64,000 nucleotides of DNA, taken from NCBI GenBank assembly GCA_903837495.1, contig CAILUT010000005.1, positions 43,782-107,781 on the forward strand, given 5' to 3'. How positions within the stretch are numbered: the stretch's first letter is position 1; the number at the start of each line of letters is the position of its first letter. A program made the position numbers and the translations under genes. This document shows, in pieces, positions 1-64,000 of the stretch. A model generated the notes under the pieces. The model had not been told where the DNA came from and searched no databases. It was given only the letters and a program-made list of their open reading frames with translations. This stretch comes from an uncultured Flavobacteriales bacterium. Its GTDB lineage: Bacteria; Bacteroidota; Bacteroidia; CAIKAF01.

Positions 1-282
1 CACATTGTCTTTCCAAATGCGGGTCCGATCCAACCGCCGAAACGAAACCCGGCCGCCGGCATGAACAACCAAATCCTTTCCTGCAACCGCATCGCGGGCA
101 TCGAAACAATCCGTAAAATCACCTTCAACGTAGTTCAAATTTGGATGCTGCCAAGGCAGATCTTCCCGGCGTCTTCGAAGCAAATCCACGCGATGCCCCG
201 ATTGAACTAGGGCATACGCTAAATGCTGACCCAAAAAACCTCGACCTCCGGTCAACAAAATGGATAAAGACGATGATTGCAT
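1..282 (-). CDS. NAD-dependent epimerase/dehydratase family protein (N-terminal part; gene runs off window start)
   Basis: Reverse-complement translation MQSSSLSILLTGGRGFLGQHLAYALVQSGHRVDLL... has a Rossmann GxxGxxG motif. ATG is the complement of 280-282. Confidence 0.6.
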   Translation of the reverse strand, partial: MQSSSLSILLTGGRGFLGQHLAYALVQSGHRVDLLRRRREDLPWQHPNLNYVEGDFTDCFDARDAVAGKDLVVHAGGRVSFRRLDRTRIWKDNV

Positions 283-302
283 GAAGATTTACTGGTCAAT
301 GA

Positions 303-1805
303 TTGCAAAGTAACGCAGCGTTTTTCACTTTTGGCGGTCTTGCATTCGTGAAATCGTTACAACGGTATTTCTTTTTGCTGATTTCAGCATTGTTTATTCC
401 CCCGTTTGCTACGGTAGGCCGTGCGTTGGAAGGTCGCATGGTCTGCCAGAACGGGGGAGGACCTGAACAGGCCCCTGGCTTAAGCGTTTTTTATGGAGTT
501 ACCGGCGGGCCCAACGGTCCTGTGCGGGCAATGGAATTCGACAGTGCCTCAGGGATTATTTATGTAGGCGGATCCTTCACCTCGTTCTTAGCTGGAACAA
601 CCCAGGGCGATGGCCATGTTGCAGGATTCAATCCCATCACCAATCAATGGTTTGAAGTGGCGGGCGGATTGCCCGGAAAGGTAAACGATTTAATGTTCTG
701 GAATGGGATACTGTATGCCGGCGGATTATTCACGAACACCAACGGAGATGAATATGGGGTTGCTCGACTGGGCAACAGCGGCTGGGAAGAAGTAGGACTG
801 CTGAGCGGAGAAGTGCATTGCCTGCAGCTGTATCAAAATAAATTGCATGCGGGCGGGAACTTTGCCCTGAACGGGCAGGGCGGGACATCTACCTACATTG
901 CAAAATTCCTAAACGGCACTTGGAGCAGCCCCGGCTTTACCTTTAACGGAGTAGTAAAAACCATGTTGGAGTGGCAGGGGATGTTGGTCATGGGCGGAGA
1001 ATTCAACCACAGCGGACTCATGCCCAGCTTGCACGTGTTTGGCTGGAACGGAACTTCGGGCTGGGTCCCTGGCAGCCCCGGAGCCCCCGTTTATTCCCTA
1101 GAAATTTTTCAGGGGGAATTGTATGCCGGTGGCCCATTGCTTTCTGGATACGACACCTTTGGGTTGGCCAAATGGCAAAACAACCAATGGACAAACCTAA
1201 TTACGCTCGACTTCTTCAACAACACCTCGACCTTCTCGCCTACCCAGCTGGCCTCCATGGGATTTTGGAAAATAAAAAGCATCGAAAACCAGCATCCAGA
1301 TTATTTTTCGCCCCGGCAGCTGTACGCCATCGGCAATTTTTTGTTTCAACCCCAAAACTCCAATTCCCGTCCCGGGCAAAACATGCTAAGGCTCGATGCC
1401 GGCATAGGCCTTACCGGAGATAGCTTTGCCGACTCAACCGTTTACGATGTCATCGAAATCAACGGAACCCTATACGTCGCGGGGCTGTTTAGTACCATAA
1501 ATCAAATCCCGGCCTACTATTTTGGGTACAGCCGGCAAGAAGCCACCTCCATCGAAACCCACAATTCCGGCATTGGTCTTTTGAGTGCATTCCCAAATCC
1601 CAGTGCGGGCAGAATGGTTGAACTGCGTGGTTTGTCGGAATCCATGCTAGGTCAAAAAGGCAAACTGCTTAATGCCAGCGGGCAGGCGTTGGGGGAACTC
1701 ACGCTGCAATCGAACTACCAAGTAAATTTGGGCAATTTGCCCCCCGGAACCTACACCGCAAGCTGGCCCAACGGCCAATTTGTACGTTTTAGCCTTACAC
1801 CTTAA
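303..1805 (+). CDS. T9SS type-A C-terminal sorting domain protein with beta-propeller-like Gly-rich repeats
   Basis: ORF track. Repeated G-G/Y-A-GG units. C-terminus FPNPSAGRMVELRGL...GTYTASWPNGQFVRFSLTP is a typical Por secretion tail. Start is uncertain: TTG at 303 or GTG at 349 giving the signal peptide MKSLQRYFFLLISALF. Confidence 0.7.
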   Translation: MQSNAAFFTFGGLAFVKSLQRYFFLLISALFIPPFATVGRALEGRMVCQNGGGPEQAPGLSVFYGVTGGPNGPVRAMEFDSASGIIYVGGSFTSFLAGTTQGDGHVAGFNPITNQWFEVAGGLPGKVNDLMFWNGILYAGGLFTNTNGDEYGVARLGNSGWEEVGLLSGEVHCLQLYQNKLHAGGNFALNGQGGTSTYIAKFLNGTWSSPGFTFNGVVKTMLEWQGMLVMGGEFNHSGLMPSLHVFGWNGTSGWVPGSPGAPVYSLEIFQGELYAGGPLLSGYDTFGLAKWQNNQWTNLITLDFFNNTSTFSPTQLASMGFWKIKSIENQHPDYFSPRQLYAIGNFLFQPQNSNSRPGQNMLRLDAGIGLTGDSFADSTVYDVIEINGTLYVAGLFSTINQIPAYYFGYSRQEATSIETHNSGIGLLSAFPNPSAGRMVELRGLSESMLGQKGKLLNASGQALGELTLQSNYQVNLGNLPPGTYTASWPNGQFVRFSLTP

Positions 1806-1826
1806 TCCTGCTTCGCTTACCTTTGA

Positions 1827-2414
1827 ATGATGCGCCCGCTTGACCATATCGTTTCAGACTGCCTTAGGGGAAAACCCTCGGCGCAGCGGGAATTGTATGA
1901 CCGCTACGCGTCCCTGCTTCTGGGCATCTGCTTTCGCTATGCCAAAGGACGCGACGATGCCGAAGAAATCTTGCAACAATCCTTCATTAAGATTTTTACC
2001 CGCATGGAATCCTTCAACAATCAAGGCTCGTTCGAAGGCTGGATGAAGCGGGTAACCATCAATACGGCCCTGAACTTTTTAAGCAGCCAAAAACGCCTGG
2101 GATTCACCGAAGAGGTAACTCCGCAGACCGCCTTTCACAACGAAGACCCCGAGGCCGAAATGATCCGAAACATGGAACATGAAAAGCTGTTTGAATGCAT
2201 TGGTCGGCTGCCCGACGGCTACAGAGTGGTTCTTAACCTGTTTGCCATAGAAGGCCTAAGCCATAAAGAGATTGGCGAGCGCTTAGGCATTAATGAAAGC
2301 ACATCGCGTTCGCAATTCGTTCGGGCCAAATCGGCCCTGAAAAAAATATTGGAAGAGAGTTTTAACACAGATGCAATTCCCTATGTCGGTAAAGTGGTTC
2401 GAACTTCTGCGTAA
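1827..2414 (+). CDS. RNA polymerase sigma-70 factor, ECF subfamily
   Basis: Region 2 (LYDRYASLLLGICFRYAKGRDDAEEILQQSF) and region 4 (LPDGYRVVLNLFAIEGLSHKEIGERLGINESTSRSQFVRAKSAL) are conserved. Size is 195 aa. Confidence 0.85.
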   Translation: MMRPLDHIVSDCLRGKPSAQRELYDRYASLLLGICFRYAKGRDDAEEILQQSFIKIFTRMESFNNQGSFEGWMKRVTINTALNFLSSQKRLGFTEEVTPQTAFHNEDPEAEMIRNMEHEKLFECIGRLPDGYRVVLNLFAIEGLSHKEIGERLGINESTSRSQFVRAKSALKKILEESFNTDAIPYVGKVVRTSA

Positions 2415-4236
2415 GCGTGCCGGGGAGTTTCGTATGACTCCCCCGGATCGGATTTTCAGGCAGGTTCAAAATGAACTGCCCGGCCAAGCTATTCCCGGTT
2501 TGAAGGAGCAGGCCGAAGCATTTGTTGTGCAACCCTCTGCAGGCTTGTTTGACGGAATACAAGCAGGTTTGGCCAACCAAGTAGCTCCCGCATTGCAGGA
2601 ACAGGCCGACGCTTTTCGCCTAAATCCTTCCGAGCAGCTGTTTGAAAAAATTCAACAGCAACTTCCAGGGCAGGCCCTTCCCGCCTTGTCCGAAAAAGCG
2701 ACCGACTTCCGCCTACAGCCCTCGGCTAAGCTGTTTCAACACATTCAACGCCGCATGCAAGCACGCCGCCGCCGCCGTGCAGCGGCCCTCTTGCTCACAA
2801 TCCTCATCTTGGGCTCCGCTGCCTGGGTCTTGCCCACATTCTTTGGCGATTCAGGCCTGGGAACCGCCAACCAGAGCTCGGAAACGGCCCAAACTCCATT
2901 AAAAAATCAAAATCAAAACACCCCGGGTACAGAGAACCCAGAACAGCCCGAAGCAGAACCGGCAACTGCCACCGAAACAGCCTTTTCAGCCACCGGAGCA
3001 GAAAGCCTAGAGCCTTCAAACAGCAGCAATACCGGTACCGGCAGACCGAAGCAAAGCAGTTCGAAAAACAGAAATACGAGCGGGCAGGAAGAAGCCGAAA
3101 CAGGCAAAACCAAGGCCTCGGCAGCCTCCGAAAAAGAACAAGCAAGCGGCTTGGCTGCCAAAAACTCGGCTGGGCTACATTCCAACCGATCTGAGAAAAA
3201 ATCAACCCAACCCAACGGGGCTCGGCGTTCGGGAAGAGGGAATAGAAACGGGCAGGCGGAATCTGCCTCAGGCTTAGCCGGCGACCAAAAAGGAAAAGCC
3301 GAACTAGGTTTAAGCAAGCGTGAAAGCTGGGAGCCGCTGGAGTTGAAATGGGAAAAATACCAGGCACAGCGCATCGAACCCGTGTTTAGCTGGAGTTCCT
3401 TCAACAACCGCTGGAAGCGCCCACACATAGAAAAAGTATTTCTGCGTACTCCCCAGCGCCGCCCAGCCCGATTCTCGCTGCGCGGACAATTCGAAGCCAC
3501 GGCCTTAGCTACACAAATGGACTTTAGCGAAAACCCAGATTACCAAGGCAAAAAAAGCAGTTTGTTGAATCCCGCTTCTTATCAGGACTTAGAGTCAAGG
3601 CTTCAAACTCCCGACTTTTCATACCAGGTTCAAGCCGGGTTGGAGTTCGGGTTCCGATCGGTTTACCTGCGCACGGGGCTAAGTTTGCTGCGCTTGACCT
3701 ACCAGCAAAACGAGCTGCAATTTGAGCACAAATCATTGATTGTAAACGTACCCGTTACCGACACCCTGACCTTTACCAACAGTGCGGGAGTTGATACCAC
3801 GGTGGTGTACAGCTACATCAAGCCCGAGCTAAAAGACGTGCTAGACACCACGCGCATCACCTACTCGGCGCGGGCCACCTATGCGAGTATTCCCTTGGCT
3901 TTTGGCTACCGACACGAGCGGGGCCGATGGTTTGCCCAGGCCGACGTAGGCGTGGCTCTGAATCTTTTTATTGAGGGCCGCGGATTGGCCTACATGGCTG
4001 CCGGGGCCACAGTATTGGCTCCCACGGGTCAGGCCGATCAGGCATTGTGGAACAGCTTGGGCTTAGACGCCACAGCCCGACTCAAAGCAGGCTTAAAACT
4101 ATCGCGACGCTGGTCAGCCGCCCTGCACCTCGACTTGCGCATGGGCTTACGCCCAGTGTATTCGAGCGATCACGCCCTGCACCAAACCTATTCCGGCATG
4201 GGCCTAGGCTTCTCGCTAAACCACAGGATTTACTAG
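2371..4236 (+). CDS. anti-sigma-factor-like membrane protein with C-terminal outer-membrane beta-barrel (PorT/OMP_b-brl-like) domain
   Basis: Overlaps the 3' end of the ECF sigma gene. It has three tandem repeats of about 31 aa at the N-terminus, an R-rich stretch followed by one TM helix (AAALLLTILILGSAAWVLP), a long S/N/Q/E-rich low-complexity linker, and a C-terminal roughly 250 aa with alternating hydrophobic beta-strand pattern ending in an aromatic residue. Confidence 0.55.
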   Translation: MQFPMSVKWFELLRKRAGEFRMTPPDRIFRQVQNELPGQAIPGLKEQAEAFVVQPSAGLFDGIQAGLANQVAPALQEQADAFRLNPSEQLFEKIQQQLPGQALPALSEKATDFRLQPSAKLFQHIQRRMQARRRRRAAALLLTILILGSAAWVLPTFFGDSGLGTANQSSETAQTPLKNQNQNTPGTENPEQPEAEPATATETAFSATGAESLEPSNSSNTGTGRPKQSSSKNRNTSGQEEAETGKTKASAASEKEQASGLAAKNSAGLHSNRSEKKSTQPNGARRSGRGNRNGQAESASGLAGDQKGKAELGLSKRESWEPLELKWEKYQAQRIEPVFSWSSFNNRWKRPHIEKVFLRTPQRRPARFSLRGQFEATALATQMDFSENPDYQGKKSSLLNPASYQDLESRLQTPDFSYQVQAGLEFGFRSVYLRTGLSLLRLTYQQNELQFEHKSLIVNVPVTDTLTFTNSAGVDTTVVYSYIKPELKDVLDTTRITYSARATYASIPLAFGYRHERGRWFAQADVGVALNLFIEGRGLAYMAAGATVLAPTGQADQALWNSLGLDATARLKAGLKLSRRWSAALHLDLRMGLRPVYSSDHALHQTYSGMGLGFSLNHRIY

Positions 4237-4300
4237 TAGAGACGCAATATTTTGCGTCTCCGCAATATTTTGCGTCTGCGCAATATATCGCGTCTCCGCC
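4236..4300. repeat. REP hairpin cluster 1 (1 full + 2 degenerate copies of GAGACGCAATATTTTGCGTCTC)
   Basis: Palindromic stem GTAGAGACGC/GCGTCTCTAC seen directly. Overlaps the stop codon of the upstream gene. Confidence 0.7.
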
Positions 4301-4329
4301 GGTCGCATTCCCATACATCGGTTTTTGTT

Positions 4330-4473
4330 GGGGCGGCAGCCGGGCTTTCCGGGCTACTCCGCGGTCCAAAGCGGGCCGGTGCAAGCCCGGCAGTAGCTCC
4401 TCGCGTCGCTCTGCCGTGCCAACACCGGCAGCCGCTTTGGCCCTTGCGGGGTAGCCGCGTCAATCCCTGCCGC
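4330..4473 (-). repeat. GC-rich nested-hairpin intergenic element, copy A (inverted orientation)
   Basis: Ends GGGGCGGCAG...TCAATCCCTGCCGC. Internal reverse complement of the conserved core. About 70% GC against roughly 50% background. Confidence 0.65.
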
Positions 4474-4682
4474 GGGCGGCCTGGGTGAAAAACCAACAAT
4501 ATAGAATAGAGCCGCATGGGAACATCAAACACAATGTGTTGATTGCCAATTAATTAGACCTGCCAGCCTTGACAAAACAGGGAGATTGGCTTATTTTTGT
4601 TGGTTCAAAGAATCTAGGGAATACCGCAGCGCAATTGGGAGTTCCGCATCTCTGGATATTTTTCAAAATTAAAACGTCAAGA

Positions 4683-5402
4683 ATGGAAAAATTCAAGAAC
4701 AAATACCGCATTGCCTCGACCCGCGCCACATACTGGGATTATGGCTGGAATGCCGCCTATTTTATTACCATCATTACCCAAAATTGGTCTTGCTGGTTTG
4801 GCAAGGTGAAAAACAAAAAGATGGAATTATCAGACCTAGGCGCGTATGCAAATTCGTGCTGGTTGGAAATACCGAACCACTTCCCCTTTGTAGAATTGGG
4901 TGCTCATGTAATTATGCCAAACCACGTTCACGGCATTTTGATTATTAACAAACCGGTCGTAGAGACGCAATATTTTGCGTCTCCCGCCGGTAAATCAAAC
5001 CATAGCGACAACGTCGTAGAGACGCAAAATATTGCGTCTCCCGACGACAAATCAGATCGTAGCGACAACGTCGTAGAGACGCAATATTTTGCGTCTCCCA
5101 ACGGGAAATCAGACCGTAGCGACAACGTCGTAGAGACGCAAAATATTGCGTCTCTACAAACGCCACAAAACAAATTCGGGCCACAATCCCAAAATTTGGC
5201 GGCCATCGTTCGTGGATATAAAATAGGCGTAACAAAAAACGCCCGGTTGATTCACCCGAAATTCAAATGGCAACCCCGGTTCCATGACCACATTATACGT
5301 GATGAAAGGGCATTTAATGCCATTTCAAATTACATTTTAAAAACCCCGCCAAATGGAATTCCAATCGGTAGAGACGCACTATTTTGCGTCTCCCGCCGGT
5401 AA
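4683..5402 (+). CDS. REP-associated tyrosine transposase (RAYT; IS200/IS605-like HuH Y1 transposase) carrying an in-frame 68-aa REP-array insertion
   Basis: N-terminal YRIASTRATYWDYGWNAAYFITIIT, HuH motif VIMPNHVHGIL, then C-terminal WQPRFHDHIIRDERAFNAISNYILKTP (catalytic Tyr motif). Between the HuH and Tyr motifs sit four REP units translated as VVETQYFASP.../VVETQNIASP... Confidence 0.7.
   Translation: MEKFKNKYRIASTRATYWDYGWNAAYFITIITQNWSCWFGKVKNKKMELSDLGAYANSCWLEIPNHFPFVELGAHVIMPNHVHGILIINKPVVETQYFASPAGKSNHSDNVVETQNIASPDDKSDRSDNVVETQYFASPNGKSDRSDNVVETQNIASLQTPQNKFGPQSQNLAAIVRGYKIGVTKNARLIHPKFKWQPRFHDHIIRDERAFNAISNYILKTPPNGIPIGRDALFCVSRR
4956..5157. repeat. REP array (4 hairpins, alternating loop orientation, 53-60 bp period) inside the RAYT ORF
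   Basis: GTCGTAGAGACGCAATATTTTGCGTCTCC and GTAGAGACGCAAAATATTGCGTCTCTAC alternate. Inter-hairpin segments are near-identical (..AAATCAGACCGTAGCGACAACGTC). Confidence 0.8.
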
Positions 5403-5614
5403 TTCAAACCGCAGCGACAACGTCGTAGAGACGCACTATTTTGCGTCTCCCAACGAGAATTCAAACCGTAGCGACACCGTAGGGACGCACTATTTTGCGT
5501 CTCCCGCCGGGAATTAAAACCGTAGCGACACCGTAGAGACGCACTATTTTGCGTCTCCCAACGAGAATTCAAACCGTAGCGACACCATAGAGACGCAAAA
5601 TATTGCGTCTCTAC
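5368..5614. repeat. REP array (5 hairpins, period about 54 bp) at the 3' end of and downstream of RAYT
   Basis: GTAGAGACGCACTATTTTGCGTCTCC repeated four times, then GTAGAGACGCAAAATATTGCGTCTCTAC. Spacers are all about AATTCAAACCGTAGCGACACCGTA. Confidence 0.8.
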
Positions 5615-5661
5615 GGCGTAAAATCCCGCGAAATTGAATAAATTTGACCAAAATTATTGAC

Positions 5662-6039
5662 ATGAACGCACCAACAAATTGCAAGTTCTCGAAAGACCAC
5701 GAATGGATTAAATTAGACGGGGATGTTGCCATCGTCGGAATTTCGGAATTTGCGCAAGGGGAATTGGGTGATATTGTATTTATTGAAGTAGAAACCGTTG
5801 GTGAAAACATAGAAAAAGACGGTGTTTTTGGCAGCGTTGAAGCCGTAAAGACCGTTTCGGATTTGTTCATGCCGGTAGCTGGAGAGGTGCTGGAATTCAA
5901 TGAAAACCTAAACAACAATCCCGAGCTGGTAAACAGCGACCCCTACGGCGAAGGCTGGATTGTCAAGGTAAAAGTGAGCAATCCCGAGCAATTAAGCGCG
6001 CTGATGGACAGCGAGGCCTACTTGGCTTTTATTGGCTAA
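5662..6039 (+). CDS. gcvH: glycine cleavage system protein H
   Basis: [42 protein letters not shown]...[18 protein letters not shown] with the lipoyl-lysine motif. 126 aa. Confidence 0.9.
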
Positions 6040-6042
6040 GCC

Positions 6043-6471
6043 ATGTTCTGGCGGCACAACGGCATTGCTTTCTTTCTTACCGTTTTGGCTGGTAGTCTGT
6101 GTCTGATTCCCGGCAAAGATTTGACTGCGTCTCCCTTTGTGAGTTTTGATAAACTCGCACATCTGGCTCTGTTTACTCTGATTTCGTTGAGCTGGATGGT
6201 GGGGCTGCGCAAACAAAGTCGATTTGGATACCTGCGCGAACATTTTTTTCCCTTGGTTATTACCGCTGGGATTTTTTACGGAATCGCCCTAGAGCTTATG
6301 CAAGGAGCGCTTTTTGTGGACCGCTATGCCGACTGGAAAGATGCCCTGGCCGATGCTTTGGGAGTGCTGCTGGGAGCCCTTATATTTTTGGCAGTGTACG
6401 GAAAAATAGCCTTCCAAAACACCTCGCGCCGCAGCCTTCCGGGGCAATTGGTTGAACGTTTTTTGCCCTGA
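6043..6471 (+). CDS. VanZ family membrane protein
   Basis: 4-TM small protein with VanZ-like signatures (FDKLAHLALF...GALFVDRYADWKDALADALGVLLG). Follows gcvH, as is typical in Bacteroidota. Confidence 0.7.
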   Translation: MFWRHNGIAFFLTVLAGSLCLIPGKDLTASPFVSFDKLAHLALFTLISLSWMVGLRKQSRFGYLREHFFPLVITAGIFYGIALELMQGALFVDRYADWKDALADALGVLLGALIFLAVYGKIAFQNTSRRSLPGQLVERFLP

Positions 6472-6486
6472 AACGTAAAAACCCAT

Positions 6487-6508
6487 GAAACGCCTTGGCA
6501 AGTCCAAG
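6487..6508 (+). terminator. candidate rho-independent terminator after gcvH-vanZ
   Basis: GCCTTGG-CAAGT-CCAAGGC 7-bp stem followed by a weak T-rich tract. Confidence 0.35.
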
Positions 6509-6541
6509 GCAATGTTGTATCTTTAATCAATCTTTGTTGTT

Positions 6542-7258
6542 ATGAAAGACAGGAAAAAACCCGAAGTGGATCTCCGTAAATATGGGACTCTCATGTTTGC
6601 TCTAGCCCTTACCCTATCGGTTTCGGCGGTATTGATGGCCACCGAATTTCGGTACTTTGAAGAGCGGCTTTTGGAAATTTTTATTGCAGAAGAAGAGTTT
6701 TTGGTGCAGGAACAGGTAATCAATTACATACCACCACCGCCCTCGGCCGCTCCTAAGCCTCCCCCTCCCTCGGTTGTAGAACAGATTCGAATTGTTGAAA
6801 ACGAGGTTGAACTAGAGCAAGAAGTTGAAATCGACGTTGAAATTGACCTAGAAACTGAAGTGTCGGATCAGCAGGGAGAATTTGGTCAGCAAGAAGAAGC
6901 GGTTCAAGACGATCAGATATTTCAGATTGTGGAAGACATGCCCCGCTTTGCCGGTTGCGAAAAGGCCAAAGACATAGATGCCTGCTTTCAAGAGAAATTG
7001 TATGCGTTTTTGGGTAAAAACCTAAAGTATCCGCCCACAGCAAAAGACATGGGAATTACCGGAAAGGTGTATGTTGGTTTTGTGGTTGAAAAAGACGGCA
7101 GCGTTGGCCAGGTTACTGTGTTGCGCGACATTGGTGGTGGTTGCGGGAATGAAGCCAAGCGGGTAATTTCAAATTTACCAAATTTTACCCCCGGGAAGCA
7201 ACGTGGACGGCCTGTGCGGGTGCAGTACCAACTGCCCATTAATTTCCAACTTCGCTAA
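6542..7258 (+). CDS. tonB: energy transducer TonB
   Basis: N-terminal TM, Pro-rich PPPPSAAPKPPPPS spacer, and C-terminal TonB_C domain (MPRFAGCE...GKVYVGFVVEKDGSV...VQYQLPINFQL). Confidence 0.8.
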   Translation: MKDRKKPEVDLRKYGTLMFALALTLSVSAVLMATEFRYFEERLLEIFIAEEEFLVQEQVINYIPPPPSAAPKPPPPSVVEQIRIVENEVELEQEVEIDVEIDLETEVSDQQGEFGQQEEAVQDDQIFQIVEDMPRFAGCEKAKDIDACFQEKLYAFLGKNLKYPPTAKDMGITGKVYVGFVVEKDGSVGQVTVLRDIGGGCGNEAKRVISNLPNFTPGKQRGRPVRVQYQLPINFQLR

Positions 7259-7385
7259 AACGAGGGGTTGCGGAAATGGGGCCAAGCGCGTAATTTCAAA
7301 TATACCAAATTTTACCCCCGGGAAGCAACGTGGACGGCCTGTGCGGGTGCAGTACCAACTGCCCATTGACTTCCAACTTTGCTAA
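7138..7385 (+). repeat. tandem direct duplication (2 x about 120 bp, about 93% identity, 8-bp spacer) of the tonB 3' end
   Basis: 7138-7257 and 7266-7385 align base-for-base (GGTTGCGG[G/A]AATG...CCAACTT[C/T]GCTAA). The second copy encodes the orphan GCGNGAKRVISNIPNFTPGKQRGRPVRVQYQLPIDFQLC. Confidence 0.75.
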
Positions 7386-7659
7386 TACCAATTGCGCTTG
7401 CTTAAACCGAGAGGGCGGTGCACGGGGAACATAAAACCTGGTTGGATTTCGCCCTGAGCTTATTTTGGGCTATTGCTTGCTTTGCCTGGAAGCAGTAGCA
7501 TGAACGCTTGGGGACAGAATGTGCAAGAAACCAAATTAAAACAACAGCGTGGTCTAAAGTGAATATGCCGGTTTATTCTGGCCGTAAAAATCACAGGATA
7601 AGAATGCGTTTTTTTTAGAAAAATTCAGTGCTTTTTGGGACGCCAACTTAAGGTATCTG

Positions 7660-7887
7660 GTGGAGGCGAAATCTATGGGTATTGCAAGCAAAGCAAGGGA
7701 GAAAATGGTCGTAAACAAAGAGAGACCTGTAGAATACATAGAGGTGGTTTCAGATATTGGTGGTGTTTGTGGGGCAGAGGCCCAGCGGGTGAATGGGCTT
7801 ATGCCTCGGTATAATATAGGCAAACAAGAAGGAAAACAAATTCGTGTGCAGTGCGAATTTCCAACATCATTTCAATTCAGACCGTAG
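7660..7887 (+). pseudogene. orphan, diverged TonB C-terminal domain fragment
   Basis: 75-aa ORF ...VVSDIGGVCGAEAQRVNGLMPRYNIGKQEGKQIRVQCEFPTSFQF parallels the TonB_C end of the 6542 gene. It has no N-terminal TM or Pro-rich region. Confidence 0.45.
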
Positions 7888-7960
7888 TTTTACTTTAAGG
7901 TGTAGGAGTGGGATTGCTAGGGCTTTAGTGAAATGAGGGCGCAGAACGATTGAGTGGCCT

Positions 7961-8103
7961 GCGGCAGGGATTGAAGAGGGTTGCCCGCAAGGTTGGCAGG
8001 GCCTGGCCCGCGTGGCGCGGAGGCGACTTTAGGAGCCCCCGCAAGCCCGCTGGGACAGCCCCTGGCAACCGCGGACTACCCCTGAAAGCCCAGCTGCCGC
8101 CCT
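7961..8103 (+). repeat. GC-rich nested-hairpin intergenic element, copy B
   Basis: GCGGCAGGGATTGAAGAGGGTTGCCCGCAAGG...GCGCGGAGGCGACTTTAGGAGCCCCCGCAAGCCCGCTGGG...GAAAGCCCAGCTGCCGCCC. Internal stem GGTTGGCAGGG/CCCTGGCAACC. Confidence 0.7.
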
Positions 8104-8146
8104 AAAGAAAATATGTATCGAAAGCTGTGAGAAGAGGCGCGGCCTG

Positions 8147-8803
8147 TTACTTTTTCAGCAATTCCGGGAAAAGCTTGTAGAATTTTTCCACCTTTGGCTG
8201 CACCACCATTTGACAATAGCCCTGATTGGGATTCCGCTGAAAATAATTCAGGTGTTCATCTTCGGCACGGTAAAACGCCTCAAAGGCCTTTAATTCGGTA
8301 ACAATGGGCGTATTGTAGATGCGGGCTTCGGTCATGGCGTTTAGAACTTCACGGGCCAGGGATTCCTGCTGGGAAGAGCGGTACAGAATAATGCTTCGGT
8401 ACTGGGTACCGATGTCGGCGCCTTGCCGGTTTAAGGTAGTAGGGTCATGGGTTTTAAAGAACACACCCAACAGCGTTTTCAAAGAAACCTGAGCGGGGTC
8501 GAAGACCACCTGAATGACCTCGGCATGGCCGGTGGCTCCGGAGCAGACCTGTTTGTAAGAGGGATTGGGATTTTGGCCTCCGCTGTAGCCGGGTTCCACC
8601 TTAAATACCCCTTGAATGGCAGAATAAATGGCTTCGGTGCACCAAAAGCAGCCTCCACCAAGGGTTATGGTATCGGTGATTTCAGTCCTGGGCGTAGAAT
8701 CGGAATTCATTTGATTGGCTTTTGCAGGTGAGCAAGAGGTGAAACAGAAGAAAAGGGCGGCTGAGCACAGCCCTAAAGTTGAAGAAAGAGGTAAATTAAT
8801 CAC
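8147..8803 (-). CDS. msrA: peptide-methionine (S)-S-oxide reductase MsrA (lipoprotein)
   Basis: GCFWCTEAIY active-site motif, MsrA core, N-terminal lipoprotein signal. GTG start at 8803. Confidence 0.9.
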   Translation of the reverse strand: MINLPLSSTLGLCSAALFFCFTSCSPAKANQMNSDSTPRTEITDTITLGGGCFWCTEAIYSAIQGVFKVEPGYSGGQNPNPSYKQVCSGATGHAEVIQVVFDPAQVSLKTLLGVFFKTHDPTTLNRQGADIGTQYRSIILYRSSQQESLAREVLNAMTEARIYNTPIVTELKAFEAFYRAEDEHLNYFQRNPNQGYCQMVVQPKVEKFYKLFPELLKK

Positions 8804-8814
8804 ATAAGGGAAAC

Positions 8815-8843
8815 AAAAAAGCCTGAATGTTGGTTCAGGCTTT
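8815..8843 (-). terminator. rho-independent terminator of secDF (hairpin + T-run on minus strand)
   Basis: AAAAAAGCCTGAA-TGTTGG-TTCAGGCTTT: 8-bp stem, with an A-run on plus that reads as a T-run on minus. Confidence 0.5.
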
Positions 8844-8851
8844 CTGATTAA

Positions 8852-11800
8852 TTATGCATTTGTGCTCGATTTCTTTTTTGATTTCAGGTCAATGACCCCT
8901 GGGGCGGCAATACAGATGGAGGAGTAAGTACCCACCACAACGCCGATTAGAATGGCAAAGGAAAGGCCTTTGATGCCTTCTCCACCAAACAGGAAGGCGG
9001 CCAGCAATACGAGCATCGTTGTGGTAGATGTGTTTATTGTTCTTCCTAAGGTGCTATTCAATGCTTTGTTAATGGTCTCGGGAAGATTGGGGTTTTTCAA
9101 ATCTTTCAAATATTCCCGAATCCGGTCGAAGATAATCACCGTATCGTTGATGGAATATCCGATAACGGTAAGAACGGCAGCAATAATGCTTTGATCGATT
9201 TCGAGCGAGAATGGCAGTAGGCCGTCAAAAATCGAGAATACAGCAAGGACAAGTACAACGTCGTGGACAAGTGCTAGTAATGCGGCAGTGCCATATTGCC
9301 AGCCTTTGAAACGGATCAAGATGTAGATGAAAATGATTACAAGGGAGAGTAAAACCGCGTAAATAGATTTGATGGCGACGTCGCGTGCGATGGTGGGGCC
9401 TACAATTTCAACCTGTTCGATGCCGGTTTCGTTGTTGAGGGTGCAAAAGTCTTCAAGGCTTGGAGCGGCGGTGTAGAAACCTTTTAGAACCTCGTACAGT
9501 TCGGCCTTCACGGCTTCGTCCACTTCTTTTCCTTGTTCGTCAAGGCGGTATTTGGTTATCAAATAGATTGTATTGTTGTCGCCGTAGTACTTAACTTGAG
9601 CGGTGGTTCCATCGAATTTGGCTGAAACCGCATCGGAAATTTGGCTGGTGTTAAAGTTTGAATTGTCGAAAGCGATAACGTAGGCGCGGCCACCGTTCAA
9701 ATCGACTCCAAGGTTAAAGCCTTTGGTGGCGAAGGAAACAAAGCCAGCGGCCATCAAAACTCCCGATACAACATAGAACAGTTTGCGGCGGCCCACAAAA
9801 TTGATGTTCATGTTTGTAAACCACTTAGAGGTGACTTTGGAAGCGAATTCGAAGGACTTTCCTTTTTCAAGTTGCCATTCAAAGATCAAGCGGGTTAGGA
9901 AAATGGCCGAGAAGAGGGAAGTAAGGATACCGATAAAGAGGGTGATGGCAAAACCACGAACGGGTCCGGCGCCGAAGGCAATCAAAACAATGGCAATAAG
10001 TGCGGTGGTAATGTTGGAGTCGATAATGGCTCGATAGGCGCTAGCGTAGCCATCGGCCAGAGCGAGTTTAACGCCTTTGCCGCCTCGAATTTCTTCGCGA
10101 ATGCGTTCAAAAATCAAAACGTTGGCATCGACTGCCATTCCAATAGTCAAAACGATGCCGGTGATTCCAGCCAAGGTAAGGGTTGTACCCAAGCCAGCTA
10201 AAGTGCCCATTAAGAAGAACAGGTTGGCAAGCAAGGCAAGGTCGGCAATCCAACCGGATTTGCCGTAGTAAAAAACCATGTAAGCTAAAACAAGGAAAAA
10301 GGCAATAACGAGCGAAGCCACACCTGCGGTTCTTGCTTTTGAACCCAATGAAGGGCCAACCATAGCCAGTTCGACAACCTGAGTTCGGGTGGGGAGTTTT
10401 CCTGATTTCAGGATAGATGCAAGGGATTTAGCTTCGTCGAAGGTAAAATTACCGGTGATGCTGGAACTGCCGCCGCTGATTTTATCTTGAACCGTAGGAG
10501 CGGAATACACTCGATTATCGAGAACGATGGCAATGGACTTCCCCTTGTTTTTGTCGGTAATTTTGGCCCAACGGGAGGCGCCTTCGCCGTTCATTTCCAT
10601 TAAAACCTCGTATCCTCCGGATTTATCGTCGGCATTAAAACGGGCATCAACAACCACATCGCCTTCTAGGGCTGGGCTTTGGTCTCGGGCGTCGGAGCGT
10701 AGGGCATACAATTCAAATTGCCCTTTGCGTGGGTCGTCGTCTGAAACACCTTCAAAGGGTTTGTTGCTCCAGCGCAGCACCAAATCGGCGGGCAAGAGTT
10801 TTTTAAGGTCGGGTCGCGCCAACAGGGCATTTATGGCAATGGTATCGCGGGCTTGGTTGCGGGTATATCCCATAATGGGGCCCATGCCGTAGGAGTTTTC
10901 ACCTTTTTCATTGCTCATGATGTTTGGGAAGAAGGCACTGAACAATGGGCCGGGGTCTTGGTCATCGCCCATTTTTTCGGTTTCCTTGTTTTTTGACGTA
11001 TCTCCGGCACCAAAAGCCAGCTCGGTTGAGTCGGCATCGGCTAAGGTAGAATCGGTGGTGTTGGTATCGGTTTCGGCAATGCCTTTGGCCAGTTTTGATT
11101 CTTTGTTAAGCACCTCGATAATTTGTTGAAAACCAGGGCTTGAGAGCACTTCTGCTCCGTCGTATGTTAGCCAAAATTCCAATTTAGCGGGTGCTTCCAA
11201 AAGGTTTCGGACTTGGGTTTCATTTTGAACGCCGGGCATTTCTACCCGAATGCGGCCGGTACCGCCCACTTTTTGAATGTTGGCTTGAGTCATGCCGAAG
11301 TTGTTGATCCGGGCATCTAAAACATCAAAGGTTCTGGATAAGGCAAGGTCGGCTTCGACTTGCAGGACGGCTAAAACATCTTTGTTGGACATTTTGCCGT
11401 TGATGGCCTTTTGATTGGCGTGTCCAAAAATACCTGGGGCGGCAAGTTGAACACCTGGATTGATGCTTTGGTAGGCTTTTCCGAACAGATCCACGAAGTT
11501 TTCCTGACTGGATTTTTGCTGTTCAATGGCTTGAGCAATGGCTTTTTCGAAACCGGGGTCTTGGGGATTGTTGGCCAATTTGCGGAGTAAATCGGGCAGA
11601 GAAGCTTCTATGGTAACGTTAATTCCACCGCGAAGGTCCAAACCTAGGTTCATTTCCCGTTTCTTTGCCTCGGCATACGTTAGGGTAGGCAAGAAATCCC
11701 AAATGACAGAATGGTTTTCATCGTTGGCAATAGAATCTAGGTAAATGCGTTGTTTCACCACATCTCCACCGGCCAATTCCAGAGCCTCAGCTTCGGTAGA

Positions 11801-11887
11801 ATTGGTTAAAACCGTAAAGGTTAAGTGGAAAAGGCAGGCCAGCCCCAACAGAATGGCAAAAATCCGGATGACTGCTTTATTTTGCAT
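8852..11887 (-). CDS. secDF: protein translocase subunit SecDF (fused SecD-SecF)
   Basis: 1011 aa. SecD and SecF membrane domains (twelve TM; motifs [42 protein letters not shown]). The fusion is typical of Bacteroidota. Confidence 0.9.
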   Translation of the reverse strand: [1011 protein letters not shown]

Positions 11888-11954
11888 AGTTGAAAAGATA
11901 AGTGCAGAATTGGCTTATAAAAAATGAATGCAAAGATATACTTTTAAATAGATT

Positions 11955-14114
11955 ATGCGAAGCATTGCCCTTTACATCTTGGCTTACCTGCTCTTAGCCC
12001 CGGCAATTTCGGCTCAGGCGACGCTTGGCCTTAAGGAATCGGGGGGTCCTTTGGTCATTCGGCAGGGCGACACCCTAAAATTAGCATGGGCAGGCGGTAT
12101 GCACAACCCCCAAATCGGCAACATCGATTGGGATGGGGACGGGATTTTGGATTTGTGGGTTTTCGAGAAAATTGGGCAGCGTCTAATACCGATGATTCGG
12201 GACACAGCCACAGGAAACTGGGTATATAAAGCAGGCTATCGGAATGCGGTTCAGGGGCTTCGGTTTTTTGCGCTCAGCGTAGATTGGAATGGCGATGGAA
12301 AAATGGATGTTGTGGGATATCGGTGGGATGGTTTGCAGGTTTTTATTAATCAAGCCCCCCCTGGGCAAGCTGCATTGTTTTCTAAACCACCCTTGCGTTG
12401 CATTTCTCAGTATGGAGTTGCCCTCAGTGGCCTGTTTGTTCCGCAGGACGACATACCTGCCCTTATCGATGTTGACCATGATGGAGACATAGACGTACTT
12501 ACCTTTCCTTTGTTTGGCTGCCTGGAGTGGCATAAAAATCTAAGCATGGAAACATATGGAATTCCAGATTCAACGGTATTTCGTTTGGAAAGCGAACATT
12601 GGGGATATTTTACGGAGGGCATAAACATCAACAACATCCAACTTAACGACAGTTGTTCTGGGCTGGGTGGCTGGCCCAATCCTATGCACAGCGGCGCCGG
12701 AAGGGCCCTTTTGGCGGCCGATTTTAATGCAGACAGCCTTGTTGATTTGGTTGTGTCGGAGGGGGGAAGTCCGAACATGGCGTGGTTGAAAAACGGAGGC
12801 AGCCTTGCACAGGCCCGCATGGCCGAATTGAACACCAGTTTCCCTTCTACCTTTTCAGGGACGGCCATGCTACTTAATACGTTCCCTGCCGCCTATTATG
12901 CGGATGCCAATTCAGACGGGACTCCTGATTTGTTGGTGGCCACGGCTGGCACCGATAGTCCTGCAGATGTGATGAGTTCTTTTATGTACCCGAACTTTGG
13001 AACCAAATCTCAGCCTTTGTTCAATGGTATCCCTCAGCCCTTTCTTCAATCCGACATGATTGATCTTGGCACAGGGGCATACCCTGCAGCGGCAGATATA
13101 AATGGGGATGGAATTGCCGACCTGGTGGTTGGATCGTCTTCGCAAAATGGCCAAACCGCGCGGTTGTATGTATTGCTGTCAAATCCCGACAGCAGCTTGT
13201 CCTTGCTACCCCTACCTGGAAACGACGGCAGCACATTGACCAACTACGATCTAATTCCAAGCCTTGGAGACATAGACAACGATGGAGATCTCGATTTGAT
13301 TTTGGGGACCCAACCTGGCAGTATTTTGCTGATACCAAATGTAGGGAGCAATACCCAGCCTCTTTTTTCGAGTACAGCGCTTGTTTTGGTTTCGGACATA
13401 GGGCAAACCTATGCCTCACCCGAATTATTTGATGCCGATTCCGACGGCGATTTGGATCTACTTGTAGGGGGACGCGATGGTCGGATTGCTTTTTATCGCA
13501 ATGTCGGGAATGCTTCTCAGGCCCAATTTGGAACGGCAGAAACGACCTTTTTAGGTCAAATCGAAACCGTGGATCCAAGCGTCGGGAGCTCTGGATATAG
13601 CATTCCCCGGATTTTTTATAATCTAGGGGTTCCAGAACTAATGGTAGGCTCCTACCGAGGAACTTTGAGCCACTACAGCACTCTTTTTTCAAGCCCGGGC
13701 CAATTTAACAGCAGTTTCACCTTGGTTACCGACCGATTGGGTTATGCCGACGCGGGGCAGCGTTCGGCTCCGGCCCCCATTGTTCTTCCTGGCCAAGTCT
13801 ATCCTGACGTCGTTTTAGGGGGAGCGGCTGGTGGGCTTTTTTATTATACAGGAGTCGCAGTCGACCTAGGTGCTGCGCATTATTCCCAACCTACAATAAC
13901 GGTATATCCAAATCCGGTTCGCCAAGGCGACAAACTTAATTGCAAGGAATGCCCGTTGAAGGCAACCTGGACTCTGGTTTCAATACTAGGGCAGGACTTG
14001 TTGCAGGGAGAGGGGAACGAAATTCCTACCGATGGGCTGGATTCTGGGTTATATGTAATTAAAATTCAAACCAACAAAGGGCCTATCCTGTCTCGACTTG
14101 TTGTTTTTAAATAA
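11955..14114 (+). CDS. FG-GAP/VCBS repeat protein with T9SS type-A C-terminal sorting domain
   Basis: Multiple DxDGDGxxDL integrin-alpha-like repeats. C-terminus ...VYPNPV...GLYVIKIQTNKGPILSRLVVFK is a Por secretion tail. Signal peptide present. Confidence 0.7.
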   Translation: MRSIALYILAYLLLAPAISAQATLGLKESGGPLVIRQGDTLKLAWAGGMHNPQIGNIDWDGDGILDLWVFEKIGQRLIPMIRDTATGNWVYKAGYRNAVQGLRFFALSVDWNGDGKMDVVGYRWDGLQVFINQAPPGQAALFSKPPLRCISQYGVALSGLFVPQDDIPALIDVDHDGDIDVLTFPLFGCLEWHKNLSMETYGIPDSTVFRLESEHWGYFTEGININNIQLNDSCSGLGGWPNPMHSGAGRALLAADFNADSLVDLVVSEGGSPNMAWLKNGGSLAQARMAELNTSFPSTFSGTAMLLNTFPAAYYADANSDGTPDLLVATAGTDSPADVMSSFMYPNFGTKSQPLFNGIPQPFLQSDMIDLGTGAYPAAADINGDGIADLVVGSSSQNGQTARLYVLLSNPDSSLSLLPLPGNDGSTLTNYDLIPSLGDIDNDGDLDLILGTQPGSILLIPNVGSNTQPLFSSTALVLVSDIGQTYASPELFDADSDGDLDLLVGGRDGRIAFYRNVGNASQAQFGTAETTFLGQIETVDPSVGSSGYSIPRIFYNLGVPELMVGSYRGTLSHYSTLFSSPGQFNSSFTLVTDRLGYADAGQRSAPAPIVLPGQVYPDVVLGGAAGGLFYYTGVAVDLGAAHYSQPTITVYPNPVRQGDKLNCKECPLKATWTLVSILGQDLLQGEGNEIPTDGLDSGLYVIKIQTNKGPILSRLVVFK

Positions 14115-14306
14115 AGCAAGTTGCGGCCTTTGAGATTTTATTTTGTTTATTTTCGCTTCGCATAGTTATGGACTTTATAACGAACAGGTACCATTTGGAT
14201 ATTGAAACAGCAACTTGCTCTCTGTTCTGCATTCTGCCCTTTAGCCTCGGCAATTTGTCCTCAAATTATTAAAAACCCTTTAAAAGGGGCATTAAGTTAA
14301 ACCTAC

Positions 14307-15947
14307 ATGACCAACCTCTCCGACAAAACTTCGTACGACGTAATAATAATTGGTTCAGGTATGGGCGCATTGACAGTGGCGTCGATCTTGGGCCAACTTC
14401 AGGGAAAGCGAGTGCTTATTTTAGAGCAGCATTACATTGCTGGAGGTTTCACCCATACGTTTAAGCGGGAAAAGGGGTACAAGTGGGATGTGGGCATTCA
14501 TTATGTTGGAGATTTAGAAGACGGGCATAAATTTCGGCGCTTGTTTGATTTTGTTACAAGAGGAGGTGTTCGGTGGCAAAAAATGCCCTACATCTACGAC
14601 AAATTCGTGTTTCCGGACTTTACTGTTGAAGCGCCGGCCGATTTGGATTCCCTTCGAAGTCAGTTAATTGTTCAATTCCCGCACGAAGAAAAAGCACTAA
14701 TTCAGTATTTCGAAGATGTGGTGCGGGCGGATGCTTGGTATCGGAAGTACATATTGTACAAGCATATTCCGAGTTTGTTAAAGCCCTTTGTTAAACCTTC
14801 AAAGGCCGACACACTGCTTTCAACGGGCAGCACCAAAGATTACTTAGATGCTCATTTTAGCGATCAGAAGTTAAAGGGGGTTTTGACCTCGCAGTGGGGC
14901 AATTATGGAGCGGTACCTGGGCAGTCTTCTTTTGCCAACCATGCCATGGTGGTGCGGCATTTTTTTAAAGGTGGCTACTATCCGATTGGCAGTTCAAAGA
15001 CAATTTTGCAATCTATAGAGCCGATTGTTGAGCAATATGGTGGTGCTATAAAAATCAACCATCGGGTTGAGGAGATTATTCTTGACGGCGATACGGCTGT
15101 AGGGGTTCGGGGGCAGCAAAAAAAGGGCAAAGATTTTCTTCCATTTGAGTATTATGCTCCTGTTGTGGTATCGGATGCTGGGGCTTACAATACCTACTGT
15201 AAATTATTGCCGGCCAGTCCTAGGATAAAATCCCGGCGTGAATCCCTGAGCAACCACCCCAATGGGCTTTCTCACCTTTGCTTGTACATCGGCTTTAAGG
15301 AAAGTCCAGAAAAAATGGGATTTAAAGGAGAGAATCACTGGATTTTTGACGGCTACGACCACGATGCGTTGTTTGCAGACTTAGATGCAGTAACCGAGGA
15401 CAGGATGAAAATGGCCTTTTTGTCGTTCCCTTCTTTAAAGGATCCTGAGGCGAAAGCGCATACGGGAGAAATTATCACATTTGTAAGCTATGATTACTTC
15501 AAAAAATGGAGTACAGAACGGTGGAAAAACAGAGGGGAAGATTACGAGGCTGTAAAGCAGGAAATCGCAGAGCGCATGCTTAATTTTATTGAGGGTAAGT
15601 ACCCTGGTTTTAAAGAAATGGTGGATTTTTATGAACTTTCGACTCCCTTGACCACAGAGCACTTCACCCTGCACCGAAATGGTGAAATCTATGGGATGCA
15701 TACGACTCCCGATCGTTTGCTAAAAGATTGGAATCAGGTAAAAACGCCCATTAAAAATTTGTATTTGACAGGTACCGATGCGGCGGTATTGGGAGTGGCT
15801 GGGGCCTTTACGGGCGGGGTGTTTGCCTCGGTCGAACTCATGGGAAAAAGCCTAGGGTTGCTTCATTATATAAAGTTAGAGGGCCGCGCCGAGGCTTTTG
15901 CCAAAGAATTGAAAAGCAAGGGAATACGGACTGTTTTTGGGGGTTAA
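14307..15947 (+). CDS. FAD/NAD(P)-dependent oxidoreductase, phytoene desaturase (CrtI/CrtD-like, COG1233) family
   Basis: N-terminal dinucleotide fold YDVIIIGSGMGALTVASILGQ...VLILEQHYIAGG. About 546 aa with amine-oxidase-like architecture. Confidence 0.7.
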   Translation: MTNLSDKTSYDVIIIGSGMGALTVASILGQLQGKRVLILEQHYIAGGFTHTFKREKGYKWDVGIHYVGDLEDGHKFRRLFDFVTRGGVRWQKMPYIYDKFVFPDFTVEAPADLDSLRSQLIVQFPHEEKALIQYFEDVVRADAWYRKYILYKHIPSLLKPFVKPSKADTLLSTGSTKDYLDAHFSDQKLKGVLTSQWGNYGAVPGQSSFANHAMVVRHFFKGGYYPIGSSKTILQSIEPIVEQYGGAIKINHRVEEIILDGDTAVGVRGQQKKGKDFLPFEYYAPVVVSDAGAYNTYCKLLPASPRIKSRRESLSNHPNGLSHLCLYIGFKESPEKMGFKGENHWIFDGYDHDALFADLDAVTEDRMKMAFLSFPSLKDPEAKAHTGEIITFVSYDYFKKWSTERWKNRGEDYEAVKQEIAERMLNFIEGKYPGFKEMVDFYELSTPLTTEHFTLHRNGEIYGMHTTPDRLLKDWNQVKTPIKNLYLTGTDAAVLGVAGAFTGGVFASVELMGKSLGLLHYIKLEGRAEAFAKELKSKGIRTVFGG

Positions 15948-16007
15948 TTATGGCCTTTAGCCAGGAAATCCGATTCAATTAGCAGGGTCTCTCGCATTTC
16001 ATTACCT

Positions 16008-16904
16008 TTGAACATGTTGTTCGGAGCTCCAATTATTGACTTGTCAAAAATGGCCCAACTGGAGGCCCAAACTCCCAACTTAATTGTTTGGGCGGTTCCG
16101 GCCATGGTAATTTTCACCCTAATTGAAATCCTTTTTTCGTACCGAGACCAAAAAGGGTTTTATGAAAAGAAGGAACTGGCGGGCAGCATTTTGGTTGGTC
16201 TTGGCAACCTGTTCGTGAGTGCGGCACTAAAGGTGTCATTGCTTTTATTGGTGGTATGGGTTTACAACCAGCTTCCTTGGCGAATGGAATTAAACTGGTG
16301 GACCTTTCCTATTTGCTATGTTGTTTATGATTTCTGCTCGTATTGGGCGCACCGAATCTCGCATGAACAACGTTTTTGGTGGGCCACCCACGTGGCGCAT
16401 CATTCTGGCGAGCACTATAATTTGGCGGTGTCTTTTCGTTTAAGTTGGGTACAGCACATAAAAATTGTGTTTTTAGCGCCCGTATTGCTGATGGGTTTTC
16501 ACCCGATTGTGTTTTTTGTAACGAACCAAATTGCCGTTTTATTTCAGTTTTGGGTTCATACGGAATACATCCGGAAAACACATCCCATATTGGAGTACAT
16601 TTTGGCGACTCCGAGCAACCACAGGGTGCATCATGGGAGTCAGGAATGCTATATTGATAAAAACTATGGTGCCACCTTTATAGTTTGGGACCGCTGGTTC
16701 GGCACCTACGAACCTGAGTTGGAGCCCGTCAAGTATGGGTTAACCAAACCGATAGAGAACAAATGGAATCCTTTTTTTATAAATTTCCATGAATATATAG
16801 ACATTTGGAAAGACGTCAAGGCCGCAACGGGATTTCGGAGAAAATTGTATTATTTGTTTGGGTCTCCGTCAAAAATTGCGAAAGAAAAAGAACTCGCAGA
16901 ATAG
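16008..16904 (+). CDS. sterol desaturase / fatty acid hydroxylase superfamily membrane protein
   Basis: Histidine boxes HRISHE, HVAHHS and HRVHHG. Multi-TM. Confidence 0.75.
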   Translation: MNMLFGAPIIDLSKMAQLEAQTPNLIVWAVPAMVIFTLIEILFSYRDQKGFYEKKELAGSILVGLGNLFVSAALKVSLLLLVVWVYNQLPWRMELNWWTFPICYVVYDFCSYWAHRISHEQRFWWATHVAHHSGEHYNLAVSFRLSWVQHIKIVFLAPVLLMGFHPIVFFVTNQIAVLFQFWVHTEYIRKTHPILEYILATPSNHRVHHGSQECYIDKNYGATFIVWDRWFGTYEPELEPVKYGLTKPIENKWNPFFINFHEYIDIWKDVKAATGFRRKLYYLFGSPSKIAKEKELAE

Positions 16905-16913
16905 CAGCGCGAC

Positions 16914-17936
16914 ATGTTGATTCAAAATCAGGTTGATTTAAAAGACAAGCACACCTTTTCTACTCCAGCCATTGCTCAGGAATTTATAGAGGTTGTTGAG
17001 CTGAGCCAAGTAGAGGAAGTTCTTCGATATTGGCAGAACAAACCGTATTTAATTTTGGGGGGCGGCTCAAACTTGCTTTTTTTGAATTCGACAGTTGGCC
17101 GGGTATTAAAGGTGAATTTGCAAGGATGGACACCCGTTGCCGAAACGAGTCAACATGTTTGGATCGATGTAGCAGCAGGAGTTTCGTGGCATGACTGGGT
17201 TATCCAAAGTTTGGAACAAGGCTGGTATGGGCTTGAAAATTTAGCTTTGATTCCTGGGAATGTGGGTGCCTCACCGATGCAAAACATTGGTGCTTATGGG
17301 GTTGAGGTTAGAGAATACATAGATTCGGTCGAGGTGATAGACCGAACCACGATTCAAATGCACCGGATCGAGAACAAAGATTGCTCATTTGCCTACCGAA
17401 GTTCTGCGTTTAAGACTTTGTGGAAAAACAAATATCTGATTTGTTCGGTGCGCTTCAAGCTTTGCAAGGGCAAGCATGCATTGAGGACTGAGTATGGAGC
17501 TATAAGGGAAGAGCTGACAAAAATGGGAACAACGCCCGAATTGGCAGGGGCGAGAGAGGTAGCTGAGGCGGTAATGTCGATTCGTCGCAGCAAATTGCCA
17601 GACCCCAAAGAAATCGGAAATGCAGGGTCCTTCTTCAAAAACCCATCTGTACCCATGCACATTGCGCAGGCGTTGCTGAAGGACCATCCTACAATGCCTC
17701 AATATCCATCCGAAAACAAGGACATGGTAAAATTGGCTGCGGGCTGGTTGATTGAGCAAGCTGGATTAAAAGGAATTCGCTTTGGCGATGCCGGAGTTCA
17801 TTCAAAACAGGCACTGGTTTTGGTGAATTATGGACAAGCCAGCGGCGCAGAGATTTGGAACTTGGCGTTGCGGGTTCAGGAAAAGGTGCGGGCCCAATTT
17901 GGCGTTGTTTTAGAGCCCGAGGTGAATGCCATTTAG
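16914..17936 (+). CDS. murB: UDP-N-acetylmuramate dehydrogenase
   Basis: FAD-binding PCMH domain (ILGGGSNLLF), MurB C-terminal domain. 340 aa. Confidence 0.9.
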   Translation: MLIQNQVDLKDKHTFSTPAIAQEFIEVVELSQVEEVLRYWQNKPYLILGGGSNLLFLNSTVGRVLKVNLQGWTPVAETSQHVWIDVAAGVSWHDWVIQSLEQGWYGLENLALIPGNVGASPMQNIGAYGVEVREYIDSVEVIDRTTIQMHRIENKDCSFAYRSSAFKTLWKNKYLICSVRFKLCKGKHALRTEYGAIREELTKMGTTPELAGAREVAEAVMSIRRSKLPDPKEIGNAGSFFKNPSVPMHIAQALLKDHPTMPQYPSENKDMVKLAAGWLIEQAGLKGIRFGDAGVHSKQALVLVNYGQASGAEIWNLALRVQEKVRAQFGVVLEPEVNAI

Positions 17937-18162
17937 CGGGCGAGCGAACTTTGGGTGGCAAGGACTTTGACTTGCATTGGGAATAAAAACAATGGCATTT
18001 AAAAACGAAGATGCAATATGGGGTATTAAACAAGGCAAGGTCAAGAATCGAAACCGCAATCAATGAAAAGTGGTTTTTAGGCCGAGGTCTAAATACAATT
18101 AACATCTTTTACTGGAATGGGTTAAATAAGGGTTTTTCTTTCCTGTACTTTTGCAGTGTGAA

Positions 18163-20212
18163 AAAAATGACCTCTGCATACCCCTTTCCCGCGGCCGGTG
18201 CCGGTTTGTTGTTTTTGGCAATATTGGCAGGCTGCAGCGGCATACAAAAGAAAGAAACAGATATGGCTATTGATGTTGCGTTGTTAGACAGTGCTTATAA
18301 ACCGACCGATGATTTTTTCGCTTTTGTAAACCAAAAGTGGATTGACTCCCACCCTATTCCTGCATCCAAAAGTTCTTGGGGCGCCTTTTATGAGCTTCGG
18401 GAACAGAGTTCGACGGCGCTTCGGGGCATTTTAGAAGAATCGGCCGAACAGGAGTACCCGGCTTCTGACCCGAGGTCAATTATTGGGGACTTTTGGATTG
18501 CGGCCATGGACTCGGCCCGGATTTCTGATTTAGGCTGGGCCCCTTTAATGCCCGACTTAAAGGCGTGGAAGCACGAAAGCGACCCAACGAAGCGGAGTAC
18601 TTTGTTGGCTATGCAACTAAAGCGCGGAGCGAAAGGCCCATTTGATGTTTATATATATCAGGATTTGAAGGATGCCACTCGCCAGGTATTGTATGTAAAT
18701 CAAGGCGGTTTGGGATTGCCTGACCGGGATTATTATTTTCGAACAGGGGAAAGGGCCGATGAAATTCGTGCCGAGTACCAATCCTATATTGGAAAGTTGC
18801 TTGAAAGCATTGGTTTGTACGATGCCTCTAACGCCAAGCGTTTATCGGCAGCGGTATATGGGATCGAGGTTCGGCTGGCCAAAGCATCTATGACATTAGA
18901 ACAACAACGGGACCCGTATGCCAGTTACCATCTGTTAAGTTTAGAAAAGGTGCAAAAAACCTATCCAGAATTGGATTGGAAAACCTTGTTCTTGCAGATG
19001 GGCATGGCCCCTACAGAATTGATTCTTGGGCAACCTGATTTTTTCAGGCAGCTGAACCAAGAGTACCGAGTGAATTCAGCTGAAATCTGGACCGCCTACC
19101 AGCAATTCCATTTGGCGAATTCGTTCGCCACAGAAATGCATCCTGAGGCGGAGGAATTGCATTTTGCGTTTTATGGGACATTTTTGAACGGCAAAAAAGA
19201 AATGGAACCCCGTTGGAAGCGAATGGCCGAATCGGCCGAGACCTATTTAAGGGATTTGTTGGGCAAAGAGTATGTAAAAAAGCATTTTGATGAGAGCGGG
19301 AAAGCCCGAGCCTTAGAGCTGGTAGAAAACCTAAAAAGTGCTTTGGCTGTTCGCATACAAAAACTGGATTGGATGGGCGACTCGACAAAGGTAGCTGCCC
19401 TTGACAAGCTGAACAAAGTCATGGTGAAAGTTGGATATCCAGACCAATGGAGGAGCTATGAAGGCTTGAAATTTTCTAAAACCGGTTTTTTGGAAAATGT
19501 TCGGGCGGCCGAAAGCTATGAGTTTTCAAGAATGGCGAAAAAGTTGGGCAAGCCTGTGGATCGGGCTGAGTGGTTTATGGGACCGCAAACGGTGAATGCG
19601 TATTACAATCCAACGTTAAATGAAATTGTGTTTCCTGCGGCTATATTGCAGCCCCCCTTCTTTTACCGGGAGGGCGATGATGCGGTAAATTATGGAGGAA
19701 TTGGGATGGTTATTGGGCATGAATTGACACATGGTTTTGATGACCAGGGCCGGTTGTTTGATGGCGATGGCAATTTGCGTTCTTGGTGGACGGCTCAAGA
19801 TGAAGCTGGATTTAAAGAGAAAACCAAGGCGTTTGTGGAATTGTACAACAGCTACGCCCCCCTGTCGAATGTGAACATCAATGGCACACTTACCTTGGGC
19901 GAGAACATTGCAGATCTTGGCGGGATGGTGATTGCCTGGGAGGCCTTTAAAATTGCCAGTGCTAAAAACCCGCAGCGTTCGGTTTCTGGATTGAGTCCAG
20001 AGCAGCGCTTTTTTCTAAATTTTGGTCAAATTTGGCGGGGGCATGACACCCCAAAAAGTTTAGAACAAAAACTGTACACCGATGTACATTCGCCGGCTAA
20101 ATATCGTGTAACTGGAGTTCTCTCGAATTTTGAACCGTTTTACGAAGTGTTTCAGGTAAAAAAAGGCGATGGGTTATTTATAGAACAAGGAAAGCGGTGC
20201 AGCATGTGGTAA
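18163..20212 (+). CDS. M13 family metallopeptidase (neprilysin/PepO-like), lipoprotein
   Basis: HELTHGFD zinc motif, GENIADLGG, NAYY. Start placed at ATG 18163, which gives lipoprotein signal MTSAYPFPAAGAGLLFLAILAGCSG. The upstream extension in the ORF track is unlikely. Confidence 0.85.
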
Positions 20213-20226
20213 ACCACAAAAACAGC

Positions 20227-20234
20227 TACCTTTG
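20227..20234 (+). promoter_or_regulatory. Bacteroidetes sigma-A -7 box TACCTTTG upstream of the kdsC-like/neuB-like pair
   Basis: Exact TAnnTTTG consensus 24 bp upstream of ATG 20258. Confidence 0.4.
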
Positions 20235-20257
20235 ATTTGGTTAAAGTTAAAAACGGA

Positions 20258-20776
20258 ATGGAAAAATACACCGAAGATGTATTGCAGCGCGCCCGGAAAG
20301 TTAAAATTGTAGTTACGGATTGCGACGGGGTTCTAACCGATACAGGGGTGTATTATTCCGAACAGGGTGAGGCGATGAAGCGCTTTAGTATTCGCGACGG
20401 AATGGGGGTTGAGCGCCTAAGAACCCAGTGTGGAATTGAAACGGCCATTATGACCGGAGAAGGTTCTGGCAGTGTGGTACGCCGGGCCGAAAAGCTCTCT
20501 ATTGTGCACCTGTTTTTGAATGCAAAAGACAAGCGCACGTTGCTCATCGACTTTTTGAACCATCAAAATCTTCTGCCGGAAAATCTAGCCTACATTGGCG
20601 ACGACACCAACGACCTGGAAGCGTTAGAGTTGGCAGGTTTAGCAGCCAGCCCTGCCGATGCCATGGCTATGGCCAAACAAAAAGCCCATTACATCTGTTC
20701 TGAGAAAGGTGGTTTTGGTGCTTTTCGCGATTTGGCTGAACTAATCATTTTTGCCCACCAATCTACCAACGAATAA
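20258..20776 (+). CDS. HAD-IIIA family phosphatase, KdsC/YrbI-like (KDO-8-P / KDN-9-P phosphatase family)
   Basis: IVVTDCDGVLTD motif I, GDDTNDLEA motif III. About 172 aa. Confidence 0.75.
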   Translation: MEKYTEDVLQRARKVKIVVTDCDGVLTDTGVYYSEQGEAMKRFSIRDGMGVERLRTQCGIETAIMTGEGSGSVVRRAEKLSIVHLFLNAKDKRTLLIDFLNHQNLLPENLAYIGDDTNDLEALELAGLAASPADAMAMAKQKAHYICSEKGGFGAFRDLAELIIFAHQSTNE

Positions 20777-20783
20777 AAACAAC

Positions 20784-21683
20784 ATGAGAAAAGTAATCCT
20801 TGCCGATGGCCGAATTATAGGTGATGGGGCTCCTGCCTTCATCATTGCTGAAATTGGAATAAACCACAATGGAGAAGTCAGCATTGCAAAAAAGTTGATT
20901 GATGCTGCGGTCGATGCCGGTTGCGATGCAGTAAAATTCCAAAAACGTACTCCAGAAATTTGCGTACCCAAAGACCAATGGGATAAAGAGCGGGACACGC
21001 CTTGGGGCCGAATGACCTACATTGATTACAAAAAACGGATTGAATTTGAAGCCGCTGAATTTGGTCAAATCGATGCCTATTGCAAAGAAAAAGGAATTCA
21101 TTGGTTTGCGTCTTGCTGGGATGAGCCCAGTGTTGATTTTATGGAACAGTTTAACCCTGTAATGTATAAGATGGCTTCGGCCTCGCTGACCGATTTGCCT
21201 TTGTTGACTAAGGTTCGCGCCACAGGTCGCCCCCTAATGTTGAGCACCGGCATGAGCAATATGCATGAAATTGAAACTGCCGTTCAGCATGTAGGCTCCC
21301 AAGATTTGATGATTGCGCATTCCACTTCTGCATATCCATGCCCTCCGGAAGAATTAAACATACGCATGATTCACACCTTGATGGACATGTATCGTACGGC
21401 ACCCATCGGATACAGCGGGCACGAAACAGGCCTCGCCACGACCGAAGCCGCAGTTGCCATAGGTGCGTCATTTGTTGAAAGGCATTTTACCCTTGACCGG
21501 GCTATGTGGGGCACTGACCATGCGGCCTCGGTTGAACCGGCTGGAATGGCCCGGTTGGTGCGCAACATTCGGGATATTGAATTGGCCATGGGCGATGGGA
21601 TAAAACGCATTTACGATTCTGAATTAGAGCCCCGCAAACGCCTACGCCGCGTAAGCCTAGAAGATCTGAAAAACAAAGGGTGA
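20784..21683 (+). CDS. NeuB-family sugar-phosphate synthase (N-acylneuraminate-9-P / KDN-9-P synthase-like, TIM-barrel only, no SAF domain)
   Basis: APAFIIAEIGINHNG...AVKFQK...GYSGHE NeuB signatures. 299 aa with no C-terminal antifreeze-like domain. Confidence 0.7.
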   Translation: MRKVILADGRIIGDGAPAFIIAEIGINHNGEVSIAKKLIDAAVDAGCDAVKFQKRTPEICVPKDQWDKERDTPWGRMTYIDYKKRIEFEAAEFGQIDAYCKEKGIHWFASCWDEPSVDFMEQFNPVMYKMASASLTDLPLLTKVRATGRPLMLSTGMSNMHEIETAVQHVGSQDLMIAHSTSAYPCPPEELNIRMIHTLMDMYRTAPIGYSGHETGLATTEAAVAIGASFVERHFTLDRAMWGTDHAASVEPAGMARLVRNIRDIELAMGDGIKRIYDSELEPRKRLRRVSLEDLKNKG

Positions 21684-21689
21684 TAATTT

Positions 21690-22673
21690 ATGGGCGATTT
21701 GTTTTCAAATTGGACTTGGAATGTAGAGACCATCAGCGGTGCGATTCTGCTGATGACTCCCTTCGTGTTCATTTTGTTGGAACGGTATTTCCCTTATCAG
21801 AAAGGTCTTTCCATTTTCCGAAAAGGGTTTTGGATTGACTTTGTATGGTACACCCTGATTCAAAGCTTCTTTTTAAAGATATTGATCTTCGATTTCATCA
21901 TTGCCCCAGCAGAGATTTCGCTAGGCATTGAAAAAAACGGGTACATCAGCCACTGGCCCATCTGGGCTATCGTTCTGTTTTTTGTGGTTACCCACGACTT
22001 CTATATTTATTGGTTTCATCGGTTTCAACACAGCAACGCTTGGTTTTGGCGCACGCACGAGGCACACCACTCCGTTGAAAATGTAGATTGGTTGGCGGGC
22101 AGCCGCTCCCATGTTGTAGAAATCATCATCAATCAAACCATTGAATTCCTTCCCATCTTCTTTTTGCTCGACATTGAAACAGCGGCCATTGTGGTTCCAA
22201 TTAAGGCTCTTATAGATGCCATTTGGGGGCAGTTTATACATGCCAATGTGGACATCAAATTAGGCAGACTGGGGTATTTGATAAATGGGCCGGAATTGCA
22301 CCAATGGCATCATGCCGACCATGCCGAGGTTTACCACGCGAACTTTTCGACGAAATTGGCAATTTGGGACTGGCTATTTGGCACCATTTACAAGCCTGGT
22401 TTTAAACCCCGACGGTTTGGAGTTTGGTATCGCTATCCAAGGGGTTGGGCAGAGCAGCATGTATTTTCGGTGTTTCGGTTTAATGTTGGAAAATGGGAAG
22501 ACGCCGGATTCGGAAAAACAATAACAAACCTGCGCATCAATCTGCTGAACAGGCTAAGGCCTTTTTTACCCAAGGCGTGGAAGCCAATCCGTTTGGATGG
22601 CTACGAAAAATACGGCCCTAAACCCGAGTTGTACGACAGATTGCCTTCGGATATATCGAGCAGAACAGCATGA
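21690..22673 (+). CDS. sterol desaturase / fatty acid hydroxylase superfamily membrane protein (paralog of 16008)
   Basis: HRFQHS, HEAHHS and HQWHHADH histidine boxes. Confidence 0.75.
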   Translation: MGDLFSNWTWNVETISGAILLMTPFVFILLERYFPYQKGLSIFRKGFWIDFVWYTLIQSFFLKILIFDFIIAPAEISLGIEKNGYISHWPIWAIVLFFVVTHDFYIYWFHRFQHSNAWFWRTHEAHHSVENVDWLAGSRSHVVEIIINQTIEFLPIFFLLDIETAAIVVPIKALIDAIWGQFIHANVDIKLGRLGYLINGPELHQWHHADHAEVYHANFSTKLAIWDWLFGTIYKPGFKPRRFGVWYRYPRGWAEQHVFSVFRFNVGKWEDAGFGKTITNLRINLLNRLRPFLPKAWKPIRLDGYEKYGPKPELYDRLPSDISSRTA

Positions 22674-23041
22674 CCCTTTTGTGGCTGAGTTTGGCTGCAC
22701 TTTGCCAAACAGCATGGATTTGGTCCACCACGAAATTGAGCGGGCAGGCCATCCGCGACGGGCTCCGATTTGGAACAAGATCTGCCCGTTGGAAGGCCTT
22801 TTCACCTTTGCTTGTTTATTTGGCCGCAGGCATTAGCAACGTGTGGATGCTAACCCTAGTGATGCGGGAATGGCCGGCTTCATTGACCTACGGAGTTTGG
22901 ACGGGATTGGTCATAGTGCTGGCAGCGGTTCGAGAATGGATGTTTGACAACAAGGCGCTCAGGCCTAAACAGGTCTTTTTTTTGTTTTTGATTTTTATAG
23001 GTACGGCTGGACTTCATTTTTTACACGGTGAAGACAAGTAA
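22670..23041 (+). CDS. SMR/DMT-superfamily small membrane transporter subunit
   Basis: About 120 aa, four TM helices. Overlaps its downstream paralog by 14 nt, like paired SMR systems. Confidence 0.45.
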   Translation: MTLLWLSLAALCQTAWIWSTTKLSGQAIRDGLRFGTRSARWKAFSPLLVYLAAGISNVWMLTLVMREWPASLTYGVWTGLVIVLAAVREWMFDNKALRPKQVFFLFLIFIGTAGLHFLHGEDK

Positions 23042-23396
23042 GCGGGCCTGGTTTTATTTGATAGCAGCCGCCCTGATGGAAGCCTGCTGGTTTTACAGCA
23101 TACAATGGATGCAGAAATTGTCCTGGCCCGGCCGCTTTCCTTGGATAGAAGGTCCAATGGAAGGCTGGTTGGGTTTGCTTGGCTATGCAGGATTTGGAAT
23201 AGCAAATGCCTTGTTTTTTTTAAAAGCCGCCAAGTCTATACCCGCGAGCATTGCCTTTGGTGTATGGACAGGATCTGCGCTGTTTGCAATGGTTTTAATC
23301 GACCATTTTTTCGGAATTCAACCCCTGGATGTTCTTAGGAGCCTTTGCTTGCTCTTCATATTTACGGGTGTTTTGGGATTAAAAAAGGAGAGTTAA
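23028..23396 (+). CDS. SMR/DMT-superfamily small membrane transporter subunit (pair partner)
   Basis: 122 aa, four TM helices, adjacent overlapping paralog. Confidence 0.45.
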   Translation: MKTSKRAWFYLIAAALMEACWFYSIQWMQKLSWPGRFPWIEGPMEGWLGLLGYAGFGIANALFFLKAAKSIPASIAFGVWTGSALFAMVLIDHFFGIQPLDVLRSLCLLFIFTGVLGLKKES

Positions 23397-23499
23397 GGGG
23401 CATTCCTTGGTTGCGGAATCAATTTCCCTTTAAGCCTCAACTGTTTCGGTTTTCTTTCTAAAATCGCTTTCGCCCCTGCCTTGTTTTACTAAACAAGTT

Positions 23500-24852
23500 T
23501 TAAAAAATTTGCAACAAATCAATTCCAGCCCAATTTCCACTGCTCATGCATAAAAAAACGGCATGGTTCTTCGATTCTGTTTCGATGCGGGCTTTAAATT
23601 TAGCGGGGTCTGAAAAAACCTGGTCGGGTTGAATTCCCAATGCCTCGGCTACCTCGGATGGATTCAGGATTGGGAGTCGTTTTATTTCAAGAGCATGCGG
23701 ATCATACAGCACCGCGATTGAATCGGCTCCCGAAAATGCGCCTTTGTATTCTGGCAAAAACACCTTACTTAAACTGCTGTAGGTATGCAATTCTAGCAAA
23801 GCCATCAGCCGGTGTTCTGGATAGGCTTCTCTAACCGCCTGAACGGTTGCCTTCACTTTAGAGGGGCTGTGAGCAAAGTCTTTGATGGCTAAAAAGCCCT
23901 GTTCCTCTATTCGCTTCCATTCTTCCATCCGTTTTGCTGCACCCGTAAAATGGCGCATAGAGGTTAACATGGCATGGTCTGAACCGCCTAGAATTCGGTT
24001 CACCAACAAGCCCGCGCCCAAATTTTGGATGTTGTGCCTGCCTTGAATGCCAACAGGATACTCCTGACCCTCATGTTGGATCAGTGCCGTATGTCCTTGG
24101 TACCGGTAAGGCAGGGTTTTATACGGATGCCTTTGGATGTCGTTTCGGGGGTGGTTTTTTACCAACGTCTCTAAATCGGTGTCTTCTTGACAGTAAACCA
24201 GATGGGCATTCGGCATCAGAGTGTCAATGAACCGGTAAAACTGATTTCGGTAATCGTCTAGCGTCTTAAACACATTCACGTGATCCCAGGCTATGCCTGT
24301 AATAACTCCAATGTGGCCTTGATAAACATGAAACTTAGGGATGGGTTGCCGGGCAGAGGACAGATATTCATCGCCCTCAATAACGGCCAATTTGGATTCT
24401 GGGTCAAACAAAACGGGGGACTCGAGTCCTGGAACGCTAGCCCCAACCAAACAATCAAACCGGATGTTCTGGGCTTGAAGTCCATGTATAATCATGGATG
24501 TGGTGGTGGTTTTCCCGTGGCTTCCACCCACAACAACGCGTGTCTTTTGCAAGGTATATTGGGTAAAAAAGGCGGGATAAGAATGTACGGGAATTCCTAT
24601 CTCTTCAGCTCGAAGCAGCTCTGGATTGTCGGCTTTAGCGTGCATGCCCAACACCACGGCATCTAAACCTGCATGCATGCGGTCGGGGAACCAGCCCTCG
24701 GTTGTCGGCAAAAGTCCAGCAAGCTGAAGCCGTGTCCTAGAAGGCTCAAAGATTTCGTCATCAGAACCTGTTATGGTGTGGCCTTCGCGTTGCAAGGCCA
24801 ATGCCAAATTGTGCATCGCGGCTCCGCCAATGGCAATAAAATGAATGTTCAT
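23500..24852 (-). CDS. mpl: UDP-N-acetylmuramate:L-alanyl-gamma-D-glutamyl-meso-diaminopimelate ligase (murein peptide ligase)
   Basis: MNIHFIAIGGAAMHNLALAL...GSHGKTTTTSM Mur ligase P-loop. 450 aa. Confidence 0.85.
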   Translation of the reverse strand: MNIHFIAIGGAAMHNLALALQREGHTITGSDDEIFEPSRTRLQLAGLLPTTEGWFPDRMHAGLDAVVLGMHAKADNPELLRAEEIGIPVHSYPAFFTQYTLQKTRVVVGGSHGKTTTTSMIIHGLQAQNIRFDCLVGASVPGLESPVLFDPESKLAVIEGDEYLSSARQPIPKFHVYQGHIGVITGIAWDHVNVFKTLDDYRNQFYRFIDTLMPNAHLVYCQEDTDLETLVKNHPRNDIQRHPYKTLPYRYQGHTALIQHEGQEYPVGIQGRHNIQNLGAGLLVNRILGGSDHAMLTSMRHFTGAAKRMEEWKRIEEQGFLAIKDFAHSPSKVKATVQAVREAYPEHRLMALLELHTYSSLSKVFLPEYKGAFSGADSIAVLYDPHALEIKRLPILNPSEVAEALGIQPDQVFSDPAKFKARIETESKNHAVFLCMSSGNWAGIDLLQIF

Positions 24853-24869
24853 TCTTTAAAGTAATAGAT

Positions 24870-25661
24870 CTACTGACAAGTAACGGTGGTTATAACGTGG
24901 CGGTTGGATGTTCCGCCACACCAAGTTGCATGGTAATTGCAATTGGGTTCATATCCAAAACAATTGTTCGTTGAAGGATATGCAATTTGAAAACTCTGGG
25001 CTCCAGAATATCCAATTGCCTGACAAAAACAATCGGCAGTTTGTTGGTCGGTCATTGGCCACCCATACTGACTTGTGCGAATTAAGTACTCCTGGCCCGA
25101 CTGAAAATAGTTGTAGGTGTTAACGGTAACCCCGGCACTGATGGTCATTTGAAGGGAGTCTTTTTCGCTGCAACCTATGCTGTTGTAGGCGGTTAAATAC
25201 ACCCAATAGGTGCCTGCTTGCGACCAAGTAACGCTGGGGTTGGAAGAACTTGAGGTGGCTGGGGTCCCACCCTGAAAAGACCAAGAATAAGAAGCAATGG
25301 TTCCTGGCTGGGCCGCGGCAAAAGGAACAGAAACGTTTGTACCAGCCGAAGTGTTGTTGACCGAAATGCTGGGGTTGGGCGGATTTTGGCAATCGCACAA
25401 TACCGCTTGCCAGCCCCCCTGAGGCAGATGCAATTCCAAGCATTGTGTACTTGTATTGAAAACCAAAAGGCCTGCAGCCGGATTCACAATGGCATTTCGC
25501 TGTTGGGTGGTCATGCGGGGCGGCAACAAGCCCCTGTCGGTAAAATCCACATCTAAGCCAGCGCTGGAATCGGCCGGTGCCGGATTCGGACCGATGCGCA
25601 CTCCTTGAGCCGAAAGGGAGAAAGGCAACAAAGCCAGGAAAATGAATGCCACGGTTTTCAT
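24870..25661 (-). CDS. hypothetical secreted protein (Cys-rich C-terminus)
   Basis: Signal peptide MKTVAFIFLALLPFSLSAQG. No recognisable catalytic motif. Confidence 0.5.
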   Translation of the reverse strand: MKTVAFIFLALLPFSLSAQGVRIGPNPAPADSSAGLDVDFTDRGLLPPRMTTQQRNAIVNPAAGLLVFNTSTQCLELHLPQGGWQAVLCDCQNPPNPSISVNNTSAGTNVSVPFAAAQPGTIASYSWSFQGGTPATSSSSNPSVTWSQAGTYWVYLTAYNSIGCSEKDSLQMTISAGVTVNTYNYFQSGQEYLIRTSQYGWPMTDQQTADCFCQAIGYSGAQSFQIAYPSTNNCFGYEPNCNYHATWCGGTSNRHVITTVTCQ

Positions 25662-26215
25662 TAAGGTATGATATTAAATTCGATGATGGATAATATATTG
25701 GAATTCGGGACGGTTGAACCTGCACTGATTTGAATAGGTTGGCAGAGAAAAGCAGAAGTGCGGTTGTCGCGGGTTACTGCATTTTGACCGACATTAACCG
25801 AGGCGGTATGCACACAAGGACTGGCAGGAACTTCAACAATAGTTCCGGCTGGGAGCCAAGTTATCAAGCCTGATCCCTGCCCCAGTTGATGCCCGTTTGC
25901 CGTCGGGGCCAGCACACCCCCACATGAAGAGAAGTTTATAGCCGTAGCCAAGGTTGAGCCTGATGTGGATCCTGAGCATGGATTTGGCGTTGTTCCGGAC
26001 CAGTTTGCTGTAAAGGTAGAGGTGGAGGATAAAAAATGCCGAGTTCCGTAGCTGTTTTGGGTAATTTTCCAAACCCTTCCCGCAGGTACCGTGTAGGGGC
26101 TGTTGCTGTTGTCGAGCAATAGAGCTTGATTAAATTGCAGGGAACCCTGGGCCCCAAGGACTCCAAAACTGAACAACAAAAACAAAAGAGGGAATCTTTG
26201 CAGGGGCAAATTCAT
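25661..26215 (-). CDS. hypothetical secreted protein
   Basis: Signal peptide MNLPLQRFPLLFLLFSFGVLGAQG. ATGA start/stop overlap with the downstream gene. Confidence 0.5.
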   Translation of the reverse strand: MNLPLQRFPLLFLLFSFGVLGAQGSLQFNQALLLDNSNSPYTVPAGRVWKITQNSYGTRHFLSSTSTFTANWSGTTPNPCSGSTSGSTLATAINFSSCGGVLAPTANGHQLGQGSGLITWLPAGTIVEVPASPCVHTASVNVGQNAVTRDNRTSAFLCQPIQISAGSTVPNSNILSIIEFNIIP

Positions 26216-26285
26216 AAAATTGGGAAGCAGGTTTTCAAAGGTGAAGGTACAAATAAAGATTTGTGGGGTGGAAGGAAAGGAGGGG

Positions 26286-26930
26286 TTAGGCCTCGGGCCT
26301 TACCCTGCACAGATAAATTCGTTTGGGGTTTAATGCCCGACTGCCAGCCCCAACAGGTTCCGTCATCTCGCCTATTCCATTGGTTCTTTTTTGTGAACTG
26401 CGGTAGCGAATGCCTGTAATATTTCCCTGACTGTCGCGCTCCCAGCCAAGAAACAGGGCCGAATGTCCTGTGTTGTTGTTTCGCCAAAACTGCAAAAAAT
26501 CACCCGGCAGAGCATCTTCCAAATTTACCTTTTGTCCCCATTTCCATTTTTCAAGCACATGAAGGCATTGGGTTTCTGCGGCAGCGTTTGTATTCCCGTA
26601 CCAATCTTGCTGTATGCTTCGCAAAGCCTGCAAGCTTAGTGTGTCGAAACAGCCATAGGATTGCATTACTTTAAAAAACACGGTAAAAGTAAATCCAGAA
26701 CAAAAGGTGCCAGACTTGCTTCTTTTTAAAAGGGTGTCGTTCCCATGCTTAAGGGCTTCTGGGCAGCCCGTACTGGACCAAATATATTCTCCACCATTGG
26801 GATAAAAATTAGCCTGGCTTAAAAATTCGGCATTTAAACTTTGAGCGTGCGGCATTGACTCTGAAAAAAGAGGAAGGAGGGACAAACAAATAAAAGCGGT
26901 TTTGGCTAACTGGTTCAAAAATCCTGACAT
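26286..26930 (-). CDS. hypothetical secreted protein with Cys...His dyad (possible CHAP/papain-like fold)
   Basis: Signal peptide. C in TFCSGFTF and H in NTGHSALFLGW are spaced as in CHAP/NlpC-like amidases. This assignment is tentative. Confidence 0.4.
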   Translation of the reverse strand: MSGFLNQLAKTAFICLSLLPLFSESMPHAQSLNAEFLSQANFYPNGGEYIWSSTGCPEALKHGNDTLLKRSKSGTFCSGFTFTVFFKVMQSYGCFDTLSLQALRSIQQDWYGNTNAAAETQCLHVLEKWKWGQKVNLEDALPGDFLQFWRNNNTGHSALFLGWERDSQGNITGIRYRSSQKRTNGIGEMTEPVGAGSRALNPKRIYLCRVRPEA

Positions 26931-27401
26931 TGCATTGCTTTCCGTTCATGAATTGAATTCGAAAATAATCATTTTGGGGGACTCCACGGCAGCACAGGGC
27001 AATCCCAGTCCGTGTAAATGGCAGGGCATTTTTTTAGAGCGGAATTTAAGGCGAAGGCATGACCGGCGCCTATAAACCTATTTATCTAAGATAGAGCACC
27101 GATTTGAAATTCCAAATCAACAGCCCGCCGCATGTTTCCAAACCCGATTTCCCTCAACCCCAAATCCCAAGCCCCAAAAAATGTGGGATATCCTTATCGC
27201 CTGTTTCAATCCTACGATTTCCGCTGCCTAAGCGCCCGAACCTATCCGTCAGATGGGAATAAAAGCAGCATTGAGAACCCAGATGAACACAAACAGCCAT
27301 GCGGCTGTTCTTGATTCGGCATCTGAAATTCGGGTATAACCTGTTTTTTTGCCGGCCGCATTGCGTTCAGTTCAAGACACAAACCGCCCCAAAATATTCC
27401 C

Positions 27402-27409
27402 TACCTTTG
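27402..27409 (+). promoter_or_regulatory. Bacteroidetes -7 box TACCTTTG upstream of lpdA
   Basis: Exact TAnnTTTG 18 bp upstream of ATG 27427. Confidence 0.4.
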
Positions 27410-27426
27410 CAGTAAATTGTCTTGCT

Positions 27427-28830
27427 ATGCAAAGCTTTCAGGTTGTTGTAATCGGGTCAGGACCTGGCGGATATGTCGCTGCCATCCGTTGTGCTCAGTT
27501 GGGTTTAAAAACCGCGTTGATCGAAAAATATGCTACCCTAGGCGGCACCTGCCTGAATGTTGGCTGTATTCCATCAAAAGCCTTGCTTGACAGTTCAGAA
27601 CATTATTACAATGCCAGCCACACCTTCGCCGAGCACGGCATTGAGCTGAGCAACCTGAAAGTCAATTTTGCACAAATGATTGCGCGCAAAAATGAGGTGG
27701 TTAGCCAAACCAGTGGAGGGATTTCGGGTCTCATGAAAAAAAACGGAGTTGCCGTTTTTCAGGGAACAGGCTCCTTTAAAGCCAAAGGCACCATACTGCT
27801 TACCGCCAACGACGGCAGCCAAATCGATTTGAATTACGAAAAAGCCATAATTGCTACGGGATCCAAACCCGCTGGCCTTCCGGGCATTGAACCCGACAAA
27901 AAACGCATCATCACCTCGACCGAAGCCTTGAATCTAAAAGAAGTTCCCAGCCATTTGTTGGTTATTGGAGGAGGAGCCATTGGATTAGAAATGGGTTCTG
28001 TTTATGCCCGATTGGGGGCAAAGGTTAGCATTGTTGAATTTGCAGACCGGCTAATTCCGGGCTTTGACGGCACTATGAGCAAAGATTTAACCCGGGTAAT
28101 GAAAAAATTGGGTGCCGAAGTATTCACCGAAACCCGCGTAACCTCTGTAAAAAATACCGGGAAACAGGTTCTGGTTACCGCCGAAAACAAAAAAGGGGAA
28201 GCCCTTGAATGGAAGGTGTCCTACTGCCTAGTTTCCGTAGGCCGAAAACCTTACACCGAAGGATTGAACCTGGCTTCTGTTGGCCTGAGTACCGACGACC
28301 GTGGGCGGATTCCTGTCAACGATCACTTGCAAACGGCCGACCCAAATATTTACGCTATTGGCGATGTGGTGCGCGGTGCTATGCTTGCACACAAAGCCGA
28401 AGAAGAAGGCATGCTCGCCGCCGAATTGATTTCTGGACAGCAACCCCACATCAATTACTTGCTGATTCCAAATGTAGTATATACCTGGCCGGAGGTCGCC
28501 TCCGTAGGTCATACAGAAGAGGAATTGAAGGCGTCTGGCCGTGCATACAAAGTGGGTAGTTTTCCCTTCCGGGCCAGCGGTCGAGCACGAGCCAGCATGG
28601 ATTTAGATGGGCAGGTAAAGGTGCTTGCCGACAAAAACAACGATGAAATACTGGGTGTTCACATTATCGGCCCCCGTGCCGCAGACATGATTGCAGAAGC
28701 TGTAGTTGCAATGGAATATCGAGCTACCGCCGAAGACATTGCTCGAATAAGCCACGCCCACCCTACTTATACTGAAGCCTTTAAAGAAGCTTGCTTGGCG
28801 GCCACAGACAACAGAGCTATTCACATCTGA
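27427..28830 (+). CDS. lpdA: dihydrolipoyl dehydrogenase
   Basis: FQVVVIGSGPGGYVAAIRCAQLG, redox-active GGTCLNVGCIPSK, C-terminal HAHPT motif. 467 aa. Confidence 0.9.
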   Translation: MQSFQVVVIGSGPGGYVAAIRCAQLGLKTALIEKYATLGGTCLNVGCIPSKALLDSSEHYYNASHTFAEHGIELSNLKVNFAQMIARKNEVVSQTSGGISGLMKKNGVAVFQGTGSFKAKGTILLTANDGSQIDLNYEKAIIATGSKPAGLPGIEPDKKRIITSTEALNLKEVPSHLLVIGGGAIGLEMGSVYARLGAKVSIVEFADRLIPGFDGTMSKDLTRVMKKLGAEVFTETRVTSVKNTGKQVLVTAENKKGEALEWKVSYCLVSVGRKPYTEGLNLASVGLSTDDRGRIPVNDHLQTADPNIYAIGDVVRGAMLAHKAEEEGMLAAELISGQQPHINYLLIPNVVYTWPEVASVGHTEEELKASGRAYKVGSFPFRASGRARASMDLDGQVKVLADKNNDEILGVHIIGPRAADMIAEAVVAMEYRATAEDIARISHAHPTYTEAFKEACLAATDNRAIHI

Positions 28831-29057
28831 TACTTTTGCCCTATCCGCTTTTCAGTGCGTTGGGGATTTGCCTCTTCCAACAACATGCATATTCGGCTCA
28901 AACTAGCAGCTAGCTGAACCAAATGCCTTTGCAAAACAGGGGGGGCACTGACCTTTGTTGAAAAATAATGGTACATTTACTCCATTCTCCCTAGCAACAC
29001 GGCTTTCGAGGTTTCCGAGCGAAAAGAAAGTTCGACAAACATCAAACAGTACTTCCT

Positions 29058-29228
29058 TATGTTTAAGAAATTTTCACTCACCGACAAATTGCTGTTCATT
29101 TCAGCCAGCCTTTCCTTGGTATATTCTGAAATCCTTTTCTTTAATGGAAATACCAACGAAGCAATATTTGTAGGAATATGGGTTCCCAGCATCCTCGCCT
29201 TTGGAATTTATTTGAAATTAATAAATAA
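29058..29228 (+). CDS. small hydrophobic ORF (56 aa), hypothetical
   Basis: MFKKFSLTDKLLFISASLSLVYSEILFFNGNTNEAIFVGIWVPSILAFGIYLKLNK is not in the ORF track (<60 aa). Two predicted TM helices in an AT-rich islet. Confidence 0.25.
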
Positions 29229-29230
29229 AA

Positions 29231-29341
29231 ATGACTGAATTCATCCCTTATTTTGCTGGAGTTATTACTCTAATTTTTGGAGTTGCCTTTAGCTATTCGA
29301 TTACCGACGGATGGAATTTCAAAAGAAAAAAAAAGGAATAA
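29231..29341 (+). CDS. small hydrophobic ORF (36 aa), hypothetical
   Basis: MTEFIPYFAGVITLIFGVAFSYSITDGWNFKRKKKE has a single TM helix plus a basic tail. Confidence 0.2.
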   Translation: MTEFIPYFAGVITLIFGVAFSYSITDGWNFKRKKKE

Positions 29342-29440
29342 TTGCCCTGCTTGGAAAATTGTGGATTGATGGTATAGCTTAATTTAAAAAAAAAATAACG
29401 GGTTAAAAAATAAAACGAATCACTTTAATTAAATTTCAAA

Positions 29441-29791
29441 ATGAACATCTATATTCCATCTATACTTCAGCTTGCCGTAGGATTGTCGGTTATTTACGTT
29501 TGGGTTTTTCGATATGACAATGTCGTTTTGGAGTTCAAACAATTTGGTTTAAGTGATATAACGAGAAATGCGGTGGGGGCGTCAAAAACCATATTGTCAA
29601 CCTTGCTTATCGTTGGGATTTGGAAAACCGACTTGGTTTTCCTGTCGGCAATACTGATGGGGGGCTTTATGTTGGCAGCACAATATTTTCATTTTAAAGT
29701 GAATAACCCCCTCGCCAAACGCATCCCTTCTCTGGTCTTTTTGTTTTTATCGGCAATTATTGCCCTGAATCCGTTTCAATATTTGAAATGA
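29441..29791 (+). CDS. DoxX-like small membrane protein
   Basis: 116 aa, 3-4 TM helices. Tandem paralog follows with a 4-nt overlap. Confidence 0.45.
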   Translation: MNIYIPSILQLAVGLSVIYVWVFRYDNVVLEFKQFGLSDITRNAVGASKTILSTLLIVGIWKTDLVFLSAILMGGFMLAAQYFHFKVNNPLAKRIPSLVFLFLSAIIALNPFQYLK

Positions 29792-30138
29792 CAATTCAGT
29801 TTGTTTGCGTTTTAATATCAGCTGTATCTTTTTATTTCTACGGGGCCGCTTATTTTCTATCGCCGCACATAAAAGCGGAATTTAGGAGATTCAAACTGGA
29901 GCGAATAGGGGTTCTGGTGGTAGGGTTGGAATTGCTGGGCGCCACGGGTTTATTGGTGGGCCTCAAATACAATCCGCTGCTCATGGCTTCGTCTTTGGGC
30001 CTTGGGGTGTTGATGTTGTGCGGCTTAATCGTTCGCATCAAGTTTAAGGACAGCTTTTTGATTTCCATTCCAGCCTTTTTTTTCATGATTTTAAACTTTT
30101 TCATTTTTTTTCAAACCCTTAAATTTCAAAGTCCCTAA
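29788..30138 (+). CDS. DoxX-like small membrane protein (tandem paralog)
   Basis: 116 aa, 4 TM helices, same length as its neighbour. Confidence 0.45.
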   Translation: MTIQFVCVLISAVSFYFYGAAYFLSPHIKAEFRRFKLERIGVLVVGLELLGATGLLVGLKYNPLLMASSLGLGVLMLCGLIVRIKFKDSFLISIPAFFFMILNFFIFFQTLKFQSP

Positions 30139-30421
30139 CCTGCAATTCGTACAAAGGGACGGGGATTCGTTTAGGCTTTATGGATTGGCTGCAACCGTTT
30201 TTTCGAGGGGGCTAAAATACAGCCGCCGCTCTAATGCAACGGAGGAAATCGTGGATAAACATTGAACCTGTTTTTAGATGCGGTTGGGTTTTTAGGAACA
30301 AAGGGAACCCCTCCGATTCAAATAACACCACCTCGAAATCAGGTCAAAGAATCTTATCTGAAAAAATGGCCGCTTATCATTTGGCATTATGTCCGTATCG
30401 CATTATATTTGCCCCGTCAAT

Positions 30422-30492
30422 TGCCCGATCGTCTAACGGTAGGACAGCAGTTTTTGGTACTGTTTGTGGTGGTTCGAATCCATCTCGGGCAA
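30422..30492 (+). tRNA. tRNA-Gln (anticodon UUG)
   Basis: Hand-folded: acceptor TGCCCGA/TCGGGCA, D-arm GTCT-AACGGTA-GGAC, anticodon stem GCAGT/ACTGT with loop TTTTGGT (U33, UUG), 4-nt variable loop, T-arm GGTGG-TTCGAAT-CCATC, discriminator A. CCA is not encoded. Confidence 0.8.
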
Positions 30493-30496
30493 CATT

Positions 30497-30524
30497 AGCG
30501 CTCTTCGGGGCGCTTTTTTTATGT
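30497..30524 (+). terminator. rho-independent terminator after tRNA-Gln
   Basis: AGCGC-TCTTCGGG-GCGCT hairpin followed by TTTTTTT. Confidence 0.6.
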
Positions 30525-30626
30525 CGTGCGTTGAGGCATCACCCAGCCACTTAACCTATTCATAACAGACTGCGTTCCGGTGGCTCTTCGGTTTTTTTTG
30601 TAATTTCAACCCAAATAAAAATTCCA

Positions 30627-33600
30627 ATGCTTCGATTGCTATTTCTAAGCTTTCTTTTGCCCATCAGTCTGTTCGCCCAAACCGACACGGAATTTTGGTT
30701 TGTGGCCCCCGAGGTTCAGCAAAGCCATGGCGACCGGCCCATCACCGTTCGTTTGTCCACCTCGCAGCAAGCGGCCACGGTACAAATTACCATGCCCATC
30801 AATCCGGGATTTCCTCCGATCAACGCAGTAATTCCCCCCAATACTACCAATTCCTTCGATTTAACCACTTGGGTGGATTTGCTGGAGAACAAACCCGCCG
30901 ACGTGGTCCTTGACAAAGCCCTGCGCATTGTTTCAAGCGCACCGATTACGGCCTATTATGAGGTGGTTACTTCCTGCAACTGCAATCCCGACATTTTCAC
31001 CTTAAAAGGCCGAAACGCCTTGGGCACTTCTTTTATGCTTCCTTTTCAAACCTTCCTGAACAATGGAGTAGGAAATGCCTGGAGCGGATTTGATATTGTG
31101 GCAACCCAGCCCAATACCAGCATTACCATAACTCCCACCGCCGCCATTGTAGGCCATCCGGCGGGCGTGCCCTTCACCATCAACCTAAACATGGGCGAAA
31201 CTTGGAGTGGAGTATCCACATCACAGAGTTTTACTCAGCGGCCCAGCGGAACAACAATTAGTTCAGACAAGCCCATAGCAGTTACCATCAAAGACGACTC
31301 CATGAATGGAGGTGTTTACGGCGGGTGTGCCGACCTGATGGGCGACCAAATGGTTCCTATTCCATTGCTCGGCACCGACTACATTACCATCAAAGGCTAT
31401 TTGAATGGTCCCGACCGGGTTTTTGTAATGGCAACCCAAAACAACACCCAAGTAACCATTGATGGAACCGTTGTAGGAACCATCAATGCTGGGCAAAGCT
31501 ATACCCACGTTCAATCGGCCAACACTGCCTTTATTCAGGCCAGCTTGCCGGTGTACGTCTTGCATACCACAGGTTTTGGCTGCGAAGTGGGGGGAGCCGT
31601 TCTACCGACCATTATTTGCACTGGCAGCCAGCAAATTGGTTTTACCCGAAGTACCACCGAATTTTTTGCCTTAAATTTAATGGTGAAAGCCGGGGGTGAA
31701 GGCAATTTTACCTTAAACGGCAATCCCACCCTCATTACCTCAGGCAATTTTGCACCTGTTCCCGGCTCCAATGGCGCATGGATGTATGCCCAAATTCAAT
31801 TTAACACCAACAACATCCCCCAAGGCCAGGCAAGCCTCATTGCCAATTCTTCTCATTTGTTCCACATGGGGGTGATCAACGGCGGAGCTTCTTCCGGTTG
31901 CCGGTACGGGTATTTCTCCGACTATTCAGCCTATCAATTTGACGCCAGCTCTACCACCGATTCAATCTGCCAAGGAGGTAACCTCATTTTGAGTGCCAAT
32001 TCTTTGGGCGGGGCCAATTATCAGTGGACCGGTCCAAACAATTATTCAAGTTCCAACCAAATCGATACGCTATTCAATGTAAATCCGTCGATTTCAGGAC
32101 TGTATCATTTGACGGGTTCGGTTGGAGCCTGCCCTGTGATTTCCGATAGTATATTGGTGTTTATTCAGCAAACGCCTGCCCCTGCGGTGGCCGCTCCCCT
32201 GGGGCCTGTTTGTGCTGGCGACACGGCATTTCTTTCGGCTACTGGCCCATTGGGTGCGTCGTATCAGTGGTCTGGGCCAAACAACTTTCAATCTACAGGT
32301 CAACAAACCCAAGTTGTTGGGATTCTGTCTCCCCAATCTGGTTGGTACACTGTGATTCCAGTCATTAATGGGTGCCCCGGCAGCAGCGATCAGGTATGGG
32401 TTTCGGTTGATTCTGTCGCCCTTAATCCCCAGGTTGTTTCGCCTGTATGCAACAACGGGAGTACGGGCAGCATTCTATTGAATGTACAAAGCGGCATATC
32501 TCCTTTTACCTTTGCTTGGAACGGGAATTTACCTCCGGTTTCTCAACAATCCAATTTGGTTCCAGGCACCTATACCGTTTTGGTAACCGATTCGAACGGC
32601 TGCACGGCAACTTTTTCGACAACCCTTTCTAACCCTGCCCCCATCAACGTTTCTTTAAATGCCAGCCCTGCTACCTGTCCCAGTTCTGCCGATGGAAGCC
32701 TTCAAGCTCAAACGGGAGGCGGTACCGGCCCCCTTTCCTTTCAATGGAGCCATGGCCCAACGGTTCAAAATCCAGCCCCTGTTTCAGGTGGTTGGTATTT
32801 TTTAACCACCACCGACAGCAACGGTTGTCAAAGAACAGATTCGGTTTTGGTGCCGGCACCGCCCATGCTAACCGCCGCTTTCGATTCTGTTTTGCCGCCT
32901 CTGTGCTTTGGGAATTCAAACGGCTTCCTTTCACTTTTGGCCAGCGGTGGCCCCGGCGGATTTAACTACCAATGGATTGGTAGCGGCTATTCTCAAGCTA
33001 GTCAAGGGGGCTTGGCCGCGGGGAATTACCAAATTGTACTGACCGATGGCCTTGGCTGCGACACGCTTATTTTAGACACCAGCCTTATTTCTCCGCCCCC
33101 GGTGGTTGTAACGGCTGCGGGCCCCAACCCGATTTGCCAAGGCATCCCCTTTTTGCTAACGGCAACGGGTGGTCAATCTTATCTTTGGGCAGGAGGCAGC
33201 ATCAACGGAACGGGTGGCGACAGCGTATTTACCAGCCTGCAACAAAACACGACCTTCTCTGTAATTGGCTCGGTTGGTCCTTGTGCCGATACCGCCCAGG
33301 TTTCCGTTTCGGTATTGCCCCGTCCTCAGGCCGACGTCCAATGGCAAGGAGCTTGTGTAAACGATACGCTTTGGCTCGATGCCAGTGGCAGCCAAGTGGG
33401 CAATCCAGCTCAACTGCAACAGTGGTTTTGGGATTTGAATGAAGATGACCAAAACGATGCCCAACAAATTGCAATTGGCCATGTGTTTTCTGCGCCGGGG
33501 TCCCCGATTGTTCGGCTGATTGTGGTAGCCGACAATGGCTGCATTGACACCCTTCATGTGCCGGTGGCGGTTCACCCACTTCCCTTTTCCGCATTTGTTC

Positions 33601-34361
33601 CGGTTGTGGTTTGTTATGGACAAATTTTCCAGCCTCAAAACTCCAGCACCATATCTTCAGGGAACCTTAGTTCGTTTTTATGGAGCTTTGGAGACGGAGG
33701 CAGCGGCAGCGGACAAAGTCCAAGCTATACCTATTCAGATACCGGTTGGTTTCAGGTTCAACTGATCGCCGAATCGGATCAAGGTTGCTTAGATACGGTC
33801 CAGTCTAACATCTATGTTTCTCCGGGGCCCGAAGTCGCCGCCAATGTAGTTCCCGGTTGTTTTGGCTTGGTTGAATTTAGCTTGCAGCAAATCCATGGAG
33901 ACTCCTTGGTAAATCCTGTAACCTGGAATACGGGCGAGAACACTCAAACAACGGGGAATCCTATAAACTACACCTATCAAGGGGGGCCTGGCAGCTATCC
34001 TGTGCAAGCTTTTGTGTTTGATGTAAACGGATGCCGAGGCGAAGCCAACACCACCGCCGAGGTGCCCGACACCAAAACCTGGGAAGACATTTCGTTTCCA
34101 AATGTGCTGACTTCCAATGGCGATGGCCTCAACGATGAACTCGTTTTTGATTCGGACATTGAAAATTGTTCGCCCTATTTGGTCTGGGTATTTAACCGCT
34201 GGGGCCGGCTGGTTTTTGAGGGCAGTTCTGGGGGCAGCATTTTCCGGGGCTTTACCCAAGACGGGGCTAAGCTGGAAGATGGCGTATATCAGTACATTGT
34301 ACGGGCTGCAGATGGCTCCTTCGAGCGGGTTAGCATCCTGTCCCTGTTTGGACAGCCTTAA
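30627..34361 (+). CDS. large T9SS type-B (gliding motility-associated) C-terminal domain adhesin with multiple Ig-like/PKD-like repeats
   Basis: 1244 aa with signal peptide. Repeated about 80-aa CxxGxxxL...GPNNY/SGPNNF Ig-like modules. C-terminus NGDGLNDELVFDSDIENCSPYLVWVFNRWGRLVFEG matches the TIGR04131-type CTD. Confidence 0.75.
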   Translation: MLRLLFLSFLLPISLFAQTDTEFWFVAPEVQQSHGDRPITVRLSTSQQAATVQITMPINPGFPPINAVIPPNTTNSFDLTTWVDLLENKPADVVLDKALRIVSSAPITAYYEVVTSCNCNPDIFTLKGRNALGTSFMLPFQTFLNNGVGNAWSGFDIVATQPNTSITITPTAAIVGHPAGVPFTINLNMGETWSGVSTSQSFTQRPSGTTISSDKPIAVTIKDDSMNGGVYGGCADLMGDQMVPIPLLGTDYITIKGYLNGPDRVFVMATQNNTQVTIDGTVVGTINAGQSYTHVQSANTAFIQASLPVYVLHTTGFGCEVGGAVLPTIICTGSQQIGFTRSTTEFFALNLMVKAGGEGNFTLNGNPTLITSGNFAPVPGSNGAWMYAQIQFNTNNIPQGQASLIANSSHLFHMGVINGGASSGCRYGYFSDYSAYQFDASSTTDSICQGGNLILSANSLGGANYQWTGPNNYSSSNQIDTLFNVNPSISGLYHLTGSVGACPVISDSILVFIQQTPAPAVAAPLGPVCAGDTAFLSATGPLGASYQWSGPNNFQSTGQQTQVVGILSPQSGWYTVIPVINGCPGSSDQVWVSVDSVALNPQVVSPVCNNGSTGSILLNVQSGISPFTFAWNGNLPPVSQQSNLVPGTYTVLVTDSNGCTATFSTTLSNPAPINVSLNASPATCPSSADGSLQAQTGGGTGPLSFQWSHGPTVQNPAPVSGGWYFLTTTDSNGCQRTDSVLVPAPPMLTAAFDSVLPPLCFGNSNGFLSLLASGGPGGFNYQWIGSGYSQASQGGLAAGNYQIVLTDGLGCDTLILDTSLISPPPVVVTAAGPNPICQGIPFLLTATGGQSYLWAGGSINGTGGDSVFTSLQQNTTFSVIGSVGPCADTAQVSVSVLPRPQADVQWQGACVNDTLWLDASGSQVGNPAQLQQWFWDLNEDDQNDAQQIAIGHVFSAPGSPIVRLIVVADNGCIDTLHVPVAVHPLPFSAFVPVVVCYGQIFQPQNSSTISSGNLSSFLWSFGDGGSGSGQSPSYTYSDTGWFQVQLIAESDQGCLDTVQSNIYVSPGPEVAANVVPGCFGLVEFSLQQIHGDSLVNPVTWNTGENTQTTGNPINYTYQGGPGSYPVQAFVFDVNGCRGEANTTAEVPDTKTWEDISFPNVLTSNGDGLNDELVFDSDIENCSPYLVWVFNRWGRLVFEGSSGGSIFRGFTQDGAKLEDGVYQYIVRAADGSFERVSILSLFGQP

Positions 34362-34372
34362 ACAAAAACACG

Positions 34373-35488
34373 TTAATTGATCAATTCAATGACCACCCGC
34401 CGATTCAGGTAGCGGCCTTCTGGGCTGCTGTTGTCGGCTGCGGGTCGATGTGGGCCAAACCATTGTGTTAATATTCGGGCAGGGGTTAGGCCGCATCGAA
34501 TCAGGTAGTTCTTGACTTCCAGGGTTCTCAATTCCGACAAATTTAGGTTGTAATCGTTCCCTCCAACGCTGTCGGTATGGCCGCCAAGCATAATCCTTAA
34601 TCGAGGATTTTGATTCAAGTGCAGCAACAATTTTTTTAATCGGGCTTCCATGTCGGGAGACAAATCAAAGTGGTCGTGATCAAAATGAATCCGAGTCATC
34701 AGGTCTAGGTCTTCGGCTTGGGTTCTTAAATCAACTTGCAAGGCCCTACTCAAAGGCTCCAACGAAACATCATCCAACAAATAATACGCACGCTGCCGAG
34801 TGTTGTACAACAGGTCCAAAATGTTGCTTCCGGTGGTTCCTCTATCCAGTTTAGGTGTTTCACGGTCATCCCTAAAATTCCCGATGGTCAAGTATTGCAG
34901 GGGTTCTCGAGCAACTAAGGTATCTTGAATTAACACCCACCGGTCGGCCCGCTCCAAGACCTCTTTAAATTCTATTTGAGGAATAAGCTTAAGTCGTTTG
35001 TATGAATCTTGCTTTATCGGTTGTGCTGAAAAATAAAAGCCGAGATTTCCGGCAGCAACCGGACTGTTTTTGTGGAGCCTAATCCAGGCTTTTAGCAGGT
35101 ATGATTCTCCCGGCACCAAAGCCGCCGCCAAATGGGTTTGAATATACTCCCTCCAGGCCCCATGTGGCGGGCTTATTCCGTAGGTAAAAATGCCCACCAT
35201 GCTTTGCCCCCGGTGGGCAGAAACGCCCACGATGTTGCTTCCTGAGCCGCAATAGTTGGGGCATTGTTCGTTTTGGAAAGAGGTAAACACGTCGGCGGTA
35301 GTGAAGGTCGGCAGCGTCCAATTATTGATGTTAAATTCATTCAATCGGGCCACCCATCCACAGGGAATTTCGCCTTTAAAAACCTCAAACCCGCCGTTAT
35401 ACACTAGATTTTGGCTTCGCAGGCCAGAGGCTATGCCAAAAAAGAAAAGGTATCGGCAGCTTTTTATCCAAGAAAAGGACACCATCAT
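34373..35488 (-). CDS. OmpA family protein
   Basis: C-terminal OmpA_C-like domain (IMLGGHTDSVGGNDYNLNLSELRTLEVKNYLI...NRRVVIELI). Signal peptide. Confidence 0.7.
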   Translation of the reverse strand: MMVSFSWIKSCRYLFFFGIASGLRSQNLVYNGGFEVFKGEIPCGWVARLNEFNINNWTLPTFTTADVFTSFQNEQCPNYCGSGSNIVGVSAHRGQSMVGIFTYGISPPHGAWREYIQTHLAAALVPGESYLLKAWIRLHKNSPVAAGNLGFYFSAQPIKQDSYKRLKLIPQIEFKEVLERADRWVLIQDTLVAREPLQYLTIGNFRDDRETPKLDRGTTGSNILDLLYNTRQRAYYLLDDVSLEPLSRALQVDLRTQAEDLDLMTRIHFDHDHFDLSPDMEARLKKLLLHLNQNPRLRIMLGGHTDSVGGNDYNLNLSELRTLEVKNYLIRCGLTPARILTQWFGPHRPAADNSSPEGRYLNRRVVIELIN

Positions 35489-36411
35489 CGTCGGTATTCG
35501 GGTTGATTGCTGTCCAACATTTGAAGGTAATTTTTAAACCTGTCGGGGTGAATTTTACCCGATTCAACCCCTTCTATAACGGCACAACCAGGCTCATTGG
35601 TATGCAAGCAATTGGAATACTTGCATTCGTTTTTGAGTTGAAATATATCGGGGAAGAAATCGCCAATCTGCCCATCTTCCATATCGTAGAGTCCAAACTC
35701 TTTAATTCCTGGAGTGTCGATGATGCGTGTTTCTGTGTTCAGAAATAGCATTTCGGCGAAGGTGGTTGTGTGCTTCCCTTTTTTGTGTTTGTCAGACAAG
35801 CCTCCGGTTCTTAGGTCAAGGCTTGGAGACAAGGCATTAATCAAGGTGGATTTCCCTACTCCAGAATGGCCACAAACCAATGTGGTTTTTGATTCCAACC
35901 ATTTTTTCAGGTCTTCTATGCCTAGGCCTGTTTCTGCCGAGACTGAGAAAACAGGGTAAGGCAATTTTCGAAAATGAGATAAAAAGCGTTCGGCCTCGTC
36001 TAAGTGTTCTGGCCAAAGGTCGCATTTGTTAACCACAATGCAGGCCGGAATAGAATAGGCCTCGGCGGTCACCAAGATTCGATCGACAAAGCCTGTACTG
36101 GTCCGTGGGTGAAGAACAGAGGCTACCACCCAAAGTCCATCCAGATTGCTGGCCAGAATATGGGTTTGCTTGTCGAGCCGGGTCGACGTTCGGATTAGGT
36201 AATTTTTGCGTGCTTGAATTTCCTCTATGGTGTGGGGTTGTCCGGGTATGGGTTCCGACAATCGGACTAAATCGCCAACGGCAACGGGATTGGTATGCTT
36301 TAAGCCTTGCAAGCGCAACTTTCCTGCCAATTGAGCGGTTGTCATGCACTGGGCATGTGGCAGCCAGATTGAATAGTGGTTTCCAGTAGAACGAGTTACA
36401 ATCCCGTCCAT
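35485..36411 (-). CDS. rsgA: ribosome small subunit-dependent GTPase A
   Basis: Circularly permuted GTPase: VVNKCDL (G4) precedes GHSGVGKSTLIN (G1). C-terminal zinc-finger cysteines CLHTNEPGCAV. Start chosen at MDGIVTRSTG. Confidence 0.85.
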   Translation of the reverse strand: MDGIVTRSTGNHYSIWLPHAQCMTTAQLAGKLRLQGLKHTNPVAVGDLVRLSEPIPGQPHTIEEIQARKNYLIRTSTRLDKQTHILASNLDGLWVVASVLHPRTSTGFVDRILVTAEAYSIPACIVVNKCDLWPEHLDEAERFLSHFRKLPYPVFSVSAETGLGIEDLKKWLESKTTLVCGHSGVGKSTLINALSPSLDLRTGGLSDKHKKGKHTTTFAEMLFLNTETRIIDTPGIKEFGLYDMEDGQIGDFFPDIFQLKNECKYSNCLHTNEPGCAVIEGVESGKIHPDRFKNYLQMLDSNQPEYRR

Positions 36412-36830
36412 AAAGCTGTGCTGGGATAGGCAAATGCAATGTAGGTGAATAGACAAACACTGGCAAGCAAAACATAACCAAGCAAACTACCCAGCACACC
36501 TCCAATCAAATTGCCTGTTTTTCCGGTAAGCAAAAGAGTAAACAAAAGGTCAATCCCTAGGGCCAATCCCAACAAAGCTAGGGCCTGAAAAACCATAATT
36601 CCATTTAGGGTAATTTGCAGCCACAGGATTAGGCCCACGGTCAACCATGCAAAAATCCCCCCCAGCAATGCTGTCCAAAAGGACCTATACAAAGGCTGAT
36701 ATTCGGCCCATTGCAACAATGCGGCCCGAATAAGCACAAAGAGTAAAAAAGCAGAGCCGGCCAACAAGCCGTTCAGGGGGTCGTTTAAAAATGAATCAAA
36801 CTCCTCAAATAAAAGGGTGCTGGGCTTCAT
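36396..36830 (-). CDS. hypothetical polytopic membrane protein
   Basis: 144 aa, four hydrophobic helices. No recognised family. Confidence 0.4.
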   Translation of the reverse strand: MKPSTLLFEEFDSFLNDPLNGLLAGSAFLLFVLIRAALLQWAEYQPLYRSFWTALLGGIFAWLTVGLILWLQITLNGIMVFQALALLGLALGIDLLFTLLLTGKTGNLIGGVLGSLLGYVLLASVCLFTYIAFAYPSTALWTGL

Positions 36831-36839
36831 TCCTGCAAG

Positions 36840-39512
36840 TTACGATTTTTCGGCTGAACCCTTAGCCCACTCTAACAGCTGCCGGGTAAGCGATTCTATT
36901 TTAAACAAGGCATCGGCTTCTTTTTGCCGCTCAATAGCCACCACCTCTGGCTTTGCATTGGCCACAAAACGTTCGTTGCTTAGTTTTTTGCGCACACTTT
37001 CAACAAAACCCTCTAAGTAGGTTTTTTCCTTTTCAATGCGTTCAATTTCGGCCGCCGCATCCATATATCCCCCTGCAGGAATGCTACACGTCCATTGCTT
37101 TACCTGAAAGGAAAACACTTCTCTTGGGGCCGGGTCTTGGGTATTTACAAAAGACACATGGGCCAAATGCCGAAGTATTGACTCTAGGTTAGAATCCCAA
37201 TGAATGTGTTCGGTGCCCGAAACAAAAAGGGTTAATGGGTCTTTCATGGGTATGCCCTGTTGCTGCCGAACAGCCCTAACTTGGGTAATAACCTCGAACA
37301 TCAATTCCATTTTCGCTAAGAACTCAAGGTTAAAGGAATGTGCCGCTTGTGGCAAGAGTTCAACCATCAGGCTTTTTCCATGGGCACGATGGCGTAATCC
37401 TTGCCAAATTTCTTCTGTAATAAAGGGAATAAATGGGTGCAACAAGGCACAGAGCTGCTCTAACCGTGCCGTCGCAGCCTTAAGTCCCGCTTCTGAAAGT
37501 CGGAATCCAAATGCAGGCTTCAACATTTCTAAGTACCAACTGCAAAAATCATCCCAGGTAAGTTTGTAGACTGTCATCAGGGCTTCGCTGATTCGAAATT
37601 GTTCAAATTGCTGATTCAACTTCGCAGAAACCTCTTGTAAGCGCTCGCTCATCCAAGCTTCAGCCAGGCTAAGGCGTTCCGTTTCTAAAGGGTCTATGGA
37701 TAATTCCGAATCCTGTTGTTGCTGCTTCCAGTGCACAACCAAACGGTAGGCATTCCAAAGTTTATGGGTAAAATTCCGCCCTTGTTGGCACAAATTCTCA
37801 TTAAAAAGCAAATCGTTGCCCGCAGGGGCACTCAACAGCATGCCTACTCGAACTCCATCTGCACCGTGTACTCGAATAAGGGCAAGGGGGTCGGGAGAAT
37901 TTCCAAGGCTTTTTGACATTTTTCGCCGCTGGTCGTCGCGAACAATACCTGTAAAGTACACGTTTTTAAACGGCGCCTTTCCTTGAAAAGCATACCCGGC
38001 CATCACCATTCGAGCCACCCAAAAGAACATAATCTCAGGTGCGGTAACCAAATCGTTGGTCGGATAATAATAGGAAATCTCTGGATTGCCCGGCGATTTG
38101 AATCCATCAAAAACAGAAATGGGCCACAACCAAGAGCTAAACCAGGTATCCAACACATCTTCATCTTGATTCAGCTGGCTAAAACTGGGGTTCAGGGCGG
38201 CCATTTTTTCTTTTGCCTCGGACTCTGTCAAGGCCACCACTGCATTTCCATGCTCATCGTACCAGGCCGGAATCCGCTGTCCCCACCAAAGTTGGCGGCT
38301 GATGCACCAATCTTTTATGTTTTCTATCCAATGCCGGTAGGTGTTTTTAAACTTCGCGGGATGAAATTGGATTTCATCTTGCATAACGGCATCCAACACC
38401 TGCGGGTATTTTTGCATGAAGGCCTGCATGTTGACAAACCATTGCAGAGAAAGTCGAGGCTCAATAACCGCTTGAGTTCGTTCAGAATGCCCAAGCTGTT
38501 GAGCGTACTCTTCTGTTTTGACCAACAAGCCCTGGCTATCGGCCGTCTGGGCAACCGCTTTCCTTGCCTCGAATCGATCCATGCCGGCAAAGCGGCCTGC
38601 CAGCTCGGTTAGAAGTCCCGTTTCAGTAAACACATCGGGGGCTGTAAGTCCATGCCGTTGGCCCAGCGCATAATCGTTGGGGTCGTGGGCGGGGGTTACT
38701 TTTAAGCAACCCGTTCCAAAATCGGCACTTACATAATCGTCGGCAATGATGGGAACCCATACATCGGTGAGGGGCACCCGCACCTTTTTACCGATCCAAT
38801 TTGTGTAGCGATCGTCCTGGGGGTTTACGCAAACGGCCACGTCCGCAAATATAGTTTCAGGACGGCTGGTCGCTACTACAATATAGCTGCCTGGGGTTTC
38901 CCCTTCATATTTTAAGTAATACAGAATCCCAGATACTTCTTTGTGAATCACTTCCTCATCCGACAAAGCAGTACGGCCTACGGGATCCCAGTTTACCATG
39001 CGCAGGCCCCGGTAAATTAATCCTTGCTCATGCAATCGAACAAACACTTCTTGCACTGCCAAGCTTAAATCGGGCTCCATGGTAAATCGAGTGCGGTCCC
39101 AATCGCAAGAGGCCCCTAACTTTTTCAACTGCTCTAAAATAATGCCCCCGTATTTTTCTTTCCATTCCCAGGCATGGTCTAAAAAAGCCGCTCTACCTAT
39201 CTCTCTTTTTTTAATGCCTTTTTCCCGCAGCAAGGCCACAACTTTGGCTTCGGTGGCAATGGAGGCATGGTCGGTACCGGGAACCCAGCAGGCGTTTTTT
39301 GATTGCATGCGGGCACGGCGAACGAGTACATCTTGTATGGTATTGTTGAGCATGTGCCCCATGTGCAGAACCCCCGTTACATTGGGCGGGGGAATCACAA
39401 TGGTGTAGGGCTCCCTGTGGTCGGGGGTCGATTTAAAGTACCCCTGGCTTAACCAATACGAATACCAATAATCTTCCCGCTGATTCGATTCAAACTGCTT
39501 TGAAATTTCCAT
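36840..39512 (-). CDS. valS: valine--tRNA ligase
   Basis: HMGHMLNN (HIGH), KMSKSLGN (KMSKS), about 890 aa, C-terminal coiled coil. Confidence 0.95.
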   Translation of the reverse strand: MEISKQFESNQREDYWYSYWLSQGYFKSTPDHREPYTIVIPPPNVTGVLHMGHMLNNTIQDVLVRRARMQSKNACWVPGTDHASIATEAKVVALLREKGIKKREIGRAAFLDHAWEWKEKYGGIILEQLKKLGASCDWDRTRFTMEPDLSLAVQEVFVRLHEQGLIYRGLRMVNWDPVGRTALSDEEVIHKEVSGILYYLKYEGETPGSYIVVATSRPETIFADVAVCVNPQDDRYTNWIGKKVRVPLTDVWVPIIADDYVSADFGTGCLKVTPAHDPNDYALGQRHGLTAPDVFTETGLLTELAGRFAGMDRFEARKAVAQTADSQGLLVKTEEYAQQLGHSERTQAVIEPRLSLQWFVNMQAFMQKYPQVLDAVMQDEIQFHPAKFKNTYRHWIENIKDWCISRQLWWGQRIPAWYDEHGNAVVALTESEAKEKMAALNPSFSQLNQDEDVLDTWFSSWLWPISVFDGFKSPGNPEISYYYPTNDLVTAPEIMFFWVARMVMAGYAFQGKAPFKNVYFTGIVRDDQRRKMSKSLGNSPDPLALIRVHGADGVRVGMLLSAPAGNDLLFNENLCQQGRNFTHKLWNAYRLVVHWKQQQQDSELSIDPLETERLSLAEAWMSERLQEVSAKLNQQFEQFRISEALMTVYKLTWDDFCSWYLEMLKPAFGFRLSEAGLKAATARLEQLCALLHPFIPFITEEIWQGLRHRAHGKSLMVELLPQAAHSFNLEFLAKMELMFEVITQVRAVRQQQGIPMKDPLTLFVSGTEHIHWDSNLESILRHLAHVSFVNTQDPAPREVFSFQVKQWTCSIPAGGYMDAAAEIERIEKEKTYLEGFVESVRKKLSNERFVANAKPEVVAIERQKEADALFKIESLTRQLLEWAKGSAEKS

Positions 39513-39632
39513 GGCGTGGGTCTGCTTAATGGGCCAAAAGTACTACGAATTTTGCTGGTTTTAGGGCAAATGCAACGGAAGGAAAGCACATTCATTTGGC
39601 TGGGCAGATTTTAAAAACACCCTTTTTAGCTG

Positions 39633-39660
39633 AAAAAACGCAAGCTCTTTTGCGGTTAAT
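39633..39660 (-). terminator. candidate rho-independent terminator (minus strand) between deoC and valS
   Basis: CGCAAAAGAGCTTGCG hairpin followed by TTTTTT when read on the minus strand. Confidence 0.4.
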
Positions 39661-39877
39661 ATCCTACGAAAACCGCCTTTGATGGTTTTTTACCCTAGAG
39701 CCCACCGCCATGCAGGCCGTTTTTTCAGGAACAACAAAAGACAGCAGATTGCTTGCGGAAAAAGGGCCCCGATGTGGCTATGGGTTATGGCCTTTGGCTC
39801 GGCGGGGGGCGGCCTACTCAAACAAGAACCCTGAAATTCCACTTCGCCATTCAAGGGAAAAGGGCGTGTTGTCGGCC

Positions 39878-40618
39878 CTAAGGTGCAATTCCTGCCGACC
39901 TTAAAAGGTCATTGGCCAGGCCACTTGCTCCAATCCGAAACGAACCTGAATGGGCGGTTTTTCCGGTCTGGCTTTCAAAAATGTCTATGTACCGTACTGC
40001 GGTTTCCCGGTCGCGTATTCCGCCCGAGACCTTTAATCCGGCTGTGGGATTTGTCTTGGCAATAGCGGTGCAAAAAATTTGGGCCGCCAATTCGGTAGCG
40101 CCCTTTGGAATTTTGCCGGTCGATGTTTTCAAAAAATCAGCTCCAGCAGCCAGCGCATAGCAAGCCATGTTGTACAGCAAGGCTTCGTCTTCAATTTGTC
40201 CGCTTTCCAAAATCACCTTTAAAGGGATTGGTCCACAGGCTTCTCGAGCTATACATACTTCTTCAAACACCGATTGCCCTTGGCTAAAAAGGGCAGCCCC
40301 TCTGTCAATTACCCAGTCTATTTCGTTGGCTCCGGCATCAATAGCCCGCCGGGTTTCTATGGACTTCAGGCTAGGCTCGGCCTTTCCCGAAGGAAAGTTG
40401 CCCGCAACAGCAGCAAGGGGTATAGGAAGGTCCTGAATGCCCTTTCGAGCGGCCCCCAGCAAAGGAGCATAGACGCAAATGGCCGCAGGCATAAACCGGC
40501 CCTCGGTGGCTCTGCACACCCGTGCAATCTCCCCGGTCCAATTCAATATACTGATGGGCGTATCTAAATCACCCAAAGCGGTAATGTCTAAAAGGCCATA
40601 CAACCGTTCATCTTTCAT
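39878..40618 (-). CDS. deoC: deoxyribose-phosphate aldolase
   Basis: DeoC family TIM barrel: KVILE...LKTSTGK Schiff-base lysine region, ADFLKTSTG. Confidence 0.75.
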   Translation of the reverse strand: MKDERLYGLLDITALGDLDTPISILNWTGEIARVCRATEGRFMPAAICVYAPLLGAARKGIQDLPIPLAAVAGNFPSGKAEPSLKSIETRRAIDAGANEIDWVIDRGAALFSQGQSVFEEVCIAREACGPIPLKVILESGQIEDEALLYNMACYALAAGADFLKTSTGKIPKGATELAAQIFCTAIAKTNPTAGLKVSGGIRDRETAVRYIDIFESQTGKTAHSGSFRIGASGLANDLLRSAGIAP

Positions 40619-40701
40619 AGCACAAATTTATTTTATTTGCGTGCCACTGCCTATATCCGCTTTTTTTTCAACAGTCCTTACAATTTCTTTAATTTGCAGC
40701 T

Positions 40702-42423
40702 ATGAGCTTAGAGAAAACATGGATTGATGTTCCCCCACCCTTGGAACAGGACACAACAGAGTTGGCTTTGGCCATACGGAGTAGTCCGACGGTGGCTCGC
40801 TTGCTTTTGCAGCGCGGTGTTTCCACTTTTGAAGAGGCGAAATTGTATTTCAATCCGGGAAAAGAAGGGCTTTTGCCGCCCTTGTTGATGAAAAACATGG
40901 ATAAGGCCGTTGGGAAAGTCCTTGAAACCATGAAAGGCGGAGGCCTAATTCGGTTTTACGGGGATTACGATGTAGATGGCACAACCTCGGCCTCCATGAT
41001 GTATTGGCATTTTCGACAGCATTTTAAGTACGATACCGTAGATTATTATACTCCCGACAGGTATAAAGAGGGGTATGGAGTTTCTGAAATAGGGGTGCTG
41101 CATGCCTTAGATTCTGGTGTTGAATTGCTGATAACGCTGGATTGTGGAATAAAAGACAAAGCCGCATTGACTTTAGCCGCAATGAAGGGGCTGCCGGTTA
41201 TTGTATGCGACCACCACCGGCCGGGGGCTACACTGCCCCCCAGCCTTGCCATTCTAAATCCCAAGCAAGCCGGTTGCCCGTATCCGTATAAGGAGTTAAG
41301 CGGTTGTGGAGTTGGATTCAAGTTGTTGATGGCCCTAAACGAAGCGCTGGGCATGGGCGAAACCGGCTTGGATGAAGCCCTGCAGTTTGCGGCGGTTTCA
41401 ACCTGTTGCGACATTGTAGAGATGAAAGGCGAGAACCGCTGCATCACGGCTTTAGGACTGGAGGGTTTAAACAGCAACCCTTTGCCTGGATTCAAAATTA
41501 TGAAGGAGCGGTCAGGGAAGGAAAAGGCGTTTAAGGTAGAAGATGTGGTTTTTATCTTGGGGCCCCGCATCAATGCGGCAGGACGGATTTCGCATGCCCA
41601 CGGTGCCATAGAACTGTTGACGGCCCAAGAAGGAGATGAGCGGTTGGAGTCTTGGTGGCAAGCCATTCAGGAACACAATGCGGCCCGAAGGGTGTTGGAC
41701 CAGCAAATTACCCGCGAGGCGCTGGAGGAATTGGATACCGAAGTGCAGCGGGCGAAAAAATCAACGGTGGTTTTTCGACCTACCTGGCATAAAGGGGTGG
41801 TGGGAATCGTAGCCTCTCGCTTGATTGAACGCTATTACCGCCCCACAGTGGTGTTGACCGAAAGTCAAGGCTTGTTGACTGGATCGGCTCGGACTTCTGG
41901 AAATTTTGATGTGTATGAAGCCCTCTTAGCCTGTTCCGATTTGCTGACAAAATTCGGGGGACACACCCATGCCGCAGGTTTGAGCCTGATGCCCGAACAA
42001 CTGTCGGCTTTCGAGGCCGAATTTGAACGGGTGGTGGAAGAGCGGATTCTGCCTGAAGACCAACGCCCCGGAATCTGGATTGATGCTCCGCTGCCTCCAG
42101 AACTTATTAACCGAAGATTGTTTCAGGTGCTTGAACGCATGGACCCCTGTGGCCCTTCCAATTTGTCGCCGGTTTTTCGCTCTGGAAGGGTGCGGGCCAT
42201 ACCTGATTCCGTTCGAGTACTGAAAGACGAACACCTGAAGTTGGTTTTAATGGAACCCGATGCCGAAGGGAATGCCTTGTCGGCCATTGGTTTTGGAATG
42301 GCAGCCTTGGCTCCTCTGGTGGGAGCCGGAAACGGGTTTGAATTGGCTTTTACTTTGTCTGAAAACACATGGAATGGGGTGAGCTCTTTGCAGTTGATGA
42401 TTAAAGACATCCAAGCAAGGTAG
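40702..42423 (+). CDS. recJ: single-stranded-DNA-specific exonuclease RecJ
   Basis: DHH motifs (GDYDVDGTTS, VCDHHRP), DHHA1 domain with GGHTHAAG. 573 aa. Confidence 0.9.
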   Translation: MSLEKTWIDVPPPLEQDTTELALAIRSSPTVARLLLQRGVSTFEEAKLYFNPGKEGLLPPLLMKNMDKAVGKVLETMKGGGLIRFYGDYDVDGTTSASMMYWHFRQHFKYDTVDYYTPDRYKEGYGVSEIGVLHALDSGVELLITLDCGIKDKAALTLAAMKGLPVIVCDHHRPGATLPPSLAILNPKQAGCPYPYKELSGCGVGFKLLMALNEALGMGETGLDEALQFAAVSTCCDIVEMKGENRCITALGLEGLNSNPLPGFKIMKERSGKEKAFKVEDVVFILGPRINAAGRISHAHGAIELLTAQEGDERLESWWQAIQEHNAARRVLDQQITREALEELDTEVQRAKKSTVVFRPTWHKGVVGIVASRLIERYYRPTVVLTESQGLLTGSARTSGNFDVYEALLACSDLLTKFGGHTHAAGLSLMPEQLSAFEAEFERVVEERILPEDQRPGIWIDAPLPPELINRRLFQVLERMDPCGPSNLSPVFRSGRVRAIPDSVRVLKDEHLKLVLMEPDAEGNALSAIGFGMAALAPLVGAGNGFELAFTLSENTWNGVSSLQLMIKDIQAR

Positions 42424-42457
42424 GCCCGAAAAACACCTCAGTGCCGGCAGTTGCTCC

Positions 42458-43594
42458 CTATTTCCCCTGAACCCTAGTTAAACCTTGCTGAGCCAAAGCC
42501 ATTTGAGGGTCAAGAGCCAAAGCCGCCTGATAGGCTTGCCTTGCCTCAGATTTTTGACCTAGAAATTCCAAGCAAAATCCCCGATGGTATTGGGCCTGAA
42601 TAAATTCGGGGTCTAAATTCAGGGCTTTGTCGAACCAGACCAAGGCTTCATCGGCTTTGTTTTTTTCAAAAAGCAATAAAAACCCCAGGTTGTGCATGGA
42701 GGGTACATGCTGGGGGTCCAATTCCAGCAGCTGCAAATAGGTGCTCATGGCCTCCGTTACCCGGCCGGTTTGCTGGTAATAATAGGCCAAGGCGTAATAG
42801 CTTTCTTGCTTCGAGGGGTTTACGTCAATGGCATTTTTAAAATACAGAATGGCTAGGTCAGACCGTTTTGCGGCATGCAACTGCCCCAGCTGAATCCAAG
42901 CATGAAAATAACCGGGGTCTTGTTCGGTAGCCGTTTGAAAGGAGGAAATGGCCAATCCCGTATCGCCCATTTCTTTAAAGGCCATTCCTTTGGTAAAATA
43001 GGCCCGAGGTTGGTAGGGATTTTGGCGGATTACCACATCAAGATGCTTAAAGGTTTCAGGGTATTTCCCCAAATAATACTGCAATTCGGCCATACGCAAA
43101 TTGGCGTCAGCCCCTTCAGGTTCTATGGCTAGGGCCTTTTCAATTTGCATGGCGGCATCTTCCACCTTTTTGGTGGTAAACGACAAATCGGCCAAATGCA
43201 GCCAGATGTCGGCCCGCAAGGAATCAATGCTTAAGGCTTGGTTGGCATCGTTGCTGGCTTTATCGAAAAGTTGGTTTCGGGCAAAATACCGAGAACGAGC
43301 AAACCAGGCATCTGGATTTTGTGGCTGAGCTTCAATTTGGGCATTCAAACGAAGCAGCTCGGCGGCAGAATCCACCACCGCTTCGACTCCGTCGGGTTTT
43401 GATGTGCAACCGGAACTGCCCGTTCCAAACAATAAAAGCCCCAGAATTCCTAAGCCCGATGCGAACAGGGCGAATGAAGGCAGCCCAAACCAAGGTGTGC
43501 TCAATGCATTGAATTTGACGTAAAGATAAGAAGCCCTGCCCAGCGTTCCACTATTTTGCATAAAAGTAGGAATGAACCCCGATTTGGCCCGCAT
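42458..43594 (-). CDS. tetratricopeptide repeat protein (probable lipoprotein)
   Basis: Seven or more TPR units (…AWIQLGQLHAAKRSDLAILYFKNAIDVNP…). Cys after the hydrophobic leader. Start uncertain. Confidence 0.65.
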   Translation of the reverse strand: MRAKSGFIPTFMQNSGTLGRASYLYVKFNALSTPWFGLPSFALFASGLGILGLLLFGTGSSGCTSKPDGVEAVVDSAAELLRLNAQIEAQPQNPDAWFARSRYFARNQLFDKASNDANQALSIDSLRADIWLHLADLSFTTKKVEDAAMQIEKALAIEPEGADANLRMAELQYYLGKYPETFKHLDVVIRQNPYQPRAYFTKGMAFKEMGDTGLAISSFQTATEQDPGYFHAWIQLGQLHAAKRSDLAILYFKNAIDVNPSKQESYYALAYYYQQTGRVTEAMSTYLQLLELDPQHVPSMHNLGFLLLFEKNKADEALVWFDKALNLDPEFIQAQYHRGFCLEFLGQKSEARQAYQAALALDPQMALAQQGLTRVQGK

Positions 43595-44668
43595 TTATCC
43601 CGGCTGCTTTTCCCAAAAAAAACTCAGGTTTAGCATCAAGGCCCAGTTGTGCGGGCCCATTGTAGCGGTTGCCGCCGAAAGCACATGCATGTAACGGCCC
43701 TCTAAGCCCAATCGAACAAAAGAGCTGGGCGAATAGCACAGGTTGGCGCTGCTTGAAAGCAGCCTTAAGTTTGGGGCCCAATATCCCAGCGCTTGCCGCC
43801 CTTCGGGGTCGTGGTAGTAATCGGCACGAAGGGCTGATGACCAGCGGGCAGACCATTTCTTTTGAACCACCCCTCCAATATAAAACCAGGGTTTCCAGCC
43901 CAAGCCTGCAGCGTTTTCCAACCCCACATCGGCAATGCCCCAAAGGGCAAATCCGCGGCCCGCCTTCCATCGAATCCAGGTGTTTTGAAACAAACGCGGG
44001 CTGTTGGCTGAATCGGGCAAGGCATGCCCATAAAAGCCCCCATGGCTTAGGGTTAACGAGTCGGAAGGATTCCACTCCACAAGCCAACCAAAGCCCGGAT
44101 GAGTGTAGGCGTCGGGCATGCGGATGCGTTGCCAGCCGTTGTTGATCCAAGCCTGAAGTTTTAATTGAGTATTGGGAGTCCATTCCAGCCGAGCTCCCGT
44201 TAAGTAGTACGGCGATTGTTCGGACGAGGTAGAACGGCCCAAGCAAGGGTTGGACAAAGGAAGCAAGGATTCGGCGCCCAAATAGCTTTGAAAAATACCG
44301 GCATCCAGCCACAGGTTTGACCCGAGTTTTATTCCCGCATTGGCTTCAAAAATGGATTGAAGGGGCGCGGGTTCGGCCGCGAGATTGGTTTCTACATAGC
44401 TGCCGGCCATCAAAGCGAATCGGCCTCGGAATTTATCGTAGTCCAACACCAGTCCGGCAACGGCCAAGTTAAGGGCGACTTCTCCGTTGCGGTGGTGGTT
44501 GAATAAAAAGTCGGGACGGGTGGTTGAGTCGGTTAGGCTTAGGTCTTTGCTCCAATACACGTCGGCCGCAGCCCAATAACCCAGTTTTTGGGCTTGGATT
44601 TTCAAGGTGGCAGTCCAAGCTATTGGCATCAAAAAAAGGCAGGCCTTGTTCAAAACAAAACGGCGCAT
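43595..44668 (-). CDS. putative outer-membrane beta-barrel (porin-like) protein
   Basis: Signal peptide, alternating amphipathic beta-strand pattern, C-terminal aromatic residue. Contiguous with the flanking genes as an operon. Confidence 0.45.
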   Translation of the reverse strand: MRRFVLNKACLFLMPIAWTATLKIQAQKLGYWAAADVYWSKDLSLTDSTTRPDFLFNHHRNGEVALNLAVAGLVLDYDKFRGRFALMAGSYVETNLAAEPAPLQSIFEANAGIKLGSNLWLDAGIFQSYLGAESLLPLSNPCLGRSTSSEQSPYYLTGARLEWTPNTQLKLQAWINNGWQRIRMPDAYTHPGFGWLVEWNPSDSLTLSHGGFYGHALPDSANSPRLFQNTWIRWKAGRGFALWGIADVGLENAAGLGWKPWFYIGGVVQKKWSARWSSALRADYYHDPEGRQALGYWAPNLRLLSSSANLCYSPSSFVRLGLEGRYMHVLSAATATMGPHNWALMLNLSFFWEKQPG

Positions 44669-45937
44669 TTATCTGGAATTTAGTTCGGTATAGCCCAGCA
44701 ATCGGTGTGCAATATCGCCGTTGTTTCGGGCATACACATAAATTTGATACTCGTTTTCGGTTTGGGCAAAATCGCCTTCGGTGGACATAAGTTCTGCCTG
44801 ATTTTTCCCCTTGGGCACCCAGCCATATAGGTAATTGTAGAGTCCTTGTTTTAGCGGAACAGACAGCATATATGCTTGGGTTCCGGGGTCATAGACCATT
44901 TTGTAGCGTACATCCAAATGTCCGTTGCTCATGCCGCCCAACAAATACACATCTCCATTTCCAAGGGGGGCCGAGGGCGCATAGATGAATTGGGTTTCGA
45001 TGTAATCTTCGTCCATGGAGCGGGTGTAATTTTGGCCTCTGAAATAAAAGCACTTTCCGTTCAAGTCGGGCAGGTCTCGGTAGGGGCTGCTGGCGCGAGG
45101 CAGTTCAGGCCGCAACAGGGCTTTCCATTTTCCTTTTTGTTCTTCGAAAGCCAGAACGGGCTCTCGAATTCCAATCAGGGATTTCAGGTCAAGGAGCCGA
45201 TACTGGTTGCCGCCACCAAAGGCATTTTCGCCACCTACGTGGTCAAAATACAAGGTTTTACTGTCAATAAACCGGGGTTTAATGTCCATTTTGGCGTTGT
45301 CCCAGCGGCGGTTTTGGGTGATGTGTACGATTAGATCTTCGTCGAGCAGGGGTAGATTTAAGCTGCCGGTGTTCAGGTTAAAAACCACCTCTTGGTGGCT
45401 AAGGCGAATCCGTGCCGAGCTGGCGTTTCGTACGGTGGCGGCCAGCTTAAGAACAGGTTGCAGCACAAAGCAGCGTTGCTGAAAAAGAATTTCGTCGGGA
45501 TTGTCGGTAGGAAAAACCTGAATCAGGTAATTGCCGGCCAAGGTAGGCCGCATGGATTCGTTTGGAAACCGGAACCAGTATTTGGTGTAGGGAGTGGTAG
45601 CGTTGTTTGAAAAGGCATAATCCAATATAGGTTGGATTTCGAAGCCCTGCATGTATTGCATAAAAAGCAGGTCGGTTTTTTTCCACATGGCCGAGCAGTG
45701 CAGCACCCGGTAACTTAAATCGCGGGTGTCGTGGTTCAGGTCGTCGAAGGAAACTTCAAGCTGCTGCTCGCTAAACAACTCCACAATAGGCGGCAGCAGG
45801 GGCTCCTCCGGTGGGTGAACCGAAGGACTCCAAATGCTGGACGAAAAAATCCGGTTTTCGGTTTGGGCCTGTATTTCAAACAAGGAAAGGCTTACAAGAA
45901 GCAGGCAAAACAAAAGCGTATTTAGAAAACGAGGCAT
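44669..45937 (-). CDS. hypothetical secreted protein (DUF; first gene of a 3-gene operon)
   Basis: Real start is MPRFLNTLLFCLLLVSLSLFEIQAQ at 45937. The 50-aa upstream extension in the ORF track is translation of GC-rich repeat copy C. Confidence 0.5.
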   Translation of the reverse strand: MPRFLNTLLFCLLLVSLSLFEIQAQTENRIFSSSIWSPSVHPPEEPLLPPIVELFSEQQLEVSFDDLNHDTRDLSYRVLHCSAMWKKTDLLFMQYMQGFEIQPILDYAFSNNATTPYTKYWFRFPNESMRPTLAGNYLIQVFPTDNPDEILFQQRCFVLQPVLKLAATVRNASSARIRLSHQEVVFNLNTGSLNLPLLDEDLIVHITQNRRWDNAKMDIKPRFIDSKTLYFDHVGGENAFGGGNQYRLLDLKSLIGIREPVLAFEEQKGKWKALLRPELPRASSPYRDLPDLNGKCFYFRGQNYTRSMDEDYIETQFIYAPSAPLGNGDVYLLGGMSNGHLDVRYKMVYDPGTQAYMLSVPLKQGLYNYLYGWVPKGKNQAELMSTEGDFAQTENEYQIYVYARNNGDIAHRLLGYTELNSR

Positions 45938-45967
45938 GGTATAAAGGTAAGGAGAGTTTGGGAATGA

Positions 45968-46118
45968 GGCGCCCCGGCCCCCGGATTGCAGCGGCAGGGG
46001 GCGGGTGCTGCGGGCAGGGCAGGGCCGCCGGGCGGAGGCGACTTTAGGAGCCCACGCACCGGCCAGCCCTGCCGCCCGCAGCACACGCACACTACAGCGG
46101 AAAGCCGGATAGGGCCCC
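45968..46118 (+). repeat. GC-rich nested-hairpin intergenic element, copy C (most diverged)
   Basis: Core GCGGAGGCGACTTTAGGAGCCCACGC. Long stem GGGTGCTGCGGGCAGGGCAGGGCC / GGCCAGCCCTGCCGCCCGCAGCAC. Sits in a divergent-promoter region. Confidence 0.55.
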
Positions 46119-46168
46119 CAATTAACAATTTATTTGCAGCAATTCTGCTGCGACTGCTTGGCATTCCG

Positions 46169-46176
46169 TACCTTTG
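46169..46176 (+). promoter_or_regulatory. Bacteroidetes -7 box TACCTTTG upstream of the LTD/T9SS-TBDR operon
   Basis: Exact TAnnTTTG 17 bp upstream of ATG 46193. Confidence 0.4.
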
Positions 46177-46192
46177 CCTCAAATACAATGCC

Positions 46193-47221
46193 ATGAAAAA
46201 ATACGTGCTTTCCTTACTTGCCTTTGGACTTAGCCTAAGCGCTTTTGCCCAAAATTGCTCCAATATTTTTATTTCGGAGTACGTGGAAGGGTCAGGCAAC
46301 AACAAAGCGCTGGAAATTTACAACCCAACCAACAACCCAGTTGATTTGGGCAACTATCGACTTATTCGGTACGACAATGGCAAGAATTTCGGGGAAGAAC
46401 TGATTACTCCCGATATGATTTTGAATTTTCCGGCAGGCACCCTGGTGGCTCCCAAAGACGTGCATGTTTTTGCTTTAAACCAAACAGACCCTTTGGGAAC
46501 CGGCCAAACCCAGCCCATCGATACCGCCCTGCAGAGCAAAACCGACGCGCTGTACTGCGACGGCTGCGCCCCCGGCAACAATTCTTGCCGCACCATGTGC
46601 TTTAACGGCGACGATGCCTTGGCCCTGCAGCAAATGAGCGAAGGCGGAACCTACATCAATGTGGATATTTTTGCCTGCGTAGGCGAACGCCCCAGCAACA
46701 ACACCGGCGGATTTTCGCCCACGGCCGGTTGGACCATCCTGCCCCCCTTCTCTTCTATGCCCAACAACTACGACAGCAATACCCAAGGACCTTATTTTCT
46801 GCAATATTGGACTCAAAACAAAACCCTGATCCGCAAACCAAACGTTACTCAAGGCGTTTCAGTAAACCCAAACCCACAGTCGTTCGACCCTTCGGTTCAA
46901 TGGGATTCCATTCCCGAAGATTCTTTCGATAGCCTTGGAACCCACGTGTGCGATTGCAATTTTATGACGCTGGAAACGGCTCCCGAGGCCTTTACCAAAA
47001 TTTCGCCCAACCCCACCGACAAGGTGCTGCATGTGCGGGCCGAAATCAACATGCGCCGCATTTTGATTCGGAATTTGACCGGTCAGGTCGTTGTGGCTCC
47101 GCTTGCCGTTTCAGGCCTTCAGGCCAGCTTAAACGTGGAGGCCCTAAGCTCTGCTATGTATTTGATTGAAATTCAGTACGAAAGCGGTTTGGTGCGCAGC
47201 CAGCGTTTTTCTAAACGGTAA
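46193..47221 (+). CDS. lamin-tail-domain (LTD)-like secreted protein with T9SS type-A C-terminal sorting domain
   Basis: Signal peptide MKKYVLSLLAFGLSLSAFAQ. NCSNIFISEYVEGSGNNKALEIYNPT LTD signature. C-terminus ISPNPTDKVLHV...MYLIEIQYESGLVRSQRF is a Por tail. Confidence 0.65.
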   Translation: MKKYVLSLLAFGLSLSAFAQNCSNIFISEYVEGSGNNKALEIYNPTNNPVDLGNYRLIRYDNGKNFGEELITPDMILNFPAGTLVAPKDVHVFALNQTDPLGTGQTQPIDTALQSKTDALYCDGCAPGNNSCRTMCFNGDDALALQQMSEGGTYINVDIFACVGERPSNNTGGFSPTAGWTILPPFSSMPNNYDSNTQGPYFLQYWTQNKTLIRKPNVTQGVSVNPNPQSFDPSVQWDSIPEDSFDSLGTHVCDCNFMTLETAPEAFTKISPNPTDKVLHVRAEINMRRILIRNLTGQVVVAPLAVSGLQASLNVEALSSAMYLIEIQYESGLVRSQRFSKR

Positions 47222-47224
47222 ACC

Positions 47225-50044
47225 ATGCCCAGGCGTCTTGCCCTGCTCTTTTTGAGCCTGTCTTGGCTGTGCATTTCTGAACAACTAAAGGCTCAGTCCT
47301 CTGTGGTTTCTGGCTTGGTGCTCGATTCCATTACCGGCGAACCCCTGCTGGGCGCCGCCGTCATTTACGCTCCAGGCAAGGGGGTTACGGCCGACCTAGA
47401 AGGGCGTTTTCGAATCAGCCTAGCCCCCGGAAACTACAACCTTGAAGTACGGTTCATGGGCTACGAATCGAAGCGGTTTTCCCTAACCCTGCCCCGCAAA
47501 AACGAGGAACTGCTGCTAAGGCTCTCGGCCTCGAAAGGCCATTCCCTCGAAGAGTTCCAACTGGTTTCTGATCAGGCCAAGCCGCGTGAAACCCCCGTGG
47601 CCTACAGCAATGTATCGGCCCAACAAATCACCGAGAAACTGGGCGGGCAAGATTTGCCCATGCTGCTGAACGCAACTCCCGGCGTGTATGCCACCCAACA
47701 AGGCGGCGGCGACGGCGATGCCCGCATCAGCATCCGCGGATTCAACTCCCAAAACGTGCTGGTTATGGTGGACGGAGTACCCATGAACGACATGTTCAAC
47801 GGCAGGGTGTTTTGGACCAACTGGTTTGGACTGGATCAAATGACCCAAACCGTGCAGGTGCAACGGGGGTTGGGAGCATCAAAACTGGCCATTCCCGCCA
47901 TTGGAGGCACCATGAACGTGATGACCAAGGGCATTCAAATGAACAAAAGCCTGAGCATCAAACAAGAAGTAGGGAACGACCACAACTACCGAACCGTGGT
48001 GTCGGGATCAACCGGCAGGCTAAAAGGCGATTGGAGCATGCAAGCTGCCCTTTCGTACCGCTCAAACCAAGGTTGGGTCGAAGGTTTGTCTTCAAGCATG
48101 TTTTTCTACTTTTTTAAACTGAACAAAGAGTTTAAGAACCACGCCTTTTCCTTGTCGGCTTTCGGCGCCCCCCAAGAAAGTGGGCAACGGAGTTTTTTGT
48201 ATGCCCAAAGTATAGAACAGATTGACCGAAATTTGGCGGGCTCGCTGGGCATCGACACCGGATTGGTTGCCACGCGCGGAAACCGCTTTTATTTTGGCTG
48301 GAACAACCTGGTGCGCACCCGCAGCGGAAACCGCAGCGCAGATTCGTTGTATGCCAAAGGCGAAATTAGCCTGAGCGAACACATGGCGCAAAACAACCTG
48401 AACAGCGAAAAATACACCACCACGGTGAATGGATTTCATAAACCGGTGGTTACCTTTCAACACAGCTGGAAGGCCGCTAAAAACTGGTATGTGAAAAATA
48501 CAGCCTATGCCAGCTTCGGATCGGGCGGGGGGACAAGCGCTGTGGACGGCGGCGGCTCAACCGTTTCTTTTGGTTCGGCCGATTCCTTAACAGGTCGAAT
48601 CAACCTTCAAGCGCGGTATGATGCGAACATTAGTGGCTTGGCCCAGGGCCAAACCACCTTAACCAGCAGTACTATCATCCGTAAAGACCACAACGACCAT
48701 TCTTGGTATGGTTTTTTAAGCACGTTTGAAGGCAAATTGCCCTTGGGCATGACGCTGTCGGGCGGCATTGACGGGCGCTACTACAACGGCCGGGTGTACA
48801 GCACCGTTTGGGATTTGCTGGGCGGCGATCAATACAAGCAGCAAGGTCAACCCAACCAAAACAGACAGGCAAACGCCTTGTTGGGTTTGGGCGACACCCT
48901 TCGGCAGCACATTGAACGCGATATTTTGTGGGGCGGGGCCTTTACAATGCTGGAATACACCGGCGAAAAATGGACGGCCTTCGTAAACCTGAGTGGATCC
49001 CTGAGCGGCTACAAACAATACAACCATTTTCTAAAAAAACAGCTGCAGCTGGGCGATACCGTTCTAAACATAGGCTACAACGACACCCTGAACTACCAAG
49101 GCAACACCTACACCCGCGGCAGCCAAGGCCTGCGCTCCAACGCTTCCGACCAAGTTTGGGCCTTTGGCTACACCGCCAAAGCAGGCCTAAACCACAACCT
49201 AAACAAGCACCACAACATCTACGGAAACCTGGGCTATTTTAGCCGGGTGCCCTATTTCACGTTTTTGATTACCACGGGCAACCGCCTGGTTAAAGAGACC
49301 TTGAACGAAGAGCTGTACAGCGGAGAATTGGGCTACGGCTACCGAAGCAAGCACTTTGCCCTGCAAGCCAACGCCTATTATACGCTGTGGAACAACAAGC
49401 CGACGGCGGTTTCGTTCACCGTTGACGGAGAATCGGTGCGCGCCCTGGCCAGCAACATGGGCGCCCGGCACATGGGCCTTGAAATTGATTTTAACTGGAA
49501 ACCCTGGAAGTTTTTAAGCGTAGATGGCATGGCCTCTTGGGGCGATTGGATTTGGAACCGGCAGGCCCAAGCCCAAATTTTAGACGAAAACGACGAGTTG
49601 GCCGGAGAAATTGCCTTTGACCCCCGCGGAGTGAAGGTGGGCGACGCCGCCCAGCACAGCTACTCCATCAGCACCCGCTGGATGCCAACCAAAGGACTGT
49701 ATGTTATGCCTGAATTTCAATACTTTAGCCACAACTACGCCAATTTTGATCCTTCAACCTACCAAATTACCGATTTGGCCACTGGCTACGGTCCCAACCT
49801 GGGCCGGCAGGCTTGGAGGCTGCCCGATTACTACCAGCTGAACCTGTATGCGGGCTATCATTTTTACTTGAAAGACCGCCGCATTGACCTGCGCGGCAGC
49901 CTGCTTAACCTGACCGATTTGTCGTACATCAGCGATGCTTCCGACAACAATATGACCAATGCCGACACGTTCAACGCCGCTTCCGCTTCGGTGTACGCCG
50001 GCCTAGGTTTTCGTTGGATGTTCTCGGTAACCGCTACGTTTTAA
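47225..50044 (+). CDS. TonB-dependent receptor with N-terminal carboxypeptidase-regulatory-like domain
   Basis: Signal peptide, CarbopepD_reg (VSGLVLDSITGEPLLGAAVIY), plug domain (NATPGVY...DGVPMND), 22-strand barrel, terminal aromatic F. Confidence 0.85.
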   Translation: MPRRLALLFLSLSWLCISEQLKAQSSVVSGLVLDSITGEPLLGAAVIYAPGKGVTADLEGRFRISLAPGNYNLEVRFMGYESKRFSLTLPRKNEELLLRLSASKGHSLEEFQLVSDQAKPRETPVAYSNVSAQQITEKLGGQDLPMLLNATPGVYATQQGGGDGDARISIRGFNSQNVLVMVDGVPMNDMFNGRVFWTNWFGLDQMTQTVQVQRGLGASKLAIPAIGGTMNVMTKGIQMNKSLSIKQEVGNDHNYRTVVSGSTGRLKGDWSMQAALSYRSNQGWVEGLSSSMFFYFFKLNKEFKNHAFSLSAFGAPQESGQRSFLYAQSIEQIDRNLAGSLGIDTGLVATRGNRFYFGWNNLVRTRSGNRSADSLYAKGEISLSEHMAQNNLNSEKYTTTVNGFHKPVVTFQHSWKAAKNWYVKNTAYASFGSGGGTSAVDGGGSTVSFGSADSLTGRINLQARYDANISGLAQGQTTLTSSTIIRKDHNDHSWYGFLSTFEGKLPLGMTLSGGIDGRYYNGRVYSTVWDLLGGDQYKQQGQPNQNRQANALLGLGDTLRQHIERDILWGGAFTMLEYTGEKWTAFVNLSGSLSGYKQYNHFLKKQLQLGDTVLNIGYNDTLNYQGNTYTRGSQGLRSNASDQVWAFGYTAKAGLNHNLNKHHNIYGNLGYFSRVPYFTFLITTGNRLVKETLNEELYSGELGYGYRSKHFALQANAYYTLWNNKPTAVSFTVDGESVRALASNMGARHMGLEIDFNWKPWKFLSVDGMASWGDWIWNRQAQAQILDENDELAGEIAFDPRGVKVGDAAQHSYSISTRWMPTKGLYVMPEFQYFSHNYANFDPSTYQITDLATGYGPNLGRQAWRLPDYYQLNLYAGYHFYLKDRRIDLRGSLLNLTDLSYISDASDNNMTNADTFNAASASVYAGLGFRWMFSVTATF

Positions 50045-50047
50045 GCC

Positions 50048-50485
50048 ATGAAAAATCTCACCCTTTTCCTGCTGTCGGTGCTGCTGGCTTCGGCTTGTTC
50101 ACCAGAAGATATGGCCCTGGAGAAATTGCAAGGCCGCTGGCAGGCGCAAAGCTTGTCGCATCCGGATTCTGTTTGGCTAAAGCGGTTCGACACATGCGGG
50201 ATTGAGCTGGTATTCTTTCCCTGCGCCCAGCCGTACACGGCGACCTGTTCCCTGCAAATCCGCGAGCAAGGGCAGGGCGGATACCTGTCGGTGGACACGC
50301 TAAAGTACACGATTAAAGGCGATGAGCTGGCCTTTGTGAATGAGGCCTCAAAACCTAAGTTGCTGTATTTTAACAGCTTACTTCGGCTTCGCCGGTTTCG
50401 TTGGAGCTTAGCCACCGAATCGCAGTTGGAATGGGCACGCATTGACGCCACGGTGGTTGAATTTCGGTTTCAACGCATAGATTAG
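50048..50485 (+). CDS. hypothetical lipoprotein
   Basis: MKNLTLFLLSVLLASACSP lipobox. 145 aa. Immediately downstream of the TBDR. Confidence 0.5.
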   Translation: MKNLTLFLLSVLLASACSPEDMALEKLQGRWQAQSLSHPDSVWLKRFDTCGIELVFFPCAQPYTATCSLQIREQGQGGYLSVDTLKYTIKGDELAFVNEASKPKLLYFNSLLRLRRFRWSLATESQLEWARIDATVVEFRFQRID

Positions 50486-50492
50486 GGAATTT

Positions 50493-50634
50493 GGGCGGCT
50501 GCGGGCTTTCACCGGTAGTCCTCGGTTGCCGGTGGCTGGCCCAGCGGGTTTGCGGGGGCTCCTAACGTCGCCTCCGCACCACGCGGGCCAGGCACCGCCA
50601 CCCTGTGGGCTACCTGGTTCAATCCCTGCCGCAG
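50493..50634 (-). repeat. GC-rich nested-hairpin intergenic element, copy D (inverted orientation)
   Basis: GGGCGGCTGCGGGCTTTC...GGCTCCTAACGTCGCCTCCGC...GGTTCAATCCCTGCCGC. Confidence 0.7.
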
Positions 50635-50863
50635 CGGCCTCCATTGAAACGTGTTTTCTGTTCCATTGTTTGCCTCAAACCGCAGCAGCTCGACGGCCTA
50701 CATTTTAGGCCTTTCACCCACTTTGGGCCGCTGGACATACCTGGGGGGCCTTTTGCCCATCGGCTTTTCTTGTGCATGCCATCCGATTGAACAAAAAAAC
50801 ACGCATTCCACTTTGGGAATCAAATAAATTACAATAATTTAACACTCGGTTTTCAATCCCAAT

Positions 50864-51727
50864 ATGCCGAACGCACCCATCCGCTTATTTGTTCCGAACT
50901 ATTTTTACAAGGTCGGTTTGGAGCGCATGCTCAAGGTTCGCCTTGATGGACTGGCATTGCCCATTTGCATAAACCACGCTCTTGGCATGGATTTGCCCGG
51001 GGCAGATGGTTTTTTGGCGGGGGTTGAAGCGTTGCATCGGGGCGACATTGATGTGTTGGCTTGCAGCGGCAGGCACCTTCCTTTGCGTTTGCCGGCCGGA
51101 TTAAACATTGCTGGGGCCCTGTTTGGAAGCTCTCGGAACATGGCCGTTACAGGGAGTTCTTGCGAGCCCGACTTCTTTTATTGCAGCGATTTAACAGGCA
51201 CAATTGCCTACCAAAATGCGTACCCTGCCGCCATTCGCTTGGGCGGCTACAACCCTGCCCCCAAAGCGGGAACGGGCGTGTCAGCACATCGATTGCTAAG
51301 CCAGTCGGAATTGGATTTAACCGGCGTTTCTGAAAGCCAATACCGCGTGCTCCGTTGGATGGTACCTCACCCTGGGGCCGGATTGTGGGTTCTGTTAACC
51401 CTGAAAAAACGGGTTGAAAAAAAATGGCCCCTTCTTGCCATTTCCGATCCCTTAGCCTTGTTGGTGCTTAAAATGGAGCGGAAAATTGCCCGTTACCTCG
51501 AAAAAAAACATCGGTTGTATTCAGGGGTGCAACTCATTCCCGATTCCAAAGGAAACCGCATGAGTTTGCGGGTTTGCATTCCCGGCAGAGAATCCCAGAA
51601 ATCCTTTCATTACACCAACAGCATTCCATTTCGGCATTCCGATAAATGGGTGGCGCTAGCCTTAGAAGAAATGGAAGTGTTGGGCGTTCACAAGCACACC
51701 CGAAGGGCGTTTGTTCATTATTCTTAA
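50864..51727 (+). CDS. hypothetical protein with faint resemblance to hydroxymethylbilane synthase (HemC) domains 1-2
   Basis: IRLFVP...ALHRGDIDVLACSGRHLPLRLPAGLNIAGAL parallels HemC IRIATR...ALL.GE.DIAVHSLKD.P..LP.GL. Known HemC substrate/cofactor Arg/Lys residues are not evident. Confidence 0.35.
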   Translation: MPNAPIRLFVPNYFYKVGLERMLKVRLDGLALPICINHALGMDLPGADGFLAGVEALHRGDIDVLACSGRHLPLRLPAGLNIAGALFGSSRNMAVTGSSCEPDFFYCSDLTGTIAYQNAYPAAIRLGGYNPAPKAGTGVSAHRLLSQSELDLTGVSESQYRVLRWMVPHPGAGLWVLLTLKKRVEKKWPLLAISDPLALLVLKMERKIARYLEKKHRLYSGVQLIPDSKGNRMSLRVCIPGRESQKSFHYTNSIPFRHSDKWVALALEEMEVLGVHKHTRRAFVHYS

Positions 51728-51745
51728 GCATCCCATCTTTGCGGG

Positions 51746-52621
51746 ATGAAAGCTGCGGTTTGGGCTCTGCTCGTGGTTAATTTATTGTACGGCATCAACT
51801 ATGGAGTGGCCAAGTCGATCATGCCCGAACCCCTGCATCCTACCGGAATCATTTTTATGCGCTCGGCCGGAGCCCTTCTCCTATTTTGGATTGTTGCCCT
51901 AAGCCGCCCCATGGAACGCATTCAAAAAGGCGATTGGCTCCGGCTGCTTCTATGTGCTCTGTTTGGTGTTATGCTGAACCAAACCTTGTTTTTTGAAGGG
52001 CTTAACCGAAGCAATCCCATTGAATCTGCCTTGGTAATGACCGTCAGCCCTGTGTTGGTGTTTTTGTTTTCAGCGCATGCCGGATTGGAGAAGATGCAAA
52101 AAACAACTTGGGCAGGAATTCTGCTGAGCGGTGGCGGGGCTGCGGCCCTAATCCTTCATCGGCAAGAAGGCCTGGTATTTTCGCAAAGCAGTGGATTTGG
52201 GAATTTATTGATTTTCATCAACGCCGCCTCATTCGCCCTTTTTTTGGTTTTAGTTAAACCCTTAATGCAAAAATACAGTCCCATAACGGTTATGGCTTGG
52301 GTATTCACCTTTGGCATGCCCATGACAGCGGTGTTGGGCATTCCCGATTTGGCGGCAACCCCGTTGTTGGAACTTCCTGCAGGGGTTTGGTGGGCCGTTG
52401 CCTATGTGGTTATAGGCGTTACTTTTATAGCCTACCTACTGAATGTTTTTGCATTAAAACGGGTAAATGCAAGTTTGGTAAGCGCATTTATTTATTTGCA
52501 GCCGGTTGTGGCGGGCATGTTGCAAGCGTTTGGCGGGAAACTTGACTTTTCTTGGACCTTGGCTTGGTCCTGCGCAGCGGTATGTATAGGCCTATTTTTG
52601 GTAGGTAGAGCATCCAAATAA
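51746..52621 (+). CDS. DMT superfamily (EamA-like) transporter
   Basis: 10 TM helices, two EamA half-domains. 291 aa. Confidence 0.8.
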   Translation: MKAAVWALLVVNLLYGINYGVAKSIMPEPLHPTGIIFMRSAGALLLFWIVALSRPMERIQKGDWLRLLLCALFGVMLNQTLFFEGLNRSNPIESALVMTVSPVLVFLFSAHAGLEKMQKTTWAGILLSGGGAAALILHRQEGLVFSQSSGFGNLLIFINAASFALFLVLVKPLMQKYSPITVMAWVFTFGMPMTAVLGIPDLAATPLLELPAGVWWAVAYVVIGVTFIAYLLNVFALKRVNASLVSAFIYLQPVVAGMLQAFGGKLDFSWTLAWSCAAVCIGLFLVGRASK

Positions 52622-52698
52622 CCGCAGCAGCACTTCCGTTTTAAATAGGCCTATTTTTGGTAGGTAGAGCATCCAAATAACCGCAGCAGCACTTCCTT
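52594..52698 (+). repeat. tandem direct duplication (2 x about 52 bp) of the EamA gene 3' end including its stop codon
   Basis: AGGCCTATTTTTGGTAGGTAGAGCATCCAAATAACCGCAGCAGCACTTCC appears twice in tandem. Confidence 0.75.
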
Positions 52699-52736
52699 TT
52701 TAAAATGGGACTGCATCAAAACAACGGTGCGGTGAG

Positions 52737-52879
52737 CGGCAGGGATTGAGCAGGGTTGCCCGCAAGGGTGCTGACAGGGGGCCCGCGCGGCGCGGAGGCG
52801 ACAGCAGGAGCCCCCGCAAGCCCGCTGGGCCCGCTGTCAGCAACCGCGGACTACCAGCGAAAGCCCGCCTGCCGCCCCC
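52737..52879 (+). repeat. GC-rich nested-hairpin intergenic element, copy E
   Basis: GCGGCAGGGATTGAGCAGGGTTGCCCGCAAGG...GCGCGGAGGCGACAGCAGGAGCCCCCGCAAGCCCGCTGGG...GAAAGCCCGCCTGCCGCCCCC. Stem CTGACAG/CTGTCAG. Confidence 0.7.
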
Positions 52880-53001
52880 ATTAAAACCAAACAATGGCCC
52901 TGAAAACAGAACGGATCGGTTCAAAAATAAGCCGAGGGCAGGCAGCCTATTTTTAAACGTCGCCGCTTTGCCTGTTTTTCAGGAACTGTTTGACCCTGCA
53001 T

Positions 53002-53358
53002 TTAGGGACGGTCGTGAACCAAGGAAAACTGCAACTGCCCCCGAGCCGAAGTGAGCCCCAAATCGTAGCAAAAATACCGGAGCTCGCCCTCGTTCGCCAC
53101 CACCACTTGAGTGGCATATCCAAACTCAAACCCCATCGTTTCAAGTTCTTGCTTGCTGGCTTGAGCCCGACCGGCCTCGAACAATTGCTTCAAAATCTTT
53201 CGGTTTTGCTTTATTATCCGATCAATCTTCCGAAACTCCTTCCGCTCCCGCAACTGAACCCGATTGAAAAAGGAACACCGACACGCATCCGTACAAAATT
53301 TCTTGTCAATTCGGCCCTCTAAGGGCTCTTTACATACCTTGCAGTAGCTTTTCTTCAT
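53002..53358 (-). CDS. hypothetical small protein with N-terminal CxxC...CxxxC zinc-ribbon-like motif
   Basis: MKKSYCKVCKEPLEGRIDKKFCTDACRCSF... Basic, about 118 aa. Confidence 0.4.
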   Translation of the reverse strand: MKKSYCKVCKEPLEGRIDKKFCTDACRCSFFNRVQLRERKEFRKIDRIIKQNRKILKQLFEAGRAQASKQELETMGFEFGYATQVVVANEGELRYFCYDLGLTSARGQLQFSLVHDRP

Positions 53359-53563
53359 AGGCACCCCAAATGTTAATGTTTCCCAAATGAAAGATACATG
53401 CTCCTAAAAAAAGGCGCAAGGCTTTTTGTTAAAAATACCCTATTTTTTTTATCAACATCGTGTTAATTCCTTGACATTCAATTTATTATCTGCCCTCCTC
53501 CCAATTCGGGTAACTTCTATTTTTCCGTGTTTTTGCCCCTCAATATAATTCCAATTGCCTATG

Positions 53564-53571
53564 TACCTTTG
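53564..53571 (+). promoter_or_regulatory. Bacteroidetes -7 box TACCTTTG upstream of the DUF5686-lptB operon
   Basis: Exact TAnnTTTG about 80 bp upstream of ATG 53651. Confidence 0.3.
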
Positions 53572-53650
53572 CAAAGCCAATGCCCGTATTTTTGAAAACT
53601 TTATTGCGTCCTTTGCACCGGTGTTTTGTTCGCCACTTTAACTGCATAGA

Positions 53651-56230
53651 ATGAGTTTTCGTTTGCTTTTTCTTCTGCTCTTTGCCTTGCCCGGGTTGGC
53701 TAAAAGCCAAACCACCGTGGTTCGTGGAATGGTGTACGATGGCGACCCCTCGGTCGCAAAAAAAACGCCCTTAATCGGCGCCAATGTTTTGCTTAAAGGA
53801 ACACAAATAGGTGCGATTACCGATTTAGAAGGGCGGTTTGAACTAAAAACCGACCAAAAGCCCAGCTATGTTCGCATTCAAATGCTGAACTACGCCGACA
53901 CCCTGATTAAAATTCGGCCAGGAACCGTAAACGATGTCAAAATCACCTTGCCAATGACCGGCATTTCCATCAAGGAATTTAATTTTAAGTACAAACGAAC
54001 CCGCAACCCCGCGCTGGTGGTTATTGATTCGGTAAAAAAATACCGCCGCGAAAACGACCCCTTTCGCTTTGAAAGCGTTGAAGCTACGGTTTACGTTAAA
54101 AACAAACTGGACGCCTACAACCTGCCCGAAAAAATACGAAAATCCAAGGTGGGTAAAATTTTCCAGTCATTCTACGACCTCGGATACCAAGACACCCTGC
54201 GCGGCGACACCAATGTGTACTACCCCTTTATGCTCATCGAAATGGTTTCAAACATCCACCGAAAACGTGGATTCTCCATCCGAGAGGTCATTCACAAATT
54301 TGAAATTACCGGAGTTGAAAACGACAACTTCGCCACCATGCTGGGCGCCACCTTCCAAAACTTCAATTTTTACGACGACAACCAACTGATTCTTGGAAAA
54401 AACTTTGTAGGCCCCCTGTCGCCCTTCGGCTCGGCATACTACAAATACGTTTTGGAAGATTCGTTGATGATTGGCAACATGCGCTGCTACGAAATTTCGT
54501 TCCGCCCCCTCGAGGCCGTTCCCCGCGAAATGGTGTACGACGGTAAAATGTGGGTGCACGACAAAACCTGGGGCGTGCGCAAAGTAGAACTAAAAATGAA
54601 CCGAAAAGCCAATGTGAATTTCATCGCCGGCTTCCGCATCAGCCAAGAATTTGAACTCGACAGCGCCAACCAAACCTGGATCCTACGCCAAGACAACGCA
54701 TCGCTCGACATCAACCCCAAAGATTTCGTGGATTTTACCCTGAACATCGGCGACAAAGACACCAACTACCAAATTGTACTGCACCGAACCCGGCACTTTA
54801 AAAACTACATTTACAACCAACCGCCCTCTTCCATTTTTCCTACTCCAGGGGCCGAGGTTACCATCTTAAACAATGTGCACAAAAGCAAAGCCGAGTGGGA
54901 TTCCCTACGCCCCATTGCCCTGAGCGGCTCGGAAGGAAAAATCGACAGCATTACCGAAGACCTGAAGAAAAACACCATTTTTCGTTCCCTGTACCGAATC
55001 GGCGATTTGGTGGCCTCTGGATTTTGGAACTTCGGTTGGGTTGGCATTGGCCCCATTTATGAACTCTGGTCTATGAACGAAATCGAAGGCCACCGCATCA
55101 AATTCGGCGGACGCACCTCCGATTCCATTTCCCGGCGGTTCTTCCTTGAATCCCACATCATTTACGGCACCCTTGACCAACGGTTCAAATGGGATTTCTC
55201 GGGCATTTACCACATAAACAAAGACAAAGACCCCTGGCGGATGATTGGCTGGAAATTCCGGCAAGACATCGAACAATTGGGCCTGTCCACCAACCAATGG
55301 CGCCCCGACAACCTGCTGGGCACTTTCCTTCGCCGCCGCCGCCTGGCCGACCTTTCGTACATCGACGAAGGATTTGTTTACTATGAACACGATTGGTTTA
55401 CCGGACTAAACAGCAAAATCACCGTCAACTGGATGCGCGTGTACGACACCGGAACCCTGCGCTTCGGCTTGCTCGACCCCCAAAATCAAATCAACGCCTA
55501 CCTTCCCAATTTCGCCCGGGCCGAAATACGCCTAGAAACCGAATTCGCCTATGGCCAACAATGGCTGCGCGGCCGAGTAAAACGCCGGCCCTTGCGCGGA
55601 GAATATCCCGTCGTAAAACTGGAATATACCTTGGGAGTAAGCGGAGTTCTTGGCTCCGATTACAACTACCACGCCTTACGCTGCTCCATCGCCGACCGCT
55701 TCCGCATTCGCCCATTGGGATATACCGATTGGGAAATCAGAGCCGGTAAAATCTTCGGGCAAATCCCCTACCCACTCATGGAAATCCACCTGGGCAACGA
55801 CACCTATATGCTCGACCGCTTTGGGTTTAACCTGATGAATTATTTTGAATTTGTGAGCGACCAATGGGTTACGGTTCGATTTGAACACTTTTTTGATGGG
55901 TTGTTCTTCAATAAAATCCCCGGACTGCGCAAACTAAAGTGGCGCGAAACCATCGGAGTTCGTGCCGCCCTAGGCAGCATCAGCTCTGAAAACCGACAAT
56001 ACATGGCCCTGCCCCCAAACACCTACGAACTGGTGGATCAACGCACTGGCAACATCATGCCTTACGTTGAAATGAACGTAGGCATCGAAAACATTTTTAA
56101 TCTCCTTCGCTTCGATTTCCACTACCGATTTACCCACCAAAATGGGCCAGACCCCCTAAATCCAGGCAAAGACCTGTACCCCGGTGCTCCAAATTGGGGC
56201 ATTACCGCTCAAATTTCAGTAAAGCTGTAG
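53651..56230 (+). CDS. DUF5686 + carboxypeptidase-regulatory-like domain protein (Bacteroidota outer-membrane associated)
   Basis: Signal peptide. N-terminal CarbopepD_reg ([42 protein letters not shown]). About 860 aa with the DUF5686 architecture. Immediately precedes lptB. Confidence 0.65.
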
Positions 56231-56232
56231 CG

Positions 56233-56973
56233 ATGGAGCTGAGAACCGAAAATTTAGAAAAGTCCTACCGCGGCCGATCCGTGGTAAACCAAGTCAGCAT
56301 TCATCTGAATCAAGGCGAAATTGTAGGCCTGCTAGGCCCCAACGGGGCAGGAAAAACCACCACTTTCTATATGGTTACGGGCATGATTGCCCCCGATGCC
56401 GGCCGCATTTTTTTGAACAACCAAGACATCACCGGCTTGCCTATGTACCAGCGCGCCCGCCGCGGCATTGGCTACCTGCCGCAAGAGGCTTCCGTTTTTC
56501 GAGGACTCAGCGTCGAAGACAACATCTTGGCCGTTTTAGAACACCTGCCGCTCAGCAAAGCCGAACAACGCGAGCGCTGCGAAACCTTGCTGCACGAATT
56601 TGGACTGAACCGCGTACGCAAAACCAAAGGCAATTTGCTTTCGGGGGGCGAACGGCGCCGCACCGAAATCGCTAGGGCCCTCGCCACAAACCCCGGATTC
56701 ATTCTCCTAGACGAACCCTTCGCCGGCGTGGACCCCATCGCGGTCGAAGACATCCAATCCATTGTGTTTGCCCTAAAAGAACGCAACATCGGCATTCTCA
56801 TCACCGACCACAACGTGCAAGAAACACTATCCATCACCGACCGTGCATACTTGCTCTTCGAAGGCAAAATCCTAAAAGCCGGCAGCGCCAGCGAATTGGC
56901 CGAAGACGAGCAGGTCCGCCGCGTTTACCTTGGCCAAAATTTCGTGCTCAGCCCACGCAATCCACGGACTTAA
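56233..56973 (+). CDS. lptB: LPS export ABC transporter ATP-binding protein
   Basis: Walker [15 protein letters not shown] signature LSGGERRR, Walker [13 protein letters not shown]. 246 aa. Confidence 0.9.
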
Positions 56974-57005
56974 TTCCCTTTTTTTTCTTTCTCTTTTGGG
57001 GGGCG

Positions 57006-57134
57006 GTTGCGGGCTTTCACAGGTTGTCCGCGGTTGCCGGGCATTGCCCCAGCGGGCTTGCGGGGGCTCCTAAAGTCGCCTCCGCGCCACGCGGGGCAAG
57101 CCCCGCCACCCTTGCGGGCAACCCGGTTCAATCC
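57006..57134 (-). repeat. GC-rich nested-hairpin intergenic element, copy F (inverted orientation)
   Basis: GGGGGGCGGTTGCGGGCTTTC...GGCTCCTAAAGTCGCCTCCGC...GGTTCAATCCCTACCGC. Confidence 0.7.
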
Positions 57135-57189
57135 CTACCGCAGGCCACCCAACCCCTTTCTACTCAAAATTTAAAAAATAGGCCTTTTG

Positions 57190-57225
57190 CCCTTGACAAG
57201 TTAAAACCGCCCCCGTACCTTTGCA
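57190..57225 (+). promoter_or_regulatory. strong Bacteroidetes-type promoter (-33 TTG ... 20 bp ... -7 TACCTTTG) with no protein-coding gene downstream
   Basis: TTGACAAGTTAAAACCGCCCCCGTACCTTTGCATATC matches the TTTG-N19-21-TAnnTTTG architecture. Confidence 0.45.
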
Positions 57226-57227
57226 TA

Positions 57228-57472
57228 TCACTAGTGAAAAAACGTTTGATGCTTTGATTTTTGCTTCGTCACGTAAAGGGGTGGCGAAGAACACTTCGGG
57301 TTCTTTAAGCGTGAAGTTTGATGGTGAACCACAGAAGAGCCGAACGGCAATTTTGGGGTTCATCCGGGGGTCTCAGAAATGCCTCTGGGCCTAGGCAAAG
57401 GAAACTTTGTTAAAGTCTAGGGGCGGGAATTATGGGCATGAGACGGGTGATTTGGCAACTCACCATTTTTTT
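57228..57472 (+). ncRNA. candidate small RNA (about 240 nt) bounded by promoter and intrinsic terminator
   Basis: No ORF longer than about 30 aa on plus. The 3' end GGTGA-TTTGGCAAC-TCACC hairpin + TTTTTTT sits at 57446-57472. No match to tmRNA, RNase P or SRP signatures. Confidence 0.3.
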
Positions 57473-57652
57473 AAGAGGCGTTGAGTGAAGAGGCTGGAGA
57501 AGGAAAGGCAAGAGGAAGAGGGAAGGAACAACTTTTTTAGGCAGCGTTTTTTTCTGGTTGAGGCAGGCTCGCCCAAGGGAGTCCATTCTACTGTTGCAGT
57601 TAGGATGCACCGCTATTGGACAGAACTCAACGACTTAAGCAGTCCCAAAAAA

Positions 57653-58051
57653 TCAGCCCCTTGAAAAGGCCCCCAAAATTTGCTGCAGCAATCGAGCGTC
57701 ATTCCCACACCAGTTAAGCAGCCTCCAAAATTCCGGAGCCACCCAAACCACCGAATCATGGTCGCTGCTGTGGCTGGGCCAATCCAATGCACAGCTCGCC
57801 TCTAAAGCAATCAACCTTAGGTTTGCTGCTCCCGCTTGCTCCACACTCCCCAAAACCCGCCCAACCTTCAATTCCATCCCCAACTCTTCCTGGAACTCTC
57901 GAACAAGCGCTTGCCCCGCCGTTTCACCCTGACCTACTTTCCCCCCCGGCAATTCCCACAGCCCCGCATTTGTCTTCCCCGCCTTTTTCCTTGCCGCCAA
58001 AAACAAGCCTTGCCTCCATACCAATCCGCAAACCACCTGTAGCTGACTCAT
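57653..58051 (-). CDS. NUDIX hydrolase (MutT/8-oxo-dGTP diphosphatase-like)
   Basis: Nudix box GLWELPGGKVGQGETAGQALVREFQEELG. Start MSQLQVV overlaps the upstream gene by ATGA. Confidence 0.75.
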   Translation of the reverse strand: MSQLQVVCGLVWRQGLFLAARKKAGKTNAGLWELPGGKVGQGETAGQALVREFQEELGMELKVGRVLGSVEQAGAANLRLIALEASCALDWPSHSSDHDSVVWVAPEFWRLLNWCGNDARLLQQILGAFSRG

Positions 58052-60333
58052 GGTATTTCCTGCCAATGGTTGTTCCACATGCGGTACGCTCCAAATACAC
58101 CCCCCACATCTATATCCAAGGGCCTTAACATAAACCGATTCACTCCAAATGCCTTGGATTGAAAGTCGTAGGCGGTTAATGCGATTCGGTACCGCATGTT
58201 TGGCCGGGCAACAAAGGTAAGCGAGCAACGTGCCCAGCCTCCATCCAAACATCGGCTTCGAGCAGGATTTGCCTGGGCTATCCATTGTCCTTGGCCCTGC
58301 TCATTCACTTCCTCAACAAACAAAACCCCATTCACTGAATTGCTTTGGCGGGCATCTACCCACAGGCTTGCTTCGTAGGCCTCTGGATTCAAACCAAGGC
58401 TGTCCAGCAAAACATGGTATTCACTTCTAGGAATCTGTTTTGCTTTATTTCCGTACGGCGGAGCCTCCCCGTAGCTTTGGTCGGCAAGCCGATTAAAATG
58501 CTTCGCTTTATTTCCGTACGGTGCCGCCCCCGGGTAGCTTTGGTCGGCAAGCAGGTTGAAATGCACGGAATCGCGCTCCGCCGCCTCTGCCAAAGGAAGA
58601 ACCCGCATCCAATCTTCAGCTCGAATAAGCCCTAAACGGTAGGTGGAATCTACCGCCAAGACCTTAAACGGCTTTCGATGCGACCACCGGGCTTGGTTCC
58701 AATCCAAATCCTTTGGATAAAGCAGAGCCAAGATCTTGCCCTTCAATGCCCGCTGAAAATGGGGGCTCGGGGTGTACCAAGGCTCGCTCGAAAAGCCACC
58801 AGTAGCTAAGGCCTGTTCTTCGTTTGGTCGAATTAATATCCCGCCTACGGTTGGCACATTCCCAAGTACACTTAGAACATAGGCCAAGCGCCGCAGCTCA
58901 ACCGGGTTTTCGCCGGCGGTCATCAAACTCCCTTCAAACAAAAAGGGTTCGGTCAGCAAGGCCGCCGGTTTTTCGGACCTCAAAAGCGCCAAACCGGCTT
59001 TAAATTCTTCCGATTGATGGGATTCGGAATACAGGTTGGGGGTTTTTAGGTGGATGTCGGTTAAAAACCGAATGTGGCCATGGGCTTCGATCCCTGCCGG
59101 CATCAAGACCAATGCCAACAAAAAACTGCGCCGAAGGGGGGCGGTGTTTTTAAGGGCAGAGTAGAAAGCCAGCCCAACCGAAAATCCAAGGACTCCGTAC
59201 ATAGGCCAAGCAAAACGCATCACAAACCGAAACTGCTTTAAGTAGGGCACCACTTCAAACAACCACGAAAACCGACTCAAACCAAACAAACCACTTGCAA
59301 AAAGCAACAAACCCAATCCCGCAAAAACAGCCGACCTTGGAAGGGCCTTAAACAGGGATTTACCATAGCCCAAAACGAAAACCCAGAGCAGGGTCCACCA
59401 TACCGACCAAGGAATAAAAGCAAACTCCCAAGCCTGGGAACTGCCTGCATCGCCAATCCACACGTTCAGCCATTCATTTACATGGCCTACCCCCGGCAGC
59501 AACCACTGGGCCAAGCTCATTTGATTGTCGGTAGCGCCCCAAGGCTCTTGGGTTCGGAAATTAGAGGCCAAATCGCTCCATTTTAAAAACACCACAAAAA
59601 GCAACAAGGGCAAGGCCAGCAGAAAGGCCCGAAACCAGGTTTGAAATTTAAAGGGCTTGGCCAACAAAACCCACAACAGAGCAAAGGAACCGTTTACTAA
59701 TCCTAAATACGGATGAATTAACACCGATAAAGCGACCCAAAAAGAGGCACTAAAAATAGGTCGAAGCGTATTGGATTGCTCGGTCGATTTTAGCAATGCC
59801 AAACATAAATACGGAAAAAGAGCGGTGTAGGCCAGTGAAAAGTTGCCGTTGTTTTTTAGCCACTGGGGGGCCAACAACGAAAGAGCTAAGGCCAAAATGC
59901 CGGCAGCCATTGCAGGCATGCCTTTGTAGCGGCCCAACCGATACCAACCCAAATGGGTAAACAGCAACTGAGCCAAAACAAGGCCATTAAACACCCCCAC
60001 CATGTAGGGCCGAAGGCTGGGAAAAAGAGAAAAGAACCCCGCAGAAAACCAACACAACAACGGATTGGCATCTAAGTAAAACAAATGCTCAGCAAAGGGG
60101 AAAAACCAAGAATCCAACCAACATCCTGAGGCATGCCCCAAAGCAAACTCGGCATACACCCGATACGCCCGATCCGCATCGCTCCAATACGAAAAAAGGA
60201 CCTGATTTAGGTGAATGGGCAGGGGCCAGTACAGCAGCAGCACCGCCACAATGGGCAAGACCCAAGCCCAAAAAAGGGTTTTTGAAGCCTCAAGCCTCAA
60301 TACAACAGGTGTTTTTTGGAGCTGTTCTTCCAC
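58048..60333 (-). CDS. YfhO-like large polytopic membrane protein (putative glycosyl/lipid transferase) with C-terminal extracytoplasmic domain
   Basis: More than 12 TM helices in the N-terminal about 450 aa, soluble C-terminal about 300 aa. Contains an internal about 60-bp tandem repeat (58430-58555) encoding (A)PYGNKAK. Confidence 0.5.
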   Translation of the reverse strand: MEEQLQKTPVVLRLEASKTLFWAWVLPIVAVLLLYWPLPIHLNQVLFSYWSDADRAYRVYAEFALGHASGCWLDSWFFPFAEHLFYLDANPLLCWFSAGFFSLFPSLRPYMVGVFNGLVLAQLLFTHLGWYRLGRYKGMPAMAAGILALALSLLAPQWLKNNGNFSLAYTALFPYLCLALLKSTEQSNTLRPIFSASFWVALSVLIHPYLGLVNGSFALLWVLLAKPFKFQTWFRAFLLALPLLLFVVFLKWSDLASNFRTQEPWGATDNQMSLAQWLLPGVGHVNEWLNVWIGDAGSSQAWEFAFIPWSVWWTLLWVFVLGYGKSLFKALPRSAVFAGLGLLLFASGLFGLSRFSWLFEVVPYLKQFRFVMRFAWPMYGVLGFSVGLAFYSALKNTAPLRRSFLLALVLMPAGIEAHGHIRFLTDIHLKTPNLYSESHQSEEFKAGLALLRSEKPAALLTEPFLFEGSLMTAGENPVELRRLAYVLSVLGNVPTVGGILIRPNEEQALATGGFSSEPWYTPSPHFQRALKGKILALLYPKDLDWNQARWSHRKPFKVLAVDSTYRLGLIRAEDWMRVLPLAEAAERDSVHFNLLADQSYPGAAPYGNKAKHFNRLADQSYGEAPPYGNKAKQIPRSEYHVLLDSLGLNPEAYEASLWVDARQSNSVNGVLFVEEVNEQGQGQWIAQANPARSRCLDGGWARCSLTFVARPNMRYRIALTAYDFQSKAFGVNRFMLRPLDIDVGGVFGAYRMWNNHWQEIP

Positions 60334-60629
60334 CCAGCCCGGTACTCAGCATCTACAAAGTAAATTTTTAGGTCGGCACGGTATTCCGCATCGGTAAAAA
60401 ACACTTTTTTCTTGGCTTGGTATTCGGAAGAAACAAAAAACCATTTTCCGTCGTTTTGCCCTGCTTGGTATTCCGATTTTACCCGATAAACAAGCAAGTC
60501 GGCCCGGTATTCGGCATCTACCACATACACTTTTACATCGGCCCGGTATTCATAATCTACGCTGAACACCTTTTGGCCTAGGGCAAACGTGGAAAAAAGC
60601 ATAAAAAGGAAGGAAAAGGCAATTTTCAT
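60297..60629 (-). CDS. small secreted repeat protein (tandem VD(A/S)EY(R/Q)A(D/G) motifs; DUF6150-like)
   Basis: Signal peptide MKIAFSFLFMLFSTFALGQ. Six repeats of about 16 aa: VDYEYRADVKVYVVDAEYRADLLVYRVKSEYQAG... Confidence 0.5.
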   Translation of the reverse strand: MKIAFSFLFMLFSTFALGQKVFSVDYEYRADVKVYVVDAEYRADLLVYRVKSEYQAGQNDGKWFFVSSEYQAKKKVFFTDAEYRADLKIYFVDAEYRAGWKNSSKKHLLY

Positions 60630-60693
60630 ACTCAAGGGCTTTGAGTAAAAGTATTGAATTCCAGTGTAAACACCACCTTCTTTACAGGCTCAA

Positions 60694-63180
60694 TCAACTC
60701 GGTATAGGCTTGCTTGAAGCAGGAGGCATTAGTTGCATCGCTCCTTTCACTTGGGTGCCAAGCAAGGCATATTGCAGCACCTGCTCCATGGTGCTAACGT
60801 ATTCAAAATGAATGCCGGTAAGGTAAGAGGGCTCAATTTCCTCAACATCTCGGCGGTTGTCTTCGGCCATTACAATGGTTTGAATGTTCGCCCGCTTGGC
60901 GGCCAGCACTTTTTCTTTAATTCCGCCCACGGGCAACACTTGTCCGCGCAGGGTAATTTCGCCGGTCATGGCCAGTTTTGGCCGCACTTTGCGTTGGGTA
61001 AACGCCGAAGCCAAGGCTGTAAGCATGGTTATACCAGCCGAAGGACCGTCTTTGGGTGTGGCCCCTTCGGGCACGTGCAAATGCACATTCCAATTGTCGA
61101 ACACCTCATGCGGTATTTTTAGTCGGTCCGCTTTGCTTTTTAGGTATTCAAGGGCAATATGGGCCGATTCTTTCATAACGCCCCCCAGGTTTCCGGTTAA
61201 GGTAAGCCGGCCCTTGCCTCGGCTTAAGCTGGTTTCAATAAAGAGAATGTCGCCCCCCACGGCGGTATAAGCCAAACCCACCACCACTCCGGCCTGTTCG
61301 TTGTTCTCGTATTTTTCTTTGGGTAAAGGAGGCCCTAAAATTTTGCTGACCTGTTCTTTGCTCAATTTCGCATGGAAATACTGTTCAGAGGCGGCAGCCA
61401 CAGCCGCTTTTCGAACCAAAGCAGCAATTTTACGCTCCAGGTTTCGAACTCCGCTTTCGCGGGTGTACGATTCAATAAGGAATTCCAAAACCGATTTGCT
61501 AAGCTGAATGGCGTTTTTTTCCAAGCCATGTTCTTTCAATTGCCGGTGCAACAGGTGTTTTTTGGCAATTTCTACTTTTTCTTCTACCGAATAGCCGCTG
61601 ATGTGGATGATTTCCATGCGGTCGCGCAGCGCAGGTTGAATGGATGACAGGTTGTTGGCGGTGGCAATGAACAGAACCCGACTAAGGTCAAAATCCAAAT
61701 CCAAGAAATTGTCGTGAAAGCTGTTGTTTTGTTCCGGATCCAACACTTCAAGCATGGCGCTGGAAGGGTCTCCATGCACATCTCGGCTCAGCTTGTCGAT
61801 TTCATCTAAAATAAAAACGGGATTCGCCGTAGCCGATTTTTTAAGGCTTTGCAAGATTCTGCCCGGCATGGCACCAATATAGGTGCGGCGATGTCCTCGA
61901 ATTTCGCTTTCGTCCCGCAAACCGCCCAAAGACATTCGGGTGTACTTGCGGCCTATCGCCTCGGCCACCGAACGGCCCAAGGAGGTTTTGCCGACTCCCG
62001 GAGGTCCCGCCAAGCATAAAATGGGAGCCCGCATGTCGCCGCGAAGCTTCAACACCGCCAAGTGTTCTAAAATCCGCTCTTTGACCTTTTCCAAACCAAA
62101 ATGATCCCTGTCCAGAATTTTCCGCGCCCGTTGAAGGTCAAATTGATCGTTAGAATAAACCGACCAAGGCAGATCGGTCATAAACTCCAGGTAGTTCATT
62201 TGAACCGAATAATCGGGCGCCATGCTGTTCATGCGTTCCAGCTTGGCCAACTCTTTCTCAAAGGTTTTTTGTACGGCTTTGCTCCATTTTAGCTTGCTTG
62301 CCTTTTTACGCAGTTCTTTGATGTCAATCGTTTCTCCATTGCCCAGTTCCTCTTGAATTTGCCGCATTTGTTGGTGCAAAAAATACTCCCGTTGCTGTTT
62401 GTCCATGTCCACCCGCACCTTGCTTTGAATTTGGTTTTTCAACTCAAGCAGCTGAGATTCTTTGTGCAAGGCCTGAAGCAACACGGTGGCTCTTTCTTTT
62501 AAGTCCCGCACCTCAAGCATGGCTTGCTTTTCTTCCATGGAGTTGCTTAGGTTGGAAGAAACAAAGTGAATTAAGAACGAGGGACTCTCAATGTTTCGAA
62601 TGGCGAAAGCCGCTTCGCTGGGCAGGTTGGGACTGGCTTGAATGATGTCTAAAGCCAGGTCTTTGATCGAGGAAACCATGGCGTTGAATTCCGAATCGGC
62701 CTCTTCGGGCGTTCCTTCCTCAAAAATGCTGGCCTGGGCGGTCAAATACGGTTCCTCGCTTAAAATCGCTTCAATTTGGCAGCGGCGTTTGCCTTGAATA
62801 ATGGCTGTGGTGCTGCCGTCGGGCATGCGCAGCATTTTCAAGATGCTGGCCACCGTACCAATTTCAAACAGGTCAGATTGGCTAGGGTCTTCTACCTCGG
62901 CATCGCGCTGGGCCACCACACCAATAATGCGCTTTCCTTTGTAGGCATCGCGGATCAACTTAATGCTTTTGTCTCGGCCCACTGTAATGGGAATAACCAC
63001 TCCGGGAAACAACACCGTATTGCGCAGGGGAAGAATCGGCAGTTCTTTTGGGATTTCCGACACCTCCAAATGCCCTTCCTCTTCGGTGGTCATTAAGGGA
63101 ATAAAATCTGTGTCTTCGCCAATCAAATGATATGTCATATTGTCCGTTTCGTGGTAAATGTACGGAGCTTCAAGCGCCAA
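60694..63180 (-). CDS. lon: endopeptidase La (Lon protease)
   Basis: LON N-terminal domain, AAA+ Walker [11 protein letters not shown]-terminal proteolytic domain [11 protein letters not shown] with catalytic Ser. About 828 aa. Confidence 0.9.
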
Positions 63181-63249
63181 CTTGTCGCGTGCCGATGTAA
63201 ATATCAGGAGTTTTAATGCAAATCCCTGATATTACATATCCCGTGCCAA

Positions 63250-63388
63250 GTAGAGCCGCAAAATGTTGCGGCTGATTTGCGGTGGAGACGGAAAATGTTG
63301 CGTCTGATTTGCGGTGGAGACGCAAAATATTGCGTCTCTACTGTTCCTTGATCATCAAAGGTGGAGACGCAAAATATTGCGTCTCTAC
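63250..63388. repeat. REP hairpin cluster 3 (4 copies, 31-47 bp period; first copy carries a compensated stem variant GAGCCGC/GCGGCTC)
   Basis: GTAGAGCCGCAAAATGTTGCGGCTG; GGTGGAGACGGAAAATGTTGCGTCTG; GGTGGAGACGCAAAATATTGCGTCTCTAC twice. Confidence 0.75.
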
Positions 63389-63420
63389 AGGCGATAAACG
63401 GCCACGATGCGCGGCAGGGA

Positions 63421-63544
63421 TTGACGCAACTACCCCGCAAAGGTGCCGACGGCTGGCCCGCTAGGTGCGGAGGCGACGTGAGGAGCCCCCGCAAACCAGC
63501 TGGGCCAGCCTTTCGGCACCTGCGGAGTAGTGCGGAAAGCCCGG
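63421..63544 (+). repeat. GC-rich nested-hairpin intergenic element, copy G
   Basis: GCGGCAGGGATTGACGCAACTACCCCGCAAAGG...GTGCGGAGGCGACGTGAGGAGCCCCCGCAAACCAGCTGGG...GAAAGCCCGGCTGCCGCCCCCC. Stem GGTGCCGACGGCTGGCCC/GGGCCAGCCTTTCGGCACC. Confidence 0.7.
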
Positions 63545-63563
63545 CTGCCGCCCCCCAAAAAAA

Positions 63564-64000
63564 TCACTTCCTGCCCGACCTGTCCTTGCGTTTGTATTGC
63601 AGCGCGGCCGAAGGCTCTGGCACAAAATGCCCTACCCCACCCCCGCGCGGATCGTTGAAATGCTCGGGGATTTTGCCCAACACCGTGCGCTCGGCCCAGG
63701 TTTCTGTCTTGCTGCCGTCGTCGCGGCGCTCCATCGTTATGCAGTCCTCGACCGGGCAAACCAGTGAACATAAATTGCAGCCTACGCAGTTTTCGTCGAT
63801 GATTTCAGGCACCCGACTGCCGTTGATTGGCAATGCAATGGCCTGGTGGGCGCCGTCGTCGCAGGCAATGTGGCACAGCTGACAGCCTATGCACTTGTCG
63901 GCGTTGATGCTGGCCACCACTTTGTAATGCAAATTTAAGTGCTTCCATTCCACCACGTTGGGCACGGCCTTGCCGGCGAAATCGTAGATGGTGCTGTAGC
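63564..64000 (-). CDS. 4Fe-4S dicluster domain protein, PreA/dihydropyrimidine-dehydrogenase-subunit-like C-terminus (partial; continues past window end)
   Basis: Two CxxCxxCxxxCP ferredoxin motifs (CIGCQLCHIAC, CVGCNLCSLVCP) preceded by ...VVEWKHLNLHYKVVA. The reading frame is open to position 64000. Confidence 0.6.
   Translation of the reverse strand, partial: YSTIYDFAGKAVPNVVEWKHLNLHYKVVASINADKCIGCQLCHIACDDGAHQAIALPINGSRVPEIIDENCVGCNLCSLVCPVEDCITMERRDDGSKTETWAERTVLGKIPEHFNDPRGGGVGHFVPEPSAALQYKRKDRSGRK

Follow-up and report, generated by a model that had tools for sequence, protein, structure and literature searches.

A gene for a predicted divergent NlpC/P60-superfamily hydrolase, a jelly-roll/PTL_trimer gene pair and a Mur ligase gene in a Flavobacteriales bacterium: one secreted system or adjoining units?

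When small genes for predicted secreted proteins follow one another closely on the same strand, it has to be asked whether they form one functional system or simply adjoin each other. The question is raised by a locus in a 64,000-nucleotide stretch of DNA from an uncultured Flavobacteriales bacterium (the whole stretch is called the window hereafter). There, a sequence-only reading had described an operon of three uncharacterised secreted proteins, divergent from lpdA, and had suggested a cell-wall-active or antagonistic enzyme with accessory proteins.

Gene layout and expression signals

The three adjacent minus-strand open reading frames are present as described. A fourth gene in the same orientation, absent from that reading, encodes a Mur ligase. 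The genes of the locus are:

23500..24852, minus strand: Mur ligase gene of MurC/Mpl type, 450 aa, follows C after 17 nt
24870..25661, minus strand: gene C, 263 aa, predicted secreted PTL_trimer-PKD-Cys-rich protein
25661..26215, minus strand: gene B, 184 aa, small jelly-roll protein, predicted secreted, of an unannotated "LQFNQ...IEFNIIP" family
26286..26930, minus strand: gene A, 214 aa, divergent NlpC/P60-superfamily cysteine hydrolase, predicted to be Sec-exported
27349..28830, plus strand: lpdA (dihydrolipoyl dehydrogenase), divergent from A, TIGR01350 571.6 bits against a cut-off of 408.8

Genes A and B lie 70 nt apart, and the sole overlap, of 1 nt, is that of B and C, where the start codon of C overlaps the stop codon of B (TAATG, with base 25661 in common); the ATGA overlap earlier ascribed to the first two genes is thus not there. 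Homologues show that all three genes are real: A has 201 genome relatives, B has 1906 cluster representatives at 50% identity and C has 156 related proteins. The signal peptides reported before are borne out by this comparison, since in A, B and C a charged stretch is followed by a hydrophobic stretch up to AQ or AQG, after which the conserved mature part follows in all homologues. The divergence from lpdA is equally confirmed by the TIGR01350 score, and lpdA adjoined the block in 0/5 related loci compared. The Mur ligase possesses the Mur_ligase, Mur_ligase_M and Mur_ligase_C domains and scores 216.5 bits with the murC model and 129.5 bits with the mpl model, both under the equivalog cut-offs; its nearest solved relatives are MurC, and its gene comes after C in 6/6 syntenic loci.

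A scan found no terminator-like sites between the four minus-strand genes, and the Bacteroidota -7 motif (TAnnTTTG) is absent from the minus strand of the intergenic gaps, so that co-transcription with A is plausible; the Mur ligase gene is possibly co-transcribed with the genes upstream of it. The counts given by sigma-70 promoter and terminator scans were not above those of shuffled sequence. An Rfam search of positions 22500-29500 gave no match. The T9SS C-terminal sorting domain (Por_Secre_tail), for which a check had been recommended, had no match at E<=1 in A, B or C with PF18962 or TIGR04183. Searches of PHROGs and PADLOC with the three proteins returned nothing meaningful, and scans of viral contigs yielded one relative of A and zero confirmed relatives of B, which indicates that neither A nor B is phage-associated.

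Gene A and its predicted activity

Four features of A, all on the minus strand, bear on its export and function:

26841..26930, minus strand: predicted signal peptide, about residues 1-30, ending ...PHAQ (putative cleavage site)
26700..26702, minus strand: TGT codon of Cys77, predicted nucleophile, in a CSG motif at the N-terminal end of helix 77-91 (DSSP of the model)
26463..26465, minus strand: CAT codon of His156, predicted general base, located where strand 155-165 begins (DSSP of the model)
26391..26393, minus strand: CAA codon of Gln180, candidate for the third catalytic residue, within the invariant YRSSQ

Among 24 homologues the hydrophobic N-terminus varies in sequence, the conserved mature part starting at the AQ position, and in the AF2 model of A (pLDDT 91.3) the signal-peptide region has low pLDDT values (61-77). 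A lipoprotein anchored through Cys15 was considered and rejected, as the residues ahead of it, A-F-I, fit a lipobox poorly and this Cys is not shared by the homologues, which have no conserved lipobox.

The predicted model has a papain-like alpha+beta fold. The Cys and His previously singled out in TFCSGFTF and NTGHSALFLGW are Cys77 and His156, and both are invariant in 85/85 relatives, the former in the context F/Y-C-S/C-G and the latter on a strand that comes after GDFLQFW (145-150); the objection that the sequence-only reading had itself foreseen, a lack of conservation in homologues, thus falls away. Position 180 is occupied by Gln in 84/85 relatives and by Asn in 1/85, and by the register of the hairpin 155-165/171-180 in the DSSP string of the model Gln180 would lie cross-strand from His156. 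The family profile aligns GDF..F...GH to the region of the catalytic His of RipA, with His156 corresponding to RipA His432, and the HMM alignment places RipA Glu444 opposite residue 168 of A, which is non-conserved. Two invariant motifs, YRSSQ..T.G and QFWR, are private to the family.

Judging from this model, A is a very divergent member of the NlpC/P60 superfamily (MEROPS C40), that is, of a familiar enzyme class. The best structural matches in a fold search were all peptidoglycan hydrolases. At the sequence level, A scores 14.7 bits (E 0.031) with Pfam NLPC_P60 (PF00877), under the gathering threshold of 23, and 16/24 homologues give weak matches to the same profile (best E 1.9e-4); precomputed Pfam domains are found in 0/26 homologues, and comparisons with PDB sequences, whether by single sequence or by profile, gave marginal matches only (E 0.22-1.1). 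A CHAP domain, characteristic of another group of amidases, was matched in only 1/24 homologues (E 0.15). Identity to the NlpC/P60 (C40) DL-endopeptidases LytE, CwlO, SagA, Acd24020, RipA and E. coli MepS is only 13-25%, and A has none of the SH3b, LysM or coiled-coil targeting domains of such enzymes. Compared with canonical NlpC/P60 proteins, a beta-hairpin of ~20 residues is inserted ahead of the Cys, and the Cys-His spacing is 79 residues instead of ~50 because of a helical insert of ~45 residues. Furthermore, the His hairpin is longer and bears the invariant YRSSQ, whose Gln is the candidate third residue in place of His/Glu.

In the proposed mechanism, A would be an NlpC/P60-superfamily cysteine hydrolase with a papain fold, exported by Sec and acting alone as an enzyme, in which Cys77, at the helix N-terminus, would be the nucleophile and His156 the general base, with Gln180 on the neighbouring strand orienting this residue. 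If its closest structural relatives are a guide, A most likely acts in the periplasm and cleaves an amide bond in the stem peptide of peptidoglycan, which may be of the gamma-D-glutamyl type or another. A non-peptidoglycan substrate is possible given the sub-threshold Pfam score and the large insertions relative to canonical members. An active enzyme directed at something other than the cell's own peptidoglycan might be an amidase, secreted or periplasmic, whose substrates come from outside the cell, such as foreign murein fragments, poly-gamma-glutamate or cyanobacterial/algal peptides; it might also be an acyltransferase or modify proteins in the manner of a transglutaminase. The family has a patchy distribution (201 of ~185,000 species, mainly aquatic Bacteroidota, Planctomycetota and Verrucomicrobiota) and so does not look like core wall machinery; it is far diverged from canonical C40 peptidases, with its private invariant motifs, and two relatives carry a fused transglutaminase-like core domain (Transglut_core, E 8e-19). 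In addition, the NlpC/P60 superfamily takes in gamma-polyglutamate hydrolases and acyltransferases. However, with only peptidoglycan hydrolases among the top structural matches and a Mur ligase gene in the same block in the window lineage, a substrate of this kind appears rather unlikely.

Two further interpretations concern whether A is an enzyme at all, and whether it is a weapon. An inactive NlpC/P60-like binding protein, comparable to RipD, would fit a weak match to the NCBIfam model of inactive RipD (E 0.036) and the Pfam score under threshold, but it is hardly credible in view of Cys77, His156 and Gln/Asn180, each kept in 85/85 relatives across three phyla, a pattern unexpected in a pseudo-enzyme. 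The antagonistic toxin once envisaged finds no support in view of the signal peptide, the lack of a conserved adjoining immunity-like gene and the lack of a PADLOC or PHROG match. In fact, T6SS effectors have no signal peptide and are paired with immunity genes, whereas A, unlike the T6SS amidase effectors (Tae/Tse1/Tae4), has a signal-peptide-like segment in all homologues and no conserved immunity gene. As a predicted periplasmic hydrolase, A defines an unannotated and strongly conserved NlpC/P60 branch with private motifs and an unusual Cys-His-Gln arrangement, of which the Gln is a candidate, and its substrate, once known, would enlarge the set of characterised cell-wall or gamma-glutamyl hydrolases.

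The B-C pair and its relatives

The family of B has neither a Pfam nor an NCBIfam model. Its fold is an eight-stranded jelly-roll beta-sandwich in which the first and last strands are adjacent, as in the closest folds, those of the nucleoplasmin core and of viral single jelly-roll proteins. The family is marked by a signal peptide, the motifs QG-LQFNQ, VP..K.WK and W.PAG and a C-terminal S.IEFN..P followed by the stop, all of them found in B and invariant across 34 aligned members; the terminal strands are invariant and the loops hypervariable. The top match of the family profile (E 4.8e-37) is P0027, the representative of B's own cluster, which is 98% identical to B. In the window, B is a single-copy gene. 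Among the viral folds of BFVD, B had no significant match (best E 0.05). In the literature, searches for the B motif, PTL_trimer and Fib_succ_major/DUF1566 with the trimer returned only the Lcl structure paper and DGR papers, and no account of either the B family or the arrays it forms.

Gene C was also said to have no recognisable domains, which does not hold, since it contains a PKD domain above threshold and a PTL_trimer domain:

25386..25607, minus strand: PTL_trimer domain, about residues 19-92, PF26696 in close homologues
25140..25376, minus strand: PKD domain, residues 96-174, PF00801 39.7 bits (cut-off 23.5) and PF18911 38.3 bits (cut-off 27)
24873..25139, minus strand: C-terminal six-Cys domain, residues 175-263

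The PTL_trimer domain was assigned through homologues, PF26696 being precomputed for P0084 (100% identical over 76%), P0082 (90%) and P0083 (87%) and for the syntenic genes at loci L001, L002 and L007. An HMM made from this region matches collagen-like proteins beside B arrays with E values of 1e-19 to 1e-26. The Cys-rich tail had been recognised correctly: its six Cys lie within the last ~58 residues of C and all six are kept in the close homologues P0082, P0083 and P0085 and likewise in P0087, whose middle region differs. A degenerate C-type-lectin-like head was tried as an explanation for the tail and rejected, with hhalign probabilities <1% for both Lcl_C and Fib_succ_major. From its domains, C may be a trimeric surface or fibre-like binding protein, with B as its partner or as an alternative binding module.

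Genes of the B family stand in tandem arrays of 2-18 paralogues in 78/82 loci, normally directly downstream of collagen-like genes with a PTL_trimer domain. A PTL_trimer ORF was found in 24/82 of these loci; in 23/24 it shares the strand of the closest B gene and directly adjoins it, with a median gap of 0 nt. An ORF with a DGF-stop end occurs in 40/82 of the B-family loci. The 77 non-syntenic A loci (~700 kb) contain no PTL_trimer ORF. At locus L122 a C-like protein, with an N-terminal PTL_trimer and Gly_rich_2, is encoded within an 18-gene B array. PTL_trimer proteins elsewhere carry the lectin-type heads Fib_succ_major, Lcl_C, Laminin_G_3 or fibrinogen C, and two of them, P0087 and P0088, have no B neighbour.

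The position of B-family arrays behind PTL_trimer collagen-like genes, together with the PTL_trimer of C, suggests that the B-C pair is a reduced copy of a recurrent module. B and C would be a translationally coupled pair and the minimal version of a Bacteroidota arrangement in which a secreted PTL_trimer protein, usually a collagen-like fibre, is encoded beside one or many small jelly-roll proteins. The pair is atypical of this module, since neither a collagen-like gene ending in NTLIYTxDGF nor any DGF-stop ORF occurs in the window, where the partner is C, and since the PTL_trimer of C is N-terminal and not near the C-terminus.

In Legionella, Lcl is a trimeric collagen-like adhesin that binds glycans, with Lcl_C as a trimeric head on a collagen stalk (PMC11162425). 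PTL_trimer proteins resemble such collagen-stalk adhesins (Lcl, C1q-like) in joining a trimerisation element, often with a collagen triple helix, to variable lectin-type heads. C differs from the Lcl type in having no collagen repeats and, as its head, the PKD and a private six-Cys domain, and the array loci differ in that the jelly-roll proteins are separately encoded and not fused as heads, any contact between stalk and head being conjecture. A wider reading, for now a doubtful one, is that B-C is the minimal case of an undescribed Bacteroidota surface system, in which trimeric PTL_trimer/collagen-like fibres (invariant C-terminal NTLIYTxDGF) would be co-expressed with arrays of up to 18 small secreted jelly-roll proteins as exchangeable tips or partners, separately encoded C1q-like heads that diversify binding specificity. 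The module is a more novel and more valuable outcome than A, and the ~1,900 jelly-roll clusters in long arrays behind collagen-like, tail-fibre-like genes suggest that freshwater and marine Bacteroidota possess an extensive surface-protein system that is so far unstudied.

Relationship of the units

The locus is probably a lineage-specific juxtaposition of three units, that is A, the B-C pair and the Mur ligase gene, and not a three-protein system. If A, B and C were instead one functional operon, perhaps including the Mur ligase gene, an amidase acting on the wall or on competitors would be served by B and C in an accessory, targeting or immunity role. The genes are on the same strand, their gaps measure 70, -1 and 17 nt, terminator-like sites between them are lacking, and the downstream Mur ligase suits a cell-wall theme. 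Moreover, the block A-(B)-C-Mur ligase is found in six lineages, with the full order kept in L001/L002, L007, L013 and L014 and with B missing from L015; the upstream flanks differ, as do the downstream flanks in three loci. Such conservation despite changed flanks could reflect functional coupling, an interpretation that was discounted. Tight spacing and shared orientation in a single genome are no evidence for a functional trio, and on the comparative evidence the single operon is clearly improbable.

In fact, 77/80 genome loci of A relatives have no B, C or Mur ligase within 5 kb, so that A is normally a stand-alone gene. C and the Mur ligase adjoin A only in the three closest of the 80 loci (at least 63% identity), one of them without B, and over all loci the arrangement is limited to relatives at least 59% identical in A. 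The metagenomic contexts of four A relatives (P0012, P0016, P0010 and P0024) likewise lack B, C and the ligase and are unrelated to the window locus, and no neighbour is conserved family-wide beside A in 85 loci, the most frequent occurring in no more than 11. A coupling of A to peptidoglycan recycling, which the Mur ligase might imply, was considered, but the ligase is kept only as context because the link is missing in the same 77/80 loci. The B and C families, for their part, occur together, and with collagen-like genes, where no A relative is nearby, which, together with the 77 A loci that have neither, speaks against the proposal that B and C are accessory proteins of A, and L015 manages without B. 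Finally, within the syntenic block C is 82-95% identical over five syntenic loci and A 59-83%, a relation ill-suited to an accessory role for C, which is also better conserved there than B and the Mur ligase.

Gene layout and predicted export

The three minus-strand ORFs pointed out by the sequence-only reading (A, B and C) were found where it had placed them, with lpdA upstream of A in the opposite orientation, and are followed by a fourth co-oriented gene that it had not listed, encoding a Mur ligase:

26286-26930, minus strand: gene A, ORF of 214 aa
25661-26215, minus strand: gene B, ORF of 184 aa
24870-25661, minus strand: gene C, ORF of 263 aa
23500-24852, minus strand: MurC/Mpl-type Mur ligase gene, 17 nt downstream of C

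The ATGA overlap proposed for the first two genes has to be corrected, since the sole overlap is that of B with C (TAATG, one base shared) and A and B are separated by 70 nt. The N-termini of A, B and C consist of a short polar stretch and a hydrophobic stretch ending in AQ or AQG, and in the alignments the conserved mature part begins directly past this point in every homologue; this pattern and this position suggest that the three proteins would be exported by the Sec pathway and cleaved by signal peptidase I. The earlier description of the proteins as devoid of recognisable domains holds for B, which has no match in Pfam, NCBIfam, PHROGs or PADLOC. It fails for C, in which a PKD domain scores above threshold and an N-terminal PTL_trimer domain is present (PF26696, precomputed for homologues 87-100% identical to C), while A gives a weak match to NLPC_P60 (E 0.031, 14.7 bits vs a Pfam gathering score of 23). 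Judging from its sequence, the Mur ligase is a stand-alone MurC/Mpl-like paralogue, scoring 216.5 bits with the murC model (equivalog cut-off 335) and 129.5 bits with the mpl model (cut-off 389).

A divergent NlpC/P60 family

Weak NLPC_P60 matches recur in 16 of 24 homologues of A. A word-indexed search retrieved 26 homologous clusters, none of which carries a Pfam domain and one of which is labelled NlpC-family hydrolase by JGI. The idea of a Cys...His pair in A proved right: Cys77 and His156, together with a private YRSSQ motif (176-180), are invariant in the alignment of homologues, and neither loss of the pair nor assignment of all three genes to a well-known housekeeping family was found. 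Scanning a single genome for each species yielded 201 relatives, distributed in Bacteroidota (Crocinitomicaceae, Lishizhenia, Cytophagales, Saprospiraceae), in Planctomycetota, including the cultured Lacipirellula limnantheis and Botrimarina hoheduenensis, and in Verrucomicrobiota. Among 85 distinct sequences of the family, Cys77 and His156 are each present in all 85; at position 180, 84 have Gln and one has Asn.

In the structure model, Cys77 starts a helix (77-91) and His156 starts a strand (155-165) immediately past the GDFLQFW strand, a layout that is the canonical NlpC/P60 arrangement. By the register of the modelled hairpin 155-165/171-180, residue 180 faces His156, where canonical members have their third residue, and Gln180 is therefore a candidate third catalytic residue. 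The family differs from canonical C40 enzymes in an extra beta-hairpin ahead of the Cys, a Cys-His spacing of 79 residues due to a helical insert, a longer His hairpin and the absence of cell-wall-targeting domains. Because A scores below the Pfam gathering value, even though most homologues examined give weak matches, it is classed as a divergent, unannotated family inside the NlpC/P60 superfamily rather than a strict member of PF00877. It most likely acts in the periplasm as a thiol hydrolase through Cys77 and His156, and by analogy with the nearest folds its predicted substrate is an amide of the peptidoglycan stem peptide. As a new member of a familiar enzyme superfamily, A is of modest interest taken alone.

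Two relatives carry a C-terminal fusion of about 450 residues with a transglutaminase-like core (Transglut_core E 8e-19), a hint of amide chemistry on proteins or peptides that does not fix the substrate:

L059 (locus in a Granulosicoccus MAG), 4938-6989: A-Transglut_core fusion
L088 (locus in a Planctomycetaceae MAG), 4884-7013: A-Transglut_core fusion

These two proteins thus contain two papain-like Cys domains within a single exported protein.

Genomic context of A

The order A-B-C-Mur ligase is also found in the loci L001/L002, L007, L013 and L014, and L015 keeps A, C and the ligase with B missing (A-C interval of about 300 nt, 5610-5909). All block-carrying loci are close relatives (A identity 59-83%); their upstream flanks vary, as do the downstream flanks in three, and among the loci compared lpdA adjoins the block in the window only. 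The sequence-only reading had proposed an enzyme with accessory proteins, which is unsupported, since B, C and the ligase are all absent within 5 kb of A at 77 of the 80 genome loci; an antagonistic role likewise finds no support. Moreover, no neighbouring family was found in more than 11 loci, four metagenomic contexts of A relatives are unlike that of the window and unrelated, and, between the window and L001, L007, L013, L014 and L015, C is the most conserved (82-95% identity), followed by the ligase (71-87%) and B (71-83%), with A the least (59-83%). From these observations, A usually occurs on its own, and neither B nor C is a general partner of it. It is unusual that C, a putative surface protein, is more conserved than the other three.

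On the plus strand of the window, 21690-23396 holds a fatty-acid-hydroxylase-family gene, sub-threshold against the ornithine-lipid hydroxylase OlsE (96 bits vs a cut-off of 475, E 2.4e-27), then two small-multidrug-resistance (SMR) genes that adjoin and overlap each other and probably encode a paired SMR transporter; all three genes also flank the block in L001 and L013. On the other side, G+C dips to 0.33 at 29000-29499 (about 0.46-0.50 in adjacent windows), just upstream of two small hydrophobic ORFs (29441-30138).

Tandem B arrays and PTL_trimer proteins

The most novel observation, worth its own study, came as a by-product of the follow-up of A and is the association of B with PTL_trimer proteins. 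Searched with a profile, 1.84 billion cluster representatives include 1906 members of the B family at E<=1e-3, of which 1124 reach E<=1e-10, and nearly all are single-domain and of 105-190 aa; these roughly 1,900 representatives of small secreted jelly-roll proteins have no Pfam or NCBIfam model, and no description of the family or its arrays was found in the open-access literature text searched. Around a hypervariable middle, the homologues keep an invariant frame: the signal peptide has AQG at its end, the motifs LQFNQ, TVPAGKVWK and WLPAG come next, and S(I/V)IEFN(I/V)(I/V)P forms the extreme C-terminus, with the stop codon immediately behind it. B relatives form tandem arrays of 2-18 genes, with at least two copies in 78 of 82 loci, and adjacent genes commonly overlap (by 4 nt in L011 and L009, for example):

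L011, 3089-6865: B array, 11 genes
L009, about 800-5080: B array, 10 genes
L122, 183-9450: B array, 18 genes (largest)
L094, L127, L162/L163, L166, L170: divergent double B arrays

The genes directly upstream of the arrays encode collagen-like proteins (Pfam Collagen) in which G-X-Y repeats are combined with a PTL_trimer domain and a Gly/Ser linker; the C-terminus is an invariant NTLIYT-x-DGF, which may be a sorting signal or a docking strand. ORFs that end in the DGF motif are present at 40 of the 82 B loci and absent from the A loci and the window:

L094, 1664-3349, minus strand: collagen-like PTL_trimer gene upstream of B array
L127, 3257-4849, minus strand: the same
L130, 1690-3801, plus strand: the same
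L166, 3619-5268, plus strand: the same
About 36 further loci: the same

With an HMM of the domain at the N-terminus of C-family proteins, 24 of the 82 B-array loci gave a matching ORF, which in 23 cases lies on the same strand as the nearest B gene and abuts it (median gap 0 nt); the 77 non-syntenic A loci (about 700 kb) gave none. In L122, a protein with the architecture of C (signal peptide, N-terminal PTL_trimer and Gly_rich_2 domain) lies within the 18-gene array. In view of this adjacency, the TAATG-coupled B-C pair of the window looks like a reduced, atypical version of the recurrent module, from which it differs in its single B, the lack of collagen repeats, the N-terminal position of the PTL_trimer domain and a private six-Cys head in C. 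That head was compared with Lcl_C and Fib_succ_major and has no similarity to either.

PTL_trimer proteins elsewhere bear lectin-type heads (Fib_succ_major, Lcl_C/DUF1566, Laminin_G_3, fibrinogen C). The collagen-like adhesin of Legionella has Lcl_C as its trimeric head, which binds glycans (PMC11162425). C may accordingly be pictured as a trimeric surface binding protein, and B would be its partner or an alternative binding module. That the B/PTL_trimer module constitutes an exchangeable-tip fibre system would be of high interest if true, and is at present rather unlikely. The loci whose double arrays are divergent have a further collagen-like gene, which carries a terminal Peptidase_S74 tail-fibre chaperone domain.

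Follow-up and report, generated by a model that had tools for sequence, protein, structure and literature searches.

The 64-kb stretch of DNA analysed here, which we call the window, carries a cassette of four small membrane-protein genes between lpdA and a tRNA-Gln gene, in the order lpdA-ORF1-ORF2-DoxA-DoxB-tRNA-Gln-CHU_C. A sequence-only reading of this DNA had wedged four such genes into an AT-rich islet that ended at the tRNA and its terminator; all four are there, as are the tRNA and the terminator. Every feature was confirmed at the coordinates given below.

28831-29058, + strand: leader, from the lpdA stop to ORF1; 228 nt, 44.7% GC, normal for the window's intergenic DNA
28977-29192, - strand: spurious antisense ORF of 71 aa, opposite ORF1
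29059-29238, + strand: ORF1, 59 aa
29231-29341, + strand: ORF2, 36 aa; 8-nt overlap with ORF1 (ATGACTGA)
29342-29440, + strand: inter-module spacer, 99 nt, 25% GC
29441-29791, + strand: DoxA, 116 aa, DoxX_2 (PF13564), four transmembrane helices
29788-30138, + strand: DoxB, 116 aa, DoxX_2 paralogue; its start overlaps the DoxA stop through ATGA
30139-30379, + strand: spacer from DoxB to the tRNA promoter; not conserved, without a + strand terminator
30380-30411, + strand: promoter of tRNA-Gln, Bacteroidetes-type, TTTG-N20-TATATTTG
30422-30493, + strand: tRNA-Gln (anticodon ttg), its own transcription unit, outside the cassette
30497-30520, + strand: intrinsic terminator of tRNA-Gln, a GC-rich hairpin followed by a T-run

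The promoter at 30380-30411 was assigned with the established consensus for Bacteroidetes sigma-A. In the leader, alignment with the congener L011 leaves one main common stretch, the 15-nt block CTTTGTTGAAAAATA (28953-28967) followed by GTAC, and this block is a candidate promoter of the cassette. No terminator was predicted behind lpdA, and the folding energy of the leader is not unusual (z 0.13). The spacer between the two gene pairs shows more polymorphism within the species than any other stretch, and searches for RNA motifs there gave nothing.

Topology prediction and profile searches, both proposed in the sequence-only reading, return four membrane proteins, with DoxX_2 models for DoxA and DoxB and no Pfam or NCBIfam model for ORF1 or ORF2. 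ORF1 is a two-helix hairpin inner-membrane protein, predicted to lie N-in/C-in, whose invariant residues in the family alignment include D9, E24 (within TM1) and a WVPS motif. A search of solved structures by sequence with ORF1 gave no significant match. ORF2 is a membrane protein of one helix, for which N-out/C-in is predicted; it carries a Lys/Arg tail and the conserved motif PYFAG. One source labels ORF2 "GtrA flippase". The two had been read as 56 and 36 aa long; the second length holds, and the first should be 59 aa. Their absence from the ORF track, which had also been pointed out, arises because both are shorter than the 60-aa default of that list. The idea that together they make a split DUF805-domain protein was rejected, as the concatenated sequences have no DUF805 match even at E<=10.

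The ORF1 family comprises 1418 clusters at 90% identity and 604 at 50%; sampled members share 73-95% identity with the window copy, and most of them have 61 aa. ORF2 comes after ORF1 in 79 of 80 loci, and of 102 loci, 99 preserve the stop/start overlap (8 nt in 86, 4 nt in 13). Variation across the pair gathers at third codon positions, with 0.40 there vs 0.16 at first and 0.07 at second. We define the pair family by a hairpin of 58-61 aa with FxGxWVPSIL, then a PYFAG protein of 29-43 aa with a start that overlaps the first stop or adjoins it; the window's ORF1 and ORF2 have both motifs and the 8-nt overlap. At the level of sequence, the ATGACTGA overlap indicates translational coupling of the two, as had been proposed. 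Judged by these patterns, ORF1 and ORF2 are an obligate pair of genuine, strongly conserved genes.

DoxA and DoxB are, as the earlier reading described them, tandem DoxX-like paralogues of 116 aa with a 4-nt overlap. Both exceed the Pfam gathering score for DoxX_2 (36.2 and 28.5 bits, respectively, vs 26.3), and the two share 30% identity (E 2e-5); the DoxX (PF07681) and DoxD models have no match to the window proteins. All 349 homologues carry PF13564. Of 80 genome loci from across the Bacteroidota, 75 have DoxB after DoxA. DoxA has a conserved polar cluster (R24, N27, E31, R42, K49, Q81 and H84) on the cytoplasmic side, and there is no conserved Cys. The four-helix integral membrane fold is shared with a solved family member, the chaperone NACHO/TMEM35A, which is the closest solved fold; searching solved structures by sequence with DoxA gave nothing significant. 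K+R topology gives the two proteins the same predicted orientation in the membrane, and their equal K+R bias rules out a dual-topology heterodimer like the CrcB or EmrE pairs.

The drop in GC noted earlier between lpdA and tRNA-Gln is real and is the window's deepest trough. GC is 37.5% over 28950-30140 and 30.9% over 29059-29440, compared with 49.1% for the whole window, and the trough is the minimum of the entire 64 kb at 400-, 1200- and 1675-nt scales (at 400 nt, 0.308 vs a mean of 0.491, sd 0.041). When expected GC was computed from amino acids and host codon usage, the values for ORF1, ORF2, DoxA and DoxB were 0.36, 0.40, 0.42 and 0.42, against 0.33, 0.33, 0.40 and 0.42 observed. GC3 is 0.45 in DoxA and 0.51 in DoxB, both inside the host range of 0.44-0.69, and protein content fully explains the GC of these two genes. 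GC3 is 0.40 in ORF1 vs 0.48 expected (z -1.4, with only 58 codons) and 0.29 in ORF2 vs 0.47 expected (z -2.3, with only 35 codons). The intergenic regions flanking the cassette have normal GC. The AT-richness of the region comes largely from the high Phe, Ile, Leu, Lys and Asn content of its proteins and from the very AT-rich 99-nt spacer. For the most part, then, the low GC of the islet is what host codon usage predicts for hydrophobic, Lys/Asn-rich proteins, and the DNA is probably not foreign.

Comparison with relatives for presence or absence, suggested by the sequence-only reading, gave a divided answer. L011 has the identical layout, from lpdA through to CHU_C. A tree of DoxA and DoxB joins the window with L011 as sisters in 97 of 100 bootstraps, which rules out the independent acquisition by the two lineages that a DoxX identity of only 64-70% had suggested. 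Identity between window and L011 is 70% for DoxA and 64% for DoxB, barely closer than Flavobacterium copies (64-67%). All four genes have dN/dS of 0.04-0.11 between the two lineages, with dS saturated. Among the 37 variants seen within the species, 27 lie between genes, and eight of the nine coding ones are synonymous. The shared layout and the sister relationship place the cassette at this site since before the window and L011 lineages split.

At the corresponding junctions of three congeneric lineages, L105/L106, L101 and L107 (lpdA 89% identical), the cassette is absent. One cassette-less lineage retains tRNA-Gln-CHU_C with RecJ immediately upstream. The RecJ-lpdA block is inverted or re-joined in L105/L106, L101 and L107, and the cassette is placed exactly at the re-joining point. 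Adjacency of the cassette to lpdA is limited to two lineages; no lpdA match was found in the fetched DoxA loci, and none of 12 other micro-ORF-bearing cassette loci scanned has a tRNA between DoxB and the next gene. When cassette-bearing and cassette-less sequences are aligned, homology breaks off at the stop codon of lpdA on one side and at the tRNA promoter on the other, and neither boundary has repeats. To judge from these junctions, the position of the cassette varies, at a breakpoint of local inversions of the RecJ-lpdA block. The change was either a gain in the stem of window and L011 or a loss in the other lineages, the congeners being roughly equidistant. The sequence-only reading would have given way to a locus syntenic and similar in composition in all relatives, with micro-ORFs that lack conservation; what we found is a site that differs among relatives and micro-ORFs conserved among sampled members across the phylum.

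In many other genomes, the DUF805 RNA (RF03081), an orphan motif of Bacteroidota and a candidate cis-regulator or riboswitch, stands ahead of either module. Dozens of loci have homologues of the modules 10-20 nt behind the RNA, which scores 58-84 bits vs a gathering score of 51.1. Flavobacterium lacus and F. cellulosilyticum, both cultured, carry the complete series RNA-ORF1-ORF2-DoxA-DoxB. It stands ahead of 33 of 80 other ORF1 copies and also ahead of proteorhodopsin and TM2-domain genes. The window has no copy in its 64 kb: an Rfam search of 28000-31500 gave no match at E<=1, and a purpose-built model run over the whole window with filters off reached at best 12 bits (E 0.6), outside the cassette. 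That same model gave no sign of a degenerate remnant in leader or spacer, and L011-L013 have no DUF805 RNA. Of all the neighbours that the micro-ORF pair has, before or after it, DoxA-DoxB is by far the most frequent (18 of 80 loci). For each module, the majority of loci do not have the other within 5-6 kb. We found no description in the literature of this cassette or of a ligand for the DUF805 RNA.

We think it probable that the islet is an ordinary Bacteroidota chromosomal operon, made of two translationally coupled two-gene modules of small inner-membrane proteins. In the first module, the stop/start overlap would yield ORF1 and ORF2 in equimolar amounts, so that a three-helix hetero-oligomer is their most likely form. 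In the second, DoxA and DoxB, as four-helix paralogues in the same orientation, would most likely form a parallel heterodimer. The window lineage has no DUF805 RNA, so a plain promoter, or else read-through from lpdA, probably accounts for expression of the four genes. The position of the cassette would shift by ordinary rearrangement, gain or loss, and not by integration at a tRNA.

The sequence-only reading had proposed something quite different, namely mobile cargo, acquired horizontally and integrated beside tRNA-Gln, that encodes bacteriocin immunity or export functions or toxin-antitoxin-like peptides. The locus does resemble tRNA-linked islands in adjoining a tRNA, in having the lowest GC of the window and in its presence or absence among close relatives (present in two congeneric lineages, absent in three), and its overlapping genes do encode small hydrophobic peptides. 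Unlike such islands, however, it shows no ORF for an integrase or recombinase in the interval from lpdA to CHU_C. Apart from short shadow ORFs, this interval contains just the four conserved small genes; the family search covered their products, which have no integrase-family match. A direct repeat of the tRNA 3' end, which the sequence-only reading would have had us look for, was not found either, as none involves 30422-30493. The one match, an inverted one of 22 nt and 77% between 29031-29052 and the tRNA body, was rejected as an att relic, being on a par with the other chance pairs listed and not conserved in L011. Elements that target tRNAs go in at the 3' end, whereas the cassette sits 5' of an intact tRNA and of its own conserved promoter; both L011 and the cassette-less L105 have exactly the same promoter boxes and almost the same promoter region. 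The low GC, as we have seen, is mostly accounted for by amino-acid content. No homologues of the four genes were found in viral contigs or phages, and the sole plasmid match is a distant DoxX, 26% identical, on one plasmid. A toxin-antitoxin-like or defence role found no PADLOC family at E<=1 with any of the four proteins, and a PHROG search gave nothing significant. The neighbours here (lpdA, tRNA-Gln and CHU_C, a SprB-type surface protein) include no bacteriocin precursor, C39-peptidase ABC exporter or modification enzyme, and none of these recurs among the neighbour families of about 160 homologous loci; antitoxin neighbours were not found either. The conservation of the micro-proteins across the phylum, together with the riboswitch-like leader that precedes them elsewhere, fits a conserved cellular function and does not fit immunity or toxin genes. 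The proposal of tRNA-integrated cargo is therefore mostly unsupported, and we rate it very unlikely.

An old event within the phylum deserves somewhat more credence, although it too is improbable: transfer or transposition of the cassette, or of its micro-ORF half, into the 3' flank of lpdA in the ancestor of window and L011. The copy would have come from elsewhere in the same genome or from a different Bacteroidota genome and would have lost its DUF805 RNA leader, and its composition would since have become host-like. Consistent with this are the position at the RecJ-lpdA re-joining point, the lack of a cassette beside lpdA in L101, L107, L105 and the outgroups L099 and L103, the leader without the RNA seen at other ORF1 copies, the slightly low GC3 of the micro-ORFs, the long branches of the window and L011 DoxX pair, and DoxA and DoxB identities well short of the 85-91% of the flanking proteins. 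Loss in the other lineages fits the pattern equally well, however, and boundary repeats were not found. Synonymous sites are saturated in cassette and flanks alike (pS 0.57-0.71), which precludes dating an insertion. Nor is there a recent donor: L108, the closest relative by ORF1 protein (95% identical), is 78% identical in DNA and only 47% at ORF1 third positions. More sceptically, the micro-ORFs might not encode proteins at all: AT-rich DNA could have produced them by chance, or they could serve the DoxX_2 pair as a leader or regulatory region. They are indeed only 59 and 36 aa long and without database family models, and on seven of ten public contigs of the species the 71-aa antisense ORF is called instead of ORF1. 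But only 11 of 90 homologous loci have that frame open, while the codon-position pattern, length and overlapping stop/start of the pair are conserved across 102 loci, and the pair also occurs alone, with no DoxX gene within 8 kb. We give this possibility almost no weight. The ordinary chromosomal operon is the reading we prefer.

What the operon does is a matter for more cautious suggestion. Our best guess, offered tentatively and by analogy with NACHO/TMEM35A, is that it serves other membrane proteins as an accessory or an assembly scaffold; a redox role linked to quinones or thiols, as in other proteins of the DoxX clan, may be about as likely. It is also conceivable, though we would not lean on it, that the ORF1-ORF2 and DoxX_2 pairs belong to one unrecognised Bacteroidota membrane system, co-regulated through the DUF805 RNA with proteorhodopsin, TM2-domain and DUF805 proteins. 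If so, a micro-ORF pair that standard annotation misses would be the commonest gene behind this RNA among the loci examined, one could test directly which ligand or trigger the RNA responds to and what role DoxX_2 proteins have in bacteria, and the window lineage would be a natural variant uncoupled from DUF805 RNA control.

The analysis removes a false "genomic island at a tRNA" and illustrates that an AT-rich spacer and small proteins that are hydrophobic and rich in Lys and Asn can be enough for a GC trough. It also brings to light a micro-protein pair, very widespread and strongly constrained, that has no family model and that gene callers skip or place on the wrong strand. It ties these micro-proteins and the bacterial DoxX_2 pairs to an orphan riboswitch candidate found also ahead of proteorhodopsin genes. 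The Rfam name of that RNA refers to DUF805-domain proteins, which the cassette proteins are not. The result is a concrete gene set for finding what the DUF805 RNA senses and what bacterial relatives of NACHO do.

NACHO/TMEM35A, a eukaryotic ER chaperone, is the characterised and solved member of the DoxX_2 family (PF13564), and we know of no bacterial member with a tested function. The window proteins differ from it in being bacterial, in forming an obligate tandem pair of 30%-identical paralogues and in sharing only 19% identity with it, and the pentameric channels that are its clients are absent here. The redox proteins of the DoxX/DoxD clan include the thiosulfate:quinone oxidoreductase DoxDA of Acidianus, DoxX-SseA-SodA of M. 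tuberculosis and MhqP/CatD of B. subtilis. With these the window proteins share a Pfam clan and the character of small multi-helix inner-membrane proteins, which often sit in stress-related operons, and the adjacent lpdA, a flavoprotein disulfide reductase, is suggestive. In contrast to them, the cassette has no sulfurtransferase, SOD or dioxygenase nearby and no conserved Cys, and lpdA adjoins it in two lineages only. Translationally coupled pairs of small subunits are known from CydX-type accessory subunits and from paired small multidrug-resistance or CrcB genes. By analogy, the cassette resembles these in its tiny hydrophobic proteins, its overlapping stops and starts, and its paralogues in tandem. 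A sequence relation to them was not found, and DoxA and DoxB, predicted to share one orientation, are not a dual-topology pair.

The islet between lpdA and tRNA-Gln is a conserved small-membrane-protein operon, not an island. It holds two pairs of translationally coupled genes, conserved across a phylum, that encode small inner-membrane proteins: the micro-ORFs ORF1 and ORF2 (module 1) and the DoxX-like genes DoxA and DoxB (module 2). In other genomes each pair sits behind the same cis-regulatory RNA. All the features listed by the sequence-only reading are present; its 56 aa for ORF1 was wrong, the actual length being 59 aa.

29059-29238, ORF1, 59 aa
29231-29341, ORF2, 36 aa, overlapping ORF1 by ATGACTGA
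29441-29791, DoxA, 116 aa
29788-30138, DoxB, 116 aa, overlapping DoxA by ATGA
30422-30493, tRNA-Gln(ttg)
30497-30520, hairpin and T-run directly after tRNA-Gln

Upstream, the longest lpdA frame (27349-28830) opens at TTG 27349 and encodes 493 aa; in homologues and in public gene calls the protein has 467 aa and starts at ATG 27427.

The micro-ORFs are genes. Homologues of ORF1 form 1418 clusters at 90% identity, and the identity of sampled members is 73-95%; almost all have 59-61 aa, and all are unnamed and free of any Pfam domain. A profile search reached 604 clusters at 50% identity, every one small, tandem duplications among them, with FVGLWVPSIL as the common hallmark. ORF2 follows ORF1 in 79 of 80 ORF1-centred metagenome loci, and the ORF1 stop overlaps the ORF2 start by 8 nt in 86 of 102 loci and by 4 nt in 13. 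Variation is greatest at codon position 3, both in ORF1 (0.40 versus 0.16 and 0.07) and in ORF2 (0.39 versus 0.17 and 0.10). Within the species, 27 of the 37 variants in the islet stretch are intergenic and eight of nine coding variants synonymous. The antisense 71-aa frame that several gene callers prefer is open in just 11 of 90 loci.

From hydropathy and charge, ORF1 is predicted to be an N-in/C-in hairpin whose helix 1 contains an invariant Glu, and ORF2 a single N-out/C-in helix. Searches of Pfam, NCBIfam, PADLOC, PHROGs and PDB returned nothing significant, and we found neither a family model nor a literature description of the pair. Glu24, invariant in the close ORF1 family, is not retained in the wider one, which keeps FVGLWVPSIL; three distant relatives (P0440, P0453, P0488; 97-123 aa) are internally duplicated, two hairpins fused. 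On seven of the ten public contigs of the species the antisense ORF (28977-29192, minus strand) is called in place of ORF1, and JGI names ORF2 "putative flippase GtrA" from a sub-threshold Pfam match (E 0.034). Both calls look like misannotation.

DoxA and DoxB, 30% identical, each exceed the Pfam DoxX_2 gathering score, and both sequence and fold place them in that family. When one genome per species was scanned, a DoxA homologue turned up at 80 Bacteroidota loci, and DoxB came immediately after it at 75. Twenty-one positions of DoxA are invariant, among them polar residues clustered towards the cytoplasmic side (R24, N27, E31, R42, K49, Q81, H84); there is no conserved Cys. The predicted orientation is identical in both proteins, which excludes a dual-topology pair. 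Their dN runs 2 to 4 times faster than that of flanking genes; at a dN/dS of 0.11, purifying selection is still in force. Flavobacterium lacus carries two DoxA-DoxB pairs in one genome, one behind RNA-ORF1-ORF2, the other with no micro-ORFs and just a weak RNA-like match about 230 nt upstream.

Each module also occurs without the other. The nearest relative of ORF1, whose protein is 95% identical, has no DoxX gene within 8 kb, and the majority of DoxA-DoxB pairs have no micro-ORFs nearby. Beside the micro-ORF pair, nonetheless, DoxA/DoxB is found far more often than any other neighbour, in at least 18 of 80 loci (a lower bound, as many contigs are short), downstream in 13 and upstream in five. 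Another recurrent neighbour is a multi-pass membrane protein of some 300 aa that is unannotated and has no Pfam match (L024:5885-6781, L184:4939-5868 and about ten other loci), adjoining the DoxX_2 pair in seven loci and the micro-ORF pair in five. Two Flavobacterium genomes have a Flavo-1 sRNA (RF01705) some 1.5-2 kb from the cassette (L085:7217-7295; L042:2978-3056), a proximity that is probably coincidental. Cassettes in MAGs labelled Lentimonas (Verrucomicrobiota) and Ignavibacteria (L021, L055, L076) cluster among Bacteroidota copies; mis-binning, mislabelling or real transfer could account for them.

The drop in GC that had suggested foreign origin is real: at three scales no part of the 64 kb dips lower. 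GC is 37.5% over 28950-30140 and 30.9% over the micro-ORFs and spacer, whereas the window as a whole has 49.1%. We recoded each gene at random 2,000 times with the codon usage of the window, leaving its amino-acid sequence unchanged. Expected GC was 0.36 for ORF1, 0.40 for ORF2 and 0.42 for both DoxA and DoxB; observed values are 0.33, 0.33, 0.40 and 0.42. Only the micro-ORFs, of few codons each, fall somewhat below expectation (z -1.4 for ORF1, -2.3 for ORF2). GC3 of DoxA (0.45) and DoxB (0.51) lies within the 0.44-0.69 range of 39 other window genes. Flanking intergenic GC, 44-45%, is typical of the window's intergenic DNA, the sole extreme stretch being the 99-nt spacer between the modules (25%). 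Most of the trough thus comes from proteins that are hydrophobic and rich in Lys and Asn, together with a single AT-rich spacer, rather than from foreign composition.

The proposal of horizontally acquired cargo beside a tRNA fits on presence/absence alone. A search for integrase remnants found no integrase, there is no att-like repeat, and the cassette lies on the 5' side of the tRNA, whose own promoter, TTTG-N20-TATATTTG, is also conserved in a relative without the cassette. No cassette homologue turned up in viral contigs or phage genomes, and plasmids gave one DoxX only, 26% identical. In 12 further cassette loci with micro-ORFs, a tRNA scan found none between DoxB and the gene after it, and no fetched DoxA locus contains an lpdA match.

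The locus is not syntenic in all relatives. One congener, L011, has the same lpdA-cassette-tRNA-Gln-CHU_C layout (CHU_C being a surface-protein gene), with lpdA 91%, CHU_C 86% and RecJ 88% identical, and 97 of 100 bootstraps group its DoxA and DoxB with those of the window as sisters. Congeners L105/L106 (lpdA 89%, CHU_C 85%) lack the cassette at these junctions and read CHU_C<-tRNA-Gln<-RecJ, then lpdA-> <-TPR, with 164 nt from RecJ to the tRNA and 24 nt after lpdA; in L101 and L107 (lpdA 89%) TPR comes straight after lpdA. In more distant relatives (lpdA 75% and 72% identical) the gene has an unrelated setting. What sets the layouts apart is inversion of the RecJ-lpdA block, and the cassette, where present, occupies the 3' junction of lpdA that has been re-joined. 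Among congeners the blocks [lpdA...RsgA...], [RecJ] and [TPR-BBP2-T9SS_plug-LTD-Plug] are linked in at least three different orders and orientations (window 26286-50044 versus L011, L101, L105 and L107), and this stretch looks like a local hotspot of inversions. Because synonymous sites are saturated and the congeners about equidistant, gain in the stem of the window and L011 and loss elsewhere fit equally well.

Comparison of leaders showed a block of about 70 nt upstream of ORF1, conserved in distant taxa, which Rfam identifies as the DUF805 RNA (RF03081; 58-84 bits, gathering score 51.1), an orphan cis-regulatory motif. With a covariance model built from ten copies, we located it directly before ORF1 in 33 of 80 ORF1-centred loci. 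In DoxA-centred genome loci it precedes ORF1 in six and DoxA in about 18 without micro-ORFs; at L189 it stands ahead of both modules. It also precedes proteorhodopsin genes (PF01036; DTE proton-pump motif by eye), at L034 directly after DoxB, and other genes:

L159, RNA 3023-3088, proteorhodopsin 3104-3817
L034, RNA 5859-5918, proteorhodopsin 5937-6638
L130:5370-5437, minus strand, RNA before a TM2-domain protein
L152:7163-7230, RNA before an unannotated 237-aa protein with a C-terminal membrane helix
L056:10084-10151, RNA before a partial ORF

Since the last three targets are also preceded by it, the regulon extends beyond what its Rfam name suggests. In eight fetched loci (L159, L034, L114/L115, L162/L163, L168 and L055) a rhodopsin gene is found no more than 6 kb from one module or the other; L114/L115 and L162/L163 look like the same lineage in each case. 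L114/L115 read ORF1-ORF2-DoxA-DoxB with the rhodopsin about 0.7 kb onward. These arrangements point to membrane proteins that share a regulon. The window's own operon would fall outside it: no copy of the RNA occurs anywhere in the window or in L011-L013, and the window leader has no unusual structure.

How might the cassette work? ORF1 and ORF2 would assemble 1:1 into a three-helix unit, and DoxA and DoxB into a parallel heterodimer. In the window's lineage the four genes may share one transcript, constitutive or read through from lpdA, given that we found no plus-strand terminator between lpdA and ORF1 and that in L011 ORF2 extends nearly to DoxA. As to role, with low confidence, we lean toward an accessory or assembly scaffold for other membrane proteins, because of a fold match to NACHO and a regulon of membrane proteins that includes rhodopsin. 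A quinone- or thiol-linked redox function, like that of other DoxX-clan proteins, is nearly as likely, and the remaining probability goes to something else, for example ion handling by the ORF1 carboxylate. The more interesting lead comes from outside the window: the orphan RNA named for DUF805 stands mostly before micro-ORFs that lack annotation and before DoxX_2 pairs, and in some cases before proteorhodopsin.

Follow-up and report, generated by a model that had tools for sequence, protein, structure and literature searches.

We consider it fairly probable that positions 57166-57631 of the window, as we call the whole 64-kb stretch of DNA analysed here, form a free-standing gene whose product is a complex-folded non-coding RNA of a family absent from Rfam 15, and that this gene is made of a core (module A, 57228-57472) and a second structured segment, module B, located 3' of it. 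A conserved promoter, a two-module fold supported by covariation and the independence of the unit from its genomic surroundings led us to propose a new non-coding RNA family. The preliminary description of this DNA had seen an ordinary small non-coding RNA at this site; what the comparison of homologues revealed instead is a multi-helix RNA with a GNRA-capped helix, conserved junctions and a second structured module. The most likely role of this RNA is that of a folded scaffold acting in trans, perhaps with read-through being regulated at the 3' hairpin. All features of the unit given below are on the plus strand.

Homologues of the unit in lake metagenomes

The analysis is based on 17 copies of the unit from lake metagenomes, which correspond to 12 distinct sequences and about eight types, with identities down to approximately 70%. 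All 17 copies retain the promoter, a 5' palindrome, the helices P1 to P4 and a 3' hairpin. The copies L094-L096, belonging to one species (P0006), were found by synteny; in this species the region is 73% identical to that of the window, the promoter is kept and compensatory changes are visible. A metagenome scan using the 17-mer GGGTCTCAGAAATGCCT yielded 41 loci, including 15 homologues at 70-99.6% identity. Since most homologues were retrieved by this exact 17-mer, both the breadth and the invariance observed are biased; its bases are invariant by construction, so that the actual family may extend beyond this sample. Model R1, which was built from two species only (that of the window and that of L094/L095), recognized all 17 copies at 89-298 bits and gave no match in 91 other Bacteroidota loci amounting to 0.57 Mb. 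Within the window, a weak full-length R1 match on the minus strand at 27173-27400 (19 bits, E 0.0055) is probably a chance one.

In the window the unit lies between lptB (56233-56973, plus strand) and a convergent gene encoding a NUDIX hydrolase (57653-58051, minus strand), both outside the unit; the latter is the opposite-strand neighbour that the preliminary description had indicated. Lake metagenomes contain many contigs of the same species that encode an identical LptB and differ by only a few substitutions in the spacer. Among the LptB relatives at 90-94% identity, the RNA occupies the lptB-NUDIX spacer only in the P0006 species; in sister species an unrelated tandem repeat takes its place, and the P0004 contigs break at a GC-rich repeat. 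The RNA was absent from the corresponding locus in the tier of relatives with 80% LptB identity and in a relative with 83% ParE identity. Among the GTDB matches listed, neither blastn/nhmmer nor R1 found it near LptB relatives at 76% identity or less; hence there is no general link between the RNA and lptB. Its absence from the lptB-NUDIX spacer of sister species implies that it is perhaps non-essential, or that it moves around the genome. The preliminary description had made its candidate depend on conservation in close relatives: this was confirmed elsewhere in related genomes, and fails for the lptB-NUDIX spacer of several sister species. The carriers are metagenome-assembled genomes named 'Bacteroidia bacterium' or 'Bacteroidetes bacterium', from lakes and wastewater, and the closest LptB relatives with names, among the matches listed, are of the Chitinophagales type (76-77% identity). 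The family has so far been found only in related uncultured freshwater Bacteroidia.

A conserved promoter precedes the RNA

Direct reading of the plus strand showed TTGACA at 57193-57198 (the -33 element) and, after a 17-nt gap, TACCTTTG at 57216-57223 (the -7 element). The Bacteroidetes sigma-A consensus consists of TAnnTTTG together with a -33 TTTG (PMC7366714), and the -7 element conforms to it. A promoter of this class at 57193-57223 was the starting point of the preliminary description, and the homologues bear it out: the -33 element is retained in 10 of the 12 distinct sequences, L094 and L147 having TTCACA in its place, and the -7 element in 11, the sole departure from TAnnTTTG being TAAATTTA in L126, while the distance between both boxes is constant to within one base. 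An A/T-rich tract at 57166-57179 may act as an UP element, and most sequence types are A-rich before TTGACA; it is at the A-rich tract just 5' of the -33 box that the similarity between copies from different contexts starts. The pattern TTG-N20-TAnnTTTG is present seven times in the 64-kb window versus 1.4 expected, a count reached in none of 100 shuffles, and one of the six other sites lies 11 nt 5' of the only tRNA gene of the window. This enrichment and the site before the tRNA gene imply that the pattern marks real stable-RNA promoters in this genome.

The RNA would start at about 57228, at a palindrome (UCACUAGUGA in the RNA, TCACTAGTGA in the DNA, 57228-57237) found 4-7 nt 3' of the -7 box and conserved as UCAYNNRUGA in 11 of the 12 sequences. 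Its GUGA (57234-37) can pair with UCAC at 57460-63, a helix that we call P0. Between the palindrome and the first hairpin there is a U-rich variable linker (57238-57263), which measures 7-25 nt across the family.

The core folds into covarying helices

Folded as single sequences, the core of the window copy (z = -5.3) and that of L094 (z = -6.2) are far more stable than their shuffled versions. When the 12 distinct sequences were aligned with plain MAFFT, RNAalifold returned P1, P2, the apex of P3, P4 and the terminal GUGA/UCAC pairing; this sequence-only alignment contains 48 pairs, and in 10 of these both partners have changed in a compensatory manner. The main covariation count comes from an alignment of the 12 distinct sequences fitted to the model, and so leans towards structure: 94.3% of its 725 cells are paired, versus 40-44% with the partners slid, and 14 pairs have changed on both sides, versus 2-4 in the slid controls, none of 500 shuffles reaching the observed values. 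The covariation analysis that the preliminary description had recommended shows that helices of module A, and P6 of module B, are held by compensatory substitutions beyond the controls. Many invariant G·U pairs identify the plus strand as the transcribed one.

The core fold comprises 61 pairs, a GNRA loop and conserved asymmetric loops. Hairpin P1 (57264-57289, pairing 57264-72 with 57281-89) has nine pairs, with 99% of cells paired and a U-A to C-G compensation, and its loop carries a conserved GGGG on the 3' side. P2 (57293-57317) also has nine pairs, 89% of cells being paired, and shows one C-G to G-C swap, while the long hairpin P3 (57323-57364) contains 14 pairs, six of which have changed on both sides, with 93% of cells paired. 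The stretch GGGGGUCUCAGAAAUGCCU (57366-57384), comprising the J3/4 junction and the 5' side of P4, is identical in all copies; at 57368-84 this invariance is by construction, these 17 bases being the metagenome search key, and L094-L096, found by synteny, keep them independently of that key. P4 (57370-57444) is a composite helix: its base is GUCUCA/UGAGAC, GAAA faces a 13-nt strand in its asymmetric internal loop, and positions 57401-57404 form a tetraloop at its apex. The tetraloop is GAAA, GCAA or GUAA across types, which defines it as GNRA; in the P4 helices 93-99% of cells are paired and five pairs have changed on both sides.

Some pairings were discarded. A 19-bp closing helix, which the U-rich linker forms in the minimum-energy fold of the window copy, has no counterpart in L094 or other types, and a paired double change of G/C to U/U breaks it in the strains L002/L004. 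A scan for conserved long-range pairings and pseudoknots within and between modules A and B produced many G·U-rich candidates that could not be told apart from effects of composition; examples are the pairing of UGGCAA in the 3' hairpin loop with CUUUGUUA of P4 and that of GGGGUGG in the P1 loop with CCAUYC of P6. It is worth mentioning that the GC skew is +0.35 to +0.40 across positions 57300-57600 of the window, the transcribed strand being G-rich and C-poor, and that the flanking genes have negative values.

A weak 3' hairpin is followed by a second structured module

The core ends with the hairpin GGUGA (57446-50)/UCACC (57460-64), which in the window has 5 bp and a 9-nt loop of the form xxUGGCAxx, and with seven U's at 57466-72. 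In the family the stem has 5-6 bp, its arms covary (GGUGA/UCACC versus GGAUGA/UCAUCC) and the loop is conserved; the folded 3' segments of the homologues range from about -4 to -10 kcal/mol. The U-run contains from two to seven U's; one lineage has it reduced to UUAUU, and other lineages have it interrupted. In L094 and L147 the 5' arm of the hairpin is mismatched and P0 is intact, whereas L126 shows the reverse. A terminator scan of the region did not call this hairpin, whose 9-nt loop exceeds the limit of the scan. The low stability, the variable U-run and the mismatches in some lineages suggest that this element is a weak, probably leaky terminator. In the preliminary description it appeared as a clean hairpin and T7 terminator at 57446-57472; the hairpin and the U7 are indeed present, but a weak 5-bp stem does not deserve that adjective.

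Downstream of the hairpin, a spacer (57473-57555) formed by a variable purine-rich tract and then by T-rich tracts is present in all types; it ranges from about 20 to 105 nt, is poorly alignable between types, and full-length folds gave no consistent structure for it. Module B (57556-57631, about 76 nt) begins about 85 bases past the 245-base core and is located 3' of it in each of the eight genomic contexts identified, travelling with the core even between contexts that share nothing else. It comprises the helices P5, P5b and P6. The closing helix P5 pairs GUUGAG (57557-62) with CUCAAC (57626-31) in the window, and is UUUGAA/UUCAAA in L126 and UUUUGA/UCAAAA in L121; P5b pairs 57566-70 with 57579-83, and both helices were taken by eye and from single-sequence folds. 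P6 (57584-93 with 57597-57607) was evaluated on the plain MAFFT alignment, in which 92% of its cells are paired versus at most 50% when slid, with four pairs changed on both sides; about 15% of its cells are U·G, which would be A·C mismatches if read on the minus strand. Module B shows a 7-nt indel and, in L156, a stop codon, both of which indicate that it is non-coding. As no TAnnTTTG/-33 pair is present in front of module B, we infer that it would be co-transcribed with module A by read-through, as a unit of about 405 nt. The transcript of about 240 nt put forward in the preliminary description agrees with the core of about 245 nt and underestimates the conserved unit.

In L156 (around 6803-6900) and in L131, a sequence of about 75 nt that begins where module B ends (AAAACTCAACCACTTAGCCTATTTGCCCTG...CCCTCAGGGGGCAATTCTACAGCC) is tandemly duplicated. 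By eye, neither module B nor the loop of the hairpin nor the purine-rich spacer showed the conserved hallmarks of tRNA-like, T-box-like, CsrB-like or anti-SD sponge elements, and these readings were dropped.

These features can be accommodated in a simple model. Transcription would proceed from the palindrome at about 57228 under the control of the conserved sigma-A-type promoter, and the weak 3' hairpin with its U-run would halt part of the transcripts, giving rise to an RNA of about 245 nt together with a read-through RNA of about 405 nt carrying module B. The GUGA/UCAC pairing would compete with the 3' hairpin and could set the ratio of the short to the long form. The product would be a folded scaffold acting in trans by binding a protein or a small ligand, rather than a simple antisense sRNA.

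An ordinary trans sRNA of about 245 nt, acting by base pairing and ending at the hairpin and U7, with module B as a separate element having a promoter of its own that went unrecognised, is an unlikely alternative that nevertheless merits consideration. The core has its own promoter, on sequence evidence, and its layout of promoter plus hairpin and U-run resembles that of the canonical intergenic sRNAs of Bacteroides (PMC7366714); but its 61-pair fold is far more elaborate and constrained than that of typical sRNAs composed of a seed and a terminator. Likewise, a run of at least four U's is retained in most types, but the hairpin preceding it is weak, its loop is conserved and one lineage has a mismatch in it. 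Single-stranded G-rich segments, namely J3/4 and the P1 loop, could serve as seeds for such an sRNA; the separation of module B that this explanation demands is at odds with its accompanying the core through every rearrangement, with no TAnnTTTG/-33 before it.

A possible switch between modules A and B

The 3' arm of the hairpin has two possible partners, the 5' arm of the hairpin itself and the 5' palindrome, the latter pairing (P0) being backed by RNAalifold and by model R1. This arrangement invites the idea of a built-in switch, in which module A would sense a metabolite, a tRNA or a protein and gate an effector, module B; otherwise, module A could be the core of a ribonucleoprotein or of a ribozyme. 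We hold this reading to be rather doubtful.

A related explanation is that of a riboswitch-like attenuator without a coding target, where the sensing of a ligand, a tRNA or a protein by module A would toggle between P0 and the hairpin and thereby control read-through into the module B effector, a mode of action known from EutX/Rli55 and other non-coding RNAs under riboswitch control; we find it quite improbable. The 5' palindrome and both arms of the hairpin are mutually complementary and change together between lineages, although this coordinated change represents only one or two evolutionary events. RNAalifold prefers P0, yet this helix has only 4-5 bp and one covarying pair, and is contradicted by a mismatch in L126. 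The size of the core and the conservation of its junctions are aptamer-like, and module B is always downstream on the same strand; however, no known aptamer matches the core, and without a regulated gene no ligand can be inferred. Indeed, in the eight contexts we found no functionally consistent same-strand downstream genes, as would be expected for a cis-regulatory leader or riboswitch, and no neighbour gene in any of them points to a partner protein or ligand. If the switch were true, it would represent a riboswitch-type regulator with a non-coding RNA output, confined to an uncultured lineage of freshwater Bacteroidia.

In a separate observation, the loci L102 (5370-5470) and L103 (5300-5400) share a conserved segment, CCGCAAATCAGGGGTGT.CAATGCATTTGTAGAA.GGA.AAGA.CCACAGC..., followed by a hairpin and a T-run. 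This segment lies upstream of an ornithine/DAP/arginine decarboxylase gene and may be an attenuator or a riboswitch-like leader.

The RNA does not match known families

At the gathering threshold, the 4227 models of Rfam 15 detected only the tRNA at 30422 in the whole window. With E values up to 10, the region and three divergent homologues gave only unrelated sub-threshold matches that differed between members; one of these, a match to L21_leader at 27.9 bits, less than the gathering score, on the minus strand of L120, is absent in the other members and was attributed to chance. ARAGORN did not find a tRNA or tmRNA between 56000 and 59000, and neither RNase P RNA nor SRP RNA had an Rfam match in the window or in the four divergent members, in agreement with the preliminary description, which had denied the RNA a tmRNA, RNase P or SRP identity. 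The Rfam covariance search that it had advised, for 6S RNA and other sRNAs, was likewise without a family match in the four members; in particular, there was no RF00013 or 6S-Flavo match. Our literature searches found no description of this RNA.

A divergent housekeeping RNA (6S, tmRNA, RNase P RNA or SRP RNA) missed by the standard models is in our opinion highly unlikely. The gene does resemble stable RNA genes in being single and free-standing, in its strong consensus promoter and in its variable surroundings, but even the permissive search (E up to 10, four divergent members) and ARAGORN failed to relate the RNA to any of these. Its supported fold consists of four serial hairpins instead of the 6S rod with a central bubble, the long closing helix is unconserved, and neither the loci of sister species nor those of the 80% LptB tier contain the RNA, all of which largely refutes this explanation.

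The unit occurs in eight unrelated genomic contexts

Besides the lptB-NUDIX context of the window, the unit was found between era and a NUDIX gene; between era and a gene for a 369-aa protein with no Pfam match; between a divergent recJ and a gene for a 369-aa protein, again with no Pfam match; between rmuC and DUF502; between a divergent HmuY-like gene and a 2-hydroxyacid dehydrogenase gene; between parE and priA; and between DUF349 and MscS genes. The downstream gene is convergent in seven of these eight contexts, with unrelated functions, and the only co-directional one, priA, lies beyond a GC-rich repeat. There were no terminal repeats or target duplications at the borders of the unit. The eight unrelated contexts, the limits of similarity between copies and this lack of terminal repeats together imply a free-standing gene that is neither a leader nor a visibly mobile element.

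The near-identical units of L152, L131 and L156 (about 92% identical to the window) are flanked by three distinct pairs of sequences, the breakpoints falling exactly on the borders of the unit; this reflects either frequent rearrangement in the clade or chimeric assemblies. In addition, the window contains a GC-rich intergenic repeat of about 160 nt, which occurs at least five times and in both orientations, at 56989-57152, 7950-8111 (minus), 50493-50634 (plus), 52736-52879 (minus) and 63411-63560 (minus), with partial copies at 46032-46058 and 4441-4477. Contigs of relatives end or carry N-gaps at this repeat (L106-L108, L104), and a similar sequence is found beside the RNA unit in L122, L126, L150 and L121. 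A second perfect TTGACA-N17-TAnnTTTG promoter is located at 4569-4599 of the window, before an ORF (4684-5402, plus strand) starting MEKFKNKYRIASTRATYWDYGWN. Judging by eye from its N-terminal sequence, we take this ORF to resemble the REP-associated tyrosine (IS200-like) transposases; with a partial copy of the GC-rich repeat just upstream, it may be the mobiliser of those repeats. As for the tandem repeat in the lptB-NUDIX spacer of sister species, it consists of one to at least four units of about 160 nt ending in GGCCCAACGGCC and a T-run (terminator-like), with assembly gaps inside (L097, 3742-4140; L100 and L101, 3742-4446; a single unit in L091 and L098). The lptB-NUDIX spacer is a hotspot for different small elements.

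These observations raise the question of whether the RNA belongs to a mobile or defence element, such as an orphan OMEGA guide of TnpB or IscB, a retron msr-msd or a small non-autonomous element, which we regard as very improbable. Its presence or absence at the lptB-NUDIX spacer among congeners and the near-identical copies with different flanks would fit such an element, as would the REP-like repeats and the candidate RAYT-like transposase gene in the window; however, no reverse transcriptase, TnpB, IscB or transposase gene adjoins the unit in any of the eight contexts, all of which have housekeeping genes as neighbours, and there was no HEARO or other Rfam match, nor the terminal inverted repeats or target duplications of a transposable unit. 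A guide-like variable segment of fixed length is also lacking, the linker varying between 7 and 25 nt. Blastn against plasmids and phages gave no match, and viral contigs scanned with two conserved motifs yielded only a chance 16-mer match inside a phage gene. Moreover, contigs continue across the unit, an indication that each genome has one copy.

Finally, that the locus encodes a small protein was refuted, in spite of a 93-aa minus-strand ORF that gene callers annotate in several strain contigs and of a plus-strand ATG ORF of 30 codons (57321-57413), given that both are disrupted in the window or its homologues and that the substitutions track base-pairing instead of codon periodicity. The antisense ORF has an in-frame stop in the window and a frameshift in L125, and is unrecognisable in distant types. 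No plus-strand ORF is conserved in the unit when homologues are compared: the start of the 30-codon ORF, the only comparable one, is lost or stops are gained in them, which upholds the earlier view that there is no credible ORF on this strand. The 27-codon ATG ORF previously placed at 57284-57364 does not exist as such, as there is no ATG at 57284.

Comparison with known RNAs

New classes of bacterial RNAs of 245-405 nt are uncommon, especially in Bacteroidota, whose RNA biology is poorly explored, and complex-folded bacterial RNAs with conserved junctions have repeatedly proved to be ribozymes, riboswitches or ribonucleoprotein cores. Bacteroidota have been reported to be without chaperones of the Hfq or ProQ type. 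Our work provides a covariance model, defined helices, a bipartite architecture and, for a group of lake bacteria that is abundant, a testable hypothesis of a switch; should the RNA be merely a lineage-specific sRNA, the outcome would be a useful annotation and no more.

Among the systems to which the folded RNA proposed here can be compared, 6S RNA is also the product of a stable RNA gene in variable contexts, with 5' and 3' ends that can pair, and the present gene is apparently strongly expressed too; the two differ in that four serial hairpins take the place of a rod with a central bubble, and the 6S and 6S-Flavo models did not match. EutX/Rli55 and SreA are riboswitch-controlled non-coding RNAs. 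The present unit shares with them a large structured 5' domain, then a hairpin resembling a terminator, with an alternative partner for its 3' arm, and a non-coding RNA downstream; unlike them, it has no known aptamer, its alternative helix is short and weakly supported, and no ligand is implied. The intergenic sRNAs of Bacteroides, such as GibS, have in common with it a TAnnTTTG promoter, an intergenic site and a terminal hairpin with a U-run (PMC7366714). In contrast to these sRNAs, it is larger and more constrained, possesses a downstream module and has no obvious single-stranded seed, and no homology between them was detected. Another known system is the raiA motif RNA, an orphan complex-folded bacterial non-coding RNA of about 200 nt that was found by comparative genomics. 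The RNA described here differs from raiA-type RNAs in its lack of a match in Rfam 15, in its phylum, being found in uncultured Bacteroidia, and in its bipartite organization with a module after a weak terminator; like them, it has a free-standing gene with its own promoter, a 3' hairpin, covarying helices, conserved junctions and loops, and no associated ORF.

Follow-up and report, generated by a model that had tools for sequence, protein, structure and literature searches.

When two families of palindromic repeats lie side by side at distant places in the same genome, one family may attract the other, both may be moved by the same enzyme, or both may collect in the same kind of place. This question is raised by a 64-kb stretch of DNA (the window, analysed at its full length) from an uncultured freshwater Bacteroidota population, in which short REP hairpins adjoin a GC-rich nested-hairpin element at two sites. 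The original prediction took this recurrent juxtaposition as a sign of a shared insertion preference or of mobilisation of both repeats by the same RAYT. The two sites comprise the following features, in which R1 denotes the score obtained with a covariance model of the GC-rich element:

4235 to 4296, plus strand: REP array of site 1, one full hairpin and two 18-nt half units
4327 to 4476, plus strand: GC-rich element of site 1 (R1, 105.1 bits)
60694 to 63180, minus strand: lon protease gene, downstream of the site-2 REP array (Pfam LON_substr_bdg, AAA, and Lon_C)
63249 to 63388, minus strand: REP array of site 2, four GTAG/CTAC "double-foot" REP hairpins
63408 to 63557, minus strand: GC-rich element of site 2 (R1, 153.8 bits; 150 nt, 71% GC)
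63564 to 64000, minus strand: 3' end of a preA-like gene with DHO_dh and 4Fe-4S domains, running past the window end (gene calls from the orthologous loci L121 and L122)

The two repeat types do adjoin closely at both sites, with gaps of 30 nt at site 1 and 19 nt at site 2. The GC-rich element had been described as having opposite orientations relative to the REPs at the two sites, but in the sense of the upstream gene the relative strand orientation is the same at both, where AATATTTT loops accompany GGGGCGGCAGCC...TCAATCCCTGCCGC. It is the order that changes, from gene-REP-GC at site 1 to gene-GC-REP at site 2. The GTAG foot of the site-1 REP overlaps and supplies the TAG stop codon of a 621-aa gene (4234-4236), and the GC-rich element of site 2 begins 7 nt past the stop codon of the preA-like gene, in gene sense. 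Directly upstream of the lon start (window ~63203-63235), there is an imperfect inverted repeat ATATCAGGGA-N14-TCCTGATAT, possibly an operator or promoter element, which the orthologous loci L121-L123 and L177 have conserved.

The REP sequence GTAGAGACGCAAAATATTGCGTCTCTAC has a 5' GTAG foot and a 3' CTAC, and thus belongs to the double-foot type. It folds with -15.3 kcal/mol (z = -8.5), and with up to three mismatches allowed its 22-mer gives 24 strand-matches over the whole window, where 0 are expected. The units of site 2, of hairpin type GGTGGAGACGCAAAATATTGCGTCTCTAC on the plus strand, follow each other with start-to-start spacings of 32, 32, and 47 nt. The full unit of site 1 is GTAGAGACGCAATATTTTGCGTCTC, followed by the two 18-nt half units. 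A stem variant with preserved pairing had been noticed in the first REP of site 2, and this observation holds. On the minus strand, the stem of this unit, the first on the plus strand, reads CAGCCGC...GCGGCTC, while the other site-2 units read GAGACGC...GCGTCTC; it is a compensated A-T to C-G change that only this unit has, and the fold is kept (-12.3 kcal/mol, z = -5.7). The REP loops are asymmetric (AATATTTT versus the inverse AAAATATT). In the site-2 array all four loops have the same orientation, which rules out a REPIN or BIME, that is, an inverted REP pair with a short spacer; alternation occurs only inside and after a RAYT gene located at site 1.

That site 1 is a RAYT locus had gone unremarked in the first description of its repeats. 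The relevant features are:

4683 to 5402, plus strand: RAYT gene (TnpA_REP, subclass 2.4), identified by motifs, NCBIfam, and relatives (PMC6006769)
4958 to 5157, plus strand: four in-frame REP hairpins of the RAYT gene, repeated every 57 nt, with loops that alternate in orientation
5367 to 5614, plus strand: REP array 3' of the RAYT gene, five units with a 54-57-nt period

The encoded protein has the motifs PNHVHG (HUH), KWQPRFHDH (WQ), and SNYILK (catalytic Tyr). Its top NCBIfam match is "REP-associated tyrosine transposase" (REP_Tyr_transpos) with 44 bits, which is under the cutoff of 80, and a Pfam search with this ORF gave no match; more than 7000 relatives were found, many of them named RayT. 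REPs flank the gene and also sit inside its frame (4235-4296, 4958-5157, and 5367-5614), and the last of these arrays overlaps the 3' end of the gene and occupies the spacer ahead of gcvH. Between the HUH and Tyr motifs, four in-frame 19-aa repeats, VVETQ(Y/N)(F/I)ASP, are encoded by REPs. Double-foot GTAG...CTAC REPs and in-frame REPs are the signature of subclass 2.4 (= Bertels group 4), which is known from Bacteroidetes, Cyanobacteria, and scattered other phyla (PMC6006769). The locus agrees with the REPtron of subclass 2.4 (Quentin et al. 2018, PMC6006769) in the HUH motif PNHVH, the WQ motif, and the Tyr motif NYI, as well as in the 5' GTAG/3' CTAC REPs that flank the gene and lie in frame between HUH and Tyr. 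In contrast to aligned relatives of this subclass, which have one or two 19-aa units, the in-frame insert is unusually long with its four units. The window allele further differs from the subclass-2.4 REPtron by a -1 frameshift in an A-run right after the catalytic Tyr (window 5330-5402), and not all conspecific strains have the gene. The frameshifted allele reads NYILK-TPPNGIPIGRDALFCVSRR, related alleles read NYILKNPAKWNSNR, and the alleles P0003 and P0004 read NYILKNPAKW after the Tyr motif; in intact alleles the TAG stop codon is supplied by the GTAG foot of a REP. The REPs of the window are the cognate hairpins of this subclass-2.4 RAYT. Like BIMEs and REPINs of Escherichia coli and Pseudomonas, they form regular clusters behind genes and alternate in orientation inside and after the RAYT gene. 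In contrast to BIMEs and REPINs, the site-2 array and the upstream array of site 1 are direct, with 32-nt or 18-nt periods and without inverted pairs.

The second family is more numerous than the two REP-adjacent copies suggest. R1, which was built from the window, finds exactly seven GC-rich copies in it, a density of about one copy per 9 kb. The pairing of the two families is real at two sites, but the GC-rich element is not the two-copy item it had been taken for, as only two of the seven copies touch REPs. The other five copies, all in REP-free surroundings, are:

7958 to 8106, minus strand: GC-rich element, 41 nt past the stop codon of a PMSR gene, in gene sense
45988 to 46122, minus strand: degenerate GC-rich element (44.9 bits) in a divergent intergenic region
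50489 to 50635, plus strand: GC-rich element, 4 nt past a stop codon
52733 to 52881, minus strand: GC-rich element in a convergent intergenic region
56997 to 57144, plus strand: GC-rich element, 24 nt past the stop codon of an ABC ATPase gene

Neither a REP nor a REP relic is found within 400 nt of these five elements. Together with copies from related contigs, ten copies are available from this lineage. In eight of them the element begins 4-121 nt past a stop codon, read in the direction of the respective gene, and the other two are located in divergent spacers. Some further sequences occur close to GC-rich elements. Two of them are followed by a promoter-like sequence of similar form, GCC(C)TTGACAAGTTrAAA-N9-TACCTTyGC (window 57188-57226 and L218:2990-3033), which bears a -7 box of the Bacteroidota type, TAnnTTTG; in the 420 nt after the window copy (57230-57650) there is no ORF of at least 60 aa. 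Simple tandem duplications are present at 7139-7388 (123 nt x2), 52586-52703 (59 nt x2), and 58436-58561 (63 nt x2). The first two share spacers with GC-rich elements, and the 59-nt unit apparently has one copy fewer in L121.

The GC-rich element has 70-74% GC in a genome of 49% GC, and its ends are of the form (T)nGGGCGGCAG...CTGCCGC. The whole element is an imperfect palindrome. The site-2 copy folds into one long imperfect hairpin (-104.3 kcal/mol, z = -8.5), and the fold of the site-1 copy has -89.2 kcal/mol (z = -3.8). Pairwise identity among the copies is 64-96%, and one pair of paralogues with 96% identity hints at past copying. In an alignment of the seven paralogues from this one genome, 90.6% of the cells are paired; once the partners are shifted by 1-3 columns, this share falls to 42-51%. 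Compensatory changes are present in 22 of the 49 pairs, and 0 of 500 shuffles reached the observed values, a pattern that a DNA palindrome in seven paralogues of one genome would give as well. Conserved unpaired motifs include GGGCTTTC, GCTCCTnnnGTCGCCTCCGC, and TCAATCCCTGCCGC. Searches of the whole window against Rfam at gathering thresholds gave no match for the element, and at E <=10 it gives only chance microRNA and snoRNA matches. A described RNA family can be dismissed in view of the missing Rfam match, and a tRNA or tmRNA-like gene was rejected as no match was obtained. The element is not an intrinsic terminator either, because in gene sense the T-run comes before the hairpin, that is, 5' of it, and an A-run follows on the other strand; a terminator scan picked up none of the copies. 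It was also rejected as the REP cognate of this RAYT, since its ends lack a GTAG foot with a short hairpin and only one GC-rich element was found in 243 REP/RAYT loci of other genomes. Considered as a possible MITE, the element is palindromic over its full length and has the paralogue pair that hints at past copying; no target-site duplication was seen in its flanks, and six sites compared in 2-11 sequences each had no presence/absence polymorphism.

Long imperfect-palindrome intergenic repeats that are transcribed together with the upstream gene are known as ERIC/IRU from enterobacteria and as Correia/NEMIS from Neisseria. The GC-rich element resembles them as a dispersed imperfect palindrome of 100-150 nt that lies mostly behind genes, forms subfamilies, and plausibly gives rise to an RNA hairpin. 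In contrast to these families, it has 70-74% GC and a T-run before the hairpin, there is no sequence similarity, and the sites compared have neither target-site duplication nor insertion polymorphism. It is probably a dispersed structured repeat of the ERIC/Correia kind, transcribed in the same direction as the upstream gene to form a 3'-UTR hairpin; if it acts at all, it probably acts at the level of RNA.

An alternative reading is that REP array and GC hairpin form a selected module in the 3'-UTR or between genes, for example a protector of mRNA 3' ends and an insulator ahead of lon and the RAYT gene. At both sites the two elements are co-oriented with the upstream gene, and two conserved G-U pairs of the GC-rich element are kept in the gene-sense strand only; both observations count for such a module. 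The known effects of REPs, which stabilise upstream mRNA and affect termination (PMC6006769), count in the same direction. However, five of the seven GC-rich elements have no REPs beside them, the two parts change places from one site to the other, and REP copy number and even the adjacency itself differ among near-identical strains (see below). A selected composite is therefore improbable.

Whether the two families share intergenic regions more often than by chance can be assessed within the window, which has about 25 intergenic regions of at least 30 bp, seven with a GC-rich element and three with REPs. Both of two REP loci in GC-bearing regions correspond to a hypergeometric p of 0.07, and at least two of three REP-bearing regions with a GC-rich element to p = 0.18, which is also obtained with length weighting. 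Sharing of an intergenic region beyond chance is thus not established (p 0.07-0.18, not significant), and all these adjacency statistics are based on a handful of independent events from the window and the lineage loci. The close distance appears more striking, as the probability that both pairs lie within 30 nt is about 0.005, a value that is valid only under uniform placement inside spacers. Placement is not uniform, however, as both families sit right behind stop codons. Among REP arrays of other genomes (n = 256), a stop codon is no more than 3 nt away in 16%, compared with 3% of random non-coding positions, and no more than 30 nt away in 41%, compared with 20%. In L121, the GTAG foot of a REP also supplies the TAG stop codon of a YkuD gene, and the same habit of GTAG REPs was reported by Di Nocera et al. 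(PMC3733652). As both families hug stop codons, adjacency is bound to result whenever a short spacer contains two such elements.

Related contigs extend the comparison. Three of them, L177, L218, and L228, were placed in this lineage by tetranucleotide profile. Seven REP-bearing intergenic sites of the lineage are available, namely the upstream array of site 1, the RAYT 3' array, the lon-proximal array, the middle array of L121/L177, L177:6763-7002, L218:4334-4560, and L228:1195-1340. Two of these seven sites (29%) have a GC-rich element, which matches the base rate of the window intergenic regions (7/25, 28%). Conversely, two of the ten GC sites of the lineage have REPs. Two candidates were not accepted as members of the GC family, L218:7529-7682 with 55% identity and a perfect contig-end palindrome at the end of L228. 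A search for spurious ORFs with the translated GC-rich element yielded three proteins and one usable contig, L257. On this relative's contig (L257:3797-9566) a GC-rich element without REPs lies beside a defence and mobile island with McrBC, a SinI-type restriction-modification pair, and an IS4 transposase. The IS4 transposase is multi-copy, and all its copies are on contigs of ~1.5 kb.

Orthologous loci from other metagenomes and MAGs were recovered by exact-protein look-ups. The site-2 comparison is based on an identical Lon protein, with lon DNA differing at no more than 13 of 1765 nt; the distances of 2-13 per 1765 nt do not fit a tree. The GC-rich element is identical in all four sequences carrying it (window, L121, L122, and L123), and the number of REP units beside it is three in L123, four in the window, and five in L122. 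The two elements are 19 nt apart in the window, in L122, and in L123, and 640 nt to 1.5 kb apart in L121. There, a 1.5-kb block (L121:8266-9754) with a small cysteine-rich ORF, another REP array, and a gene for a YkuD-type L,D-transpeptidase is located between GC-rich element and array. In L177, the YkuD block (L177:2066-3357) comes directly after the same lon-proximal array, unrelated genes lie beyond it, and no GC-rich element is found in 11.6 kb. The YkuD block at the lon locus is bounded by REP arrays, and its presence or absence among strains does not track the lon distances. An 18-nt spacer inside the site-2 array of the window is identical to the sequence flanking another REP array in L177, which indicates recombination between REP arrays. 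Even in L121, 10 nt of REP-array spacer, GGCCGTTTAT, adjoin the site-2 GC-rich element, so that the adjacency there may be of long standing and the 1.5-kb block may have been inserted later.

For site 1, ten loci with identical GcvH were compared. The GC-rich element has the same place and the same score in all ten, and the number of REP units upstream of it ranges from one to four; REP numbers differ everywhere. The contig of the 621-aa gene ends at the first REP, an assembly break. RAYT is usually described as a stable single-copy gene. Four of the ten strains (L125, L127, L132, and L133) lack the entire RAYT gene along with its promoter and the REPs inside it, and the junction (~9690-9770 in these loci, corresponding to window 4480-5590) reads ...ttaattag|TTCAGACGCAATATTTTGCG. 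Depending on the strain, the 8-nt loop at a given array position is either AATATTTT or AAAATATT (window 4958-5614 and arrays of L125-L134), which is due to either a loop flip or gene conversion between units. In L129 (L129:8380-8520), REP, spacer, and GC-rich element are duplicated in tandem, and the second GC copy has lost the inner ~95 nt of its hairpin by a deletion between two GGCAGCCG repeats. The RAYT may cleave and rejoin its REPs, of which this array polymorphism from strain to strain is only an indirect sign.

Taken together, the orthologous loci had been proposed as a place to look for presence/absence polymorphism of either element, and such variation is found for REP copy number and the RAYT gene, but the GC-rich elements never move. 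They occupy the same positions in every strain, with 0-4 SNPs, in 2-11 sequences per site including the four RAYT-less strains. No presence/absence polymorphism was seen at six GC sites, no GC-rich element was gained or lost, and in none of the strains compared has a REP appeared at a new GC site.

The two families also differ in their distribution beyond this lineage. The REP 22-nt palindrome GAGACGCA(A/M)NATNTTGCGTCTC occurs in at least 240 loci (L001-L120 and L135-L254) of many phyla, among them Bacteroidota, Chloroflexota, Planctomycetota, Acidobacteriota, Cyanobacteria, and CPR/Patescibacteria. This wide spread is explained by the fact that one copy is embedded in frame in every subclass-2.4 RAYT, where it encodes the invariant VE.Q..A. 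Among the 240 REP loci listed, which comprise 1.67 Mb from other genomes, there is one GC-rich element, with REPs 1.4 kb off. No GC-rich element was found in three RAYT loci of the closest other species (62 kb), which makes one match in the 243 REP/RAYT loci listed (240 REP and 3 RAYT), and a search of viral contigs with the core of the element gave no match. The GC family is thus essentially confined to this lineage. It is a separate, older, lineage-restricted dispersed structured repeat that is fixed in place in the population and absent from Rfam.

These data bear directly on the suggestion that the same RAYT moves both REPs and the GC-rich element, which would explain their joint landing. 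Both elements are hairpins, and site 1 is itself the RAYT locus. However, the ends of the GC-rich element lack the architecture of a GTAG foot plus hairpin. Across strains, its six sites show no presence/absence polymorphism whether a RAYT gene is present or not, and it is missing from REP/RAYT loci of other genomes except for the one match in 243 listed. Its copies, with identities of 64-96%, form an old family, while the REP arrays are changing now. This part of the original prediction is not supported by the data, and common mobilisation is highly improbable.

More weight has to be given to the possibility that the RAYT inserts or seeds REPs beside hairpin DNA, with the GC-rich element serving as a landing pad. 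Both REP-adjacent copies have the outer-stem variant GCTACTCCGC / GCGGGGTAGC, in which the tetranucleotides of the REP foot, CTAC and GTAG, occur and which the six REP-free copies lack. That this outer stem is found only in the REP-adjacent copies of the window set keeps such a model alive, at a low probability, and the gaps of just 19 and 30 nt with their p of about 0.005 under uniform placement point in the same direction. There is also a precedent in Thermomicrobium roseum, where GTAG-23 REPs are located inside small GC palindromes that are also found on their own in hundreds of copies (PMC3733652). In contrast, no new REP has appeared at the five other GC sites, although REP arrays are changing in those strains. 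A third GC copy of the GTAG/CTAC subtype, in L218, has its REPs 1.4 kb away, and L177, L228, and the middle array of L121 represent REP arrays without an adjoining GC-rich element. Furthermore, the order of REPs and GC-rich element differs between the sites, which a defined target geometry would not predict. Seeding of REPs beside hairpin DNA, in particular beside this subtype, is accordingly unlikely, and its most specific form, in which REP arrays are seeded next to this undescribed repeat by a RAYT that recognises its GTAG/CTAC outer stem in single-stranded DNA, is somewhat less likely still.

The association of REPs with other palindromic repeats has been described for GTAG-23 of T. roseum, GTAG-15 of A. 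variabilis, and mosaic regions of Neisseria (Di Nocera et al. 2013, PMC3733652). As in these cases, a REP family is here physically associated with a second palindromic family. In contrast to them, where REPs regularly lie inside the target palindrome, the REPs of this lineage lie beside it, on either side, and at only two of ten GC copies.

Thus, the two families are probably unrelated and meet without a mechanistic link in a common niche, the untranslated DNA just behind genes. The common position directly behind stop codons probably explains the adjacency, and the niche alone would account for it. That five of the seven GC-rich elements of the window are free of REPs and that the REP sites of the lineage have GC-rich elements at the base rate count for this reading. 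The p of about 0.005 under the uniform null, the common CTAC/GTAG outer stem, and the presence of GGCCGTTTAT beside the GC-rich element in L121 count against it. Of the shared insertion preference suggested at the outset, only a weak shared niche behind stop codons is left, and there is no sign that one element targets the other. In the mechanism proposed for this niche, unstable REP arrays would expand, contract, flip their loops, and recombine with each other, and as they grow in situ they would meet the GC-rich element, an older and fixed family, in the same 3' spacers.

As the REP-GC association is weak, little follows from the pairing as such. It is a worked example of two repeat families that seem linked in one window only because both collect behind stop codons. 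If the GC-rich element were a landing pad after all, one repeat family would steer the growth of another, and a REP family would have a defined genomic target. What is new is an undescribed, lineage-restricted 150-nt structured repeat in an uncultured freshwater Bacteroidota population. In addition, the related strains represent a natural series of a subclass-2.4 REPtron in flux, in which the RAYT gene is gained and lost, array units vary in number, loops flip, and arrays recombine.
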